Shown here: in pieces, positions 1 to 46,996 of the stretch
How positions within the stretch are numbered: position 1 is the first letter of the stretch
Layout of the letters: each line of letters opens with the position of its first letter
DNA from: an uncultured Clostridia bacterium
GTDB lineage: Bacteria > Bacillota > Clostridia > Christensenellales > UBA1242
DNA length: 46,996 nt
Assembly: GCA_946484195.1 (NCBI GenBank)
Contig: CAMLSW010000002.1
Span: forward strand, 1-46,996
Direction: 5' to 3'
The notes under the pieces: model-generated
Told to the model about the DNA's origin: nothing
Database searches by the model: none
Seen by the model: the letters and a program-made list of their open reading frames with translations, nothing else
Made by a program: the position numbers and the translations under genes

Positions 1-53
1 TATAAACATCAGCCTCACCCTTGCAAGCAAGTTCGGCTTCCGATAATATAAAC
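1..53 (-). repeat. edge-truncated inverted copy of the ~76-nt structured repeat (see 21364-21440 and 21502-21577)
   Basis: The reverse complement of 1-53 matches 21511-21563 base for base (53/53 by eye). The window starts inside the element. Confidence 0.9.
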
Positions 54-180
54 TAATAAAAAACCAAAATAATTTTAGACAAATTCAAAAGTTATGAGAT
101 AAACTTGAATAACACAATTTTGGTATAGAATATAAGGAATTTAAGGGGATTTGATAGCACTAAAAAGCATAAGAAAAGAA

Positions 181-237
181 GTGTAGGGTGCACCTCTTAA
201 TCGAAGGGTCGGGGGTTCGAGCCCCCGCAGTCCACCA
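181..237 (+). ncRNA. tRNA/tmRNA-like 3' terminal domain (T-arm, 7-nt acceptor 3' strand, discriminator A, encoded CCA); either the 3' end of ssrA whose 5' part lies off-window, or a 3' fragment/att scar
   Basis: 'gtgtagggtgcacc..tcgaagggtc GGGGG ttcgag CCCCC gcagtcc a cca' resembles tmRNA 3' ends (GUAGG..UCGGAC + T-arm + U70-type acceptor + ACCA). No complementary 5' acceptor strand (ggRctgc) exists in 1-180. With the CCA in register the T-loop has only 6 nt. A 15-bp hairpin follows immediately. Confidence 0.45.
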
Positions 238-240
238 GAA

Positions 241-275
241 CAGAAATCACTTTGCATTTTGCAAAGTGATTTCTG
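241..275. terminator. perfect 15-bp hairpin after the tRNA-like end and downstream of the minus-strand CDS 329-1759
   Basis: cagaaatcactttgc / gcaaagtgatttctg with a 5-nt loop. Only a weak T-tract on either side. Confidence 0.5.
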
Positions 276-328
276 TTAGCACGTAAAAAAGAAGCAAGTA
301 AAAACTTACTTCTAAAAACAATAATTAT

Positions 329-1759
329 TTATTTTAATACGATCTTACCTTTATAGAAACTTCCCTCTTTCTCTTCAATTTTTTGTCTTTCAGCTTCAAG
401 CATTTCATAATTTAGAGACAAGATATTTGTTAAATTTAAGGTGTTTTCATAAATTATAAGCAAACTATTTTTTGTGCTGGTTTTTAGATTAGAAATAGCA
501 TTTTTCATAGACAAATAGATTTCTTCTTTATTTTTGTGACTTGCAAGGTTGGGGAAATCAATATTGATATTTTTTAATTTGCAAAGGTCTTTAACAAGTT
601 GGAGAAAATCCACGATAACCCTCGAGCCTATTTTTTGTTGAATTACAAGTTCTGGCGTTTCTTTTGGAATGGTCTTATTTTTCTTAGACAAATATTCATT
701 TCTTTTAGCTTTGTCAAAAATAACATCAATCATCTCCAATTTTTCTTCAAATTTTTTAATGATTTCTTCAAATAATTCATCGCTTGTGGGAGCAATGATA
801 TTGCATTTTTCAATAAAACTATTTGCATTTTTCTCACGCCAAAACTTTTTTTTCAGTTGAGCTATGGTCATTTCTTCATATCTTTGTGTGAATTCCTGTT
901 TGATTGTGGTTTTATTTTCTTGTATGTAATCATTTGCAAAAACAAATTCCTCACCAAAAGTTTGTAAATAAATTTCGTAAAGTTTATCATAGTCTTCAAT
1001 TATTTTGTTTACTGTATGATGAACGTTGAAAGTTTCTGGAATGATTATGCTTTTCTTTAAATATTTTTCAAATATTTCATCGTCTTGAAAATATAAAGCT
1101 TTAAGCTCAGAAAGCTGTTTAAAGCTTGTATATCTAGCATCAAATTCTATGGGAAATATGTAATTTTCTCTTGTATAGTCAAATTCCACATTTGCTTTTC
1201 TTAATTTTTCATATATTGTGTTGAAAAGGGCGGTGAATATGAGTACTATACTTTGTGTATCGTTTGGGAATTCTTTTATGTCAAGAAATTTTTTGTAATC
1301 ATCTTGAACAATATGTTCGCATTCGTGATAAATTGTTTCGAGAATCTCGTATTTTGTAGTTTTATAACTGCCAACCATATTAAAATACCTTCCTGCGCCT
1401 GCTTCTTTGTATTTTTTGATAAAATCATATAAGATATCTTCAAATTCAGTGCGAGTAGATTTGAAAGGGTAGTTTTTATAAAAAAGTTCTATTTTTACCA
1501 AATGATTTTCGTCTAAATCATCAATTTTTAAATTTGACAACATTTCAATTCGCGTTTTGTTGAAAGAGATGTTTGTATCTGAAACACTGCCAGACTTACC
1601 AAAAAGTCTACTTTCATCAAAGGATATAGTCATCTCTTTATTGATTTTATGCATTGAAAAGATAATTTTCATTATTTTATGTAATTTTTCTTTCAAAACG
1701 TCAAAATCTAGAGTAAAATTCTCTAAAAACTCTTTTGATTTTAAATAAAAACTGTCCAT
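329..1759 (-). CDS. hypothetical protein with an HExxH zinc-metallopeptidase-type motif (476 aa)
   Basis: Long ORF. ATG at 1759 is preceded by GGAGA; the 1855 start in the track is a TTG with no RBS. It has the motif 'IYHECEHIVQ' and a K/E-rich helical C-terminal half. No family recognised. Confidence 0.75.
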   Translation of the reverse strand: MDSFYLKSKEFLENFTLDFDVLKEKLHKIMKIIFSMHKINKEMTISFDESRLFGKSGSVSDTNISFNKTRIEMLSNLKIDDLDENHLVKIELFYKNYPFKSTRTEFEDILYDFIKKYKEAGAGRYFNMVGSYKTTKYEILETIYHECEHIVQDDYKKFLDIKEFPNDTQSIVLIFTALFNTIYEKLRKANVEFDYTRENYIFPIEFDARYTSFKQLSELKALYFQDDEIFEKYLKKSIIIPETFNVHHTVNKIIEDYDKLYEIYLQTFGEEFVFANDYIQENKTTIKQEFTQRYEEMTIAQLKKKFWREKNANSFIEKCNIIAPTSDELFEEIIKKFEEKLEMIDVIFDKAKRNEYLSKKNKTIPKETPELVIQQKIGSRVIVDFLQLVKDLCKLKNINIDFPNLASHKNKEEIYLSMKNAISNLKTSTKNSLLIIYENTLNLTNILSLNYEMLEAERQKIEEKEGSFYKGKIVLK

Positions 1760-1922
1760 AAAATTCTCCAATAAACACAATATTTGTAAACTAATGATAG
1801 TAATATAAAAATCATCAAATTCAAAAATTATTAATTTCACTTTTATAGATTGCAAATGCTAAAATTTGCACCTCAAAATATTATTCAATAAAAGCACCTA
1901 CTTGGTGTAAGTTAAAACCTAT

Positions 1923-2288
1923 TTATTCAACTGTATAAGGATTAAAGACAAGACAACCGTTATCACCGAGTTTTTCGATGTTGTCTAAGATTACAACCGC
2001 TTTGATATAATCAAGTTCTTCTACCCAATAAGCTTTGATTATTTTATCAATCGAGTATTCATTATAAACAAGATTTTCTTGTTCGCCTGCTTTAAGATAT
2101 TTTACAACAGCATCAAAATACTCATCTTTCATATTGTAAATAATAGGTGCATAGATAGAAATATCAGAGTGAGATGTAAGATTTTTGCTGTATTCCATAA
2201 ATAAACAATTAAAATCAACAAAACTCATTCTAGTTTTGTTTTCTTTCTCACAATTTTCACATTTTAAATTATCTTTTTCAATTTTCAT
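1923..2288 (-). CDS. hypothetical small protein (121 aa)
   Basis: ORF with an AAGGAGA RBS upstream of the ATG. Same strand as, and tightly spaced with, its neighbours. One CxxC pair near the N-terminus. Confidence 0.7.
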   Translation of the reverse strand: MKIEKDNLKCENCEKENKTRMSFVDFNCLFMEYSKNLTSHSDISIYAPIIYNMKDEYFDAVVKYLKAGEQENLVYNEYSIDKIIKAYWVEELDYIKAVVILDNIEKLGDNGCLVFNPYTVE

Positions 2289-2393
2289 TTTTTTTCTCCT
2301 TTTTTAACATTATTCTATTTTTGTCATATCTTGAAGTTTTTTTTAGACCGTTAGTTGTAATTGCTCATCCTTGTTGAGTAAAATGGCAACCTT

Positions 2394-3149
2394 TTAATAC
2401 GTTGGCTCTAATTTTTCTTCATCTTGTTCAATTAAAGTTAATTTATGATTGTCAGTTAATTCCACACCATTTTTAGTGGAAAATGAAATAAGTGTGCCAT
2501 CGTGCATTAAAATAGTGGACTCTGGTATAATATTTTCTTTTTCAAATTTTTTACATAACATATCTAAATATTGATTTGCATAAACATCAGAAAGTGATAA
2601 ATTGAGGCCATCAGGTTTGACGCCAAATTTTTCAAGTACCTCTTTATATTTGTTATAGAGAGTATTATGCTGTTGATTGATAGGTTTCGGATGGGTGTGA
2701 AAAATTGAAATTTTGACGTTTTTGTCGCATTGTTTGATAAAATCTTCAATCCTTTGCCAATCATATTCAACTGTTTGTGATAATCCAACTTTCATAGGCT
2801 CGTAATCTGTGTACTCGTTATTTTCCTTTGAGCCAGTAAGTAAATATGAATATTCTAAATTAGTTCCTGCCGTGTTTATTGCTTTTAGCAACCTATCTAA
2901 TTCCTTTTTGACTTTGGAAGAAAAATTGGGTTGATGTCCATTTTGTTGGGCGTTTTCTAGGCTTGTGTATGGAATTGGAAGGCAAGAGAAATCAAAATCG
3001 GCATTTGAATTGATTTCTTTAAAATCATTAGCGTCAAGTTTTAATAACATTTCTATACATAAGTCAAGAGTTTTTTCGTCTAAATGTTGGCAAATGTATC
3101 TGTTTGTCGGATTTGCGCTACATATTGTAAACATTTGTTCATCTGTCAT
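2394..3149 (-). CDS. hypothetical protein with JAB/MPN-like metalloenzyme signature (251 aa)
   Basis: ATG at 3149 has a GGAGA RBS. It contains 'LEYSYLLTG' (Glu), 'IFHTHPKP' (HxH) and 'LSLSD' (SxxD). The HxH-to-SxxD spacing is about 30 aa, much longer than canonical. Confidence 0.7.
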   Translation of the reverse strand: MTDEQMFTICSANPTNRYICQHLDEKTLDLCIEMLLKLDANDFKEINSNADFDFSCLPIPYTSLENAQQNGHQPNFSSKVKKELDRLLKAINTAGTNLEYSYLLTGSKENNEYTDYEPMKVGLSQTVEYDWQRIEDFIKQCDKNVKISIFHTHPKPINQQHNTLYNKYKEVLEKFGVKPDGLNLSLSDVYANQYLDMLCKKFEKENIIPESTILMHDGTLISFSTKNGVELTDNHKLTLIEQDEEKLEPTY

Positions 3150-3217
3150 ATATTTTCTCCAAAGTTCAATTTTATCATATACATAAAGTAAAAGCAAGTT
3201 ATATAAATTAATTTTTG

Positions 3218-3352
3218 ATAATCATTAGTAACTTATTTGCCTCAATAAATTCATCTTTCCATCTTATGTACCTATTGTCATTAAGATTTTCTTGAATGTC
3301 CTTGTCCCAAATTTTTTCAAGGTCTTCTATTGTTGCCTTTTTATAATAAAAC
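3218..3352 (-). pseudogene. possible N-terminal remnant of a GNAT-type acetyltransferase (44 codons)
   Basis: Translation 'MFYYKKATIEDLEKIWDKDIQENLNDNRYIRWKDEFIEANK..' resembles GNAT N-termini and then stops. Below the ORF-track size cut-off. Confidence 0.3.
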
Positions 3353-3672
3353 ATACGTTTTCTCCTTAAAAAATTTGTTGAAATTTTTCTATTAATAGGG
3401 TGGTGATTGTTTTAAATAGATTAAACATAGCTAAATTATAGCATATTTTCGCGTAAAAAATTTTTCTTTTATATCGCTATTATTCGTAATCATAGCAATA
3501 TTATTTGCAAAATTTCATTATTTATTTGTAATTTTTAACATTATGATTAAAATTGAGAATAATATTAGAATTTTAGATTTTTATTTTTAAAACCTTCACC
3601 AAGTAAATTATAGCAAAAATTAAATATTAGGTCAAAAATTTTTGTTAAGGTTTTTGATTAGTTTTGTTTTGC

Positions 3673-3701
3673 TTGATTTTTTGTTTTTATATGATTATAA
3701 T
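3673..3701 (+). promoter_or_regulatory. sigma-70-type promoter for valS
   Basis: TTGATT, 17-nt spacer, TATAAT, about 25 nt upstream of the valS RBS. Confidence 0.5.
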
Positions 3702-3725
3702 TATCTTTATTAGAAGGAGACTACA

Positions 3726-6323
3726 ATGGATAAAAACTACTGCCCAGAATTATTTGAAGGTGAGATTTATAAAAATTGGCTTGATAAAAATTATTTTGGA
3801 ACTAACCCTGACTCAAGGGAGCATTATAGTATAGTTATGCCACCACTCAATGTTACAGGTAAGGCGCACATTGGTCACGCCCTTGACAACACTATGCAAG
3901 ATATACTTATAAGAACTAAGAGAATGCAGGGGTACAATACTCTTTGGGTGCCAGGCACTGACCACGCAGCTATTGCTACCGAGCAGGTTTTGGTTAAAGA
4001 CCTAAAGCGCAATGGCGAGAGCAAGGAGAGTATTGGCCGTGAGGAGTTTTTAAAACGCGGTTGGCAATGGTACGGTAAATACACACACGTAATTTGCGAC
4101 CAGCTTAAAAAACTAGGCGTATCCTGCGACTGGAACAGGCTTGCCTTTACAATGGATGAAAATTTGAATAGAGCGGTAAGGCACGTATTTTGCCAGTATT
4201 ATAAGGAAGGGCTTATATATAAAGGTAAAAGGGTTGTAAACTATTGCCCAAGTTGTAAGACGACTATATCTGATAATGAGAATGTGCACGTAGACCAAAA
4301 CACATATCTTTGGTATATTAGATATCCTTTTGCTGATGGTAGTGGCGAGGTTGTCGTTGCAACAACGCGTCCTGAGACATTGTTTGGTGATACTGCCGTT
4401 GCTGTCAATCCAAATGACGCGCGTTTTAAAGGTCAGGTCGGCAAGGACCTAATTTTGCCACTCGTCAATAAGAAAATCAAACTTATTGCAGATGACTACT
4501 GCGAAATCGGCTTTGGTACGGGCGCCGTTAAGATTACTCCAGCACACGACCCTAATGACTATGAGGTGGGCTTAAGACACAACCTTGAAGTTGTCAACTG
4601 CATTGATGATGACGGAAAACTTACAGAATGTGCAGGGCAGTTTGCAGGACTTGATAGAATTGAGGCAAGACCGCTTATAGAAAAGGCTCTTATTGATGGC
4701 GGATATCTTGTAAAGAAAGAAAAGTACAAAAATCAGGTTGGCACTTGTGAGAGATGCGGGGCATTTACCGAGCCAAGAATATCAACACAGTGGTTTGTTA
4801 AAATGAAGGATTTGGCTCGACCTGCAATAGAGGCTGTAAAGACTGGCAAGTTGACCTTCCATCCAAAACGCTATGAAAAGACATATTTAAATTGGCTTGA
4901 AAACATACAAGATTGGTGTATCTCTCGTCAAATTTGGCTAGGGCATCGTATACCTGTGTTTACTTGCGCAAATGGACATACTTTTGCAAGTGAGGACTTC
5001 CCGACAGAGTGCCCGGTATGCAAGAGCGCAAAACTCGAGCAAGATAATGACGTGCTTGACACCTGGTTCTCGTCAGCGCTTTGGCCGTTCTCTACCCTTG
5101 GCTATCCTGAACAGACTGAGGACTTAAAATATTATTATCCAACATCAACTTTGGTTACAGGCTATGATATTATTACCTTCTGGGTGTCAAAAATGGTATT
5201 TTCTGGCATAAAATTTATGGGCGCTGTGCCTTTTAAAGATGTTGTAATACACGGGCTTGTTAGGGATATTCACGGCGTCAAGATGTCTAAGCACCTTGGC
5301 AATGGTGTTGACCCAATTGATATGATTGATAAATATGGCGCTGACGCACTTAGACTCAGCCTCATAAATGGTATGAGCGCAGGCACTGACATAAAATATG
5401 GTGAAGAAAAGGCAAAAGAGGCAAAAATATTTATCAATAAACTCTATAATGCTAGCAAATTTGTTTTGCAAAATGTAAAAGATATTGAAATTAAGCCAAT
5501 TGATAGGTTTAAATTACAAGAGAAAGATAAATGGATACTGTCCGAACTTGACAAATTAGTTAAGTCAGTCAATAAAAATATAGACAAGTACGCTCTTGGC
5601 GTTGCAACAAGTAATCTAATTGAGTTTACAGTTTCAAAATTCTGCGACTGGTATATTGAGCTTAGCAAGGTTGACCTATATAGCGGAAACGCCGAAGACA
5701 AGCAAAGAACGCAAAACATCTTGCTCTATACTTTATCAACGCTCCTTAAGGTGTTCCATCCTTTTATACCATTTGTTACAGAGTATATCTATAGAGAGCT
5801 CCCAGGCTCTGAAGAGACTATAATGTATTGTAGCTATCCTAAAAAGGTTGAACTTAAAGGGCTTAAAAATAATTTTGATAGGGTTATCAACATCATTCGT
5901 GCTATAAGGAACGCAAGGGCAGAGTTTAATGTGCCTGACAATAAAAAGACATCTATTTACATCTTGCCTGACGAGAAGGATGCTTTGATTGAAGAGAATC
6001 TTGAAGAGATTGCTAAGTTGTCGAGCGGAAGTGCCTGCAAGCTTATCGCCAGCGAGCCGGACGAAAAATGCACAAAGATAATCTGCGAAAATGTCAAAAT
6101 TTATTTGCCTATGGGGCAACTTGTAGACCAAGAGAAAGAGAAAATGCGTCTTGAAAAAGAGATTGAAAAGTTAAAGTTTGAGGTAGCACGCTCTGAAAAG
6201 ATGCTATCAAACCAAGGCTTTGTATCTAAGGCTCCTGAAAAGCTTATTACGCAGGAAAAAGAAAAACTTGAAAACAACCGTGCATTGCTTGCGAAAATAC
6301 AACAAGAATTTAATAGTCTATAG
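3726..6323 (+). CDS. valS: valine--tRNA ligase
   Basis: 865 aa. It has a class I HIGH-type motif 'GKAHIGHAL', a KMSKS-type 'VKMSKHLGN' and a C-terminal coiled coil. Strong GAAGGAGA RBS. Confidence 0.95.
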   Translation: MDKNYCPELFEGEIYKNWLDKNYFGTNPDSREHYSIVMPPLNVTGKAHIGHALDNTMQDILIRTKRMQGYNTLWVPGTDHAAIATEQVLVKDLKRNGESKESIGREEFLKRGWQWYGKYTHVICDQLKKLGVSCDWNRLAFTMDENLNRAVRHVFCQYYKEGLIYKGKRVVNYCPSCKTTISDNENVHVDQNTYLWYIRYPFADGSGEVVVATTRPETLFGDTAVAVNPNDARFKGQVGKDLILPLVNKKIKLIADDYCEIGFGTGAVKITPAHDPNDYEVGLRHNLEVVNCIDDDGKLTECAGQFAGLDRIEARPLIEKALIDGGYLVKKEKYKNQVGTCERCGAFTEPRISTQWFVKMKDLARPAIEAVKTGKLTFHPKRYEKTYLNWLENIQDWCISRQIWLGHRIPVFTCANGHTFASEDFPTECPVCKSAKLEQDNDVLDTWFSSALWPFSTLGYPEQTEDLKYYYPTSTLVTGYDIITFWVSKMVFSGIKFMGAVPFKDVVIHGLVRDIHGVKMSKHLGNGVDPIDMIDKYGADALRLSLINGMSAGTDIKYGEEKAKEAKIFINKLYNASKFVLQNVKDIEIKPIDRFKLQEKDKWILSELDKLVKSVNKNIDKYALGVATSNLIEFTVSKFCDWYIELSKVDLYSGNAEDKQRTQNILLYTLSTLLKVFHPFIPFVTEYIYRELPGSEETIMYCSYPKKVELKGLKNNFDRVINIIRAIRNARAEFNVPDNKKTSIYILPDEKDALIEENLEEIAKLSSGSACKLIASEPDEKCTKIICENVKIYLPMGQLVDQEKEKMRLEKEIEKLKFEVARSEKMLSNQGFVSKAPEKLITQEKEKLENNRALLAKIQQEFNSL

Positions 6324-6334
6324 ATGGTGAGTAG

Positions 6335-7087
6335 ATGAAATTTAAAGAGCTTTCAAAAAATGACAAGATTTTTAGGGTTATAAACCTAATATTTATGACA
6401 TTGCAAGCGCTAGCTTGTCTGGGACTTGCTATCTATTACATTTGCATTGATGACCCTGACAATAGATTGATGGCAAGTTTTGGTATGTTCATTGCTGTAC
6501 TTTTGCCTTTCCTATATGAGCTTGCCTTTAGAGTAAGGCTATCTAACATTGTCTTCTTCTTTATTCAATTCTATGCCTTGGTGGCGGGAGTGATAGGTTC
6601 GGTTTTAAATGTCTACTATCTTGTATCTTGGTACGATATTTTCGTTCACACACTTGCAGGCTATGTTTTTGCTGTGTTTGGAATATTTGTGTTTTCAAGA
6701 ATGGAAAATTATTCAAAATTAAAGAAATGGACGATTGTCGTGTTTTGCTTTTGCTTTACAATGACCTGCGAGCTTATTTGGGAGTTATTTGAGTGGGCTT
6801 CTGATAACTTGCTAGGGCAAACCGCACAAGGCTTGCCACCAGAGGGCTTCGATGTTCCACTTGTTACTGATACAATGGTTGATATATTGTGTAATTTCAT
6901 AGGCGGAATTGTATTTTGCACTCAATATTTACTCGGAAAAACTTTAAAATGCTCATTCGGAATTAAACTATATGAAAGGGAACTAGTTCCGCAAGAAAAA
7001 GTTAGTACAAAGCAGTTGCCAGTTTCAGACCCGTTAGAAACAGAAAATCTACCAGCCGAAGAGATTAAGCAAGAGGGCAAAGAATAA
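6335..7087 (+). CDS. multi-pass integral membrane protein (YjdF/DUF2238-like?)
   Basis: 250 aa with about 6 hydrophobic helices. RBS GGTGAG. Followed by an intrinsic terminator. Confidence 0.75.
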   Translation: MKFKELSKNDKIFRVINLIFMTLQALACLGLAIYYICIDDPDNRLMASFGMFIAVLLPFLYELAFRVRLSNIVFFFIQFYALVAGVIGSVLNVYYLVSWYDIFVHTLAGYVFAVFGIFVFSRMENYSKLKKWTIVVFCFCFTMTCELIWELFEWASDNLLGQTAQGLPPEGFDVPLVTDTMVDILCNFIGGIVFCTQYLLGKTLKCSFGIKLYERELVPQEKVSTKQLPVSDPLETENLPAEEIKQEGKE

Positions 7088-7115
7088 ATCCACATTTTTT
7101 GTGTGGATTTTTTTG
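7088..7115 (+). terminator. rho-independent terminator
   Basis: atccaca / tgtggat stem followed by a T7 run. Confidence 0.75.
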
Positions 7116-7333
7116 TGTAAATGTTTCATTTTGTTGCGATTTAAATAATAAAAACACTTCAAATTTACAATAATTATGATTGAATTATTAAAATATGTGC
7201 ATAAAAGTGGGGTGCACCCCAGAATTAATTAAAATTTATTAAAAATAATAAAAAATCAACCAAAAATATAGAAAAATATGTAATATATTTAATAAATTAA
7301 TGATTTTCTAGCAATAAATTATTAAAACCGAAC

Positions 7334-7367
7334 AAAAAACTGCAAACAAATTGATTTGCAGTTTTTT
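7334..7367 (-). terminator. bidirectional intrinsic terminator downstream of the DegV gene
   Basis: ctgcaaa / tttgcag stem flanked by an A-run and a T-run. Confidence 0.6.
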
Positions 7368-7503
7368 GATATCTTATAACTTTATAAGTTTTAATCGCAT
7401 AATTATTAAATAAATTTTTATTTAAGAACTATATATATTTTAAATATTTATTAATAATTACAAGATATTTTGTTTTTGAAAAATTTTTAATATTAATTAA
7501 TCA

Positions 7504-8346
7504 TTATTCCTTATCCTTAGAAAAGTATCCAAAACCGTAGCATTTTGCACCAACGTGAGAACCTACTACGCACCCAATTTCGCCGACTACTATGTCTTGA
7601 CCTGGGGCAAGCTTGTCTTTAACCTTTTCTTTTAATCTTTCAGCACCTTCAGGTATATCAGAATGCACGATATAGAATGAATAGTTTGTGTCCATATTCT
7701 CTATTTTGTTTAAGATATAATTTTCAGCTTTAGGCAATCCTTGACATTTAGCTATATTGAATAGTTTGCCATTTTCAATAGCGATAATCGGTTTAACTCC
7801 AAGTAAAGAGCCTACGATAGCGCTAGTCGAAGAAAGTCTACCACTATTTTTGAGATATTTAAGGTCATTGATTATGGCGTAGATATGTATATTGCGTCTA
7901 AGTCTGTAGAATTCTTCCTTAATTTTTTCAATGTCCTTTTCTTTTTCTATAAATTTGCAAAGCTCAATGATGATTGCCCCTTGTCCGAGGGTAGTAGAGG
8001 CACTCTCTTCAATAAAGACGTTTTTCATACCAAGGTTTTCTGCTGCCATTTGTGCTTGAAGTTTGGTTTGACTAAACTCCATAGATATAACAATTGTTAT
8101 AACAAAAACATCTTCTTGATTTACATATGGCTTGTAAAAATTTTCAAATTTATATGCATTAGGCATAGCGGTTTTAGGTATAAGCCCAGTAGACTGCATT
8201 TTGCTATAAAACTCCCTAGTCTCAAGTCCTTCAGGATACATATCATCGCCAAACATTACTTCAATTGGAATGATAGATATATCATATTTTTCCATATACT
8301 CCTTAGGTATATCACACGAAGCGTCGGCAACTATTTTGTATTTCAT
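7504..8346 (-). CDS. DegV family fatty-acid-binding protein
   Basis: 'MKYKIVADASCDIP..' N-terminus typical of DegV. ATG at 8346 has a GGAGGA RBS; the track start at 8358 is a TTG. Confidence 0.85.
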   Translation of the reverse strand: MKYKIVADASCDIPKEYMEKYDISIIPIEVMFGDDMYPEGLETREFYSKMQSTGLIPKTAMPNAYKFENFYKPYVNQEDVFVITIVISMEFSQTKLQAQMAAENLGMKNVFIEESASTTLGQGAIIIELCKFIEKEKDIEKIKEEFYRLRRNIHIYAIINDLKYLKNSGRLSSTSAIVGSLLGVKPIIAIENGKLFNIAKCQGLPKAENYILNKIENMDTNYSFYIVHSDIPEGAERLKEKVKDKLAPGQDIVVGEIGCVVGSHVGAKCYGFGYFSKDKE

Positions 8347-8466
8347 ATTATCCTCCAAATATAATTATATTAATTAGTTTTAATATACCAAATTTATAAA
8401 GATATGTAAAGTAAAAAAACAATTTTATTATAAATAAAAATATTTTTAAAAATTTTGCAAAAACAC

Positions 8467-8495
8467 TTGATTTTTTCATAAGTAGTGTTTATAAT
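8467..8495 (+). promoter_or_regulatory. lexA promoter
   Basis: TTGATT (8467-8472), 17-nt spacer, TATAAT (8490-8495). Confidence 0.6.
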
Positions 8496-8503
8496 ATTGT
8501 CAT

Positions 8504-8524
8504 AAAAGAACAAGGCGTTCTTTT
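8504..8524 (+). promoter_or_regulatory. palindromic operator candidate (Cheo/LexA-box-like, but GAAC-N5-GTTC)
   Basis: aaaagaac-aaggc-gttctttt: perfect 8-bp arms placed at about +1 to +20 of the lexA promoter. Confidence 0.5.
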
Positions 8525-8540
8525 AAAGTGCAAGGGGGCA

Positions 8541-9140
8541 ATGTTGAAAAAGATCAATGAGAGTTTGTTAAATAGTATACTTGAGTATATAAAGCTGTTT
8601 CAGCTTGAGAAGGGGAGAAGTCCGACTCAACGCGAGATAATGAAGGCGCTTAATATATCAAGTCTTTCGCTTGTCAGCCGATACGTCAAAATACTTGAGG
8701 ATAATAGAAGTATCAAAAGAGATACAAACGGCACTATTGATATTCAATTTAACGTCAACTTAAGCCAATCAATTTTAGCCCCAGTGGTTGGTGAGGTTAG
8801 ATGTGGTGAGCCCATATTTGCACAAGAAAACATAGAGTCTGTTTATCGACTTCCTACAGAAATCTTTGGACGTGACAATCTCTTTTTGTTGCACGCCAAG
8901 GGAGACAGTATGCTAGATGTAGGAATAAGGGAAGGAGATTTGCTTGTTGTCAAAAAATGTGAAACAGCAGAAAATGGCGACATTGTTGTGGCACTTCTTG
9001 ATGACTCGGCAACAGTCAAGAGGTTCTACAAGAGAAAAGACTATGTTGTTTTGCACCCCGAAAACGATAAATATGACGACATTATCACAAAAGATGTAAA
9101 AATTTTAGGAATTGTCAAGCAGTATATTCATAGTTTGTAA
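8541..9140 (+). CDS. lexA: LexA-type transcriptional repressor (S24 peptidase)
   Basis: N-terminal winged HTH, cleavage-site region 'VRCGEPI', Ser nucleophile 'GDSM' and Lys in 'ATVKRF'. Confidence 0.85.
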   Translation: MLKKINESLLNSILEYIKLFQLEKGRSPTQREIMKALNISSLSLVSRYVKILEDNRSIKRDTNGTIDIQFNVNLSQSILAPVVGEVRCGEPIFAQENIESVYRLPTEIFGRDNLFLLHAKGDSMLDVGIREGDLLVVKKCETAENGDIVVALLDDSATVKRFYKRKDYVVLHPENDKYDDIITKDVKILGIVKQYIHSL

Positions 9141-9151
9141 GGAGGCAATTT

Positions 9152-9340
9152 GTGAAATTAAAATTATTTTGCCCGCATTGTGGTAGGTGTTTAGGTGAGT
9201 GTATAGCCTCAGATGACACAAGTGATTGTAGAGTGCTAGTCAAACCGCCAATGAAATCAAAAAGAAAGCGTTTTATACATAATATGAAGTGTTTAAAATG
9301 CAAAAATGAGATTTTTATAGTAATGGAGCTCAAAGATTGA
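9152..9340 (+). CDS. small zinc-ribbon protein (Mu Com-like?)
   Basis: GTG start 6 nt after AAGGAGG and 12 nt after the lexA stop. Two CxxC pairs ('CPHC','CLKC') in 62 aa. Confidence 0.55.
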   Translation: MKLKLFCPHCGRCLGECIASDDTSDCRVLVKPPMKSKRKRFIHNMKCLKCKNEIFIVMELKD

Positions 9341-9494
9341 TTAAATGTAGACTTGCTTTTAATAAAAAGCTTAAAAATTGCTATAAAACAAGGTTTTCAA
9401 TAATAGAAAGTATAAAATTTTATAAATAGTCGACATAGCGAACCCAGCGTTCCAAAAGACATTTTTGTTTTTTGTTACGCTGGTTTTTTAATAT

Positions 9495-9521
9495 AAGCCA
9501 GCATTATGCTGGCTTTTTTTG
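9495..9521 (+). terminator. rho-independent terminator (second of two tandem hairpins)
   Basis: aagccagca / tgctggctt stem followed by a T7 run. A weaker hairpin plus T-run lies at 9444-9489. Confidence 0.8.
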
Positions 9522-9643
9522 TTGTGCTTTTATGTTTTTGTGCGGAAATTTAAAAATTTTTTAAAAAACTTTTTTCGTTCGGTCAAATGCTGTCCGATCG
9601 GCAATTGTAGACTTTAAATATCTTAAAAGGAGGTGGGTAGCGA

Positions 9644-9988
9644 ATGGACATTCGTAGCTGTAGCATTACGGCTGATATTTTGAATGTTCTTACTGACGGC
9701 AAAAAGCATACAATAGCTGAAATTGCTCAAATAGTCGAAGTCAGTGAAAAGACAGTAAGACGTCACATTCAGTCGCTTTCATATCGCTATCCAATAACCA
9801 CTTTTAAGGGAGGCATTGAAAGAGGAGGTGTAATACTTGAAAAGCAATATATTTATCAAGGCAGGGTAAGGACAAAAGACGAAATAGATGTAATTGTCGA
9901 GGCATTAAAATGTTATCAAAAAGAATGCAGTGATGTCGGCAAACAAAGCCTAATAAAATCATTGATTGAGGAGTACAGAATGGATTGA
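9644..9988 (+). CDS. HTH domain DNA-binding protein (114 aa)
   Basis: 'HTIAEIAQIVEVSEKTVRRHIQSL' helix-turn-helix. AGGAGG RBS. Confidence 0.7.
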   Translation: MDIRSCSITADILNVLTDGKKHTIAEIAQIVEVSEKTVRRHIQSLSYRYPITTFKGGIERGGVILEKQYIYQGRVRTKDEIDVIVEALKCYQKECSDVGKQSLIKSLIEEYRMD

Positions 9989-9998
9989 ATGCCAGCAT

Positions 9999-10029
9999 CC
10001 CCACAAATTTCACAATTTGCGGGGACCCC
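9999..10029. repeat. hairpin element H1
   Basis: ccccacaaatt-tcac-aatttgcgggg plus 'acccc'. Identical 31 nt at 10200-10230. Confidence 0.85.
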
Positions 10030-10199
10030 AAAAAATGCAACACGAAACTAGGCAGAAGCGCAGGGTGCGATGCTTAACAATTTAGTAGATTTTATTATGT
10101 AAAATTTGTATTTCCATCTCAAAGTCGCGCTGGCGTCGCAAACTACGCTCAGTCTAAGTTGCAGTAGCAACTCTAGCATTATCGCTCGTTTGCTCCTTT

Positions 10200-10230
10200 C
10201 CCCACAAATTTCACAATTTGCGGGGACCCC
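10200..10230. repeat. hairpin element H2 (identical to H1)
   Basis: Same 31 nt as 9999-10029. Confidence 0.85.
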
Positions 10231-10260
10231 GAGAAACTTGCATTTTCGTTTGGCGCGAGA

Positions 10261-10300
10261 ACACCCCTAAAAATCTAACGATTTTCAGGGAAACCCAAAG
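10261..10300. repeat. hairpin element H3 with flanks, present as a clean 40-bp indel
   Basis: ccctaaaaatc-taac-gattttcaggg plus 'aaaccc'. 'gcattttcgtttggcgcgaga' is followed directly by 'gaggcgaaaac' at 10544-10574, but by this 40-bp block at 10240-10311. Confidence 0.8.
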
Positions 10301-10394
10301 GAGGCGAAAACAAATGTTAGGGCGTAGCTTTTCGCTTTAAAAAAGCGAAAACAAGCAACAATGCAGTTTTCGCCTCTGGTGCCGAAGACGGGAG
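10301..10394. repeat. 94-bp direct repeat, copy 1 (tRNA-Leu 3' 18 nt plus 76 nt of downstream flank)
   Basis: Reads identically to 10564-10657. It ends at '..gacgggag', i.e. inside the T-loop of the tRNA sequence. Confidence 0.85.
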
Positions 10395-10400
10395 CCTTCA

Positions 10401-10431
10401 CCCTTAAAATTTGACAATTTTAAGGGAACCC
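10401..10431. repeat. hairpin element H4
   Basis: cccttaaaatt-tgac-aattttaaggg (perfect 11-bp stem) plus 'aaccc'. It abuts the duplicated tRNA-Leu 3' segment. Confidence 0.8.
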
Positions 10432-10563
10432 GAACGAAGAAAAAATCAATATGTAGTTTTTGTTAATATAAAAATAGATACATTTAAACCGCGTGGCGCA
10501 ATAAAGTCGAACTTTAAAAACAAAGTCGCGCAAAATGCGAATGCATTTTCGTTTGGCGCGAGA

Positions 10564-10657
10564 GAGGCGAAAACAAATGTTAGGGCGTAGCTTTTCGCTT
10601 TAAAAAAGCGAAAACAAGCAACAATGCAGTTTTCGCCTCTGGTGCCGAAGACGGGAG
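10564..10657. repeat. 94-bp direct repeat, copy 2 (overlaps the genuine tRNA-Leu 3' end)
   Basis: Identical to 10301-10394 by eye. Confidence 0.85.
10602..10636 (-). terminator. intrinsic terminator of tRNA-Leu
   Basis: On the minus strand: gcgaaaac..gttttcgc followed by T6, starting 4 nt after the CCA. Confidence 0.7.
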
Positions 10658-10725
10658 TCGAACCCGTATGAAGTTGCCCTCGACAGATTTTGAGTCTGTT
10701 GCGTCTGCCATTCCGCCACTTCGGC
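10640..10725 (-). tRNA. tRNA-Leu (anticodon CAA), class II with long variable arm, CCA encoded
   Basis: The reverse complement reads gccgaag-tg-gcggaatggcagacgc-a-acaga CTCAAAA tctgt-cgagggcaacttcat-acggg ttcgact cccgt-cttcggc-a-cca. Confidence 0.92.
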
Positions 10726-10978
10726 TTAAATTAAGTTACTTTTTAATTCTATCATAACTTGAAAAAATTTACAACTACATTTATAAAATTTTTTATTTTT
10801 TATCTATTTTTGTGCGAAAAAGAGAAATTATTTTATCAAAAATAGGTAAAAACTACAACCCCATATTTCAAAAAATAAAAAATTGTCAAACTTTTTCAAT
10901 GTCGAAAAAGGTCGAAAAAGTTATAAATTTATCTAATTTTATCAAATTTTTGGTCATTTTAATCCAAAAAAGTTATAA

Positions 10979-11000
10979 TTTTGTAAAATTTTTTACAAAA
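10979..11000. promoter_or_regulatory. perfect palindrome ttttgtaaaa-tt-ttttacaaaa (operator candidate)
   Basis: 10-bp arms, about 25 bp upstream of the -35 of the 11078 gene promoter. Confidence 0.35.
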
Positions 11001-11025
11001 ATATACAAAATGTTGGCACAAAGAA

Positions 11026-11055
11026 TTGACTATGGCATTTGGGTGAATTTATAAT
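11026..11055 (+). promoter_or_regulatory. promoter of the sigma-r4-like gene
   Basis: TTGACT, 18-nt spacer, TATAAT. Confidence 0.55.
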
Positions 11056-11077
11056 TCGTGTTAAAAGGAGAGAAAAT

Positions 11078-11590
11078 ATGAAATTAAATATATGGACTAA
11101 AACTACATTATACATTTACAAATATCTTGATACAATAGCTGATGCCATCGATAAACTCATAGAGAGGCAGGCATTAAATTCATTTTATTATAATCAAGCG
11201 AGCGCAGCCTCAAGTGATGTAGAGACTGTTTCAAATAAAATCATAGAACTTTCTCAGAGGAAAATCAACCTTATAAATATTAAGGTTGCAATAGACCAAT
11301 CACTTATGGAGATGCCACAAGAGCTTGCTCAACTTTTGATTGAGAGGTATATGGATGGCGAGCGTGGCGAAGATATTGCACTTAGACATAATTTTACTTT
11401 TAGAACATATTTTAGAAGGCTGTTAAAAGCAGAAGATTTTTTCTCTGCGGTTATGGCGAGTAAGGGCATTGATGAAAAAACTTTAAGCCAAAACCTTAAG
11501 CAAGAAAAGTGGGTAGTTGATATTTACAAATCGTTTTTAAGTAGAAAAATAGGGGAAGAGGCGAGCGAAGAGCAACTTATGATGGCTTAG
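11078..11590 (+). CDS. sigma-70 region-4-like / ArpU-RinA-type phage transcriptional regulator (170 aa)
   Basis: ATG at 11078 after AAAGGAGAG. 'RKINLINIKVAIDQSL..PQELAQLLIERYMDGERGEDIALRHNFTFRTYFRRL' matches the pattern of small phage sigma-like activators. Confidence 0.55.
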   Translation: MKLNIWTKTTLYIYKYLDTIADAIDKLIERQALNSFYYNQASAASSDVETVSNKIIELSQRKINLINIKVAIDQSLMEMPQELAQLLIERYMDGERGEDIALRHNFTFRTYFRRLLKAEDFFSAVMASKGIDEKTLSQNLKQEKWVVDIYKSFLSRKIGEEASEEQLMMA

Positions 11591-12384
11591 TTTAAGTCGC
11601 TATCGTCGAATTCGTAGTAGTCGCCGTGTCTTTTCTTTTTAGGTATTTTCTCTGTCACTTTGCCTAGTTTTTCTTTTGCAAAAGATGGCTTAATAAGAAG
11701 ATAGATGACAACCACACACGGCAGGCTGACACCGATTATAATAAAGGTCATAGCAACAGAAGATAGACCTTGCGGGTTTGTTGACGCGGTAAAATTAGGA
11801 TTTTCTACAACTGTAAAATATTCATTGTTTTCTGTGATGTAAAGCTTGTCACAAAAGACCGAGTAAACATAACCAAAGGTGTCATTTGAAAGCTTGCTAT
11901 AATACCAAAGATTGCTCTTGTCTGGTATGGAGTCGCCGTAGGCATATCCATAAAATACAACCGACTCTGTGAGGTAGGGGATATACGCCATCTCATATTG
12001 GTCTTGAAGGTAGGGCTGTGAGTACATATTCATACCATTTAATGCAAAAATTCTAAAATAGAGGGTGGGATAGGGCATAGAGGGCGTGCCTTCCATCGCA
12101 ACAACTTCGCTTTTCTTGACATAACCAAATATGTCGTCATACTGGGCATAATAAAAATCTTGATTTTCATCGTTAAGCAGTAAGACAAAATAGCTCTCAG
12201 GAATAGAAAAAAGTTGATAGTCACTGCTGTCAATAGGCTCTGAATAAAAATAGATGTCCTCTTGCTCTATTTTGGCAAAATATTTGCGGTCGGCTCGAGA
12301 AGTTGCGGGGGTGCTTGAAAATATGACAAAGGTCAAACAAAAAATTAAAGGTAATATTAATAATGATGACATTGATTTTCTCAT
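11587..12384 (-). CDS. secreted/membrane-anchored protein with two SH3b-like repeats and a C-terminal TM helix
   Basis: Signal peptide, 'GYVKKSEV' and 'GYVYSVF' SH3b-like ends, TM segment 'AMTFIIIGVSLPCVVVIYLLI', basic tail. It converges on the previous gene, and their stop codons overlap. Confidence 0.7.
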   Translation of the reverse strand: MRKSMSSLLILPLIFCLTFVIFSSTPATSRADRKYFAKIEQEDIYFYSEPIDSSDYQLFSIPESYFVLLLNDENQDFYYAQYDDIFGYVKKSEVVAMEGTPSMPYPTLYFRIFALNGMNMYSQPYLQDQYEMAYIPYLTESVVFYGYAYGDSIPDKSNLWYYSKLSNDTFGYVYSVFCDKLYITENNEYFTVVENPNFTASTNPQGLSSVAMTFIIIGVSLPCVVVIYLLIKPSFAKEKLGKVTEKIPKKKRHGDYYEFDDSDLN

Positions 12385-12471
12385 AGTTTCATTTTAAATT
12401 TTTAATTTGCGCTATGCAAGAAATAATTTGTCGATAAATTTAATTTTTAAAGGTATTTTGGTGGTTTAATT

Positions 12472-13902
12472 ATGAGTGATTTAATGTATAAACTTAAACT
12501 TGTGAAAAATGAGCTTGAAAAAAGAAAAAAGGATGATTTTTTGTCCCGCTATAATACAGGTGAAAAAATACATAAAAAACAACTTGAATTTCACAAATGT
12601 AACAAGAAAAATAGGTGGGTTTTTGGTGGCAATAGAAGTGGTAAAACCGAGTGTGGCGCCGTTGAGACAATCTATCTTGCCCGTGGCATACATCCATATA
12701 AAAAGAATAAGCCGATTTCTTGCTGGGTGGTGTCTTTATCTAAACAAGTGCAAAGAGATGTTGCGCAAGAAAAAATTTTGCACTATCTGCGAAAAGATTG
12801 GATAGAAAAAGTTGTTATGGCAAGCGGTAGGTCAGACAGCGCCGAGAGTGGTATCATTGATTTTATCTTGGTTAGAAATGTGTTTGGGTCGCTAAGTAAG
12901 ATTGGCTTTAAAAGTTGCGACCAAGGCAGAGAGAAGTTTCAAGGCTCATCTCTCGATTTTGTTTGGTTTGACGAAGAACCGCCTTATGATATCTATCAAG
13001 AGTGCCGTATGCGTGTGCTTGACAAAAAAGGTATGATTTTTGGCACGATGACACCGCTTAAAGGACTTACCTGGGTTTACAATGAAATTTATTTGAACGA
13101 GAATAATGATAGCGAGGTGTGGCATATCGAAATGGAGTGGGCGGATAACCCCTACCTTGATAAAGATGAGATTGAAGCAATGACTAAATCACTCTCACAA
13201 GATGAACTTGAAAGCAGAAGGTATGGCAAGTTTATGCAGTGTGGGGGGCTTGTCTATAGCGAATTTGATGAAAACGTAAATGTAATTGACCCTTTCGACG
13301 TTCCAAAAGAGTGGCAAGATAATATCTCCATAGACCCCGGACTCAATAATCCGCTCTCTGCGCATTGGTATTGCGAGGATTATGATGGCAATGTCTATGT
13401 GGTTGCCGAACACTATGCTCAAGGCAAAGATGTCTACTATCACGCAAATAAAATTAAAGAGATTTGTCAAAAATTAGATTGGCATTATACAAATGGCAAG
13501 ATTTCGGCACTGATTGATAGCGCCGCTATGCAAAGGACCCTTGCAAGCTCAAAAAGCGTGGTAGATTTGTTCTATGAAAATGATATTTTGGTCAATCCTA
13601 GGGTAAATAAAGATATGTTCAGCGGGATAAACACGGTTAAGAGATACTTAAAAGACGGCGAAGGTAAACCGCATCTATTTATTTTTAGAAACTGTACAAA
13701 CCTTATTAGAGAGATAAAATCTTATTGGTGGGGTGATAACGACCTTCCTATTAAAAGAGATGACCACTGCCTAGATGAGATGAGGTATTACCTTATGGAT
13801 AAACAGCTTACTCTTAGAATAAAGGATAAAAAGAACGAGATACAAAAGGATAAACAGCGCCTCATCAAGCAACTAAAAACGAGTAAGTATCATTTAAAGT
13901 AG
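12472..13902 (+). CDS. phage terminase large subunit (TerL), apparently intact
   Basis: Walker A 'GGNRSGKT', Walker B 'DFVWFDEE', nuclease-domain motifs 'SIDPG' and 'DDHCLDEMRY'. 476 aa. Confidence 0.85.
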   Translation: MSDLMYKLKLVKNELEKRKKDDFLSRYNTGEKIHKKQLEFHKCNKKNRWVFGGNRSGKTECGAVETIYLARGIHPYKKNKPISCWVVSLSKQVQRDVAQEKILHYLRKDWIEKVVMASGRSDSAESGIIDFILVRNVFGSLSKIGFKSCDQGREKFQGSSLDFVWFDEEPPYDIYQECRMRVLDKKGMIFGTMTPLKGLTWVYNEIYLNENNDSEVWHIEMEWADNPYLDKDEIEAMTKSLSQDELESRRYGKFMQCGGLVYSEFDENVNVIDPFDVPKEWQDNISIDPGLNNPLSAHWYCEDYDGNVYVVAEHYAQGKDVYYHANKIKEICQKLDWHYTNGKISALIDSAAMQRTLASSKSVVDLFYENDILVNPRVNKDMFSGINTVKRYLKDGEGKPHLFIFRNCTNLIREIKSYWWGDNDLPIKRDDHCLDEMRYYLMDKQLTLRIKDKKNEIQKDKQRLIKQLKTSKYHLK

Positions 13903-13974
13903 AATTTTTTATCAATATAAATAAGACAAATTATTTTATTAATAAAATAAATCCATAATGTGGTGGCTTTTCGT

Positions 13975-14002
13975 TTGTAAAATTTTTACTTTTTGGTATA
14001 AT
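13975..14002 (+). promoter_or_regulatory. promoter (extended -10) of the 14027 gene
   Basis: TTGTAA, 16-nt spacer ending in TGG, TATAAT. Confidence 0.55.
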
Positions 14003-14026
14003 AAAGTAAGAAAAGGGGTGTATCAT

Positions 14027-14623
14027 ATGAAAAGTCTGAAAGCAAAATTGCTTACAGTTATATCGACATTCATCCTTGCAATTGCTATGCTTATTGTCGG
14101 TGTTTGGGCGGTAGCAGAGAGCCAGCATATAAACCTAAGCGGAAGTGTTGACTTTACAATAGCCGATAATAGCCTATATATTAAAGATATACAAAGAAGA
14201 GATGCAGGCTCAACTGAACAAGGTACAACAATAGAAAATTTTATGCCAGGCTTTGTTCAAAGTGATTTTCAGTTGAATTTAGGGTCGTTTGATGCCACAA
14301 CAAATTTTGATTTAGTAATAGACATTGTAAATACCTCTACAACGATATATGAAGTTAATACAAACATAACAAATGGTTCAGTTAGCATAAGTGGAAGAAT
14401 AGAGGGAGACGGAGTACCAATAGTAGATGTGGCGACTGCCGACATTTCAGGGCAAATCATTTTAAGCGTAACAGTTACTTTGGCAGGACAAATAATCCTA
14501 GACCAAGTTGACATACCACTGACCGAGTATATTCCAATTGTTTATGACTACTTTACTTTTGTAATAAATGACGATAATCAAACAGTAACGATTTTTAATA
14601 ACAAAAATGTTATTTGCAAATAA
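14027..14623 (+). CDS. secreted protein; stand-alone (truncated?) paralog of the N-terminal domain of the 19048 LRR protein
   Basis: ATG at 14027 after AAAAGGGG. 'MKSLKAKLL..LIVGVWAVAESQHINLSGSVDFTI' aligns with the 19048 product over about 190 aa. It ends 'FTFVINDDNQTVTIFNN', where the paralog continues into LRRs. Confidence 0.75.
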   Translation: MKSLKAKLLTVISTFILAIAMLIVGVWAVAESQHINLSGSVDFTIADNSLYIKDIQRRDAGSTEQGTTIENFMPGFVQSDFQLNLGSFDATTNFDLVIDIVNTSTTIYEVNTNITNGSVSISGRIEGDGVPIVDVATADISGQIILSVTVTLAGQIILDQVDIPLTEYIPIVYDYFTFVINDDNQTVTIFNNKNVICK

Positions 14624-14962
14624 AAGTTGGTGGCGTTAAAAGTTAATTTTGTTGATATGTACGTTATAAATTGTACTTAATGTAATTATATAAAGCTATA
14701 TGTAACTAATATTATTATTTTTAATTATTAACAACTAAAACAAAAAGAAGAGAGATTAATTGTATTTTTGCAAAATCGCCCTTCTTTTTTTGATATGTTT
14801 ATATGCTAATATGAAAAAATATTGAGATAAAATAAAAAATTATTGATTAAAAAATATTAATAATTAAAATATTTTAAAAATATTTGCAAAAAATATAATT
14901 ATATGTTAAATTAAATATAGGATTTTACTTTACAATTTTGCCTGCATTTTTTAAGGTGAGTT

Positions 14963-17326
14963 ATGAAAAAAGTTTTTGTTTTTCTTTTTGCATTTTTGTT
15001 TTGTCTATCGGGTGGCATATTATTGACATCTTCTTTTAATATGGACAAGGTGGCAAGTGCCGAAGATATCAACTATAGTGAAATAAATGTATCAAATGGT
15101 CAACAACTGCTTTCAACGCTTAGCGCAAACTCAACCTACAACAATCCAAATGTAAAAATTGTTTTAACAGATGATATAGACCTTGAGGGGATAGACCTTT
15201 CTCCTGCCTATCTTGAAAGGCGGGTATTTACCGGCTTTTTTGAGGGCAATGGCTATGAAGTTTCAAACTTTACTCTTTCATCAAACACAAATGTCTACGG
15301 TCTTATACCTTATGCCTCTGGAGCAATTTTTCAAAACATAAGGATAACTGGCGCGGTAAGTTTTTCTTTCACTGAAAATAGCCTTCCTATCTATGCCGGC
15401 GTTTTGGTAGGTCAAGGCGAGAATGTGACGATTAAAAATTGCGAGCTTTACAATGTTACCGTGAATATGGTTGACGAGGGTGGCGAGCAGGTTGAAGAGC
15501 GTAGTGAGCAGACTATAAGCATACCTGTCAGTTCAAATTTGACCTTTGGTGGTATTATAGGGCTTGCAACAAGTTATTCAAGCGCACTTGAGTCAAGTTT
15601 GACAACACTCCAAAATTGCATAAACTATTATGACCTTCAAATCACATTGAACACGAATAGCCGCATTGCAGTTGGCGGTATTGTTGGCGCTCTCAACAGT
15701 GGAAGTAGGGTTATAAACTGCCTAAACTATGGCAATATCAATATTACAAAGTCCTCTCAAGTGACTGAGGCGAGCATTTCAAATCAGTACATTGGCGGTA
15801 TAGCAGGAGAGATAAGTGGCAATTCAACCACAATCAAAAACACAGCTTATGGCGGTGAAGTTTCTTCTAATATTACAGACGCAAACTTCTACGCCGGTAC
15901 ACTTGTTGGCTACTTAAACTGCGCACAGGCAAGCACTAATTACAATGTCAACTTTTCATATTGGTCACAAAGTGCTCTTAACTATTATGGTACTGGTTAT
16001 AGTATCACATCAGATTATTTGTCTCAGCAACCTGTAATTAATAGAGCGTTTTTATCCGATACCAGCCATTTTGATAGCGTAGAGCCTAGTTTTGACTTTG
16101 ACTATGATTTTACTATGATTGATGGCGAAATTTTACTCCAAAGATTTCAAGATTATACATTAGAATTTAATCCGTCTCTAGATAATGGAAATATTATATC
16201 AAGTGCAACTTTTGAAAGCGACAACCAATCTGCCACAAGCAGACCAATAAATGTTCGCTATGGCGAAGAAATAACAATTACTATAACTTTTGCCGATGAT
16301 TATGTGGGCTACTATAAACTATCTTCAACTACAGCGCCAATTTCAACTACGACAGGTCAGTTGTCAGCTGAGTACTACACAGCAACTCCACTTACAAGCT
16401 CGCGAGGTATTTATGGGTACGAGATTTTACTAACCGCGTGTGATAGAACCGATGGCGTATACTCCTTTACCTTAGATGAAGAGCAATATCTTTGCGAATT
16501 TGAAATTTCCGAGCAGGCAGACGCTGAAAGTCAAGGACTGCTTAGGAGAATAGGAGCAGATCGCTCAACTTCTCATATAAGTTTCCCATTTTCATATAGA
16601 AGTAGGTCGTTAAGCGTTAGAGCAGAGGGTAGTGGCGTCTATAGTTTCTCGCATTGGGAATTGTATTATAGAGATTCTAGCGGACAGTTTACCGAGCAAG
16701 TTTCTTTAAATGACGAAATTAGAACAAGCGCGGTAGTAACTGTTGAGTATGGTACAGCGCCTTGGACAGAAGAGTTTAAGCTTGTTGCATACTTCACCGA
16801 TGAAGAGGCTGTTTTGCTAACAATAGGGAACTATTCAAGAGAGGCGGTAAGTTCAATTACTGTTGATGAAACACCATACACTGGAGAAGAGATGAGAATT
16901 CCGCCAAATGGTACAATCACCCTTGAGATTACAACAAATTCTGGTTATGTTATGGATGTTGATGCTTTCATAGTTTTAATTCAAAGGTTATATGGTGACA
17001 ATACAACCGACGGTCTAGTATCTGACCCAATTGTCAATGAGGGCACAGGGCAAACGACCTATAGATTTAGAATTAATATGACCTATCTGCGTCCAAATAT
17101 TACCGACAATCAACTTCCACTTACTTTGATTATCACTGAAGATGGTTCGGCGAATGGCGATGATCTGCTATGGGTTTATATCGTTGTACCAATAGTTGCC
17201 GTTTTGATAATAGGTTTAATTATCTTCTTTATCATCAGACATCGTAGAGGTGGTGGCGGTGGTAAAAAGGCTAAAGCCGTCAAAGAGAGCGGAAAGAAAG
17301 AAAATTATAGAGATTATTATGTATAA
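14963..17326 (+). CDS. large surface protein with GLUG-type repeats, signal peptide and C-terminal TM anchor
   Basis: 787 aa. Repeated 'GGIIG/GGIVG/GGIAG' motifs. C-terminal TM segment followed by 'RHRRGGGGGKK'. Confidence 0.8.
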   Translation: MKKVFVFLFAFLFCLSGGILLTSSFNMDKVASAEDINYSEINVSNGQQLLSTLSANSTYNNPNVKIVLTDDIDLEGIDLSPAYLERRVFTGFFEGNGYEVSNFTLSSNTNVYGLIPYASGAIFQNIRITGAVSFSFTENSLPIYAGVLVGQGENVTIKNCELYNVTVNMVDEGGEQVEERSEQTISIPVSSNLTFGGIIGLATSYSSALESSLTTLQNCINYYDLQITLNTNSRIAVGGIVGALNSGSRVINCLNYGNINITKSSQVTEASISNQYIGGIAGEISGNSTTIKNTAYGGEVSSNITDANFYAGTLVGYLNCAQASTNYNVNFSYWSQSALNYYGTGYSITSDYLSQQPVINRAFLSDTSHFDSVEPSFDFDYDFTMIDGEILLQRFQDYTLEFNPSLDNGNIISSATFESDNQSATSRPINVRYGEEITITITFADDYVGYYKLSSTTAPISTTTGQLSAEYYTATPLTSSRGIYGYEILLTACDRTDGVYSFTLDEEQYLCEFEISEQADAESQGLLRRIGADRSTSHISFPFSYRSRSLSVRAEGSGVYSFSHWELYYRDSSGQFTEQVSLNDEIRTSAVVTVEYGTAPWTEEFKLVAYFTDEEAVLLTIGNYSREAVSSITVDETPYTGEEMRIPPNGTITLEITTNSGYVMDVDAFIVLIQRLYGDNTTDGLVSDPIVNEGTGQTTYRFRINMTYLRPNITDNQLPLTLIITEDGSANGDDLLWVYIVVPIVAVLIIGLIIFFIIRHRRGGGGGKKAKAVKESGKKENYRDYYV

Positions 17327-17335
17327 TGTTCAAAT

Positions 17336-17368
17336 AAAAAATATCATAGTTTTTGGCTATGATATTTT
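17336..17368. terminator. bidirectional terminator between convergent genes
   Basis: aaaaatatcatag / ctatgatattttt 13-bp stem. Confidence 0.75.
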
Positions 17369-17373
17369 TGCTT

Positions 17374-18387
17374 TTAAGCAGCAAGCTTATTTGCGATGGT
17401 GTTGTCGACTGCTTGAGAGTAAGTCACATTGTACTGACCCTCGGTTGTTGTCGAGTTGATTATTTCCATCATCTTATTGAAGGATTCTTCGGTCATTACA
17501 GGGCTTGAGCACCAAGCGTCAATTGCAAGATACTGCTCAACTGCTATCTGCAAATCTTCAACCGACATACCAGCAAATGATGGTGCAAGTGCTTGAGCCG
17601 CAAGAAGTGAAGATTGGGTAGAGATGTATTCATAACCTCTTTGAACTGCTCTTAAAAACTTTTCAGCTTGCTCACTCTTGTCATCAAGGAAAGATTGCTT
17701 GGTCGCAAATACGGTGTATGGAAGGTAACCCGAAAACTCTCCAACAGCGTCTAGAACATAGCCATTGCCTTCTTTTTGAAGGTTTGTAGCTGTTGGCTCA
17801 AACAAGGTGCAGAATTCACAACCGCTTGTTATGAACTCACTTCCTATCATTGGGAAGGCTACATCTGTTCTAAGATTAACCTCGCCAGCTGCAGTATTTG
17901 TGCCTATTGTCATTCCTGCTTGCTCTATGATATATTCAAGAGTCATAGCAGGCATACCGCCTTGCCTGCCGGCAATGATTGTCGTGCCTTTAAGGTCGTC
18001 AAGAGAAAATTCGCTGACTTGGTCACGTGAGACAAAGAATGAACCATCCTTTTGGGTAAGCTGACCGAATACTACAGGGCTATCTTGAGTGCCTTGTGAG
18101 TATACAACGGTTTCAGGACCAACAAGCACGATGTCAGCACTCCCGCTAAGTAATGCCGTCATTGAGGCGTCGGAGCCGGTTGCGCTTTCAATAGTGACTT
18201 CAAGCCCTTCATCTTCAAAGTAGCCAAGGTTTGCAGCTGCGTAAAGCGGAGCATAGAAGATGCTATGAGTAACTTCGTTTAGTCTTATTTTATTGTCATC
18301 TCCTCCACAGCCGACAAGCATTAAACTTGAGGCAAGCACGATGGCAAGACAGACTATGAAGATAGAGATACTTTTTAATTTTTGCAT
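17374..18387 (-). CDS. ABC-transporter substrate-binding lipoprotein (NMT1/THI5-SsuA-like), orphan
   Basis: Lipobox 'LVGCGG'. NMT1-like periplasmic-binding fold pattern. AAGGAGGA RBS. No permease or ATPase gene adjacent. Confidence 0.8.
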   Translation of the reverse strand: MQKLKSISIFIVCLAIVLASSLMLVGCGGDDNKIRLNEVTHSIFYAPLYAAANLGYFEDEGLEVTIESATGSDASMTALLSGSADIVLVGPETVVYSQGTQDSPVVFGQLTQKDGSFFVSRDQVSEFSLDDLKGTTIIAGRQGGMPAMTLEYIIEQAGMTIGTNTAAGEVNLRTDVAFPMIGSEFITSGCEFCTLFEPTATNLQKEGNGYVLDAVGEFSGYLPYTVFATKQSFLDDKSEQAEKFLRAVQRGYEYISTQSSLLAAQALAPSFAGMSVEDLQIAVEQYLAIDAWCSSPVMTEESFNKMMEIINSTTTEGQYNVTYSQAVDNTIANKLAA

Positions 18388-18778
18388 TATTCCTCCTTAC
18401 AACAATCAATTTATGTGAAAACTTGCGCATATGTGATAATTTAGGTGCCCTAAGGAGATTTTTATCGAGGTTTTGTTAGAACGCCTTTTATTTTTTGTTT
18501 TAAATACCATAATGGTCAGTCAATCGCTCACGCTTTTCGTTTGCGCCGCTCGCGCACCCGCGTGGCACACAAGCCTTACACTTGCCGAAGTATCATTAAT
18601 TGTACCTGTAATTTGACTATACTTTGGTCCAGCGGAGAATATTAAAGGGAAAAGGTGTCAACGACACCCAAACTTAGTTTGCATCGTTTTTTAATCATCC
18701 TCATTGGCAGAAATGACGGAGAGGTACAGGTTAGTAGCATTTTTTGGTGACAAATTCGAGCGAAGTACGTCTATTTGC

Positions 18779-18805
18779 TTGACAAAAAATGCGGGGGGGT
18801 AAAAT
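18779..18805 (+). promoter_or_regulatory. consensus -35 / near-consensus -10 promoter whose 15-nt spacer contains a G7 tract
   Basis: TTGACA (18779-18784), spacer aaaaatgcGGGGGGG, TAAAAT (18800-18805). Confidence 0.5.
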
Positions 18806-18836
18806 AGGGTATCCAAAATAAATTTTGGATACCCTA
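18805..18836. promoter_or_regulatory. perfect palindrome with 15-bp arms (operator or leader hairpin)
   Basis: tagggtatccaaaat-aa-attttggatacccta, starting at the last base of the -10 hexamer. Confidence 0.55.
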
Positions 18837-19047
18837 TTCTACATTTTAACCTCATCTTTCTTTCAAAATTAATAAAATAAAAATATTTTAAAATTTGTTG
18901 TTAACTTTGAGGGCATTGTGACGACACGCTTGTGACAACTAGAGAATTAAAGGTTAAAATTTGGATGATAATAGACAAATTATTAAAAAATACTTGTACT
19001 ATGTATAACAGATTATAAAATCAAACAAACTAAACAAAGGAGAAAGT

Positions 19048-20460
19048 ATGAAAAGTTTAAGGATAAAATTATTTACAGGCATATCAATGTTTGTAGTTGC
19101 GCTTGCCTTACTCATTGTTGGTGTATGGGCGGTAGGTGAAACGCAGCACATCAATCTAAGTGGAAGTGTAAACTTTACAATATCTGATGACACGCTTTAC
19201 ATAAAGGATATACGTATTAGAGAGTCGAATGACTTAACAGGACAGGGCACAACAATTGATAATTTTTTGCCTGGATTTGTAAATGGTGACATTGATATAG
19301 ATTTAGGTACACTATCAGCAGACACAAGTTTTAGTTTACTTTTTGATGTTATAAACACTTCAGCAATACCTTATCAAGCAAGCACAACCTCCACTATTTC
19401 GAATGCAGTATTATCAGTAAGTGGAACCGTAGTTGGGGACGGAATAGAACCTAGCACTATAACCTCTGACACACAGTCATCAGGTACAATAATATTAACT
19501 GTTACAGCGTCTAGTGCAGGACTTGTAAATTTAGATGGGATAGTCATCACTCTTGAGCAATTGGTTTATGAAAATTTTGTTTTTGATGGGAATGGGGCTT
19601 TGCTAGGGTATTCAGGCTCAGATGCAGTTGTTGAGATACCTGCCTCTTACTCAATTATTGGTGAACCGGAAGATAAGAGTGTATATATCGAGAGCAGAGA
19701 TTTTCTTTATGAAAATATTCTTAATGATAATTATGACTTTTATAAATTAACAAATTATAAAATTATTAATGATAGCAGTGAATATAACTTTTCTGATATT
19801 GAAGAGTTGCTTTTTCACGAAAATTCTGAAGATTATTTCCCTTGCACAATTGAGTATAAAGATTTTTCAAATGTAACTTTTGTTTATGGAGATAATTATA
19901 TTGTAGATAAAGTTATAGGAGCGTTCAACTATAATCAAAATATACAAGGTGTAATATTACCTGCTAATATAAAAAGTATTGGAGCATTTTCATTTTCGTA
20001 TTGTGCAAATTTAAAAAACATAGATATTCCTGAAGGTGTAGAATACATTGGGATGGAAGCGTTTGGTGGAAGTGGATTAACATATGTTTCATTACCTAAT
20101 AATTTAATTGAAATAGGAGAAACTGCTTTTGTAAATTGTGTAGATTTGATAAATATAGATTTTAGCAAATGTAATGGTTTGGAAAAAATTGGTTATGGTG
20201 CATTTTCAGCCGATTATAGTTTGACATCAATAGATTTAAGTCAATGCACATTAATTAACTTTATAGATACCTTTGCATTTTATGATTGTTCAAATTTAAC
20301 TTCTTTTAAAATAGGTTCATCTACTCCACCATCTTTAGAAGTTGATGCATTTCTTATGGTCAATTCAGATTTCCAAATACAGGTTCCTTCTGCAAGCGTA
20401 AATGCTTATAAGTCAGCAAGTGGTTGGTCGTCCTACGCAAGCCAAATTGTTGGTTATTAA
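19048..20460 (+). CDS. surface protein: N-terminal signal/anchor plus beta-rich domain fused to BspA-type leucine-rich repeats
   Basis: 470 aa. The C-terminal half has repeated 'IP..V..IG..AF..C..L..I' units. AAAGGAGA RBS. Confidence 0.85.
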   Translation: MKSLRIKLFTGISMFVVALALLIVGVWAVGETQHINLSGSVNFTISDDTLYIKDIRIRESNDLTGQGTTIDNFLPGFVNGDIDIDLGTLSADTSFSLLFDVINTSAIPYQASTTSTISNAVLSVSGTVVGDGIEPSTITSDTQSSGTIILTVTASSAGLVNLDGIVITLEQLVYENFVFDGNGALLGYSGSDAVVEIPASYSIIGEPEDKSVYIESRDFLYENILNDNYDFYKLTNYKIINDSSEYNFSDIEELLFHENSEDYFPCTIEYKDFSNVTFVYGDNYIVDKVIGAFNYNQNIQGVILPANIKSIGAFSFSYCANLKNIDIPEGVEYIGMEAFGGSGLTYVSLPNNLIEIGETAFVNCVDLINIDFSKCNGLEKIGYGAFSADYSLTSIDLSQCTLINFIDTFAFYDCSNLTSFKIGSSTPPSLEVDAFLMVNSDFQIQVPSASVNAYKSASGWSSYASQIVGY

Positions 20461-20533
20461 TGAAAATAAATAAGTATTTTAAAAATTATTATTATTGCTT
20501 TGATTATAAATATCAATCTGTTATAATTATCCT

Positions 20534-21061
20534 ATGAGAGTTACGGCGGGTGAATTTAGAGGCAGGGTGCTGTGCGAAAATAAATATGAGCATATTAGGC
20601 CTACTGCCGATATGGTTAAACAAGCGATTTTTAATAAGCTTCAAGATAGAATTGTTGGTGCAAGTGTGCTTGACCTATTTTGTGGCACAGGCGCTCTTGG
20701 CATTGAGGCGGTTAGTCGAGGGGCTGGCAAGGTTATTTTTGTCGATAAAGACTATAGAAGTGTGGAGCTTACAAAAGCAAACCTTAAAAAGCTTGGCATA
20801 GTTGCAAAGGTTGTTAAAGCAAGTTATGAGCAGGCTATAAAAAGCCTTGCAGGGCAGAAGTTTGACATCATTATCTTAGACCCACCATACAAAAGTGGAG
20901 TCTATGAAGATTGCATCCAAAAACTTTATCAAAATGAACTTCTTGCAGAAGACGGTATCATAGTTTGTGAGCACGACCGCAAAGACCAATTTGATTTTTC
21001 GCCATTTGAGGTCATTGACGAGAAGAGATATGGTATAAAGATGGTGACATATTTAAAATAA
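20534..21061 (+). CDS. rsmD: 16S rRNA (guanine966-N2)-methyltransferase RsmD
   Basis: 'DLFCGTGALGIEAVSRGA' SAM motif and 'ILDPPY' motif. 175 aa. Confidence 0.85.
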   Translation: MRVTAGEFRGRVLCENKYEHIRPTADMVKQAIFNKLQDRIVGASVLDLFCGTGALGIEAVSRGAGKVIFVDKDYRSVELTKANLKKLGIVAKVVKASYEQAIKSLAGQKFDIIILDPPYKSGVYEDCIQKLYQNELLAEDGIIVCEHDRKDQFDFSPFEVIDEKRYGIKMVTYLK

Positions 21062-21062
21062 T

Positions 21063-21094
21063 GCTCAATTTTTTAGTAATTAAAAAATTGAGCA
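21063..21094 (+). terminator. hairpin after rsmD
   Basis: gctcaatttttt / aaaaaattgagc 12-bp stem. Confidence 0.5.
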
Positions 21095-21141
21095 AAGTGT
21101 AGTAAAAAACGCATTAAGAATAACTAAAATTAAATTAAACT

Positions 21142-21187
21142 ACTATGCTGTGTTAAAAGCACACAAATTCTTTAGAAATTATATAAA
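21142..21187 (+). repeat. degenerate right-end-plus-flank fragment of the structured repeat
   Basis: 'actatgctgtg..aaaagcacacaaattctttagaaattatataaa' versus 21567-21617 'actatgtgatg..aaagcacgcaaattcgttagaatttataaaa'. Confidence 0.55.
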
Positions 21188-21225
21188 TAGTCATTATTTG
21201 CACGTTATTTGTATCATATTCAAAA

Positions 21226-21251
21226 AAGCCAATCGTTCGATTGGCTTTTTG
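21226..21251 (+). terminator. strong intrinsic terminator with no ORF upstream
   Basis: aagccaat / attggctt stem, 6-nt loop, T5. An A-run upstream makes it bidirectional. Confidence 0.65.
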
Positions 21252-21363
21252 TGTGCTAAAAAAATATTAGTGATTTTTTACGATGGTTTTTCATCTTGAT
21301 ATTTAAAATCAATTAAAAATTGACAAATTATAAATTTGGCACCATCTAATGTTCATATAATGC

Positions 21364-21440
21364 TATATTATCGGAAGCCGAACCAAGCACAACTTTAGTT
21401 GTATTTGAGTGAGGCTGATGGTTTTACATACTATGTGATG
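21364..21440 (+). ncRNA. structured repeat unit A (candidate small RNA)
   Basis: Conserved blocks tatattatcggaagccgaac / gtgaggctgatg / ctatgtgatg around a unit-specific hairpin. Promoter-like hexamers lie at 21320-21361 and a terminator hairpin follows directly. Confidence 0.5.
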
Positions 21441-21464
21441 AACACAATTTATTGTGTTTTTGCG
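21441..21464 (+). terminator. hairpin plus T-run immediately after unit A
   Basis: aacacaat-tt-attgtgtt followed by tttg. Confidence 0.6.
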
Positions 21465-21501
21465 TTTAGCAAAATTAAAACTTAACTTGTTTAAGTTTTA
21501 A

Positions 21502-21577
21502 CATCACATAGTTTATATTATCGGAAGCCGAACTTGCTTGCAAGGGTGAGGCTGATGTTTATACACACTATGTGATG
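21502..21577 (+). ncRNA. structured repeat unit B (76-nt near-continuous hairpin)
   Basis: The perfect 11-bp closing stem catcacatagt / actatgtgatg encloses the same conserved blocks as unit A, with a different apical hairpin cttg[cttg]caag. Confidence 0.5.
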
Positions 21578-21630
21578 GGCGGGCAAAGCACGCAAATTCG
21601 TTAGAATTTATAAAATTTATGATAATAAAA

Positions 21631-21654
21631 TTTTAACATCACATAGTTTATATT
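21631..21654 (+). repeat. solo left-end fragment of the structured repeat
   Basis: ttttaacatcacatagtttatatt is identical to 21497-21520. It overlaps the stop codon and last two codons of the GDPD gene. Confidence 0.8.
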
Positions 21655-22379
21655 TTAGGCTCAAAGTTTTCAAAGATTACATTGTCGCAATATTTTACGA
21701 CTTTAAGGTATTCGCTTTGGCTTGTAACCGTCCAAACAAGCAATGGAAGAGACTTAAATTTTCTTACAAATCTATTTGGCACGCGCTTTGCTTCATAGCT
21801 TATAAAGTCGGGTTTTGAAATCTTTTTATTGAGCATCATACGCTTTAGTGCGTATTTTTTTATAAATGAAAGCTTTTCACCTCTAAAGAAACCGGCAAGT
21901 TGACCTCTTAGTATATTAGGTGCGTGCTTATAGAAATATTCAAGCACATAAGGGTTAAAAGATTGCACAGCGTATTGACCTTTGTAGTCTTTAAGAAGGT
22001 CTATGACCTTTTTTTCAAGTTCGCCAACTTTGCCTTGATTTTTAATTTCAATCAAAAGTGGAACTCTACCATCAACGAACTTTAATGTCTCTTCAAAGGT
22101 TGGTATTTTTTCTTTGCTATCTTTAAGCTCAAGCATATCAAGGTCTGACTTATTCAAAAATTTGATATAGCCGTCATTATTGGTCAGTCTTGACAAACTC
22201 TCATCGTGAAAAACAACGACAGTGCCGTCGGCGATAAGTTGGACGTCAAGCTCAATAGGGTAGCCTTCATCAATTGCCCTTTCAAAAGCAGATAGTGAGT
22301 TTTCGGGATGTTGTTTATCGTGAAGCCCTCTGTGAGCAATAGGAGTTTCAACCAGCCAAGAATTAAATATATCGTCCAT
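21648..22379 (-). CDS. glycerophosphodiester phosphodiesterase family protein
   Basis: 'IAHRGLHD..PENS', 'ELDVQL', 'VFHDESL' GDPD motifs. ATG at 22379 lies 5 nt after AAGGTGG; the track start at 22388 is a GTG. Confidence 0.85.
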   Translation of the reverse strand: MDDIFNSWLVETPIAHRGLHDKQHPENSLSAFERAIDEGYPIELDVQLIADGTVVVFHDESLSRLTNNDGYIKFLNKSDLDMLELKDSKEKIPTFEETLKFVDGRVPLLIEIKNQGKVGELEKKVIDLLKDYKGQYAVQSFNPYVLEYFYKHAPNILRGQLAGFFRGEKLSFIKKYALKRMMLNKKISKPDFISYEAKRVPNRFVRKFKSLPLLVWTVTSQSEYLKVVKYCDNVIFENFEPKI

Positions 22380-22577
22380 AAGCACCACCTTTTATCAATT
22401 TATTTTATGCAAAAATAGCAAAATTTACGACAAAAAATAACAATATTTTTAAATATAAAACTTTATTTGTATGTAATTATAACATAACTATCTAAAAAAT
22501 CAAAACAAAAATAAAACTAAAAATAATAATTCGAACAAATAATTGATTTATTTGCAGTTTTTGTATATAATTTTAGA

Positions 22578-24386
22578 ATGGATAGAATTAAGAAGATAAG
22601 AAATTTTTGTATAGTTGCACATATTGACCACGGTAAATCTACGCTTGCAGACCGCCTTATTGAAAAGACGGGCACGCTTGCCAAACGTGATATGCAAGAC
22701 CAGCTTTTAGACAGTATGGAGCTTGAGCGTGAAAAGGGTATTACAATTAAGCTTACGCCAACGCGTATGAATTACACTTGCGAAGGCGAGGAATATGAAC
22801 TTAACCTCATAGACACGCCAGGGCACGTAGACTTTACATACGAGGTTTCGCGTTCACTTGCCGCCTGCGAGGGTGCGATACTTATTGTTGATGCATCACA
22901 AGGTGTAGAGGCACAAACGCTTGCCAATGCCTACCTTGCAATTGATAACAACTTAGAGATACTGCCTGTTATTAATAAGATAGACCTTCCTAGCGCAAGA
23001 CCAGAAGAAGTTAAAAAGGAAATTGAGGATATTGTTGGCATCCCAGCAATGCACGCGCCTTGTATCTCGGCAAAGGACGGAACAAATATAGACGAAGTGC
23101 TACAGATGATAGTCAAGGAGTTTCCTTGTCCGAAAGGAGATGAAAACGGCAAACTTAAGTGCCTTATTTTTGATAGCTATTATGATAATTTCAAGGGCGC
23201 TATATGTCTTATTCGTGTCTTTGATGGTAAGGTCAAAGTTGGCGACAAGATAAAGATGATGCAAACAGGCAAAATCTTTGATGTCACAGAGGTTGGCATC
23301 TTTGTTCCATATGCAAAACAGACAGGACAGCTTCTTGCTGGCGATGTTGGCTATCTTGCAGGCTCAATTAAAAATATCAGCGATATTGAGGTTGGCGACA
23401 CGATTACAAATTTTTATGACCCAATCAACACGCCACTGCCTGGCTATAAAAAGGTGCAACCTGTTGTTTTTTGTGGTATATTCCCAGTTGATGGGGCAAA
23501 GTATAACGAGCTTAAGGACTCACTTGAAAAACTGAAGCTCAATGACGCCTCACTGGAGTATCAGCCCGAGGTATCGCAGGCGCTAGGCTTTGGTTTTCGC
23601 TGTGGCTTTTTAGGACTGCTTCATCTTGAAATCATAACCGAAAGGCTTGAGAGAGAGTTTAACCTTGATATTATCACGACAGCGCCAAGCGTCTACTATC
23701 GCGTTCACAAGACAAACGGACAGATGATAGAAATCTCCAACCCTTCGTCACTTCCAAGCCCGGTAGAGATTGACTATATAGAGGAGCCTATAGTCAAGGC
23801 GTATATATACGCTCCGCCTGAATATGTTGGCGCCATTATGGAACTTTGCCAAGAGAAACGCGGTATTTATAAAGATTTGACTTACATTGATACAAATAGA
23901 GTTAGACTTTATTACATCTTGCCACTTGGCGAAATCATATATGACTTTTTCGACAGCTTGAAGTCTCGTACTAAGGGCTATGCATCACTTGATTATGAGA
24001 TAGCGGGCTTTGAGAAGAGCGACCTTGTGCGCGTTGATATCCTTCTAAATGGCGAGAAATGTGACGCACTTTCAATAATAGTTCATAAGGACAAGGCATA
24101 TTCAAGAGGTAGAGCATTAACTGAAAAGTTAAAGAAGATTATACCAAGACAGCTATTCGAAGTGCCAATTCAAGCGGCAATAGGCAGTAAAATAATTGCA
24201 CGTGAAACTGTTTCGGCAATGCGCAAGGATGTGCTTGCAAAGTGCTACGGCGGTGACATAACAAGAAAACGCAAACTTCTTGAAAAACAAAAAGAAGGCA
24301 AGAAGAGGATGAGAAAAATTGGCTCAGTTGAGATACCATCCGAGGCATTTATGTCAATATTAAAACTTGATGATGAAGACAAGTAG
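22578..24386 (+). CDS. lepA: elongation factor 4 (LepA)
   Basis: '[15 protein letters not shown]', 'DTPGHVDF', 'NKIDL'. 602 aa with a LepA-type C-terminus. Confidence 0.95.
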
Positions 24387-24448
24387 TCGATAAATATAGA
24401 TAAAAATTAGAAAAAGTCTTTTAAATCAAAGAGGGGAAAAGAATAATT

Positions 24449-25606
24449 ATGAACGGAATATATATTCACTTTCCATTTTGCGAAAAAAGGTGCACCTATT
24501 GCGCCTTTTCTTCTTTTTGTAACTTGCAAGAAAAGGATAGATACATCGATAAACTTTTAGAAGAAATTGATGAATTTGACACAAAAAACCTAAAAATTAA
24601 TGAAAATCTGCCTATTTTTCATAAAAATAATGATAATTTCGATGAAAATAATATTTTAAAGGTTGATAGTATTTATATAGGTGGCGGCACTCCTAGCTTG
24701 CTTGAGGTAAAAGATTTAGAGAAAATATTTGCCTCTTTAAACAAAAAATTTAAGTTTGCGCGTGACAGCGAAATAACAATTGAGTGTAATCCAAATTCGC
24801 TAACCGAAGAAAAACTTGCTTGCTATAAAAAGCTTGGCATAAATAGACTATCGCTCGGCGTGCAATCAGTGGATGATGAAAAACTGAAGTTTTTAGGTAG
24901 GCTTCATAGCTCCTCGCAGGCACTAGAGGCAATAAGGCTTGCAAAAAAATATTTTGACAATATTAGCGTAGATATGCTCATAGGCATTAAAGGACAAGAA
25001 GAGCAAGCTTTTATAGATGAACTAGATAGTCTAATTGAAGAAGGGGTAAATCACATCTCTACATATATGTTACAGGTTGAAGAGGGGACCGAACTTGCAA
25101 GACAATATCAAAAAAATCCTTTTTTACTTCCTGACGAAGATGAAACAGTCAAAATTTACGAAAAAACACGTAAATTTTTAGCAAATAGAGGCTTTATTCA
25201 ATATGAAATATCAAATTTTGCGCAAAAAAATAAAGAAAGTAGACATAATATAAAATATTGGACGGGCGAGAATTATGTAGGCTTTGGTCTATCCGCACAT
25301 TCATATATTTATGGTTTTCGCTCTGCTAATGCAAATAATTTTAGTGATTATTATAGCGGTAAAAAAGTGCTATATGAAAAACTTGATAAAGGGCAACTTA
25401 TTGAAGAGGCTGTTATGCTGGGGTTAAGGTGTTACTGCGGGGTTGATATTACATATTTGAGAAAACTTGGCTATGATATAGAAAATAACGAGAATTTTTC
25501 TTATTTTTGCGATAAAAACATTATAAAAAAAGAAAATAACAGAGTTTTCTTAAATCCAAAGTATTATGGCATAAGCAATTATATTATAGTAAAACTGCTC
25601 GGATGA
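24449..25606 (+). CDS. hemW: radical SAM heme chaperone HemW (coproporphyrinogen III oxidase-like)
   Basis: 'FCEKRCTYCAF' CxxxCxxC cluster and 'IYIGGGTPS'. It sits directly downstream of lepA, as in many Firmicutes. Confidence 0.85.
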   Translation: MNGIYIHFPFCEKRCTYCAFSSFCNLQEKDRYIDKLLEEIDEFDTKNLKINENLPIFHKNNDNFDENNILKVDSIYIGGGTPSLLEVKDLEKIFASLNKKFKFARDSEITIECNPNSLTEEKLACYKKLGINRLSLGVQSVDDEKLKFLGRLHSSSQALEAIRLAKKYFDNISVDMLIGIKGQEEQAFIDELDSLIEEGVNHISTYMLQVEEGTELARQYQKNPFLLPDEDETVKIYEKTRKFLANRGFIQYEISNFAQKNKESRHNIKYWTGENYVGFGLSAHSYIYGFRSANANNFSDYYSGKKVLYEKLDKGQLIEEAVMLGLRCYCGVDITYLRKLGYDIENNENFSYFCDKNIIKKENNRVFLNPKYYGISNYIIVKLLG

Positions 25607-25679
25607 TATTAAATTTTAATAATTATTGACAAATTATGATAAATGTATTATTATAATAAAAAGTTTGTTTGGAGGATGA

Positions 25680-27749
25680 ATGGAAGACAATAATTTAAAC
25701 GGACAGCCACCTATTAGCGATGAAGAGTATGTCTATGATAAAGAGGGGATAGACAGAGTTATTGCTCAATTTAAAAATGATAATGGTAAGAAAGATAAGA
25801 AAAAAGATAAAGGAAATAACAATTATGATTATAATGAAGGCAAGGAAAGAAAGTTTAGTTTAAAAAGCTTTTTGATTGCATTTTTTATCATCATTGTACT
25901 TGCAGTTGCAGGCTTTTGTATATATTATTTTGCCTTTAGAGAAGAGGATGAGACACCTTCTAATGTGCTAAGCAACAATGAGGTGCTTGGCACTGTTAGA
26001 GTGCTAGAATCAGAGGGCAGTGGGAACAAAGTTGCAACGGCAATTCCAAACGGCGTTAGTCAGTTTATCGGCTGGACAAAGGGTAGTATGTATGATTCAA
26101 CCATCATATCAGAAGACCCAAGCTTGACTATCGATATTGATGACACATCTACATATTATGCAATATTTAATATGGAAGTTGAACCTTCTTTTACCTATAG
26201 AGGCATAGAGTATTGGCTTTATGAGGACGCTAAGAGGGCTGTAGTTATAGGCAATAGTTTTACAGATGCAATACTTGATATTCCTCGTGTAATATCATTA
26301 ACAGATGGCAACTATCAAGTATACAAAATATCTATGCAGTCGTTTGTTGACAACGATTATATCACAGACATTAGATTGTCAAGGGATATCATAGAAATTG
26401 AAAGCGAGGCATTTGTAAGATGCTCTAACATATCTAATATTGTGATTGACCCGCAAAACCTATATTATACAAGCCCTAGCAACGACTTTATTATAGAAAA
26501 TAGCACCAACAAATTAATTTTAGGACTAAGCACAGTTATTCCTGAAAATGTAACTTCTATTGCTCCAAGTGCATTCAATAGTGCAGATATACCAGAGATG
26601 TTCATACCAGAAGGCATAACAGAAATACCTTATAGATTATTCTATGAAAATAACAATATTGAGCTGGTTACAATTCCGTCTAGCGTTACAGAAATTGGAG
26701 AGTCTGCCTTTGCTAATTGCGCCAATCTCACTACCGTTGTTTTAAATGAAGGCTTGCAGACAATAAATGAAAGAGCGTTCGCCCAAACAAATGTAAATTC
26801 TATCACTATTCCTTCCACTGTAAAGACAATTAAAGATGAAGCGTTCTTAGAGTGCGACAATCTTACAAGTGTTGAATTTGCACAAAATTCTACTCTCGAA
26901 ACTGTTGGTCAGAGAGTGTTTACTAGAACTGCATTTTCGTCTATCACAATACCTGCAAGTATAAAAACAATGGGCAACTATTTGGTTAGCAATAATAGCA
27001 ACTTAAAAAAAGTAATCTTTGAAGACAATAGCCAAATTCAAAACATAGATAGGCAATTTGCAAATGTGGCTAATATTGAAAGCATAGATTTTGGTGATAA
27101 CAACTCATTGTTAACAATTGCAGACTATGCATTTGCTGACTATGGAAGCCTTACAAATGTTGATTTTGGACAAAACAGTAGTTTGTATAGGCTTGGAGAG
27201 GAGTGCTTCAGAGGTTGTGGCATTACAAGCATTGTTTTGCCAGCCACTCTTGCCGAAGTTGGAACTAACACCTTCCTTAATTGCAATGCTTTAACTGCAA
27301 TTACTTTTGAAGATGGAAGCAGGCTTGACACAGTTACAAGCGGTATGTTTTCATATATCACCTCACTCGAGTCAATCGACTTTGGTGACAATAGCAGTGT
27401 AATCGAAATTAGAGAGTCAGCGTTTGAAGGGCTTAGCAACTTGCTAGAGGTTGACTTTGGGCAAAACAGCATATTAAGTAAAATCTATGAAAGCGCATTC
27501 AGTGGAACATCAATAACAAGCATAACAATTCCTGCAAGCGTTGGCTATATTGGTCAAAGCGCGTTTGACTGTGATTATCTTGTATATGCAACCTTTGAAA
27601 GTGAAAAAGGTTATGATATTTATCAAAGAGTTAATGAAGAGCTAGTCAAAGCAACGACGATTGAGTCATCTTCTTTTGCAGACACCTCTGCTATGGCAAA
27701 CAACTTGAAAAACACCTATTGTAACTACGTTTGGATGATTGTTTCATAA
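25680..27749 (+). CDS. membrane-anchored BspA-type leucine-rich-repeat surface protein
   Basis: 689 aa. K/D-rich cytoplasmic N-terminus, one TM helix, then more than 12 'IP.SV..IG..AF..C..L' repeats. Confidence 0.85.
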   Translation: MEDNNLNGQPPISDEEYVYDKEGIDRVIAQFKNDNGKKDKKKDKGNNNYDYNEGKERKFSLKSFLIAFFIIIVLAVAGFCIYYFAFREEDETPSNVLSNNEVLGTVRVLESEGSGNKVATAIPNGVSQFIGWTKGSMYDSTIISEDPSLTIDIDDTSTYYAIFNMEVEPSFTYRGIEYWLYEDAKRAVVIGNSFTDAILDIPRVISLTDGNYQVYKISMQSFVDNDYITDIRLSRDIIEIESEAFVRCSNISNIVIDPQNLYYTSPSNDFIIENSTNKLILGLSTVIPENVTSIAPSAFNSADIPEMFIPEGITEIPYRLFYENNNIELVTIPSSVTEIGESAFANCANLTTVVLNEGLQTINERAFAQTNVNSITIPSTVKTIKDEAFLECDNLTSVEFAQNSTLETVGQRVFTRTAFSSITIPASIKTMGNYLVSNNSNLKKVIFEDNSQIQNIDRQFANVANIESIDFGDNNSLLTIADYAFADYGSLTNVDFGQNSSLYRLGEECFRGCGITSIVLPATLAEVGTNTFLNCNALTAITFEDGSRLDTVTSGMFSYITSLESIDFGDNSSVIEIRESAFEGLSNLLEVDFGQNSILSKIYESAFSGTSITSITIPASVGYIGQSAFDCDYLVYATFESEKGYDIYQRVNEELVKATTIESSSFADTSAMANNLKNTYCNYVWMIVS

Positions 27750-27939
27750 TAAAGTTGAAAAAATTAAAAAAGGATGCAAGCGTTAAAAACACCTTTTTGT
27801 GTGTCTAACTAAAAGGGTATAAAATTTGTTTGCCTCCTTTTTTTGTTAATTTTTATTAAATTATTAAAAAACACTTGATTTGTTTTTAAGTTTGTGTTAT
27901 ACTCACAGCGTAAAGCATTTTTGCTTTACAAGGATAGTT

Positions 27940-28233
27940 ATGAAAGTTGAAGAAAATTTGAAATTTTGCAAACTCTTTGATATCTATGGCAAACTTTTAA
28001 GCAGTGGGCAACAAGAGATTATGTCATATTATTTGAACGATGATTTGACAATCAGCGAAATTGCCGAAAACTTAAAGGTCTCGCGTCAGGCGGTAATGGA
28101 CAGCATTACCAAGGCAGAGAAGAAACTTAATCTTCTTGAAAATAAACTGACTTTGCTTGCAAGGATAGAGGGCTACGAAAAGACAATAGAAGATTTGCAA
28201 AAACAACTTTTAAAAGAGCATAAGGAGGATTGA
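27940..28233 (+). CDS. ylxM: YlxM/UPF0122 putative DNA-binding protein upstream of ffh
   Basis: ATG at 27940. 'LTISEIAENLKVSRQAVMDSI' HTH. Its stop overlaps the ffh start. Confidence 0.8.
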   Translation: MKVEENLKFCKLFDIYGKLLSSGQQEIMSYYLNDDLTISEIAENLKVSRQAVMDSITKAEKKLNLLENKLTLLARIEGYEKTIEDLQKQLLKEHKED

Positions 28234-29543
28234 TGGCACTTTTCTCATCGTTATCTGATAGATTTAACCATATTTTTTCAAAGTTAAAAAATAGAGGAAG
28301 GCTTACAGAGCTTGAAATAAAAGAGGCTATGCGTGAAGTGCGAATAGCATTACTTGAAGCCGATGTAAACTATATGGTTGCAAAGGACTTTGTAAAAAAT
28401 GTCTCAGAAAAAGCGGTTGGCGACGAGGTGCTTAAGAGCTTGACTCCAGCTCAGCAGGTTATCAAGATTGTCAGAGATGAACTTACAAGTTTGATGTCCT
28501 CAAACAATCAAAAACTTTCAGTTTCACCAAATCCGCCAACAATCATTATGATGTGCGGTCTTCAAGGTGCGGGCAAAACTACAATGTGTGCAAAACTTGG
28601 CGCATATTTAAAGAAATCAGGCAAGCGCCCACTGCTTGTGGCTTGTGACATCTATAGACCAGCAGCCATAAACCAGCTTCAAGTTGTAGGAAAGCAGGCG
28701 AATGTTGAAGTCTTTGAAAGGGGAACGCAAAACCCAGTCAAGACGGCAAAGCAAGCGGTTGAGCACGCGATAAAGCAAGGGCTTGATTCGGTCATTATCG
28801 ATACAGCAGGGCGACTTCATATAAATGAAGAACTGATGGACGAACTTAAAAATATAAAGAAAGAGGTGAGTCCAACAGAAATACTTTTAGTTGTCGATGC
28901 TATGACTGGACAGGATGCAGTAACCGTTGCAGACGCTTTTAATAAGGACCTTGACATTACAGGCGTCATTCTTACAAAACTTGATGGTGACACGCGTGGT
29001 GGTGCAGCGCTTTCAATTAAGGCAATCACGGGCAAACCTATTAAGTTTACAGGTGTAGGCGAGAAGATAGGGGATATTGAACCTTTCTATCCAGACAGAA
29101 TTGCCAGCCGAATACTTGGAATGGGAGACGTGTTATCACTTATTGAAAAGGCGCAAGAGGCAGTAACCGAAGAAGAGGCAAAAGAACTTGAAAAGAAGTT
29201 TAGAGAAAACTCGTTTACCTTTGATGACTACCTTCAACAGATTGATAGCGTAAAAAAGATGGGCAATATTAAGGATTTGCTTGCTATGATACCAGGGCTT
29301 GGTGGAAAAGTTAAAAATCTTGATATTGACGAAAGGCAGATGGTTGTCAATAAGGCGATTATTCAGTCTATGACACCACAGGAGCGCCGAAATCCTGATA
29401 TTATCAAGGCAAGTAGACGTCAACGAATTGCTAAAGGAAGTGGAACAAGCGTTCAGCAAGTAAATCAACTTATAAAGCAGTTTGAACAGTCAAAAGAGCT
29501 TATGAAGCAAATGAAAAGCGGAAAATTTAAAAAGATGTTTTAA
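28233..29543 (+). CDS. ffh: signal recognition particle protein Ffh
   Basis: 'GLQGAGKTT', 'DTAGR', 'TKLDGD' and a Met-rich M domain. ATG at 28233 follows AAGGAGG; the TTG at 28230 is also in frame. Confidence 0.95.
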   Translation: MALFSSLSDRFNHIFSKLKNRGRLTELEIKEAMREVRIALLEADVNYMVAKDFVKNVSEKAVGDEVLKSLTPAQQVIKIVRDELTSLMSSNNQKLSVSPNPPTIIMMCGLQGAGKTTMCAKLGAYLKKSGKRPLLVACDIYRPAAINQLQVVGKQANVEVFERGTQNPVKTAKQAVEHAIKQGLDSVIIDTAGRLHINEELMDELKNIKKEVSPTEILLVVDAMTGQDAVTVADAFNKDLDITGVILTKLDGDTRGGAALSIKAITGKPIKFTGVGEKIGDIEPFYPDRIASRILGMGDVLSLIEKAQEAVTEEEAKELEKKFRENSFTFDDYLQQIDSVKKMGNIKDLLAMIPGLGGKVKNLDIDERQMVVNKAIIQSMTPQERRNPDIIKASRRQRIAKGSGTSVQQVNQLIKQFEQSKELMKQMKSGKFKKMF

Positions 29544-29596
29544 GCTATATCCCGCCAAAAAGGCGTAAAGATATAAATATTTAAAGGAGGAAAAAA

Positions 29597-29845
29597 ATGG
29601 CAGTTAAAATTAGACTTACAAGAATGGGAGATAAAAAATCACCTTTTTACAGAGTAATCGTTGCTGATTCAAGAGCTCCAAGAGATGGAAAGTTTATTGA
29701 CATACTTGGAACTTACAATCCTCTCACTGACCCAGCTGAGATAAAGATTGACAAAGAAAAAGCAAGCAAATGGCTCAAGAATGGTGCAACTCCTACAGAT
29801 ACAGCAAAGAGTCTTCTTGTAAAGAGTGGCGTTATTGAAAAGTAA
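29597..29845 (+). CDS. rpsP: 30S ribosomal protein S16
   Basis: '[26 protein letters not shown]'. Confidence 0.95.
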
Positions 29846-29863
29846 AAAATTCAAGGAGAAAAT

Positions 29864-30094
29864 ATGAAAGAACTTGTAGAGTATATAGTTAAAAACCTAG
29901 TTATAGACAAGGACAGCGTCAATGTCACAGAGGAAGATGATGGTGGCGTTAAAATAATTCACGTATTTGTCGCTCCAGACGATATGGGTAGAGTTATCGG
30001 CAGGTCTGGCAAGATTGCCTCTGCAGTGAGAGCCATTATAAATTCTATATCTTCAAGACAACACCAAAAAGTCGTTGTAAAATTTGGAGAATAA
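29864..30094 (+). CDS. KH domain RNA-binding protein (YlqC-like)
   Basis: 76 aa with 'GRVIGRSGKIASAVRAI' GxxG KH motif. Conserved position between rpsP and rimM. Confidence 0.9.
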   Translation: MKELVEYIVKNLVIDKDSVNVTEEDDGGVKIIHVFVAPDDMGRVIGRSGKIASAVRAIINSISSRQHQKVVVKFGE

Positions 30095-30095
30095 T

Positions 30096-30581
30096 GTGAT
30101 AGAGATAGCTAAAATCTTAAAACCGCAAGGAATTAAGGGGGAGGTTAAAGCGCAACCTTCCACTAATATCCTTGCTGTTTTTAAATCTGTTAAAAGTGTA
30201 AGGGTGGGCGTAAAAGATTATGAAATTGAAAAGGTATCTTTTAGGCAAGGTTTTTTATACATTAAATTTAAAGGCGTAGACACACGAAACGATGCAGAGC
30301 TACTGCGTAATCATTCTATTGAAATAGATAAAGAGCTTCTTGAAGAGATAAAAGGTGAGGAAGGCTTTTTGATTGATGACCTTATCGGTATGGTACTTTA
30401 CGGCACTAACGGCGAACTCGTCGGACAGATAGTCGACGTTGTCAATTATGGCTCTTGCGATATCTTTATAATTGAAAATGAAGATAGGCAATATCAAGCA
30501 CCATATGTTGAAGATGTCTTTATCAAAGAGGGCGACAGACTCATCGTTGATAGCGAGAAACTTAAAGAGGTGCTCATATGA
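30096..30581 (+). CDS. rimM: ribosome maturation factor RimM
   Basis: 'KPQGIKGEVK' PRC-barrel protein. GTG at 30096 lies 5 nt after GGAGA. The in-frame TTG at 30084 is an alternative start. Confidence 0.85.
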   Translation: MIEIAKILKPQGIKGEVKAQPSTNILAVFKSVKSVRVGVKDYEIEKVSFRQGFLYIKFKGVDTRNDAELLRNHSIEIDKELLEEIKGEEGFLIDDLIGMVLYGTNGELVGQIVDVVNYGSCDIFIIENEDRQYQAPYVEDVFIKEGDRLIVDSEKLKEVLI

Positions 30582-31252
30582 GAATAGATATATTGACGCT
30601 TTTTCCAGAAAGTTTCTCCTATTTAAACTCAAGCATTTTAAAAAGAGCTCAAGAAAATGGTCTACTTGAGATAAATCTTATAGATATTCGAGATTTTTCT
30701 TTAGATAAACATAAAAAATGTGATGATTATCCTTTTGGTGGCGGTGCAGGGATGCTTATGAGCGCTCAGCCGATATATGACGCAATAAAAAGTGTGCAAG
30801 ATGATAATTCTTTTATTGTCTTCCCATCTCCAAGTGGTGAGAAATTTAATGTAGATATCGCTAAAGAGCTGTCTAAAAAGGAGCATTTAATATTTATTTG
30901 TGGCCATTATGAAGGTATAGACCAGCGTATAATTGATATCTTTTCACCGCTCGAGTTGTCCATTGGTGACTATGTGCTTACGGGCGGAGAGCTTCCAACT
31001 ATGGTGATAGTAGACTGTCTTTCACGTTTCATCGATGGCGTGATAAGCAGGGAAAGCTTGCTTGAAGAGAGCTTTTCGTCAAATAATCTAGAGTATCCGC
31101 AGTACACAAGACCGGCAGACTTTAAAGGTTACAAGGTGCCCGAGGTGCTTTTATCTGGCAATCACGCCGAGATTGAAAGGTATAGAAAGGAGCAGTCGGA
31201 GCTTATAACAAAAAAGAGGCGTCCTGATTTATTAAATAAGAAAAATGACTAA
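30578..31252 (+). CDS. trmD: tRNA (guanine37-N1)-methyltransferase TrmD
   Basis: 'MRIDILTLFPE', 'DDYPFGGGAGM', 'GHYEGIDQR'. ATGA overlap with rimM. Confidence 0.95.
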   Translation: MRIDILTLFPESFSYLNSSILKRAQENGLLEINLIDIRDFSLDKHKKCDDYPFGGGAGMLMSAQPIYDAIKSVQDDNSFIVFPSPSGEKFNVDIAKELSKKEHLIFICGHYEGIDQRIIDIFSPLELSIGDYVLTGGELPTMVIVDCLSRFIDGVISRESLLEESFSSNNLEYPQYTRPADFKGYKVPEVLLSGNHAEIERYRKEQSELITKKRRPDLLNKKND

Positions 31253-31406
31253 TTAAATATTAAAGATATAAAATTTAAAAATTGATTAAAAAGATTAGTG
31301 ATTTTGACTTTTAGAAAAAATATAGTTTTGCAGGAGACGCATAACCGCATTATATTAGATTATACAAACATCATTTTAGATAGTTTTAACTAAAAAAGAG
31401 GTAAAA

Positions 31407-32222
31407 ATGAAGATAAACTGGTTTCCAGGACATATGAAAAAAGCATTAAGAGAGATTGAAGGTCAACTTAAAAATGTTGACGTTATTTTGTATGTCTTAG
31501 ATAGTAGGGCGCCACTATCTTCAATCAATCCAAGCCTAAATAAACTTACAAAGGATAAGGCAATTTTATATATTTTTAATAAATATGATTTGTCTGATAA
31601 GGGGCGAGTAAGTCAGCTTGCAAAGGATTTCAAAACCCAAAACAGCGATTACGTTTTTATGAATAGTACAAGCTCTGGTGCAAGTAAAGTCATAAAGAGT
31701 AAAATTTTAAGTTTATCAAAAGAAAAGCTAGATAAGGCAAAGGCAAAAGGTGTTAGGGCAATAATTCGCGCTATAGTGATAGGCGTTCCAAACTCTGGCA
31801 AAAGCACACTTGTCAATAATCTATGTGGAAAAGCAAAAGCAGTTGTTGGCAACCGTCCAGGAGTTACTAAAACTACAAAATGGCTAAGTATTGGAGATAA
31901 TATTGAGGTTTGCGATACGCCAGGAACACTTTATCCAAACCTTGAAAATCAAGATACTGCTAAAAAGCTTTACTTTATAGGCAGTATAAAGGACGAGATT
32001 ATATCCGATGTCGCCTTGCTTACCCAAGATTTTATAGATATGACAAAGGAAAAATACTATCAAAATCTTGTTTCTAGATATGGCGAAGACCTTACAATCG
32101 AGGCAATAGCTAAAAAGCGTGGTTACCTTTTGTCTAAAGATGAGTATGATTTGGAGCGCACATCTTCTGCCGTTCTAGACGATTTTAGAAAGGGTAGACT
32201 TGGTGGTATTACATTGGACTGA
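31407..32222 (+). CDS. rbgA: ribosome biogenesis GTPase A (RbgA/YlqF)
   Basis: 'INWFPGHMKKA'. Circularly permuted G motifs 'NKYDL' then 'GVPNSGKST' then 'DTPG'. Confidence 0.9.
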   Translation: MKINWFPGHMKKALREIEGQLKNVDVILYVLDSRAPLSSINPSLNKLTKDKAILYIFNKYDLSDKGRVSQLAKDFKTQNSDYVFMNSTSSGASKVIKSKILSLSKEKLDKAKAKGVRAIIRAIVIGVPNSGKSTLVNNLCGKAKAVVGNRPGVTKTTKWLSIGDNIEVCDTPGTLYPNLENQDTAKKLYFIGSIKDEIISDVALLTQDFIDMTKEKYYQNLVSRYGEDLTIEAIAKKRGYLLSKDEYDLERTSSAVLDDFRKGRLGGITLD

Positions 32223-32231
32223 TGAGGTAAT

Positions 32232-32576
32232 ATGAAAGAATATAATAAAATAAAAGGAAGCGTTGGAGAGATAAAGGCGGTCAATTATCTAAAGAGCGAA
32301 AAATACAAAATTCTTGAAACCAATTATAGAAATCTAATAGGCGAGATAGATATAATCGCGAAAAAAGACAAGTTTATTGTATTTGTCGAGGTCAAAGCGA
32401 GGGAGACCTATGCCTTTGGCAACCCTAGCGAGGCGGTAAATCGTACCAAACAGTATAAAATTAGACGCACTGCCGAAGGGTATTTAAAAGAAAAACATTG
32501 CTATGATAGCCCTTGCAGATTTGATTGCATAGAGATTGTTGGAGATAGAATCAATCATATTGAGGACGCTTTTTAA
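32232..32576 (+). CDS. YraN family (UPF0102) endonuclease-like protein
   Basis: 'GEIDIIAKKDKFIVFVEVKAR' and 'RFDCIEI'. Confidence 0.85.
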   Translation: MKEYNKIKGSVGEIKAVNYLKSEKYKILETNYRNLIGEIDIIAKKDKFIVFVEVKARETYAFGNPSEAVNRTKQYKIRRTAEGYLKEKHCYDSPCRFDCIEIVGDRINHIEDAF

Positions 32577-32700
32577 TGCAAAAATCAATAGTTTTATAAA
32601 TTTGCACGAATATAAGTGCTTTTTTATTATAAATAAGATAAAAGTGTATTAAAAATATTTTTTTGTCAATAATTTTACCAAAGCTTAGATAGGAGAAATT

Positions 32701-33207
32701 ATGGCAAAAAGGCGAAGTTTACTTATTATTTTTATATTACTTGCAATGATTTTTATGACGGCGTGCGAAAATTCGACTCAACTTAGATGTGCGACAATCT
32801 CAGAGATAACAAGCGCAGGCAGTGATAACTATGCAGTTAGAATAACCCCCCTAAATGACACGCGCATAAAGGATAAATATGTTGACGTTCAGATAAAATT
32901 TGATAAGGCTAGCGAGGTTGTTTTTTGGGAGGAAAATCAAGACAGGCTAACCCTTAAGATTGACGATTACGATGAGTGGTACTCTCTAACTTCGCTGATT
33001 GCCACCGCAGAAAATAGACAAGGCTATGAAGAATTTGAAAAGTTTTCGCAAAGTAGTGCCAAAACCTATCTATTTAACTATGACGGCAATCTTGAGATAA
33101 CTTTTAGGGTGGTTGTTGGCGATGTTGAAGAAAATAGCGCGGGTACTGGGCAGATTTTGGTTGGAAGCGAGCCAATAAGTGACCAGTTTACATTAAAAAT
33201 CAAATAA
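32701..33207 (+). CDS. lipoprotein of unknown function
   Basis: Lipobox 'FMTAC'. 168 aa. Confidence 0.7.
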   Translation: MAKRRSLLIIFILLAMIFMTACENSTQLRCATISEITSAGSDNYAVRITPLNDTRIKDKYVDVQIKFDKASEVVFWEENQDRLTLKIDDYDEWYSLTSLIATAENRQGYEEFEKFSQSSAKTYLFNYDGNLEITFRVVVGDVEENSAGTGQILVGSEPISDQFTLKIK

Positions 33208-33268
33208 AGGCAAAAAATTGCTTTTATTTTTTTTAATTTTATAGTAATATATTATTACGAGGTGACAA

Positions 33269-33934
33269 GTGATAAGGATAAAGAATTTATTTTTGAGATA
33301 TACTAGGGAGTTTTATGCCCTCTACGATATTAATATTAACATTGCAAGTGGTGAGAGCGTCGCTTTTGTTGGCGAGGATGAAAGTGGCAAGACAAGCTTG
33401 CTTCGAATACTTGCCAAGCTTGAAAAATTGACAAAGGGCGAGGTGTATATTAAGGACATCCCTCTTGAAAAACTTAATTACAAGACCGACATCAACGCAG
33501 GCTATGTTCCAGCAACTCCAGTATTTTTAGAGAAAAAATCTGTATATGAAAATTTTAGGTATATCTTAAAAGGCTGGGAGCTGACTGAAAAGGAAATTGA
33601 AAACAAGATAAACAATACAATTATCGAGTATTCGCTTGAAAAGATTAAAGATACCAAACTAAAAGATTTGACTTTGGAAGAAAAGTATGTGCTATCTCTT
33701 ATAAGGCTATCACTTCGCGATAACTTAGAACTTCTTATGATTGACAATATCTTTGATAGGTTAAGCGAGCCGACTAAAGAGGTTGTATTTAATCTTATAA
33801 AGCAGTTAAAGACCAAAAAGACCACTTTAATAGTTGCAACGACAAAAGAAGACATAGCAAATGCTCTTTGCAAACGCAAAATTTACTTCAAATATGGCTC
33901 TGTTGTCGACAAGCTTGAGGATAAAGATAAATAA
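33269..33934 (+). CDS. ABC-type ATPase-like protein with degenerate catalytic motifs
   Basis: Walker A 'GEDESGKTS' is present. The signature position reads 'LTLEEKY' instead of LSGGQ. Walker B reads 'LLMIDN' (no catalytic Glu). GTG start. Confidence 0.7.
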   Translation: MIRIKNLFLRYTREFYALYDININIASGESVAFVGEDESGKTSLLRILAKLEKLTKGEVYIKDIPLEKLNYKTDINAGYVPATPVFLEKKSVYENFRYILKGWELTEKEIENKINNTIIEYSLEKIKDTKLKDLTLEEKYVLSLIRLSLRDNLELLMIDNIFDRLSEPTKEVVFNLIKQLKTKKTTLIVATTKEDIANALCKRKIYFKYGSVVDKLEDKDK

Positions 33935-34047
33935 TTTCTTTGCCAAAAATTGTTGTATAAAAAATTGTTATATATTAATATGAAAATATTTTTGATAAAG
34001 TCGATAAAATTTAAAAAATTAATAAATTTTAAAATATCAAGTTAAAA

Positions 34048-34078
34048 ACAAAAACTTAAGACAGAGCATCTTAAGTTT
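34048..34078. repeat. 31-nt direct repeat copy 1 (terminator-like hairpin)
   Basis: acaaaaacttaagacagagcatcttaagttt versus 34246-34276 (2 mismatches). Confidence 0.8.
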
Positions 34079-34230
34079 CAGACTGTAGACAAACTTCGCG
34101 ACCGAAAAATTACACGTAATTTTTCTTGCTTCGTTAACTGAAAAACGCCCAAAACCAGTCATTTAGGTATACTAAACTCCTGGCTTTGAGCATTTTTCGA
34201 GCCTTGCCTCGCTTGTTTCTCTACAGTCTG
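34079..34230. mobile_element. ~152-bp MITE-like palindromic insertion with 16-bp terminal inverted repeats
   Basis: cagactgtagacaaac ... gtttctctacagtctg. An internal 10-bp perfect hairpin gaaaaattac-ac-gtaatttttc. Inner arm aaaaacgcccaaaaccag / ctggctttgagcattttt pairs with G-U only on the minus strand. Confidence 0.45.
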
Positions 34231-34245
34231 TTAATTTGTCGACAC

Positions 34246-34276
34246 ACAAAAACTTAAGACAGAGTGTCTTAAGTTT
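34246..34276. terminator. 31-nt direct repeat copy 2; bidirectional terminator for the 34279-34743 gene
   Basis: cttaagaca-gag-tgtcttaag stem flanked by A5 and T7. Confidence 0.7.
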
Positions 34277-34278
34277 TT

Positions 34279-34743
34279 TTATAGCAGTAGTTCATCACTT
34301 GGCGGAGGAGTTTCGCTCTTTTCATTTAAGTTATCTTCTTTTGGCGTTGACATCATCTGGGCAAAGCTAGGGAGATTTTTTCCGCCCATCATCGAAAGTA
34401 GCATAGATAAAAAATTTTGATTTAAGTTATTATTCATATTTTGATTAAAGGGTGAATTTTGATTAAAGTTTGTATTCTGCTCAAAGAAATTATTAGTGTT
34501 TTGGTAGTTTTGTTGACCTTGCCCGCTTGGATTATATGTTTGATTATTAAAATTTTGATTGCCAGAGTTTGGGTAGGCGTTTTGACTAAAACTGCTGTTT
34601 GCGTTTAAGTTATTTTCTTTTGTTTGCAAGTCTGACGGATAATTGTCAAAAGCCGGGTTTTTAGGTGGCGGTTGCATATTTTGAGCGCCTCCTTGAAATC
34701 CATTAAACATCTTTGAAAGCATTTCCAAAAAAGAGTTATCCAT
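34279..34743 (-). CDS. Asn/Gln-rich low-complexity protein (154 aa)
   Basis: ORF dominated by N/Q/P/F runs ('NQNFNNQTYNPSGQGQQNYQNTNNFFEQNTNFNQN'). Confidence 0.6.
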   Translation of the reverse strand: MDNSFLEMLSKMFNGFQGGAQNMQPPPKNPAFDNYPSDLQTKENNLNANSSFSQNAYPNSGNQNFNNQTYNPSGQGQQNYQNTNNFFEQNTNFNQNSPFNQNMNNNLNQNFLSMLLSMMGGKNLPSFAQMMSTPKEDNLNEKSETPPPSDELLL

Positions 34744-34841
34744 ACTAAAGTTTATTCACTTATTTTGTAAAAGTTGAATAATATTTTTAAATAGTGTTAC
34801 CTTTAGCCTAGTTTGCATATATTGAAAATAGGAGATATATA

Positions 34842-35123
34842 ATGAAGCTATCAGATTACAAGCCAAACACTAATCAAAGTAATGCAAGTACAAGCGCCCA
34901 AAAAGAAGAGTTTTCAGAAAAAGACCTGCAAGATAAGTACAATCAATATAAGGATATGTCACAGTCCGAACTTAACAGCGAACTTTTCAAAGAGGTTGCA
35001 CGCCAAAAAAGTCAAGGCACATTTGACTATCAAAAACTTGCCAGTATGCTAGAGAGCCTTCGCGGGTCATTAAGCGAAGAAAATTATCAAAATATAAAAA
35101 GGATAATGGAAAGCCTCAAATGA
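34842..35123 (+). CDS. hypothetical small acidic protein (93 aa)
   Basis: AGGAGA RBS. ATGA overlap with the downstream protease gene. Confidence 0.65.
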   Translation: MKLSDYKPNTNQSNASTSAQKEEFSEKDLQDKYNQYKDMSQSELNSELFKEVARQKSQGTFDYQKLASMLESLRGSLSEENYQNIKRIMESLK

Positions 35124-36268
35124 TAAATCAAAAGATAGATAGGGTGCTATTTAATATTGTTCAGACTTTAGAAGATGGAAAAAGGTCAGAATGTATAATA
35201 AAAGCATATGATTACAAAAGATTAAAAAACATTTTAATACATAGAAATATAGAGATTTTAAATGAATATTTATTCATAAATTCCTTTCGCGTGCTTGCAA
35301 ACAGAAGGCAAATCTCCGCGCTTTGCAAACTTAGCCAGGTTAAGTATATCTCATCTGTAAGCACTGCGTCAACGCTTATGAATATTGCAAAAAAGATTTT
35401 AAAAGTCTCTGATATTTCCTTGACGGGAGAGGGGGTTGGCATTGCCTTTATTGACACTGGCATTTCTCAGCACGGCGATTTTTGTATAGGCGGGAAAAGG
35501 ATAAAGTATTTCAAAGATTTTGTAAACGACAAACCTCAGCCCTATGATGATAACGGACACGGCACATTTGTCGCTGGGGTATGTTCGGGTAATGGTGCAA
35601 TGTCGGCGGGCAAGTATAGCGGGGTTGCGCCTAAGGCTAATATAATATCACTTAAAGCCCTAAATGGCAGCGGCGAGGCAACTGCAGACAAAATCTTGAA
35701 TGCGATGGAATGGGTCTATGAAAATCATAAAGAGAAAAATATAAAGATTGTTTGTATGAGTTTTGGCAGTGACCCGCTAGGGGTTAATGACCCTATTATG
35801 TCGGGCGCTGAGGCTCTTTGGAAGGAGGGCGTCGTAGTTGTTGCCGCCGCCGGCAATAGCGGACCTGAATACCAAACTATAAAAAGTCCGGGAGTATCAA
35901 GTCAAATCATAACGGTAGGAGGCTTTGATGACAATAGAATTGATATAGAAGATTTTAACGAGAGTTTTTTTGAGGTTGCCGACTTTTCTTCTCGCGGTCC
36001 TGCATTCTCGCGGTTTAAGCCCGACCTTGTCGCGCCATCGGTCGACATAATCTCTTGCGGAAGGGCAAAGCCATACACAAGTTTAAGTGGAACCTCGGTT
36101 GCAACGCCGATGGTGGCTGGACTATGCGCCCTTCTTCTTGAAAAAGAACCGAGTTTAAAACCAATTGAAGTAAAAAGACTTCTTCTTAATTGTTGCACTC
36201 CCATTACATACAATAAAAATTTGGAAGGCTTTGGCTATCCAGTAATTTCAAAACTTTTTAAACAATAA
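35120..36268 (+). CDS. S8 family subtilisin-like serine protease
   Basis: Catalytic triad contexts 'AFIDTGI' (Asp), 'HGTFVAG' (His) and 'GTSVATPMVAG' (Ser). No signal peptide seen. Confidence 0.85.
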   Translation: MINQKIDRVLFNIVQTLEDGKRSECIIKAYDYKRLKNILIHRNIEILNEYLFINSFRVLANRRQISALCKLSQVKYISSVSTASTLMNIAKKILKVSDISLTGEGVGIAFIDTGISQHGDFCIGGKRIKYFKDFVNDKPQPYDDNGHGTFVAGVCSGNGAMSAGKYSGVAPKANIISLKALNGSGEATADKILNAMEWVYENHKEKNIKIVCMSFGSDPLGVNDPIMSGAEALWKEGVVVVAAAGNSGPEYQTIKSPGVSSQIITVGGFDDNRIDIEDFNESFFEVADFSSRGPAFSRFKPDLVAPSVDIISCGRAKPYTSLSGTSVATPMVAGLCALLLEKEPSLKPIEVKRLLLNCCTPITYNKNLEGFGYPVISKLFKQ

Positions 36269-36483
36269 AAATAATTAAAAAAATATAATTATTAAAAATT
36301 AATCAAAATCGACAAAAATTTCAAATAAAAACCATAAAAAATAGCAAAAATAAGGTATTTTGCTATTTTAAAAAATATTTAATTTAATTTTTTAATATTT
36401 GTTTAATTTCCTATTAATTTTTTAATTTTAATTAAAATAAAACATCAAAAACTCTTTAAAATACAAAAAATTAATCAAAAAAT

Positions 36484-37530
36484 TTATTTGCAATCACATT
36501 TAATTATTTTGATAATATTGTCACAAGCGTTATTTGTTTGTGATTTTTTCATATTTTTAATGTATTTTTCTCTATTTTTATATAAATTATTGATTTTAAT
36601 CAAAAATAAGTTATCATCATAGTCTTCTTCTGTCAGCACATCCGCGTAGCCTAATTTATTGAATAGTTTTGCATTTTCTATCTGGTCGCCACGAGAGCAT
36701 TTTTTAGAAAGTGGTATCAAAAGCATTGGTTTTTTGACGGCTAAAAATTCATTTATTGCACCTGACCCAGCCCTTGAAAGCACTATATCGGCAAGCGACA
36801 AAAAGTCGCCTATATTTTCGGCATAGTCAATTTGAATATAGTTTTTCTTATCTAAAGTTTTGACTTGTTGCTTTCCTGTTAGATGGATTACATTGAAGGT
36901 TTTAAGTAAACTATCAATATTATTTAGAACTTTGTTATTTATAAATTTGGCACCGCTAGACCCACCAACAACTAGTAAATTTGGCTTATTTTTATCGAGT
37001 TTGTCTAAAAAGTTTAAATTTTTCTTATTTCCGCAAAGCACCGCTTTTCTAATTGGTTGACCTGTAAAGATGCACTTGCTATCAATTTTGGTTGTCTGCT
37101 CAAAACTACAACACATATGCGTGCAACACTTTAATATGATTTTGTTTGCAAGTCCCATTGACAAATCTGATTCGTGACTGACGATAGGAAGCTTTAGCAT
37201 CTTTCCGGCAATAGCCACAGGCACAGACACAAACCCGCCTTTTGAAAAAATAATGTCCGGTTTTACCTCTTTTAAAATTTTTTTTGCCTCTCTAATAGAT
37301 TTTAAAAGTTTAAAGGGTATAAGCAGATTTGATAAAGTTAACTTTCGCTCGAGTTTGACCGGATGAATAGTGTGGTATGTTATATCGTCAAATTTAGAAA
37401 TTATCTTTTTCTCCATACCATCACCGCCGATATAGTGATAGGAAAACCCATCACCAAGCCCTTCTTTGATTGCTAGGTTTGGATAGATATGTCCTGCTGT
37501 ACCGCCTCCCGTAAAAACAATAGTCTTCAT
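36484..37530 (-). CDS. murG: undecaprenyldiphospho-muramoylpentapeptide beta-N-acetylglucosaminyltransferase MurG
   Basis: 'FTGGGTAGHIYPNLA' G-loop and 'GGSSGA'. ATG at 37530 follows AGGAGA; the track start at 37557 is a TTG. Confidence 0.85.
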   Translation of the reverse strand: MKTIVFTGGGTAGHIYPNLAIKEGLGDGFSYHYIGGDGMEKKIISKFDDITYHTIHPVKLERKLTLSNLLIPFKLLKSIREAKKILKEVKPDIIFSKGGFVSVPVAIAGKMLKLPIVSHESDLSMGLANKIILKCCTHMCCSFEQTTKIDSKCIFTGQPIRKAVLCGNKKNLNFLDKLDKNKPNLLVVGGSSGAKFINNKVLNNIDSLLKTFNVIHLTGKQQVKTLDKKNYIQIDYAENIGDFLSLADIVLSRAGSGAINEFLAVKKPMLLIPLSKKCSRGDQIENAKLFNKLGYADVLTEEDYDDNLFLIKINNLYKNREKYIKNMKKSQTNNACDNIIKIIKCDCK

Positions 37531-37855
37531 TTTGTCTCCTAAAGTTATCTTACGCAAATGACGATGATTTTATGCCAAAATTCGACAACTTTCTCAAATG
37601 TATAAATATTGAAATTTGTGTATAAATATACAACGAAGTAAACAATTATCCGCTTTAATCTCTATCTTTGCAATCAAGATATGCTCATAGATAAAACTTT
37701 AAAATCCTGCTATAATTTGTTTTTATAAAAATCGCCATTAACTTTAATTTTAAAAGCAGTTAAATATGTTTAGAATTATAAAAAGGACAATTTTGATTTT
37801 GGAAAAATAACAATTTATGCTATAATAGTAGTGAAATTGATATTTAGGAGATTTT

Positions 37856-39808
37856 ATGGCAGAGAAGAATTATGACGCAAAAGATATAGTTGTACTTGAA
37901 GGACTTGAAGCGGTTAGACTTAGACCTGGTATGTATATAGGCACGACAGGCTCAAAAGGTATGCATCATCTTCTTTGGGAAATTGTTGACAATGCAATAG
38001 ACGAGATTGCAAACGGCTATGGCGACACAATCACGATAACATTAAACGCCGATGGTTCGGCAACGGTTGAGGACAACGGTCGTGGTATACCAGTTGACGA
38101 GCATCCCACTCTTCACAAATCGGGTGTCGAGGTTGTTTATACCACACTTCACGCTGGCGGTAAATTCAATACCGACAACTACAAGTTCTCAGGCGGACTT
38201 CACGGTGTTGGTGCGTCTGTTACCAATGCGCTTTCCAAATGGTGCAATGTTACCGTTTATAAAAACGGCAAGGAATATTATATTGGCTTCCACTCTTACA
38301 CAGATGAGGATGGTAAAACTCATAGTGGTGTGCCAGTTGAGCCCTTAAAGATGATAGGTAAAACAAAAAAATCAGGCACAAAAGTGACATTTTTGCCTGA
38401 TAGTGATATGTTTGGCAATATCAAGTTTAATTTTGAGACTATTTGTTCTCGTGCAAGAGAGCTTGCCTTTTTAAATAAAGGACTTAAAATTGTTTTAAAA
38501 GATTTGAATACTGACAAAGAGGAAAGTTATCATTATGAGGGGGGCATTTCAGACTTTGTCGAGTATTTGGTTGAAGGCAAAAGCAAATTATTTAGCAAAC
38601 CTGTATATTTTGAGGCAGAAGATAAGAATTTTGACTTGCAGGTGGCTTTTATCTATACCGATGGCTATACTGAAAATTCGTTCTCATTTGTAAATAATAT
38701 TCCAACTATCGAAGGCGGTACTCACGAGACTGGTTTTAAAAGCGCCTTTACAAAGGTGATGAACGAGTATGCTCGTAGTAGCAATCTTTTGAAAGAAAAA
38801 GAGCAAAACCTACTTGGTGAAGACTTTAGAGAGGGTATTACCGTTGTTCTCAATGTCAAGATGAACAATGTTCAGTTTGAAGGACAGACAAAAACCAAAC
38901 TTGGCAATCCCGAGGCTAAAACCCTTGTTGAAAATCTTACAATAAAACAGCTCTCTCAATATTTCCAAGATAAAAAGCATTCAACTATTGCAGAGATTAT
39001 AGTAAACAAAGCAAAAGGTGCGGCTAAAGTTAGAGAGGCGGCAAAGAAGGCTAAGGAGCTTACTCGCGCCAAGAATTCAGCCGAAAACTTTAATCTTGTC
39101 GGCAAACTTGCTCAGGCAACGTCAAAAAATAGAGAGAATGCAGAGTTATTTATTGTTGAGGGTGACTCGGCAGGAGGCTCGGCAAAGCAAGGACGAGATA
39201 GGCGTTTTCAAGCCATCTTGCCACTTCGAGGCAAACCGCTAAACGCCGAGAAGAAGAGAATTGACCAAGTTCTTGCAAACGAAGAGATTAGAACGATTAT
39301 TTCAGCGTTGAATACTGGTATCGGCGAAGATTTTGACCTGTCAAGTTTAAGATATAACAAAGTTATCATCTTAAGCGATGCCGACCAAGACGGCGCACAT
39401 ATCAGAGCGATACTTTTAACCTTCTTCTTTAGGTATATGCGAGAGCTTATCAATGACGGACACGTATTTATCGGCTTGCCACCACTTTATCGTGTTTATA
39501 AGAAGGATTATAACGAGTATGTCTATTCTGACAATGAACTGCCTTCAGCAATTGCAAGGGCAGGACGAGGATATAGCCTTCAACGATATAAAGGTCTTGG
39601 GGAGATGAATCCAGAACAGCTTTGGGAAACTACGATGGACCCTGAGAAACGTAGTCTTGTGCAGGTGACTATCGAGGATGCAACCGAGGCTGAAAAGATG
39701 GTTACAACGCTTATGGGTGACGATATTGAGTCGCGTAAGAGATATATAAACGAGCACGCAAACTTTGATAGAGAGGACGAATTCTTAAAAAATTATAAGA
39801 AAATTTAA
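37856..39808 (+). CDS. parE: type IIA topoisomerase subunit B (GyrB/ParE family; C-terminus looks ParE-like)
   Basis: 'LEGLEAVRLRPGMYIG', 'EGDSAGGSAKQGRDR', 'PLRGK'. It ends '..RKRYINEHANFDREDEFLKNYKKI', without the GyrB-typical '..NLD(I/V)' end. Confidence 0.55.
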   Translation: MAEKNYDAKDIVVLEGLEAVRLRPGMYIGTTGSKGMHHLLWEIVDNAIDEIANGYGDTITITLNADGSATVEDNGRGIPVDEHPTLHKSGVEVVYTTLHAGGKFNTDNYKFSGGLHGVGASVTNALSKWCNVTVYKNGKEYYIGFHSYTDEDGKTHSGVPVEPLKMIGKTKKSGTKVTFLPDSDMFGNIKFNFETICSRARELAFLNKGLKIVLKDLNTDKEESYHYEGGISDFVEYLVEGKSKLFSKPVYFEAEDKNFDLQVAFIYTDGYTENSFSFVNNIPTIEGGTHETGFKSAFTKVMNEYARSSNLLKEKEQNLLGEDFREGITVVLNVKMNNVQFEGQTKTKLGNPEAKTLVENLTIKQLSQYFQDKKHSTIAEIIVNKAKGAAKVREAAKKAKELTRAKNSAENFNLVGKLAQATSKNRENAELFIVEGDSAGGSAKQGRDRRFQAILPLRGKPLNAEKKRIDQVLANEEIRTIISALNTGIGEDFDLSSLRYNKVIILSDADQDGAHIRAILLTFFFRYMRELINDGHVFIGLPPLYRVYKKDYNEYVYSDNELPSAIARAGRGYSLQRYKGLGEMNPEQLWETTMDPEKRSLVQVTIEDATEAEKMVTTLMGDDIESRKRYINEHANFDREDEFLKNYKKI

Positions 39809-39922
39809 GTTGTGCTATTCTATTTAAAAATAGATTAAATATTGAAAATTAACATAAAAACAGTGTAAAATTGATAAAAAATAAGCAAAAAACCTTAAAA
39901 AACTAAATATTTAGGAGAAATT

Positions 39923-42412
39923 ATGCAATACGAAAACGATTTTGAGCAAGAGCGAATGAACTATGGCGACGAGGATGTGACCGAGGAGGAAGAAACCTTT
40001 GCGCAGTCAGGTGATGGTGGTGAGGGCGAAAAGGGGATAATCTATAAGAGTATGAGCGAAGTGCTTCACGACTCTATGATACCTTATACCGAAACCGTTG
40101 TTATGGATAGAGCTCTTCCAAGAGTTGAAGATGGTCTAAAGCCTGTTCAGCGAAGGATATTGTATTCAATGCTTGAGCTAGGAGTAACACCAGACAAACC
40201 GCATAGAAAATCGGCAAGAATTGTCGGAGACTGTCTTGGTAAATATCACCCACACGGAGATATTTCTGTTTATGATGCAATGTGTCGTATGGCGCAGGAC
40301 TGGGTGCTTCGCGCTCCGCTTGTTGATGGACACGGAAACTTTGGCTCGGTTGATGGTGACTCTCCAGCCGCTATGCGTTATACAGAGGCAAGGCTTACTC
40401 CGCTTGCTATGGAGCTGATGCGTGACCTTGAAAAAGACACGGTTAGATGGAGCCTAAACTTTGACGACTCGTTAAAAGAGCCTGATATGATGCCGGGCAG
40501 ATTTCCAAACTTACTCGTAAATGGCGCGACTGGTATTGCGGTTGGCGTTGCAACAAATATTCCGCCTCACAATCTTGGCGAGACAATAGATGGCGTGGTG
40601 GCGTATATTGACAATCCAAATATCAAGCCTGAGCAACTTATGAAGATAATTAAAGCCCCAGATTTTCCGTCAGGCGGTGAGATAATTGATGTTGATGGCG
40701 GACTTGAGCAGGCATATAAGACAGGCAAAGGTAAGATTATTATTCGCGCCAAAGTTGCCATAGAAAAGAATGGCGACAAGATAAGTTTGGTGATAACCGA
40801 ACTTCCATACCAGGTAAACAAAGCCCAGCTTCTGCAAAAGATAGCCGAGCTTAAAGAGCAAAATAAGGACAAACTCTCTGCCATTACTGAAATTAGAGAC
40901 GAGTCTGACCGAAATGGTATGAGGGCGGTCATTCGTTTAAAAAAGGATGCAGATCCTAAAAAACTTCTTGAATATCTATATAAATCAACCAATCTTCAAA
41001 TCTCATATGGCATAAATATGGTCGCAATAGCTGGTGGTAAGCCTAAACAACTAAGCTTACTAGATATTGTCTCGTATTATGCTCAATATCAAAGAGAGAT
41101 TATCGTAAGGCGAACTAAGTATGACCTTAATATCACCAAAGAGCGTGCTCATATAGTTGAAGGTCTTTTAATAGCCATTAAAAATATTGATGAAGTTATC
41201 AAAATAATCAAAAAGTCGGCAACAGTTGGTGAGGCAAAGCAAAAACTTAAAGATAAGTTTGCATTGTCTGATAAGCAGGCTCAAGCCATCCTTGATATGC
41301 GCCTTGCAAGACTTGTTCACCTTGAAGTCAACAAACTTCAAGAGGAGCTTGCCGAGCTTAAGAAGAAGATTGCCGAATATGAGGCCATCCTTGCTTCTAA
41401 AAAAGCACAATTTGATGTTGTAAAGAAAGAAATACTCGAGATAAAAAAGGGTTATAACTCGCGCAGACGCTCGGTTATATCTGGTAGCAGTGAGATAGTG
41501 GTTGAGACTGTAAAGGATGAAAATGCTGATATTGACAAGAATTTTGTCGTTGCAATAACTGCTGGCAATACCATCAAGAAGGTCACGGCGAAGAATTATT
41601 CGATGAGTCAAAAGTCTCTCACTGACAACTCAACCATAACCGACGTGCCACTTCAGATTGAGAACCTCTCAGGTGGCGATACAATCTTTATCTTTACAAG
41701 CCAAGGCAATGTGATTAAAACTAATGTTGCAAACCTTAAGGAATGCAAATGGCGTGATAAGGGGCAATCGCTTTTATCTATTGAAAAGGGCGTTGTATTA
41801 AATGAAATACCTATTAAGATTATGAAGCTTACGCCAGAAGGCTCACTGCTGTTTATGACCAAACAAGGTATGGTTAAGAAGAGTAATATCAGCGACCTTA
41901 TCGTCAACAAAGCCTTCTATCAAGTGTGCAAGATGAATGAGGGTGACGAGGTTAAGAATGTTGAGATTGATAAAAACGGCAAGAGCATTTTAATGCTTAC
42001 GCGCAAGGGTATGTCGCTCAATTTTGAAAAGTCAGACGTGCCAACTCAAGGCAGAATTTCGGCGGGCGTTCGTGGAATAAACCTAGATGAAGGTGATAGC
42101 GTTATCTTTGCAAAACAAGTAGATTTTTCAGCCGTTGTAGTTGTAACAGATAATGGTTATATCAAGAAACTTTCGGTAAGCGAGTTTCCAACCTCGCAAC
42201 GATATAGAAAGGGCTTAAAATATATCAATTTTGCTAAGAATTGTCAAAATGTATTCTATGCTTGTGATGTTGATGGCAGTGCAACGCTCGCTGTTGATTT
42301 CGGGCTTAAAATTCTTCCAATGGATACCAAGAAAATCCCAGAGAGTGAACGCCTAACGACCGGCAGTGAAGTCATAAAAAAGAACTTCTTTACAATCAAT
42401 AAGATGGCATAG
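39923..42412 (+). CDS. parC: type IIA topoisomerase subunit A (GyrA/ParC family; ParC-like features)
   Basis: '[12 protein letters not shown]' (Gln as in ParC; GyrA normally has His), 'GKYHPHGD', '[10 protein letters not shown]'. No QRRGGKG GyrA-box seen. About 45-aa acidic N-terminal extension. Confidence 0.55.
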
Positions 42413-42510
42413 AAGGCATATGTTGATGAAAGTGGGCGAAAGCAAAAATTTTAAAAGCTTTTAAAATTTTCTGAAAAAGTTTTTGCAAAACTTTTTCGGC
42501 AAACATTAAA

Positions 42511-43131
42511 ATGTTTGCACTTTCGCTAACAGGTTTTAATAATTCAACTATACCAAGAGACATTAAAATAATAGGAGATTCTGCATTCCATAATTGCAGT
42601 GGACTTACAAGTATCAGTTTACCATCAAGTTTAACAAGTATAGAAAGTTCTGCATTCTATCGTTGCAGTGGACTTACAGGAGAGCTAAACTTAGGAGGAT
42701 GTACAAGTTTAACAAGTATAGGAAGTTCTGCATTCTGGTCTTGCAGTAGACTCACAAGTATCAGTTTACCATCAAGTTTAACAAGTATAGGAAATAGGGC
42801 ATTCTATGGTTGCAGCGGACTTACAGGAGAATTGAATTTAAGTAATTGTACAAATTTAACAAGTATAGGGAGGGATGCATTCCAATATTGCAGTGGACTT
42901 ACAAGTGTAGATTTAAGCGGATGTACAAGTTTAACAAGTATAGGAAGTAATGCATTCCAAAATTGCAGTGCTTTAGAGTCAGTTGTTTTCCCTGAAGGTT
43001 CAACTGGGTGGTATGTGACAACTTCTTCAACTGCAACAAGTGGGACGGATGTTGATGTAACAAATTCTAGCACCAACGCAAGCAATCTTAATGGGCAGTA
43101 TCGCACTTACTACTGGAAACGCAATGCTTAA
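42511..43131 (+). CDS. BspA-type leucine-rich-repeat protein fragment lacking any signal/anchor (5'-truncated gene or cassette)
   Basis: The ORF opens directly inside an LRR unit ('NSTIPRDIKIIGDSAFHNCSGLTSISLPSSLTSI'). DNA repeats are nearly identical: the 36-nt block 42608-42643 equals 42755-42790. Confidence 0.6.
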   Translation: MFALSLTGFNNSTIPRDIKIIGDSAFHNCSGLTSISLPSSLTSIESSAFYRCSGLTGELNLGGCTSLTSIGSSAFWSCSRLTSISLPSSLTSIGNRAFYGCSGLTGELNLSNCTNLTSIGRDAFQYCSGLTSVDLSGCTSLTSIGSNAFQNCSALESVVFPEGSTGWYVTTSSTATSGTDVDVTNSSTNASNLNGQYRTYYWKRNA

Positions 43132-43281
43132 ATCTAGTCTTATTGGAGAGAGGTTAAAGTTAACATAATTTTTATAGGTACAAAAAATTTGTTTTTAATA
43201 TTTTAGAGGGTGGCTTTAAAACCTGTAAAATATATTTAATCAATAAACCCAAATGGTAAACAAAAAATCATTAATATTTTT

Positions 43282-43318
43282 TCTCTAGTGTAGGTTAAAT
43301 TACGCTAGAGATTTTTTT
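43282..43318 (+). terminator. rho-independent terminator
   Basis: tctctagtg / cgctagaga stem (one G-U pair) followed by T7. Confidence 0.7.
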
Positions 43319-43453
43319 ATTTTTAGTAATTTTTGGGTGAAAGCGTAAATATACATATGATAATGTTGAAAATACGACATAATACAACACCATTCAACAA
43401 TTTTATTTTTTGTAAATTTTTAAAATTATTTTATTATTAAAAGTGAGGTTTGT

Positions 43454-44218
43454 ATGCCGTTCTGTGTTATCAAATCAAGGACTATAAAAATCTTCTTAGC
43501 TATGCTTGCGGTGGTAATACTGCTTTGCATCTCTTTTGAGGGAGGCGCGTGCGCTCAAGTTTGGTTTGGCTCGTCATCAAGGCTTGTACCAATTTACCGA
43601 GTTGACACCGAGGAGAAGCAAGTTGCAATATCTTTTGACGCTGCGTGGGGCGCGGATAAAACGCAAGAGATAATTGATATACTTGCCGAGTACAATGCCA
43701 GTGCAACCTTCTTTTTGGTGGGCTTTTGGGTGGATAAATATCCTGAAATGGTTAAGGCAATAGATGATGCCGGACTTGAGATAGGCACTCACTCAAACAC
43801 TCATCCTGATATGGCGAAACTCGATAAAGCCACCATACGCAGCGAGCTTGAAACATCAATGTCGAAGATAAAGGACATCACCGGCAAGGATATAACTGTT
43901 TTTCGCCCGCCTTATGGCTCATATAACAATACGCTACTCAATGTTTGCTCTGATTTGGGCTTAAAGGCAATTCAATGGGATGTTGACTCGCTCGACTGGA
44001 AGGGCTTGTCTGCAGCTGAGGTTACCGACAGAGTTATGCAGAAAACTCAAAATGGCTCAATAATATTGATGCACAATAATGCCGACAATGTTTGCGACTC
44101 ATTAAGGTTGACGCTTGACTGGCTGACGAAAAAAGGATACAAAGTTACAAGCGTGGGAGAGCTTATTTATAGTGACAATTACACGATAGACGCAAATGGT
44201 GAACAACACCAAAATTAG
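43454..44218 (+). CDS. polysaccharide deacetylase (NodB homology; PdaA/PdaB-like)
   Basis: N-terminal TM/signal, 'VAISFDAAWG', 'ATFFLVG', 'HSNTHPDM', 'FRPPYG'. Confidence 0.85.
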   Translation: MPFCVIKSRTIKIFLAMLAVVILLCISFEGGACAQVWFGSSSRLVPIYRVDTEEKQVAISFDAAWGADKTQEIIDILAEYNASATFFLVGFWVDKYPEMVKAIDDAGLEIGTHSNTHPDMAKLDKATIRSELETSMSKIKDITGKDITVFRPPYGSYNNTLLNVCSDLGLKAIQWDVDSLDWKGLSAAEVTDRVMQKTQNGSIILMHNNADNVCDSLRLTLDWLTKKGYKVTSVGELIYSDNYTIDANGEQHQN

Positions 44219-44231
44219 AGGAGGAAGAAAA

Positions 44232-44912
44232 TTGAATAGTACTACAGAATTACGTTGTTCAAACAATAGAGGGCAACTGATAGGCACATTGATTGAGCCG
44301 ACAAGTTCATTCGTCATTGAAAACGATAGATTTATTGAAGGCAAACTAAAAGTTGAGAGATTGTCTGAGACGGTGGATATACTTCCATTTACAATTTCAG
44401 AGCGACTTGTCAAAGCGAATGGACTTACACTTGAAGAGGGCGAAAGACTGGCACTTGGTGGCGAGCTTCGTTCATACAACAGGATGGTTGACGGAAAAAG
44501 TAGGTTAATTCTTTCATTTTTTGTCAAGGATGTCTTAAGAGAGAACAATCTTGTTGATGAAAACACCAATTTATTAAAACTTACGGGCTACATTTGTAAG
44601 CAACCAAATTATAGAGTTACGCCATTTAATCGCGAGATTTGCGATGTGCTTTTGGCGGTAAATCGACCAAGTTTCAATAAGTCCGACTATATACCTTGTA
44701 TTTTGTGGGGTAGAAATGCACTACTTATGCAGGAGCAGAAGGTTGGTACAAAGGTAAACTTATTAGGAAGAATACAATCAAGAGTTTACAAAAAAGAAAT
44801 AAAAGAAGGAGTATACGAAGAGCGCACTGCCTATGAGGTTTCAGGGCAACGCCTTCAAATTTTAGAAAAAGAAAGCGAAGTGTCCAGCACTGAGGGAGAA
44901 CTTGGTGCGTAA
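44232..44912 (+). CDS. OB-fold, SSB-like protein with two tandem OB-type halves
   Basis: TTG at 44232 follows GAGGAGGA; the in-frame ATG at 44196 overlaps the previous gene. 'LPFTISERL..GERLALGGELRSYNR' and 'IPCILWGRNA..VNLLGRIQSRVY' resemble SSB/PriB-type OB strands. Confidence 0.45.
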   Translation: MNSTTELRCSNNRGQLIGTLIEPTSSFVIENDRFIEGKLKVERLSETVDILPFTISERLVKANGLTLEEGERLALGGELRSYNRMVDGKSRLILSFFVKDVLRENNLVDENTNLLKLTGYICKQPNYRVTPFNREICDVLLAVNRPSFNKSDYIPCILWGRNALLMQEQKVGTKVNLLGRIQSRVYKKEIKEGVYEERTAYEVSGQRLQILEKESEVSSTEGELGA

Positions 44913-44937
44913 TCTTTAAATATATTTAGAAGTTTTA

Positions 44938-44966
44938 AAGCAACAATTTTTTGTTGCTTTTTTTAT
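44938..44966 (+). terminator. rho-independent terminator
   Basis: aaagcaacaa-tttt-ttgttgcttt followed by a T-run. Confidence 0.8.
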
Positions 44967-45002
44967 ATTGACTAATCTCATAAAATATGTTATTATCAAA
45001 CT

Positions 45003-46859
45003 ATGGTAAAAAAAGATATAGAAAATATTGAAAATAAAAAGAAAAAGCTGACTCGTGAAGAGAAAAAACAGTTAAAACAATACAAAAAAGAAAATAATAT
45101 ACCATCTATTTGGGATTATTTTAAAGATTATAAAGCATATATCTTTTGGTACATATTTTTTACTATTGTAGTTATGCTGATAGGCGTGGCGGTAACACTT
45201 TTGTTTGCCGAGGTCATATCGCTTATTATAGATGGCTTTTATACCAAGGCGGTAATTTTGTCGGCAATCATCTTAGGGCTATATATCATAGAGAGGTTGT
45301 CATATATTCTTCTCAATGTCATCTATATGAAATTCTCTACAAAAGTGGTTGCAAGGCTCAATAATGACCTATCTTATCAAGCTTTCAAGTTTAGCGCAAG
45401 CACATATGCCAATAACTCGACAGGCACCTTTGTTCAAAGGATAGTGACCGACCCTAACAGACTTGTCGGACAACTTGCTTCATTTGTCGATATAGTTGGA
45501 AACCTTTTATATCAACTGATTATTTGCATCTATATTTTTGTAATCAACTATATTGTTGGGCTTATACTTCTCGGCGGCGTCGTTATTTGCTTTGTATTTG
45601 ATAAATATAGGCTTAAATTAAGGCGAAAAAATATTAAGATTGCAAACAAAAAATATGATAAAGTCAATTCTCTTACAACAGAAATTATCAAGAGCGAAAG
45701 GGATATAAAATCACTTGGGCTTGAAGATAAACTGCGCTATACCACAGAGAACTATTATAATGAATACAATAAATTCCAATATAAAAGCTCAGTCCAGCAG
45801 ACCTCAATCACGCAGTTTAGAAATATTGCAAACAGAGTTTTTGGTATGGCAATGCTGATTGTTGCAATAATTATGCTTGAAAAGGGCTTGCTTGTATACG
45901 CATCATTTATGATAATTTACTCAAATAGAGGTAGTTTTGGCAGTCTTTCGATGTTAACTGGTATGCTTGGCGACATAGTCAACGATGTCAAGGTGTACTC
46001 TGACCGCATATTCGAGATGTTTGACCCTAAGAAATTCCCTGTTGAGAAGTTCGGTGGTTTTAACCTTGAAAATGTTAAAGGCAAAATAGAGTTTAAGAAT
46101 GTAAGTTATGCCTATATTGATAAACTCCTTGCAAAAAATGAACTTGACAGTGCCGAAGAAAATAGCGAGATTGTCAAACGCGACAAAGTGCTTGAAAACC
46201 TGTCCTTTGTGATAGAGCCAAACACCACAGTTGCTTTTGTTGGAAAGTCTGGTAGTGGCAAGTCAACGATACTTTCGCTTATGTCAAAGATGTACGAAGT
46301 TGACGAGGGTGAAGTTTTAATAGATGATGTAAATATAAACGATTTAAACAAAGAAAGTTTAAGAAAAAACATATCGCTTGTAAATCAATTTCCTTACATA
46401 TTTGATATGTCGATACTTGACAATCTTTTGATGGCAAAGAAGGATGCAACAGAAGAGGAGATAAATGACGCCATAGAAAAAGCCGATTTGAAGGAGTTTA
46501 TAGACGGGCTAAAAGAGGGCATCAATACAGTTGTTGGTGAAAGTGGAATAAAACTTTCAGGCGGACAAAGACAACGCCTTGCGATTGCGAGGGCGCTTTT
46601 AAGAAAGTCAAGCATAATTATATTTGACGAAAGCACAAGCTCTCTTGACAACATCGCGCAAGAACATATTAAAAATAGCATCGACAACTTAAAGGGTAGT
46701 AGCACTATTGTCATCGTTGCACACAGATTATCAACTATAAAGAATGTTGATAAGATATTCTTCTTGGATGAAGGCAAAATTATAGACAGTGGCACATTTG
46801 ATGAGCTATTTGAAAATAACGAGCGTTTTAATCATATGTTCCTTGCAGAAAATATTTAA
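45003..46859 (+). CDS. ABC transporter ATP-binding/permease fusion (exporter type)
   Basis: N-terminal six-helix TMD, Walker A 'GKSGSGKST', signature 'LSGGQRQR', Walker B 'IIIFDESTS'. Confidence 0.9.
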   Translation: MVKKDIENIENKKKKLTREEKKQLKQYKKENNIPSIWDYFKDYKAYIFWYIFFTIVVMLIGVAVTLLFAEVISLIIDGFYTKAVILSAIILGLYIIERLSYILLNVIYMKFSTKVVARLNNDLSYQAFKFSASTYANNSTGTFVQRIVTDPNRLVGQLASFVDIVGNLLYQLIICIYIFVINYIVGLILLGGVVICFVFDKYRLKLRRKNIKIANKKYDKVNSLTTEIIKSERDIKSLGLEDKLRYTTENYYNEYNKFQYKSSVQQTSITQFRNIANRVFGMAMLIVAIIMLEKGLLVYASFMIIYSNRGSFGSLSMLTGMLGDIVNDVKVYSDRIFEMFDPKKFPVEKFGGFNLENVKGKIEFKNVSYAYIDKLLAKNELDSAEENSEIVKRDKVLENLSFVIEPNTTVAFVGKSGSGKSTILSLMSKMYEVDEGEVLIDDVNINDLNKESLRKNISLVNQFPYIFDMSILDNLLMAKKDATEEEINDAIEKADLKEFIDGLKEGINTVVGESGIKLSGGQRQRLAIARALLRKSSIIIFDESTSSLDNIAQEHIKNSIDNLKGSSTIVIVAHRLSTIKNVDKIFFLDEGKIIDSGTFDELFENNERFNHMFLAENI

Positions 46860-46996
46860 TAATTTAATAAAAATCGCAAAAAAATCGTTTTATTAAAGAT
46901 ATTTTGATATATTTTTAATAAAACTTTTTTTATTTTTTGTGTATTCTTAAATAAAAAATAAATATTAAAAATTATTTAATTTTGACGTAAAAAATA

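Follow-up and report, generated by a model that had tools for sequence, protein, structure and literature searches.

The 47-kb window analysed here, a single stretch of DNA from an uncultured Clostridia bacterium, contains a minus-strand tRNA-Leu(CAA) gene and, next to it, a cluster of short palindromes that reaches to within 10 nt of the stop codon of an HTH gene, where the hairpin termed H1 begins (Table 1). The pattern CCC-N8-TNAC-N8-GGG has exactly four matches in the window, all on the plus strand, with 0.01 expected from shuffled sequences, which confirms the four same-orientation hairpins that an initial annotation had noticed beside the tRNA. Each is built of CCC, 8 bp, a 4-nt loop, 8 bp and GGG, and, as had been described, each is followed on the plus strand by A(1-3)CCC(C) and two of them, H1 and H2, are identical in sequence. 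A covariance-model search of the whole window with filters off retrieved only these four copies, all on the minus strand and at 45-59 bits, and nothing unrelated scoring above 11 bits. The hairpins make up just one of the modules of a larger mosaic array, in which a remnant of the tRNA-Leu 3' end is also present, a point that the initial annotation had overlooked.

The array contains an exact 116-nt direct repeat that takes in the last 18 nt of tRNA-Leu: positions 10239-10260 equal 10542-10563 and positions 10301-10394 equal 10564-10657, each at 100% identity. Since these flanking duplicated segments match exactly, the intervening 10261-10300, which carries H3, constitutes a clean 40-nt insertion that is absent at the junction 10563/10564, its boundaries are unambiguous, and comparison of the filled with the empty copy bears out the earlier observation that no target duplication accompanies it. 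The H4 unit adjoins the tRNA-Leu 3' remnant, and at four of the compared loci (L001, L004, L005 and L017) it splits a T-arm remnant, the order being GGGTTCG, the unit, then CTCCCGTCTTCGGCACCA. Two further modules, D and M2, are structured on the same minus, tRNA-sense strand as the hairpins, and the 746-nt region folds with a z of -10.2. M2 recurs after hairpins at many loci with a conserved outer stem, two inner-hairpin types and one compensatory pair among 14 variants; for the larger M1-hairpin-M2 unit, consensus structure is supported in the M2 outer stem only.

Table 1. Features of the hairpin array and its surroundings (positions in the window)
Feature	Position	Strand	Basis
Matches to CCC-N8-TNAC-N8-GGG	9999-10024, 10200-10225, 10265-10290, 10401-10426	+	pattern scan
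H1: 26-nt hairpin (9999-10024) and unpaired tag GGGGU, minus strand (10025-10029)	9999-10029	-	54.7 bits
Promoter-like site within the array (predicted only): TTGAGA, 17 nt, CATAAT, reading towards H1	10094-10122	-	consensus scan, 10/12 positions
M2 module: AAAGGAG, then stem GCAAAC...GUUUGC around an inner hairpin	10128-10199	-	14 variants
H2: hairpin identical to H1 and GGGGU tag; M2 next on the minus strand	10200-10230	-	59.4 bits
Second copy of tRNA trailer hairpin module D (GAGGCGAAAAC...GUUUUCGCCUC) and start of module M1, with H3 inside	10239-10376	-	100% identical to 10542-10639 except for the H3 unit
H3 unit, complete 40-nt insertion module: minus strand CUUUGGGUUU, hairpin (10265-10290), GUGU	10261-10300	-	45.1 bits
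tRNA-Leu 3' end remnant, last 18 nt, ...CUCCCGUCUUCGGCACCA	10377-10394	-	repeats 10640-10657 exactly
H4 unit, 40 nt: minus strand UUCGGGUU, hairpin (10401-10426), UGAAGG	10395-10434	-	50.7 bits
First copy of trailer module D, immediately after tRNA-Leu; H3 empty site	10542-10639	-	sequence comparison
tRNA-Leu(CAA)	10640-10725	-	ARAGORN; Rfam tRNA 59.7 bits
Promoter-like site upstream of tRNA-Leu (predicted only): TTGTAA, 17 nt with TG, TAGAAT	10746-10774	-	consensus scan

The hairpin unit and its strand

The mobile unit measures 39-41 nt: an 11-bp stem closed by a 4-nt loop, with a G-run tag on one side and a short tail on the other. The discrete hairpin element proposed initially therefore stands, but its extent does not, as the unit is not just the 26-nt hairpin and takes in the tag and the tail as well. 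Read on the minus strand, the unpaired tag (C/U)GGGGU(U) is present in all 29 aligned members and the tail reads UGAU.. or AAAGG... The suggestion that the structure is kept over the sequence by compensatory stem changes is upheld, since 8 of the 11 pairs are changed on both sides among 29 distinct members, although these members were preselected for at least 10/11 paired positions and the copies are not independent, duplication and gene conversion within arrays inflating the counts of covariation and also of co-orientation. No shuffle out of 500 reaches eight two-sided pairs, and slid controls give 0-1. The loop is a different matter: the 'tNac' motif that had been taken as shared architecture is not a feature of the family, the loops varying widely in relatives, and the proposed assignment to the UMAC tetraloop class fails across the family.

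The initial annotation had left the functional strand ambiguous. This is now largely settled in favour of the minus strand of the window, which is the tRNA-sense strand, by the G·U pair, the GNRA loops, the stability and the orientation of the hairpins. Position 5, already described as G·U on the minus strand, has this pair in 25 of 29 members and is never G-C. GNRA loops are found in 11 of 24 distinct Clostridia hairpins when the minus strand is read and in none of the 24 on the opposite strand; at the orthologous site of H1, strains have either GUGA or GCAA as the loop, both of them GNRA. The minus-strand hairpin is 3-7 kcal/mol more stable than its plus-strand counterpart, H1 folding as RNA at -21.3 versus -14.4 kcal/mol, and further fold energies on the two strands are -15.5 versus -10.3 kcal/mol for RNA and -10.9 versus -8.1 kcal/mol for DNA. 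Moreover, 26 of 27 copies at six tRNA loci, subject to the inflation just mentioned, are co-oriented with the upstream tRNA. GC skew bears no consistent relation to hairpin orientation, and the replication-strand bias that would be expected of IS200/IS605-type elements is not seen.

Copies at other loci and block-wise variation

Confinement of the hairpin to this locus, in which event the initial annotation would have withdrawn its claim, is not what was found, because copies exist in strain variants, at other loci and in related Clostridia MAGs, all of them intergenic. Strain variants of the window locus hold 4-10 copies each and include new stem variants, CCCCACAAGTT/AACTTGCGGGG and CCCCACAGATT/AATCTGCGGGG. 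In the GTDB representative MAG, a restrictive pattern detects copies at no fewer than six loci on five contigs; the module there follows tRNA-Glu twice as well as tRNA-Ser and is also present in a long 5' leader, and the site corresponding to H2 (L017 1951) carries a compensatory A-U to G-C variant with a different loop. In MAG CALVNW01 copies lie behind tRNA-Glu(UUC), tRNA-Glu(CUC) and tRNA-Ser and also in two intergenic leaders, and in other Clostridia MAGs they follow tRNA-Glu and tRNA-Arg. Patescibacteria, Eremiobacterota and Bacteroidales have look-alikes that adjoin tRNA or tmRNA genes; in the first two of these groups their polarity relative to the tRNA is not constant. The Patescibacteria unit begins precisely where the 3' end of tRNA-Tyr, or of tmRNA, is reached, and in the organism JAHISJ01 / Ga0180007 such 105-nt hairpin arrays enclose an accessory segment of about 5 kb. 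A metagenome scan for the H1-type stem with non-G loops yielded three contigs only, all from the same known Patescibacteria organism and with no new context. A pattern scan of viral contigs gave 0 matches, and a blastn search of 9989-10640 against phage and plasmid collections gave no match. Rfam at the gathering threshold recognised only tRNA and tmRNA in the window and 18 loci, and at E < 10 returned nothing relevant for 9400-11100 beyond those same two families. Literature searches found no description of the hairpin family.

Six or more different junctions have filled and empty states that differ by 39-41 nt, or by 78-79 nt where a doublet is concerned; none shows a target duplication, and at these the hairpin carries its unpaired tag and tail along with it. 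Examples are H3 in the window, L015 6574, the doublet of L038, extra tandem copies and H4 inside the T-loop remnant; in addition, two sites are filled in the leader of L021 and both are empty in L017. The flanks of the insertion sites differ (cctc/tctc, tttc/ttgg, agtg/tttt and gcca/ttac), with no conserved target. Trailers homologous to module D follow tRNA-Ser, tRNA-Arg and tRNA-Glu at other loci, and since trailers of different tRNAs more often show the empty state, the H3 insertion is the derived state; most filled/empty pairs may nevertheless fit precise deletion as well as insertion. The arrays also vary in length between strains, the HTH gene and the tRNA lying 741, 977, 1023 or 1297 nt apart, and the L017 array has a 334-nt period, a higher-order repeat. 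Many assemblies break at the array locus, and L009, considered as a short 'empty' allele, was rejected as a scaffold gap of Ns. Inverted pairs of units occur in one leader family only, 26 of 27 array copies being direct.

No enzyme that could account for the apparent mobility was found: no transposase, RAYT, IS200/IS605 TnpA, integrase or reverse transcriptase gene is present in the 47-kb window or among the domain-scanned ORFs beside Patescibacteria arrays. Pfam searches of the window ORFs and of the ORFs beside one Patescibacteria array identified housekeeping or accessory genes and no Y1_Tnp or other transposase domain, integrase or cas gene, and none of the ORFs listed beside other arrays looked, from the listing alone, like a transposase. 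Coding readings of the repeats were rejected: ORFs that begin behind the SD-like AAAGGAG tail are short and lack conservation; the 105-nt array of Patescibacteria has a frame open through its repeats, but the stem variants alter the 'protein'; and a tmRNA-tag-like reading of GCAAACGAG... has no conserved frame.

Relation to known elements and candidate explanations

REP sequences are short imperfect extragenic palindromes of 20-40 nt that preserve their structure more than their sequence, and the tagged REP superfamilies carry an unpaired GTAG or CGTC at one stem end (PMC3733652). Similarly, the family described here is a short imperfect extragenic palindrome, a 26-nt hairpin in an intergenic unit of 39-41 nt, with an unpaired tag at one end; it is multi-copy, clustered, situated downstream of genes and plausibly active as a transcribed hairpin. 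It differs in its tag, which is GGGG(U), in the mostly direct arrangement of units in arrays where those of REPIN/BIME form inverted pairs, and in its strong preference for tRNA trailers with low density elsewhere, the covariance model finding none in the remaining 46 kb of the window, so that the family is far sparser than classical REPs. It is carried by a Clostridia lineage, and its look-alikes occur in Patescibacteria, whereas REPs are compared here from Proteobacteria, and no RAYT is seen in the window or the scanned flanking ORFs. The REP/RAYT connection raised in the initial annotation finds no support in the tag or in these ORFs.

Several other classes were considered. IS200/IS605-derived elements move by single-strand 'peel and paste' transposition, for which two different end hairpins and a target tetranucleotide are needed. 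The present units share with palindrome elements of this derivation the lack of target duplication and of terminal inverted repeats, and a strand-specific imperfect hairpin with a short conserved unpaired motif at its foot; in contrast, their orientation tracks transcription and not the replication strand, no TnpA was found in the window or scanned ORFs, and a non-autonomous element of this type was rejected on account of the single hairpin in each 40-nt unit, the differing site flanks and the lack of a fixed tetra- or pentanucleotide target. A MITE was rejected as there is no duplication at any of the filled/empty junctions, and an intrinsic terminator as no T run follows the hairpin on either strand and a terminator scan detected none at these sites. 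Integron attC sites, which are 57-141 nt long with R''/R' cores (RYYYAAC / GTTRRRY) and extrahelical bases and are associated with gene cassettes and IntI, likewise form arrays in which a folded single-strand structure is conserved rather than the sequence; an attC identity was discarded, the unit being 40 nt with no GTTRRRY/RYYYAAC pair, no extrahelical bases and no cassettes, and with no integrase in the window or scanned ORFs. Mobile GC-rich or hairpin elements of organelle genomes are also tiny hairpin units; they spread into intergenic DNA, often close to tRNA genes, with no encoded enzyme and no known mechanism, but occupy a different genetic system, and the comparison serves as a lead only. 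The repetitive hairpin-forming elements of sponge mitochondria (PMC2800124) are an example.

Taken together, the best explanation as a whole, in which we place slightly better than even confidence, is that of a REP-like, non-autonomous hairpin module in recombining tRNA-trailer arrays. On this view the four hairpins are copies of a 39-41-nt non-autonomous module, from a family of repeats dispersed in an uncultured gut Clostridia lineage, that is in kind like a REP or miniature palindromic element. Such a module would be gained or lost as a discrete block with no target-site duplication and would build up, with tRNA polarity, in the non-coding trailers directly downstream of tRNA genes, where other structured modules (the D trailer hairpin, M1 and M2) and tRNA remnants, from the 3' end and the T-arm, would be interspersed with it; homologous recombination would then reshuffle and expand the arrays, including the 334-nt higher-order repeat. 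Selection would act on the tRNA-sense strand to keep its hairpin in single-stranded form, whether in the transcript or in non-template DNA that is exposed. The family membership with its covariation, the strand polarity, the block indels at several junctions, the tie to tRNA trailers and the differences in array length between strains are shown directly by the sequences. Beyond these, an enzyme that acts in trans on single-stranded nucleic acid may have inserted the blocks, and transcription of the highly expressed tRNA units may supply that single strand and so set both orientation and location.

It is also possible, with a lower probability, that the hairpins function as RNA modules within tRNA 3' trailers or small transcripts, with roles in, for instance, processing, stability or protein binding, that are kept by RNA selection and whose spread is a by-product of trailer recombination. 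The G·U pair, the GNRA loops (either loop of H1 conforming) and the co-orientation with tRNAs all fall on the transcribed strand, on which the neighbouring M2 and D modules are structured too, the orientation tracks transcription and not replication, and predicted promoter-like sites lie upstream. However, a change from 4 to 10 copies at one locus, depending on the strain, would be unexpected of a function sensitive to dosage, in some strains a canonical terminator stands between the tRNA and the array, homologous leaders occur with and without units, there is no Rfam match, and polarity relative to the tRNA differs in other phyla. This possibility is compatible with the REP-like module and not exclusive of it. 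A scar field, produced by repeated site-specific or Campbell-type integration and decay at the tRNA-Leu 3' end (att accretion, CIME-like), with the hairpins as att-proximal arms, appears unlikely. The locus does resemble CIMEs at tRNA and tmRNA 3' ends in its direct repeats that include the tRNA 3' end, its tandem remnants downstream and its strain-variable content: besides the 116-nt repeat, a 35-nt repeat in L001 flanks both sides of an 87-nt piece with H4, T-arm fragments in both orientations adjoin arrays, and the Patescibacteria unit begins at the 3' ends of tRNA-Tyr and tmRNA, which are classic integration targets. Yet there is no integrase in the window or in the scanned ORFs beside Patescibacteria arrays, and integration scars leave unexplained the 40-nt block indels at non-tRNA junctions (H3 inside D, leader copies), the stem covariation with its conserved G·U, and the copies far from any tRNA or att-like repeat in L021, L024, L025 and L030. 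Such accretion probably accounts for the duplication of the tRNA remnant and not for the hairpin family.

Two further readings carry little weight. That the palindromes are double-stranded operators for a dimeric DNA-binding protein, either the adjacent 114-aa HTH protein or a LexA-like S24 repressor, could be suspected from 26-bp inverted repeats adjoining two regulator genes (8541-9140 and 9644-9988); it is very improbable given that the half-sites change in a compensatory way with pairing maintained, that the asymmetry of position 5 is conserved, that the unpaired tag and tail travel with the hairpin, and that copies occur at many loci and in phyla without these regulator genes. Degenerate or solitary CRISPR-type repeats are brought to mind by the stem base CCCCGC...GUGGGG, followed by UGAU.. 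and preceded by GUU, which we take to resemble type I-E repeats, but the spacing is irregular (201, 65 and 136 nt), the stretches in the place of 'spacers' consist of repeated modules, the repeats are not identical to each other, the stem has 11 bp and not 6-7, and no cas genes or domains are present in the 47 kb, so that this identity is hardly credible and a CRISPR array was rejected.

Significance

To our knowledge, small palindromic repeats are well studied in Proteobacteria, whereas those of uncultured gut Firmicutes and of Patescibacteria (candidate phyla radiation) have received scarcely any attention. The family is a useful one in this respect, as its unit is compact and well defined, its filled and empty sites are clear, its polarity is tied to tRNA transcription, and look-alikes with the same stem lie beside tRNA and tmRNA genes in very distant phyla. 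Should an enzyme or an RNA-level mechanism move it, it would offer a tractable case of the spread of a mini-element without an encoded product. On the practical side, such arrays break metagenome assemblies at tRNA loci, and their strain-specific lengths could act as strain markers.

A bolder and rather doubtful proposal is that this is an undescribed miniature mobile hairpin specific for tRNA and tmRNA 3' flanks, distributed across Clostridia, Patescibacteria (including Saccharibacteria), Eremiobacterota and Bacteroidales, which would insert as a 40-nt block without target duplication, once into a T-loop remnant, and would take its polarity from transcription and not from replication. If true, this would imply a mobilising activity on transcription-exposed single strands or RNA or, alternatively, a new RNA 'punctuation' signal for tRNA operons.

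A hairpin family with a preferred strand

Within 9999-10431, beside tRNA-Leu(CAA), the window carries four hairpins in a single orientation, each built of CCC, 8 bp, a 4-nt loop, 8 bp and GGG; the number expected from dinucleotide-preserving shuffles of the whole window is 0.01. The initial annotation had described this cluster, the identity of H1 and H2, and the A(1-3)CCC(C) directly after every hairpin on the + strand, all of which the sequence bears out. An unfiltered search of the whole window (46,996 bases) with the family covariance model recovered H1-H4 only, each scoring 45-59 bits on the minus strand; unrelated window sequence gave nothing above 11 bits. The observation is genuine, and the family can be defined more sharply than was possible from the sequence alone. 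On the tag strand (the strand with a G-run before the hairpin, which is the window minus strand and the tRNA-sense strand), the unit consists of a tag, (C/U)GGGGU(U), a stem and loop, CCC(C) N7, N4, N7 (G)GGG, and a tail, UGAU(A) or A(A)AGG...

Among 29 distinct members, both-sided changes were found in 8 of the 11 stem pairs, and the outer three C-G pairs are invariant. Since only hairpins with at least 10 of 11 pairs were admitted to this set, and its members are kin by descent, the fraction of paired positions is uninformative; the double changes still are informative, and the observed covariation was reached by none of 500 shuffles, with 0-1 covarying pairs in slid controls, which upholds the compensatory changes proposed earlier for the stem. 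Position 5 on the tag strand is G·U in 25 of the 29 (A-U in two, U-A in one, unpaired in one, never G-C). GNRA loops are present on this strand in 11 of 24 distinct Clostridia hairpins, against 0 of 24 on the opposite strand, and the loop starts with G in 21 of the 24; the UMAC loop suggested from the + strand fails across the family. Predicted RNA folds likewise are stronger on the tag strand (-21.3 vs -14.4 kcal/mol for H1/H2; -15.5 vs -10.3 for H3), as are DNA folds (-10.9 vs -8.1 and -7.8 vs -5.7 kcal/mol). Because 26 of 27 copies at six Clostridia tRNA loci are co-oriented with the tRNA, and the tag strand bears no consistent relation to GC skew, polarity tracks transcription or array build-up, not replication.

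Positions of the features (L-numbers denote loci on other contigs)
Feature	Locus	Position	Strand
S24 LexA-like peptidase repressor	window	8541-9140	
62-aa ORF with two CxxC pairs	window	9152-9340	
114-aa HTH_11/DeoR-like protein	window	9644-9988	
H1; H2; H3; H4 (starts)	window	9999; 10200; 10265; 10401	minus
Module M2	window	10128-10199	minus
116-nt direct repeat	window	10239-10394; 10542-10657	
tRNA-Leu(CAA)	window	10640-10725	minus
ORFs scanned around the terminase-like gene, without Pfam match	window	11039-17326, incl. 11039-11590, 11587-12384	
Terminase_6N/6C gene	window	12472-13902	
Secreted protein	window	13958-14623	
BspA-type LRR_5 surface proteins	window	19048-20460; 25680-27749	
~450-nt leader	L017	5730-5990	
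~450-nt leader	L021	3740-4350	minus
~450-nt leader	L030	4400-4840	
~450-nt leader	L015	6260-6560	
Filled/empty site	L015	6574	
Inverted T-arm duplication	L001	11296-11345	
Patescibacteria arrays	L045	5970-6260; 11700-11827	
Patescibacteria arrays	L028, L029, L022, L043, L044		

A 40-nt unit within a mosaic array

H3 with its flanks (10261-10300) amounts to exactly 40 nt of inserted sequence when set against the junction 10563/10564, 10239-10260 plus 10301-10394 being 100% identical to 10542-10657; its boundaries cannot be shifted and a target duplication is absent, in agreement with the discrete insertion described initially. Insertion is the likelier direction because the empty state of this site occurs in trailers of other tRNAs and species. 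Further filled and empty sites were found in L015, at two sites in the L021 leader, neither of which is filled in its L017 homologue (L017 being the locus of the GTDB representative MAG), at an L038 doublet, as additional tandem copies in L001, L017 and L032, and at H4, a 40-nt unit inside a T-arm remnant (GGGTTCG-unit-CTCCCGTCTTCGGCACCA) in L001, L004, L005 and L017. Single units measure 39-41 nt and doublets 78-79 nt in these pairs, so that the entire unit of tag, hairpin and tail is what comes and goes; the flanks compared have no common motif and no duplication.

The conserved ~450-nt leader precedes genes for paralogues of the window's secreted protein, has a promoter near consensus (TTGACA, 17 nt with a G8 run, TAAAAT/TAGAAT), and is known both with and without two oppositely oriented hairpin units; it is absent from the window and has no Rfam match. 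The tRNA-Leu T-arm is present as an inverted duplication, GGGAGTCGAACCC GA GGGTTCG...CTCCC, in L001, L004, L005 and L017, with the H4 unit in its second half, and comparable inverted T-arm fragments adjoin tRNA-Glu arrays in L015 and L036.

The hairpin units are one module of a mosaic with D, M1, M2 and promoter-like stretches. D is a long trailer hairpin placed right after several different tRNAs (GAGGCGAAAAC...GUUUUCGCCUC or its counterpart AGAGAAAAAAC...GUUUUUUCUCU), and is followed by M1, a CGCGCCAAACG... element, and then by one or more hairpin units. M2, with 13 more copies in L001-L041, carries an SD-like AAAGGAG and a stem GCAAAC...GUUUGC around an inner hairpin. The inner hairpin occurs in two types that are unrelated in sequence, and one of them has a GUAA loop and the single compensatory change (C-G to U-A); M2 may itself be a small structured RNA. 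The 746-nt minus-strand region is predicted to fold much more stably than its shuffles (z = -10.2). Arrays expand through a 334-nt higher-order repeat. The segment duplicated on either side of H4 carries the last 18 nt of tRNA-Leu, overlooked in the initial annotation.

Distribution and genomic surroundings

Contigs with an identical 114-aa HTH protein have the same locus as the window (valS, DUF2238, DegV, S24 LexA-like, HTH, array, tRNA-Leu, unknown gene, terminase-like gene), with 741, 977, 1023 or 1297 nt between HTH gene and tRNA; in several of these contigs the end or a gap falls inside the array. Strain hairpins include CCCCACAAGTTATGTAACTTGCGGGG, CCCCACAGATTA(A/T)ACAATCTGCGGGG and H1 with loop TTGC instead of TCAC, and the H2 site of the GTDB representative MAG has equal flanks, a compensatory A-T to G-C change and a different loop. 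When one genome per species was scanned, five contigs of the Clostridia MAG CALVNW01 proved to carry copies, downstream of tRNA-Glu(UUC), tRNA-Glu(CUC) and tRNA-Ser as well as within two intergenic leaders; in further Clostridia MAGs, copies follow tRNA-Glu and tRNA-Arg genes.

The stem CCCCGCAAATT/AATTTGTGGGG with a 5' GGGG(U/C) tag is also present outside Clostridia. In one Patescibacteria MAG, the 3' ends of tRNA-Tyr and tmRNA are the exact starting points of 105-nt tandem arrays, copies lie between tRNA-Thr and tRNA-Ser, and an additional array is found at a contig end; an Eremiobacterota MAG has it 13 nt past a tRNA, a Bacteroidales MAG between two tRNAs, and in a Saccharibacteria MAG and another Patescibacteria MAG it is not near a tRNA. 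Chance is an unlikely source of these matches, since the pattern required neither the tag nor complementary free positions. The remaining pattern matches in the species scan were ordinary terminators or non-hairpins, the viral collection gave 0 matches, the phage and plasmid collections held no similarity to the array, and the metagenome scan returned only the Patescibacteria organism already found. The Patescibacteria 105-nt unit comprises the hairpin and a second long hairpin, with one reading frame open throughout yet not conserved; the tRNA-Tyr and tmRNA at the array start do not encode CCA, and oppositely oriented arrays flank a ~5-kb accessory-type segment (AraC/GyrI-like, peptidase C15, SBF transporter).

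Otherwise the window consists of core chromosome (valS, lepA, ffh, rimM, trmD, gyrase or topoisomerase IV subunits, others), with two surface proteins among the housekeeping genes, and scanning it for domains gave none of the transposase, integrase, reverse transcriptase or cas kinds. Array-flanking ORFs listed at other loci look ordinary or accessory (one Patescibacteria array was also domain-scanned). The S24 LexA-like repressor, the 62-aa ORF and the HTH protein make up a small regulator cluster, which stops 10 nt short of H1. The lone terminase-large-subunit-like gene lies in core chromosome and is kept beside the tRNA-Leu array in all related strains; it could be what is left of a prophage, or a gene that was domesticated. 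The ORFs scanned around it gave no Pfam match and hence no further recognisable phage domain.

Nature of the module

Tagged REP superfamilies carry a GTAG or CGTC tag (PMC3733652). The module behaves like REP but differs in this tag and in inverted pairing, and lacks the hallmarks of MITEs, IS200/IS605-derived elements, attC sites, CRISPR arrays and terminators; for these reasons it is placed among small palindromic repeats, outside every named family compared. Neither an operator nor a CRISPR reading stands up to several of the features tested; the stem base and 3' UGAU presumably resemble type I-E CRISPR repeats, which we take as a lead only.

The best-supported reading is that of a REP-like, non-autonomous module, gained as a 40-nt block and accumulating in tRNA trailers. 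Of its elements, the existence of the family, its covariation and polarity, the gain or loss of whole blocks, and the association with tRNA and tmRNA genes are demonstrated directly. Its main rival, in which the hairpins are RNA signals serving tRNA-trailer transcripts, is compatible with the REP-like reading. Scars of integration at the tRNA probably explain the duplication of the tRNA remnant. The exact 116-nt repeat, broken once by H3, spans the tRNA-Leu 3' end and trailer hairpin, and its copies bracket 147 nt with H4 (in L001, a 35-nt repeat around an 87-nt piece), a layout suggestive of a small element that integrated where the tRNA ends (3'); together with the remnant, these repeats seem to stem from Campbell-type or site-specific integration. 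Such an origin, however, leaves the hairpin blocks unexplained. Under the REP-like reading, a trans-acting activity would insert the 40-nt block, and the module would be kept as a hairpin that the tRNA-sense strand forms when single-stranded; this single strand may come from transcription of the tRNA unit, which would account for both location and orientation. The value of this moderately interesting find lies in a clean unit, a tRNA-linked polarity and a spread across phyla.

Follow-up and report, generated by a model that had tools for sequence, protein, structure and literature searches.

Among the repeats described so far in bacteria, bcr1 of Bacillus cereus and the PATEs are the closest known analogues of the family analysed here. 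The bcr1 repeat is a non-autonomous element of ~155 bp, present in tens of copies per genome and bounded by TTTAT direct repeats, with a predicted two-lobed, cruciform-like fold that is kept by compensatory changes (PMC6542083, PMC3184786). Elements of the IS200/IS605 type are defined by the absence of inverted repeats and of target duplication, by a short fixed sequence 3' of which they insert and by a hairpin at each end; their left and right ends may differ, and the right end may hold three hairpins (PMC7290912). Other short repeats include BOX, which is modular and can be tandem (PMC3184786), and REPs, which measure 20-40 bp and carry a GTAG or CGTC tag (PMC3733652).

The DNA under study, hereafter the window, is a stretch of 46,996 nt from an uncultured Clostridia bacterium (contig CAMLSW010000002.1). 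Its rsmD and GDPD genes are separated by a spacer of 586 nt, in which a 49-aa ORF is the only one of at least 40 aa, in agreement with a preliminary description of the window that had seen no plausible ORF in these ~590 bp. The same description had proposed a repeated motif of ~76 nt in two copies, unit A (21364-21440) and unit B (21502-21577). The two do have blocks in common, namely TATATTATCGGAAGCCGAAC (20/20 identical) and GTGAGGCTGATG...CTATGTGATG (32 nt, 91%); their apical hairpins are both paired and unlike in sequence, and unit B is closed, as claimed, by an 11-bp stem, CATCACATAGT/ACTATGTGATG. The true unit is longer, however: in the family it spans 135-150 bp, from ATCGG to ...CATCACATAGTTTATATT, and includes three further conserved hairpins. 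With the limits of unit 1 set from an alignment of 64 distinct units, the features of the window are the following.

21364..21369, + strand: left TATATT core (cTATATT at this site), which immediately precedes the array and is the half of the flanking direct repeat that lies on the target side.
21370..21519, + strand: unit 1, 150 nt, from ATCGG to CATCACATAGTTTATATT, with a long apical hairpin and tail type 2.
21370..21422, + strand: domain 1 of unit 1, whose outer part consists, in order, of AUCG/UGGU, G.A/G.A, AGCC/GGCU, G.A/G.A and AC/GU.
Within 21370..21422, + strand: apical hairpin of domain 1 of unit 1, CAAG-c-ACAAC[TTTA]GTTGT-a-TTTG.
21430..21440, + strand: 5' arm of stem P of unit 1 (ACTATGTGATG), whose partner is 21502-21512.
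21442..21457, + strand: hairpin H2 of unit 1, ACACAA[TTTA]TTGTGT, formerly read as a terminator.
21458..21474, + strand: hairpin H2b of unit 1, TTTTGC[GTTTA]GCAAAA.
21475..21501, + strand: hairpin H3 of unit 1, TTAAAACTTAA[CTTGT]TTAAGTTTTAA.
21502..21519, + strand: 3' arm of stem P of unit 1 (CATCACATAGT) and terminal TTATATT, forming the unit-unit junction with 21520 onward.
21520..21654, + strand: unit 2, 135 nt, with a short CTTG-loop apical hairpin and tail type 1.
21142..21197, + strand: decayed internal piece derived from a unit and comprising part of the P arm, H2 and H2b; 79% identical over 42 nt to 21585-21626.
1..52, - strand: third copy, with TTTATATT at 52-45 and the unit at 44-1, where the start of the window truncates it.

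Two stretches change their identity in this scheme: 21631-21654, previously taken for a left-end fragment, forms the actual 3' terminus of unit 2, which ends on a native TTATATT overlapping the GDPD stop codon, and 21142-21187, previously taken for a right end with its flank, belongs to the decayed internal piece, which falls below the profile threshold. The third copy, noted before at 1-53, is indeed present, on the minus strand; in the longer contig L127 it opens an array of two or more units, and its empty allele is found in L128. As for the 76-nt hairpin, it can form in arrays, where the arm at 21502-21512 can alternatively pair with 21567-21577.

The + strand of each unit is under selection for folding into two parts, a hairpin with two tandem G.A loops (domain 1) and, following it, an 11-bp stem (stem P) that encloses three hairpins. 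The folding energies of units 1 and 2 are -49.2 kcal/mol (z = -6.7) and -34.8 kcal/mol (z = -4.0), respectively. Of the 64 units, 61 fold more stably on the + strand than on the - strand (mean -39.8 vs -34.5 kcal/mol), and the same units hold 243 G-U pairs on the + strand vs 107 on the - strand. In domain 1, standard pairs fill 97.7% of cells, against 27-48% in slid controls, five pairs show double-sided changes, and the covariation score was reached by none of 500 shuffles. All six pairs of hairpin H2 covary across the family, where at least seven different fully paired stems occur at this position; the H2b site of the other tail type reads AAATTC[GNNA]GAATTT, and H3 is found in three compensated variants. 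The three-hairpin fold is present in 56 of 63 tails. Stem P is 94% paired; its sequence is conserved and hardly covaries. A distance of 0-6 nt separates the left end from the start of domain 1, and 18 nt separate the end of H3 from the right end; the hairpins near the two ends are unlike each other. The earlier proposal of structure conserved without sequence is thereby confirmed, double-sided changes being seen in the AGYC/GRCU helix, the apical stem and H2, and copies with such compensatory changes differ from the identical copies of a plain MITE, which had been named as the contrary case.

A k-turn consists of a C helix, a 3-nt bulge and tandem G.A/A.G pairs that open the NC helix, in an arrangement where an A from the non-bulged strand sits against the C helix. 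The preliminary description had drawn a bulged GGA and an asymmetric GAA/RGUGA loop, and had suggested a k-turn or loop-E site. Upon refolding, these become two symmetric tandem G.A loops, and the arrangement of a 3-nt bulge followed by G.A pairs is absent: if RGU is taken as the bulge, the opposite strand reads AGCC-GA-A-C, with one extra A before the C helix, and fold programs return symmetric 2x2 G.A loops flanked by Watson-Crick pairs, twice.

The family recurs far beyond chance, with ~80 copies in a genome scan and 37 further loci in a metagenome scan, i.e., >100 dispersed copies in all, from which 64 distinct full units were recovered. A diverged subfamily is represented in L043 and L148. 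As far as sampled, it is restricted to uncultured gut Clostridia/Firmicutes assemblies, every host assembly being low-GC Clostridia/Firmicutes. Copies are single or form head-to-tail arrays of 2-4, with several copies per MAG, many of which are located at contig ends, where assemblies break. They are always intergenic (0 of 75 arrays inside long ORFs), and their position relative to genes is not fixed, since all four orientation arrangements of the neighbouring genes are seen. The upstream gene is co-oriented with the element in 41 cases vs 22, and the downstream gene in 25 vs 25; several copies separate a co-oriented gene's promoter from its ribosome-binding site, and divergent-promoter contexts occur as well. 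Relative to the locally dominant gene strand, used as a proxy for replication direction, 54 of 91 arrays are co-oriented (p = 0.09). Truncated copies include both 5' and 3' truncations, which led us to reject one-sided truncation as a sign of rolling-circle copying. Regarding a phage or plasmid origin, a pattern scan of IMG/VR gave 0 matches, and blastn against phages and 72,556 plasmids gave none.

The ends and the target site were defined from empty and filled alleles together with flank logos. Insertion occurs in one orientation, directly 3' of a pre-existing (T)(T)(T)ATATT. On conspecific contigs, the empty allele has one TTTATATT, while the filled allele has n repeats of the unit, ATCGG...CATCACATAGTTTATATT, 3' of TTTATATT. 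Thus, the empty allele of L128 reads ...ttattagTTTATATTagatgatttataaatcc, the filled allele of the window, L127 and L129 reads ...ttattagTTTATATT followed at the joint by ATCGG..., and the right junction, taken from L059, reads ...CATCACATAGTTTATATT followed by agatgatttataaatcc. As for the GDPD site, the array is missing from L117, L118 and L121, three contigs whose GDPD gene is 99% identical and which keep a single TTATATT (...ttgTTATATTttaggctc); the DNA to the left of the array cannot be aligned with this empty allele, and the GDPD site is therefore not a clean insertion. In a further empty-site comparison (L099 vs L092), the flanks are too diverged for the joint to be placed. In the logo of the left flanks, conservation reaches 88-92% for ATATT but only 60-75% for the outer TTT, and bases further out follow the target rather than the element; in the right-end logo, TTTATATT is 85-98% conserved and is followed by A (72%), T (67%) and then background. 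On either side of the core, target and element junction are alike (T at -11, A at -10, TTT at -8 to -6, A at +1, T at +2), and at one site they share 12 identical nt.

Of the two flanking repeats, the right one belongs to the element and the left one to the target. Where the left repeat deviates, the right one does not follow, which rules out a staggered-cut duplication. Terminal inverted repeats are absent, ATCGGAAGCC on the left and ...CATAGTTTATATT on the right bearing no inverted relation to each other, and neither the flank logos nor the comparison of left and right repeats reveals a target duplication of variable sequence, with the caveat that the same 8-mer also ends the element and that 2 nt 3' of the joint are preferred. 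Because the element itself ends in ...CATCACATAGTTTATATT, the target is recreated by every insertion, so that later insertions beside resident copies can build head-to-tail arrays of unlike units; the presence of mixed unit subtypes in arrays fits repeated insertion rather than simple duplication. Sequence conservation is strongest at the insertion junction, and stems and termini are conserved while loops are not.

Taken together, these data make it probable that the family is a mobile element, structured, non-autonomous and specific for its site, and neither an RNA gene nor a cis-regulator. While the family is new, it belongs to a known kind of element and does not represent a new riboswitch or ribozyme. 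Of the two possibilities raised in the preliminary description, a small RNA or a hairpin mobile element, it is the latter that agrees with copies that are dispersed, polymorphic between strains and matched by a precise empty site. Like MITEs, REP/BIME, BOX, RUP and ERIC, the repeat is short, intergenic, multi-copy, structured and non-coding, but its arrays are strictly head to tail; it differs from MITEs and RUP in having neither terminal inverted repeats nor a variable target duplication, and from REPs in being much longer and in lacking the GTAG or CGTC tag. Integron attC sites and the attP(+) site of the CTX phage are folded single-strand recombination sites, and have in common with the repeat an imperfectly paired hairpin of 60-140 nt, an unpaired centre between two paired boxes, unpaired bases, an apex of variable length, a structure more conserved than the sequence and head-to-tail units. 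In contrast to integron attC, the boxes here are GCCGAAC...GTGAGGC instead of RYYYAAC/GTTRRRY, there is no integrase in the window or beside the copies, no attI platform and no cargo or ORF, and the copies are scattered over the chromosome.

The likeness to bcr1-bcr3 (group A Bacillus cereus repeats) extends to a Firmicutes host, a unit of 135-150 bp, TTTAT(ATT) at both ends and a covarying fold. Here, however, the flanking repeat is TTTATATT, there are five helices, the units form head-to-tail arrays and the host clade is different (uncultured Clostridia); blastn of the array against the 72,556 plasmids, which include those of the B. cereus group (reported bcr1 carriers), gave no match, the comparison with bcr1 being otherwise one of descriptions. 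With PATEs, the repeat shares the lack of inverted repeats and of target duplication, a single orientation of insertion downstream (3') of a short fixed sequence, and hairpins close to both ends, the left end being short with one hairpin and the right end longer with several (PMC7290912); its strand-specific fold also fits a single-strand logic. It departs from PATEs in its target of 5-8 nt, which is repeated at the element's own 3' end, in having no matching parent IS and, as sole tnpA, a decayed remnant, in the lack of pairing between a guide and the cleavage site, and in a weak orientation bias.

In the mechanism that we favour, the element would act as a folded single strand mobilised in trans. 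Whether in a circle or at a junction within an array, the point where TTTATATT meets ATC would lie in an internal loop between two sequence-conserved duplex arms, CATCACATAGT/ACTATGTGATG and ATCG..AGCC/GGCU..UGGU, and these two arms may constitute the recognition site of the enzyme. The leading guess as to this enzyme, to which we give less than even credence, is an HUH single-strand transposase of the IS200/IS605 (Y1) type, the element being a PATE-like derivative. In support of it, a decayed IS200-like tnpA is found 57 nt from one copy (L025, tblastn E = 3e-5). It was detected with two approximate TnpA query sequences in ~1.17 Mb of DNA around copies, and is the one positive outcome of the HUH search proposed in the preliminary description, no HUH transposase adjoining any copy. 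In the same ~1.17 Mb, tblastn revealed no intact tnpA, a Zn-ribbon filter no TnpB-like ORF and ORF clustering housekeeping families alone, with no autonomous relative or helper gene and no parent IS whose ends match. The L025 remnant had no hits in a homologue search, Pfam recognised no transposase or integrase among 30 proteins of the window, and no long elements with the same ends were found, every distance from a left end to a right end being ~115 nt. In IS200/IS605-type elements, TnpA binds the subterminal hairpins, a guide tetranucleotide at the hairpin's 5' foot matches the cleavage site, and orientation follows replication through the lagging-strand template. By inspection, no conserved A/T-rich guide tetranucleotide is seen 5' of domain 1, where the sequence is ATCGGA, and H3 is preceded by different bases in the two tail types, with no guide complementary to the cleavage site. 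Also counted against an HUH enzyme are the unlike end hairpins, the 3' target preference (A, then T), which IS200/IS605 does not require, the weak tendency to follow the locally dominant gene strand and the occurrence of both 5'- and 3'-truncated copies.

The main rival, which we regard as unlikely, retains a folded mobile element but makes the enzyme a tyrosine recombinase, either a dedicated integrase or a host Xer-like protein, the folded single strand, with two duplex arms around an unpaired central TTATATT in the manner of integron attC and the CTX phage attP(+), recombining with double-stranded ATATT-core targets. The resemblance between target and junction on both sides of the core, including the 12 identical nt at one site, is consistent with it, and both arms are conserved in sequence without covariation, as protein-binding arms would be; the succession of arm, bubble and arm, the extra-helical or non-Watson-Crick bases and the variable-length apex match the general attC plan, a core re-created at both ends explains the arrays, and an Xer-like ORF, judged by its N-terminal sequence alone, exists in the lineage (L006). 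However, the RYYYAAC/GTTRRRY consensus and an integrase near any copy are both missing, the dyad symmetry of the arms is weak (~6/11 by eye), and the copies carry no cargo and are scattered over many sites rather than gathered on one platform; moreover, a double-stranded circle as small as 140 bp is implausible on physical grounds, which makes this model dependent on a hypothetical single-stranded route. More doubtful still is a protein-less, viroid-like element or an insertion guided by a bridge-type RNA: either a circle of ~140 nt, a near-fully paired single strand with the TTTATATT-ATC joint in a bubble flanked by the two conserved arms, would be inserted by a housekeeping recombinase of the host, or the element's transcript would serve as a guide or bridge-type RNA directing insertion to TTTATATT. 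Should this reading be true, it would represent a mobilisation route undescribed for bacterial interspersed repeats, and might explain bcr1-type repeats, which have long lacked an explanation.

Very little likelihood is attached to each unit being a small RNA gene or module (k-turn or loop-E-like, or a guide or bridge-type RNA) whose spread as DNA is secondary. The better + strand fold with its many G-U pairs, the covariation of several helices, the weak hairpin and T-run after domain 1 in tail type 2 and the reported transcription of the analogous bcr1 repeat (PMC3184786) would all suit an RNA, but the sequences that precede first units at different loci are unrelated and no + strand promoter or terminator was called. 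The promoter hexamers reported earlier have spacings of 19 and 30 nt and lie in a flank unique to this locus, and the supposed terminator hairpin at 21441-21464 is the conserved H2, after which tail type 1 has no T-run; with no conserved promoter and all four gene-orientation contexts represented, the proposed autonomous transcription unit of ~100 nt is not upheld. The unconserved loops, the peak of conservation at the insertion junction and the k-turn geometry discussed above further argue against an RNA gene, as does Rfam, which at gathering score detects one tRNA and nothing else in the whole window and at E <= 10 gives, for region 21050-21700, nothing beyond weak sub-gathering matches to unrelated snoRNA, miRNA and sRNA families, in keeping with the earlier statement that no match to a riboswitch or ribozyme consensus was recognised. 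We give even less credit to a cis-acting module kept by the host (a 3'-end mRNA stabiliser, a terminator or an insulator), as proposed for REP/BOX-type repeats: the intergenic location, the excess of co-oriented upstream genes and the very stable hairpins are compatible with such a role, whereas the evenly split downstream genes, the divergent-promoter contexts and the copies lying between promoter and ribosome-binding site speak against it, and conserved termini, fixed target and presence/absence polymorphism would be left unexplained. Such a role could, besides, be a side effect of the mobile element and not an alternative to mobility. Least credible of all is an RNA intermediate, be it retro-insertion primed by pairing of the 3' UUUAUAUU or a self-cleaving or self-ligating, satellite-like RNA copied into DNA. 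Head-to-tail tandems, an RNA-like fold and TATATT at both ends are compatible with it, but no reverse transcriptase is seen near copies, the Rfam ribozyme families have no match, the CUGAUGG of the element departs by eye from the hammerhead core CUGANGA, and 3'-end priming predicts the opposite of the observed assignment of the right repeat to the element and the left one to the target.

Several other resemblances were considered and set aside. By eye, UAUAUUA is all that is shared with loop B of the hairpin ribozyme, and the match to domain 5 of group II introns is too irregular. A literature search for the conserved blocks returned unrelated primer matches alone. A small ORF that follows GAGG, ATG GTT ATA CAT ACT ATG TGA, is disrupted by a 2-nt deletion in 15 of 64 units, and some units have no ATG. 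Finally, the junction matches the dif site of B. subtilis at ~20 of 28 positions by eye, which is too weak for a dif/Xer site in AT-rich DNA.

The probable mobile element described here provides the uncultured gut Clostridia lineage with a well-defined repeat family, for which exact ends, target, fold and natural empty and filled alleles are available. It is also a second independent example of the bcr1-like class, i.e., structured repeats of ~150 bp that are flanked by TTTAT and have no known enzyme, and its clean junction data make the mechanism testable by means of a 76-nt oligonucleotide. The repeats break short-read assemblies, and rearrangements may also follow from them; knowledge of the family therefore helps the assembly and annotation of MAGs and prevents mis-annotation as riboswitches or small RNAs. 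Many contigs, the window included, end inside a copy.

The spacer between rsmD and the GDPD gene is 586 nt long, and its longest ORF of 49 aa agrees with its description as a region without plausible coding sequence. The two copies of a ~76-nt motif recognized there, units A (21364-21440) and B (21502-21577), are present as described: they share blocks of 20 nt (100%) and 32 nt (91%), their apical hairpins are of unrelated sequence, and an 11-bp stem closes unit B. Within the window, the 14-mer ATCGGAAGCCGAAC and the 12-mer GTGAGGCTGATG are each present exactly three times, the third time at 1-53 on the minus strand, in a copy inside which the window begins. Rfam gave nothing relevant, either for the whole window at gathering score or for 21050-21700 at E <= 10. 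The motif is thus real and non-random, but its size had been under-measured, as flank alignment defines a conserved unit of 135-150 bp, from ATCGGAAGYC... to ...TTTTAACATCACATAGTTTATATT, and gives the following arrangement:

20534-21061, + strand: rsmD, left neighbour of the spacer
21142-21197: decayed internal piece of a unit
21370-21519, + strand: unit 1
21520-21654, + strand: unit 2
21648-22388, - strand: GDPD gene, right neighbour of the spacer

Accordingly, 21631-21654, first taken for a left-end fragment, is the 3' end of unit 2; the fragment noted at 21142-21187 exists, but is part of the decayed internal piece rather than a right end plus flank. Single units are the commonest form of the element, and head-to-tail arrays of two to four, in which unlike units are mixed, are also found. 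The CATCACATAGT arm that precedes a unit is in fact the 3' terminus of the unit before it and is therefore missing 5' of the first unit of every array, which explains why unit A had been seen to lack it.

The exact ends of the element are visible at the window-start site, which is empty in the conspecific contig L128 (...ggtttttttattagTTTATATTagatgatttataaatccgag...) and filled in the window and in two further contigs, L127 and L129, where ...ttattagTTTATATT is joined to ATCGGAAGCC...; its right junction, read from contig L059, joins ...CATCACATAGTTTATATT to agatgatttataaatccgag. Together, these alleles define the inserted DNA as n copies of ATCGG...CATCACATAGTTTATATT, inserted on the 3' side of a TTTATATT that the target already contained. 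No unit is present at the GDPD site in three contigs with a 99%-identical GDPD gene, which have a 132-nt spacer and retain ...ttgTTATATTttaggctc; more distant relatives are empty as well. The array in the window ends exactly with the native TTATATT, overlapping the GDPD stop codon. The DNA to its left (21062-21363) cannot be aligned with the empty allele of the conspecific contigs L117/L118, except for a shared bidirectional terminator-like hairpin at 21223-21250, so this site has undergone more than one event, with remodelling of the spacer beyond the array insertion.

Over 72 left and 46 right flanks, ATATT is ~90% conserved on both sides, whereas the outer TTT is conserved at only 60-75% on the left versus 85-98% on the right, and the AT after the core at >=90% versus ~70%. 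The left repeat thus derives from the target and the right one from the element. Variants of one flanking repeat are not mirrored in the other, which excludes a staggered-cut duplication. Insertion is oriented and site-specific, and involves neither inverted repeats (the element has no terminal ones) nor variable duplication. Of the two possibilities initially raised, a small RNA or a hairpin mobile element, it is the latter that the empty and filled conspecific alleles, the exact ends and the dispersed copies uphold. Positions 200-240, ~130 nt away from where the window-start copy is inserted, carry the reverse complement of a tRNA 3' half (TGGTGGACTGCGGGGGCTCGAACCCCCGACCC), called as a gene by neither ARAGORN nor Rfam, that could be an old attachment-site remnant.

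Each unit folds into two domains (z = -6.7 for unit 1 and -4.0 for unit 2). Domain 1, the 5' hairpin, consists in order of AUCG/UGGU, G.A/G.A, AGYC/GRCU, G.A/G.A, AC/GU and an apical hairpin, so that the 'GGA bulge' and 'GAA/RGUGA loop' of the preliminary description are more accurately described as two symmetric tandem G.A loops. Among 66 distinct domain-1 sequences, standard pairs fill 97.7% of cells, compared with 27-48% in controls with slid partners, and five pairs display double-sided changes. A C-G to U-A change is found in nine sequences with three apical backgrounds, further double-sided changes affect the apical stems (ACAAC/GUUGU and GCGAY/RUCGC), and none of 500 shuffles reached the covariation score. 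Domain 2 is formed by the 11-bp stem P (ACUAUGUGAUG/CAUCACAUAGU), 94% paired and conserved in sequence rather than covarying, around three hairpins: H2, with covariation in all six pairs and seven or more distinct stems that are fully paired; H2b, as AAAUUC/GAAUUU or UUUUGC/GCAAAA; and H3, with three compensated forms. The two tail types, i.e., alternative versions of domain 2, are structurally equivalent, and modules recombine between units. The early observation of structure conserved without sequence is thus confirmed in both domain 1 and H2, and so is the choice of the folding strand: the + strand folds more stably in 61 of 64 units, with more than twice as many G-U pairs, so that the fold is a property of one strand. 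Selection acts on this single-strand fold.

Several other roles were considered and rejected. A ~100-nt small RNA had been proposed from promoter-like hexamers before unit A and a hairpin with T-run (21441-21464) after it. The promoter/terminator scan called no + strand promoter before unit A and did not call this hairpin a terminator, its counterpart in the other tail type has no T-run, and upstream flanks are unrelated between loci, all of which speaks against the element being an independent transcription unit. Nor does it behave as a cis-regulator linked to one class of genes: 0 of 75 arrays lie inside long ORFs, but all four neighbour-gene arrangements occur, and co-orientation with the element is 41:22 for the upstream and 25:25 for the downstream gene. 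The suggested k-turn-type protein-binding site is contradicted by an extra A on the non-bulged strand and by the possible symmetric G.A fold, and a coding role by a common 2-nt deletion disrupting the 6-codon ORF that follows GAGG.

The nearest described kind is bcr1, together with the remaining group A repeats known from the Bacillus cereus group. The ~155 bp bcr1 unit has TTTAT flanks and a cruciform-like fold maintained through compensatory changes, and is reported to be transcribed (PMC6542083, PMC3184786, PMC6199540). Size class, TTTAT flanks and compensated fold are common to both, bcr1 transcription standing apart from this likeness, but the element has no sequence similarity to bcr1 (plasmid-collection blastn) and its hosts belong to another clade. 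PATEs are the nearest mechanistic model; classical MITEs, REPs and attC sites all differ from the element in one or more of the features that define them. The element is a new family, of an already known kind, of structured, non-autonomous, site-specific interspersed repeat, notable for its unusually clear junctions, multi-helix covariation and unexplained mobilisation.

As for this mobilisation, the element may act as a folded single strand, in which the joint between TTTATATT and ATC, whether where two units meet or in a circle, would lie in an internal loop flanked by two duplex arms of conserved sequence. This folded junction is the 76-nt hairpin noticed in unit B, and looks like a recognition site for an enzyme supplied in trans. 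A resident copy, as a perfect target at each end, would draw further insertions, yielding arrays of unlike units. Searches of the window and of 1.17 Mb flanking the copies revealed no helper gene. Two classes of enzyme would fit. A single-strand transposase of the HUH class, IS200/IS605 type, is a plausible, if tentative, candidate: the element matches the definition of this family, whose members lack inverted repeats, cause no duplication, insert 3' of a short sequence that is fixed and carry a hairpin at each end; their left and right ends need not be alike, and three hairpins may be present at the right one (PMC7290912). Against this candidate, the two end hairpins of the element are unlike each other, guide/cleavage pairing is not evident and the orientation bias is weak (54/91). 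The suggested search for an HUH/Y1 transposase did provide one decayed IS200-like tnpA (contig L025, 207-370; tblastn E = 3e-5), interrupted by an in-frame stop and a frameshift, on the strand opposite to an element copy whose left end is 57 nt away; a homologue search with this remnant found nothing. The second candidate, a rather unlikely one, is a tyrosine recombinase with a folded site as its substrate, as for integron attC or CTX attP(+); the target does resemble the junction on either side of the core, but no integrase was found beside copies or in the window, and the attC consensus is absent.

A genome scan with the exact pattern GGAAGCCGAA N5-35 GTGAGGCTGAT, one genome per species, matched at least 107 stretches. 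Among the matches listed, ~80 are true copies, all in low-GC 'uncultured Clostridia/Firmicutes' gut MAGs, with several copies per MAG and many at contig ends; GC-rich matches are due to chance. A further 37 loci, some of them with the label human gut, came from a metagenome scan, and searches of IMG/VR and of phage and plasmid collections gave no match. A third tail type with a GCAAACTTGGTTTGC hairpin (L010/L161, 2310-2470) and a more diverged subfamily without the CATCACATAG arm, upstream of full units in L043 and L148, indicate that the family is wider than exact-pattern scans reveal. Three assemblies (L018, L052 and L103) share the left flank 'tagaacatttttgaaaataaattttttatgaatttaata' and a truncated unit, followed by three different sequences, which reflects a rearrangement at the repeat or else a chimera of the assembly. 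Contigs L137, L164, L165, L167 and L170, from the same metagenomes, have in common another repeated stretch, '...ccgcctgccttttttggcaaacttagtttgcatca', that is unrelated.

Elsewhere in this 47-kb chromosomal window, BspA-type leucine-rich-repeat proteins are encoded at 25680-27749 and 42511-43131, both with Pfam LRR_5 matches, and the protein at 19048-20460 is judged, from its sequence, to be of the same type. Lastly, a lone phage terminase large subunit (12472-13902) lies among ORFs without Pfam match (11039-12384, 13958-17326), next to a tRNA-Leu (10640-10725) and a LexA-like gene (8541-9140), and the region 8541-17326 resembles a prophage remnant or phage satellite.
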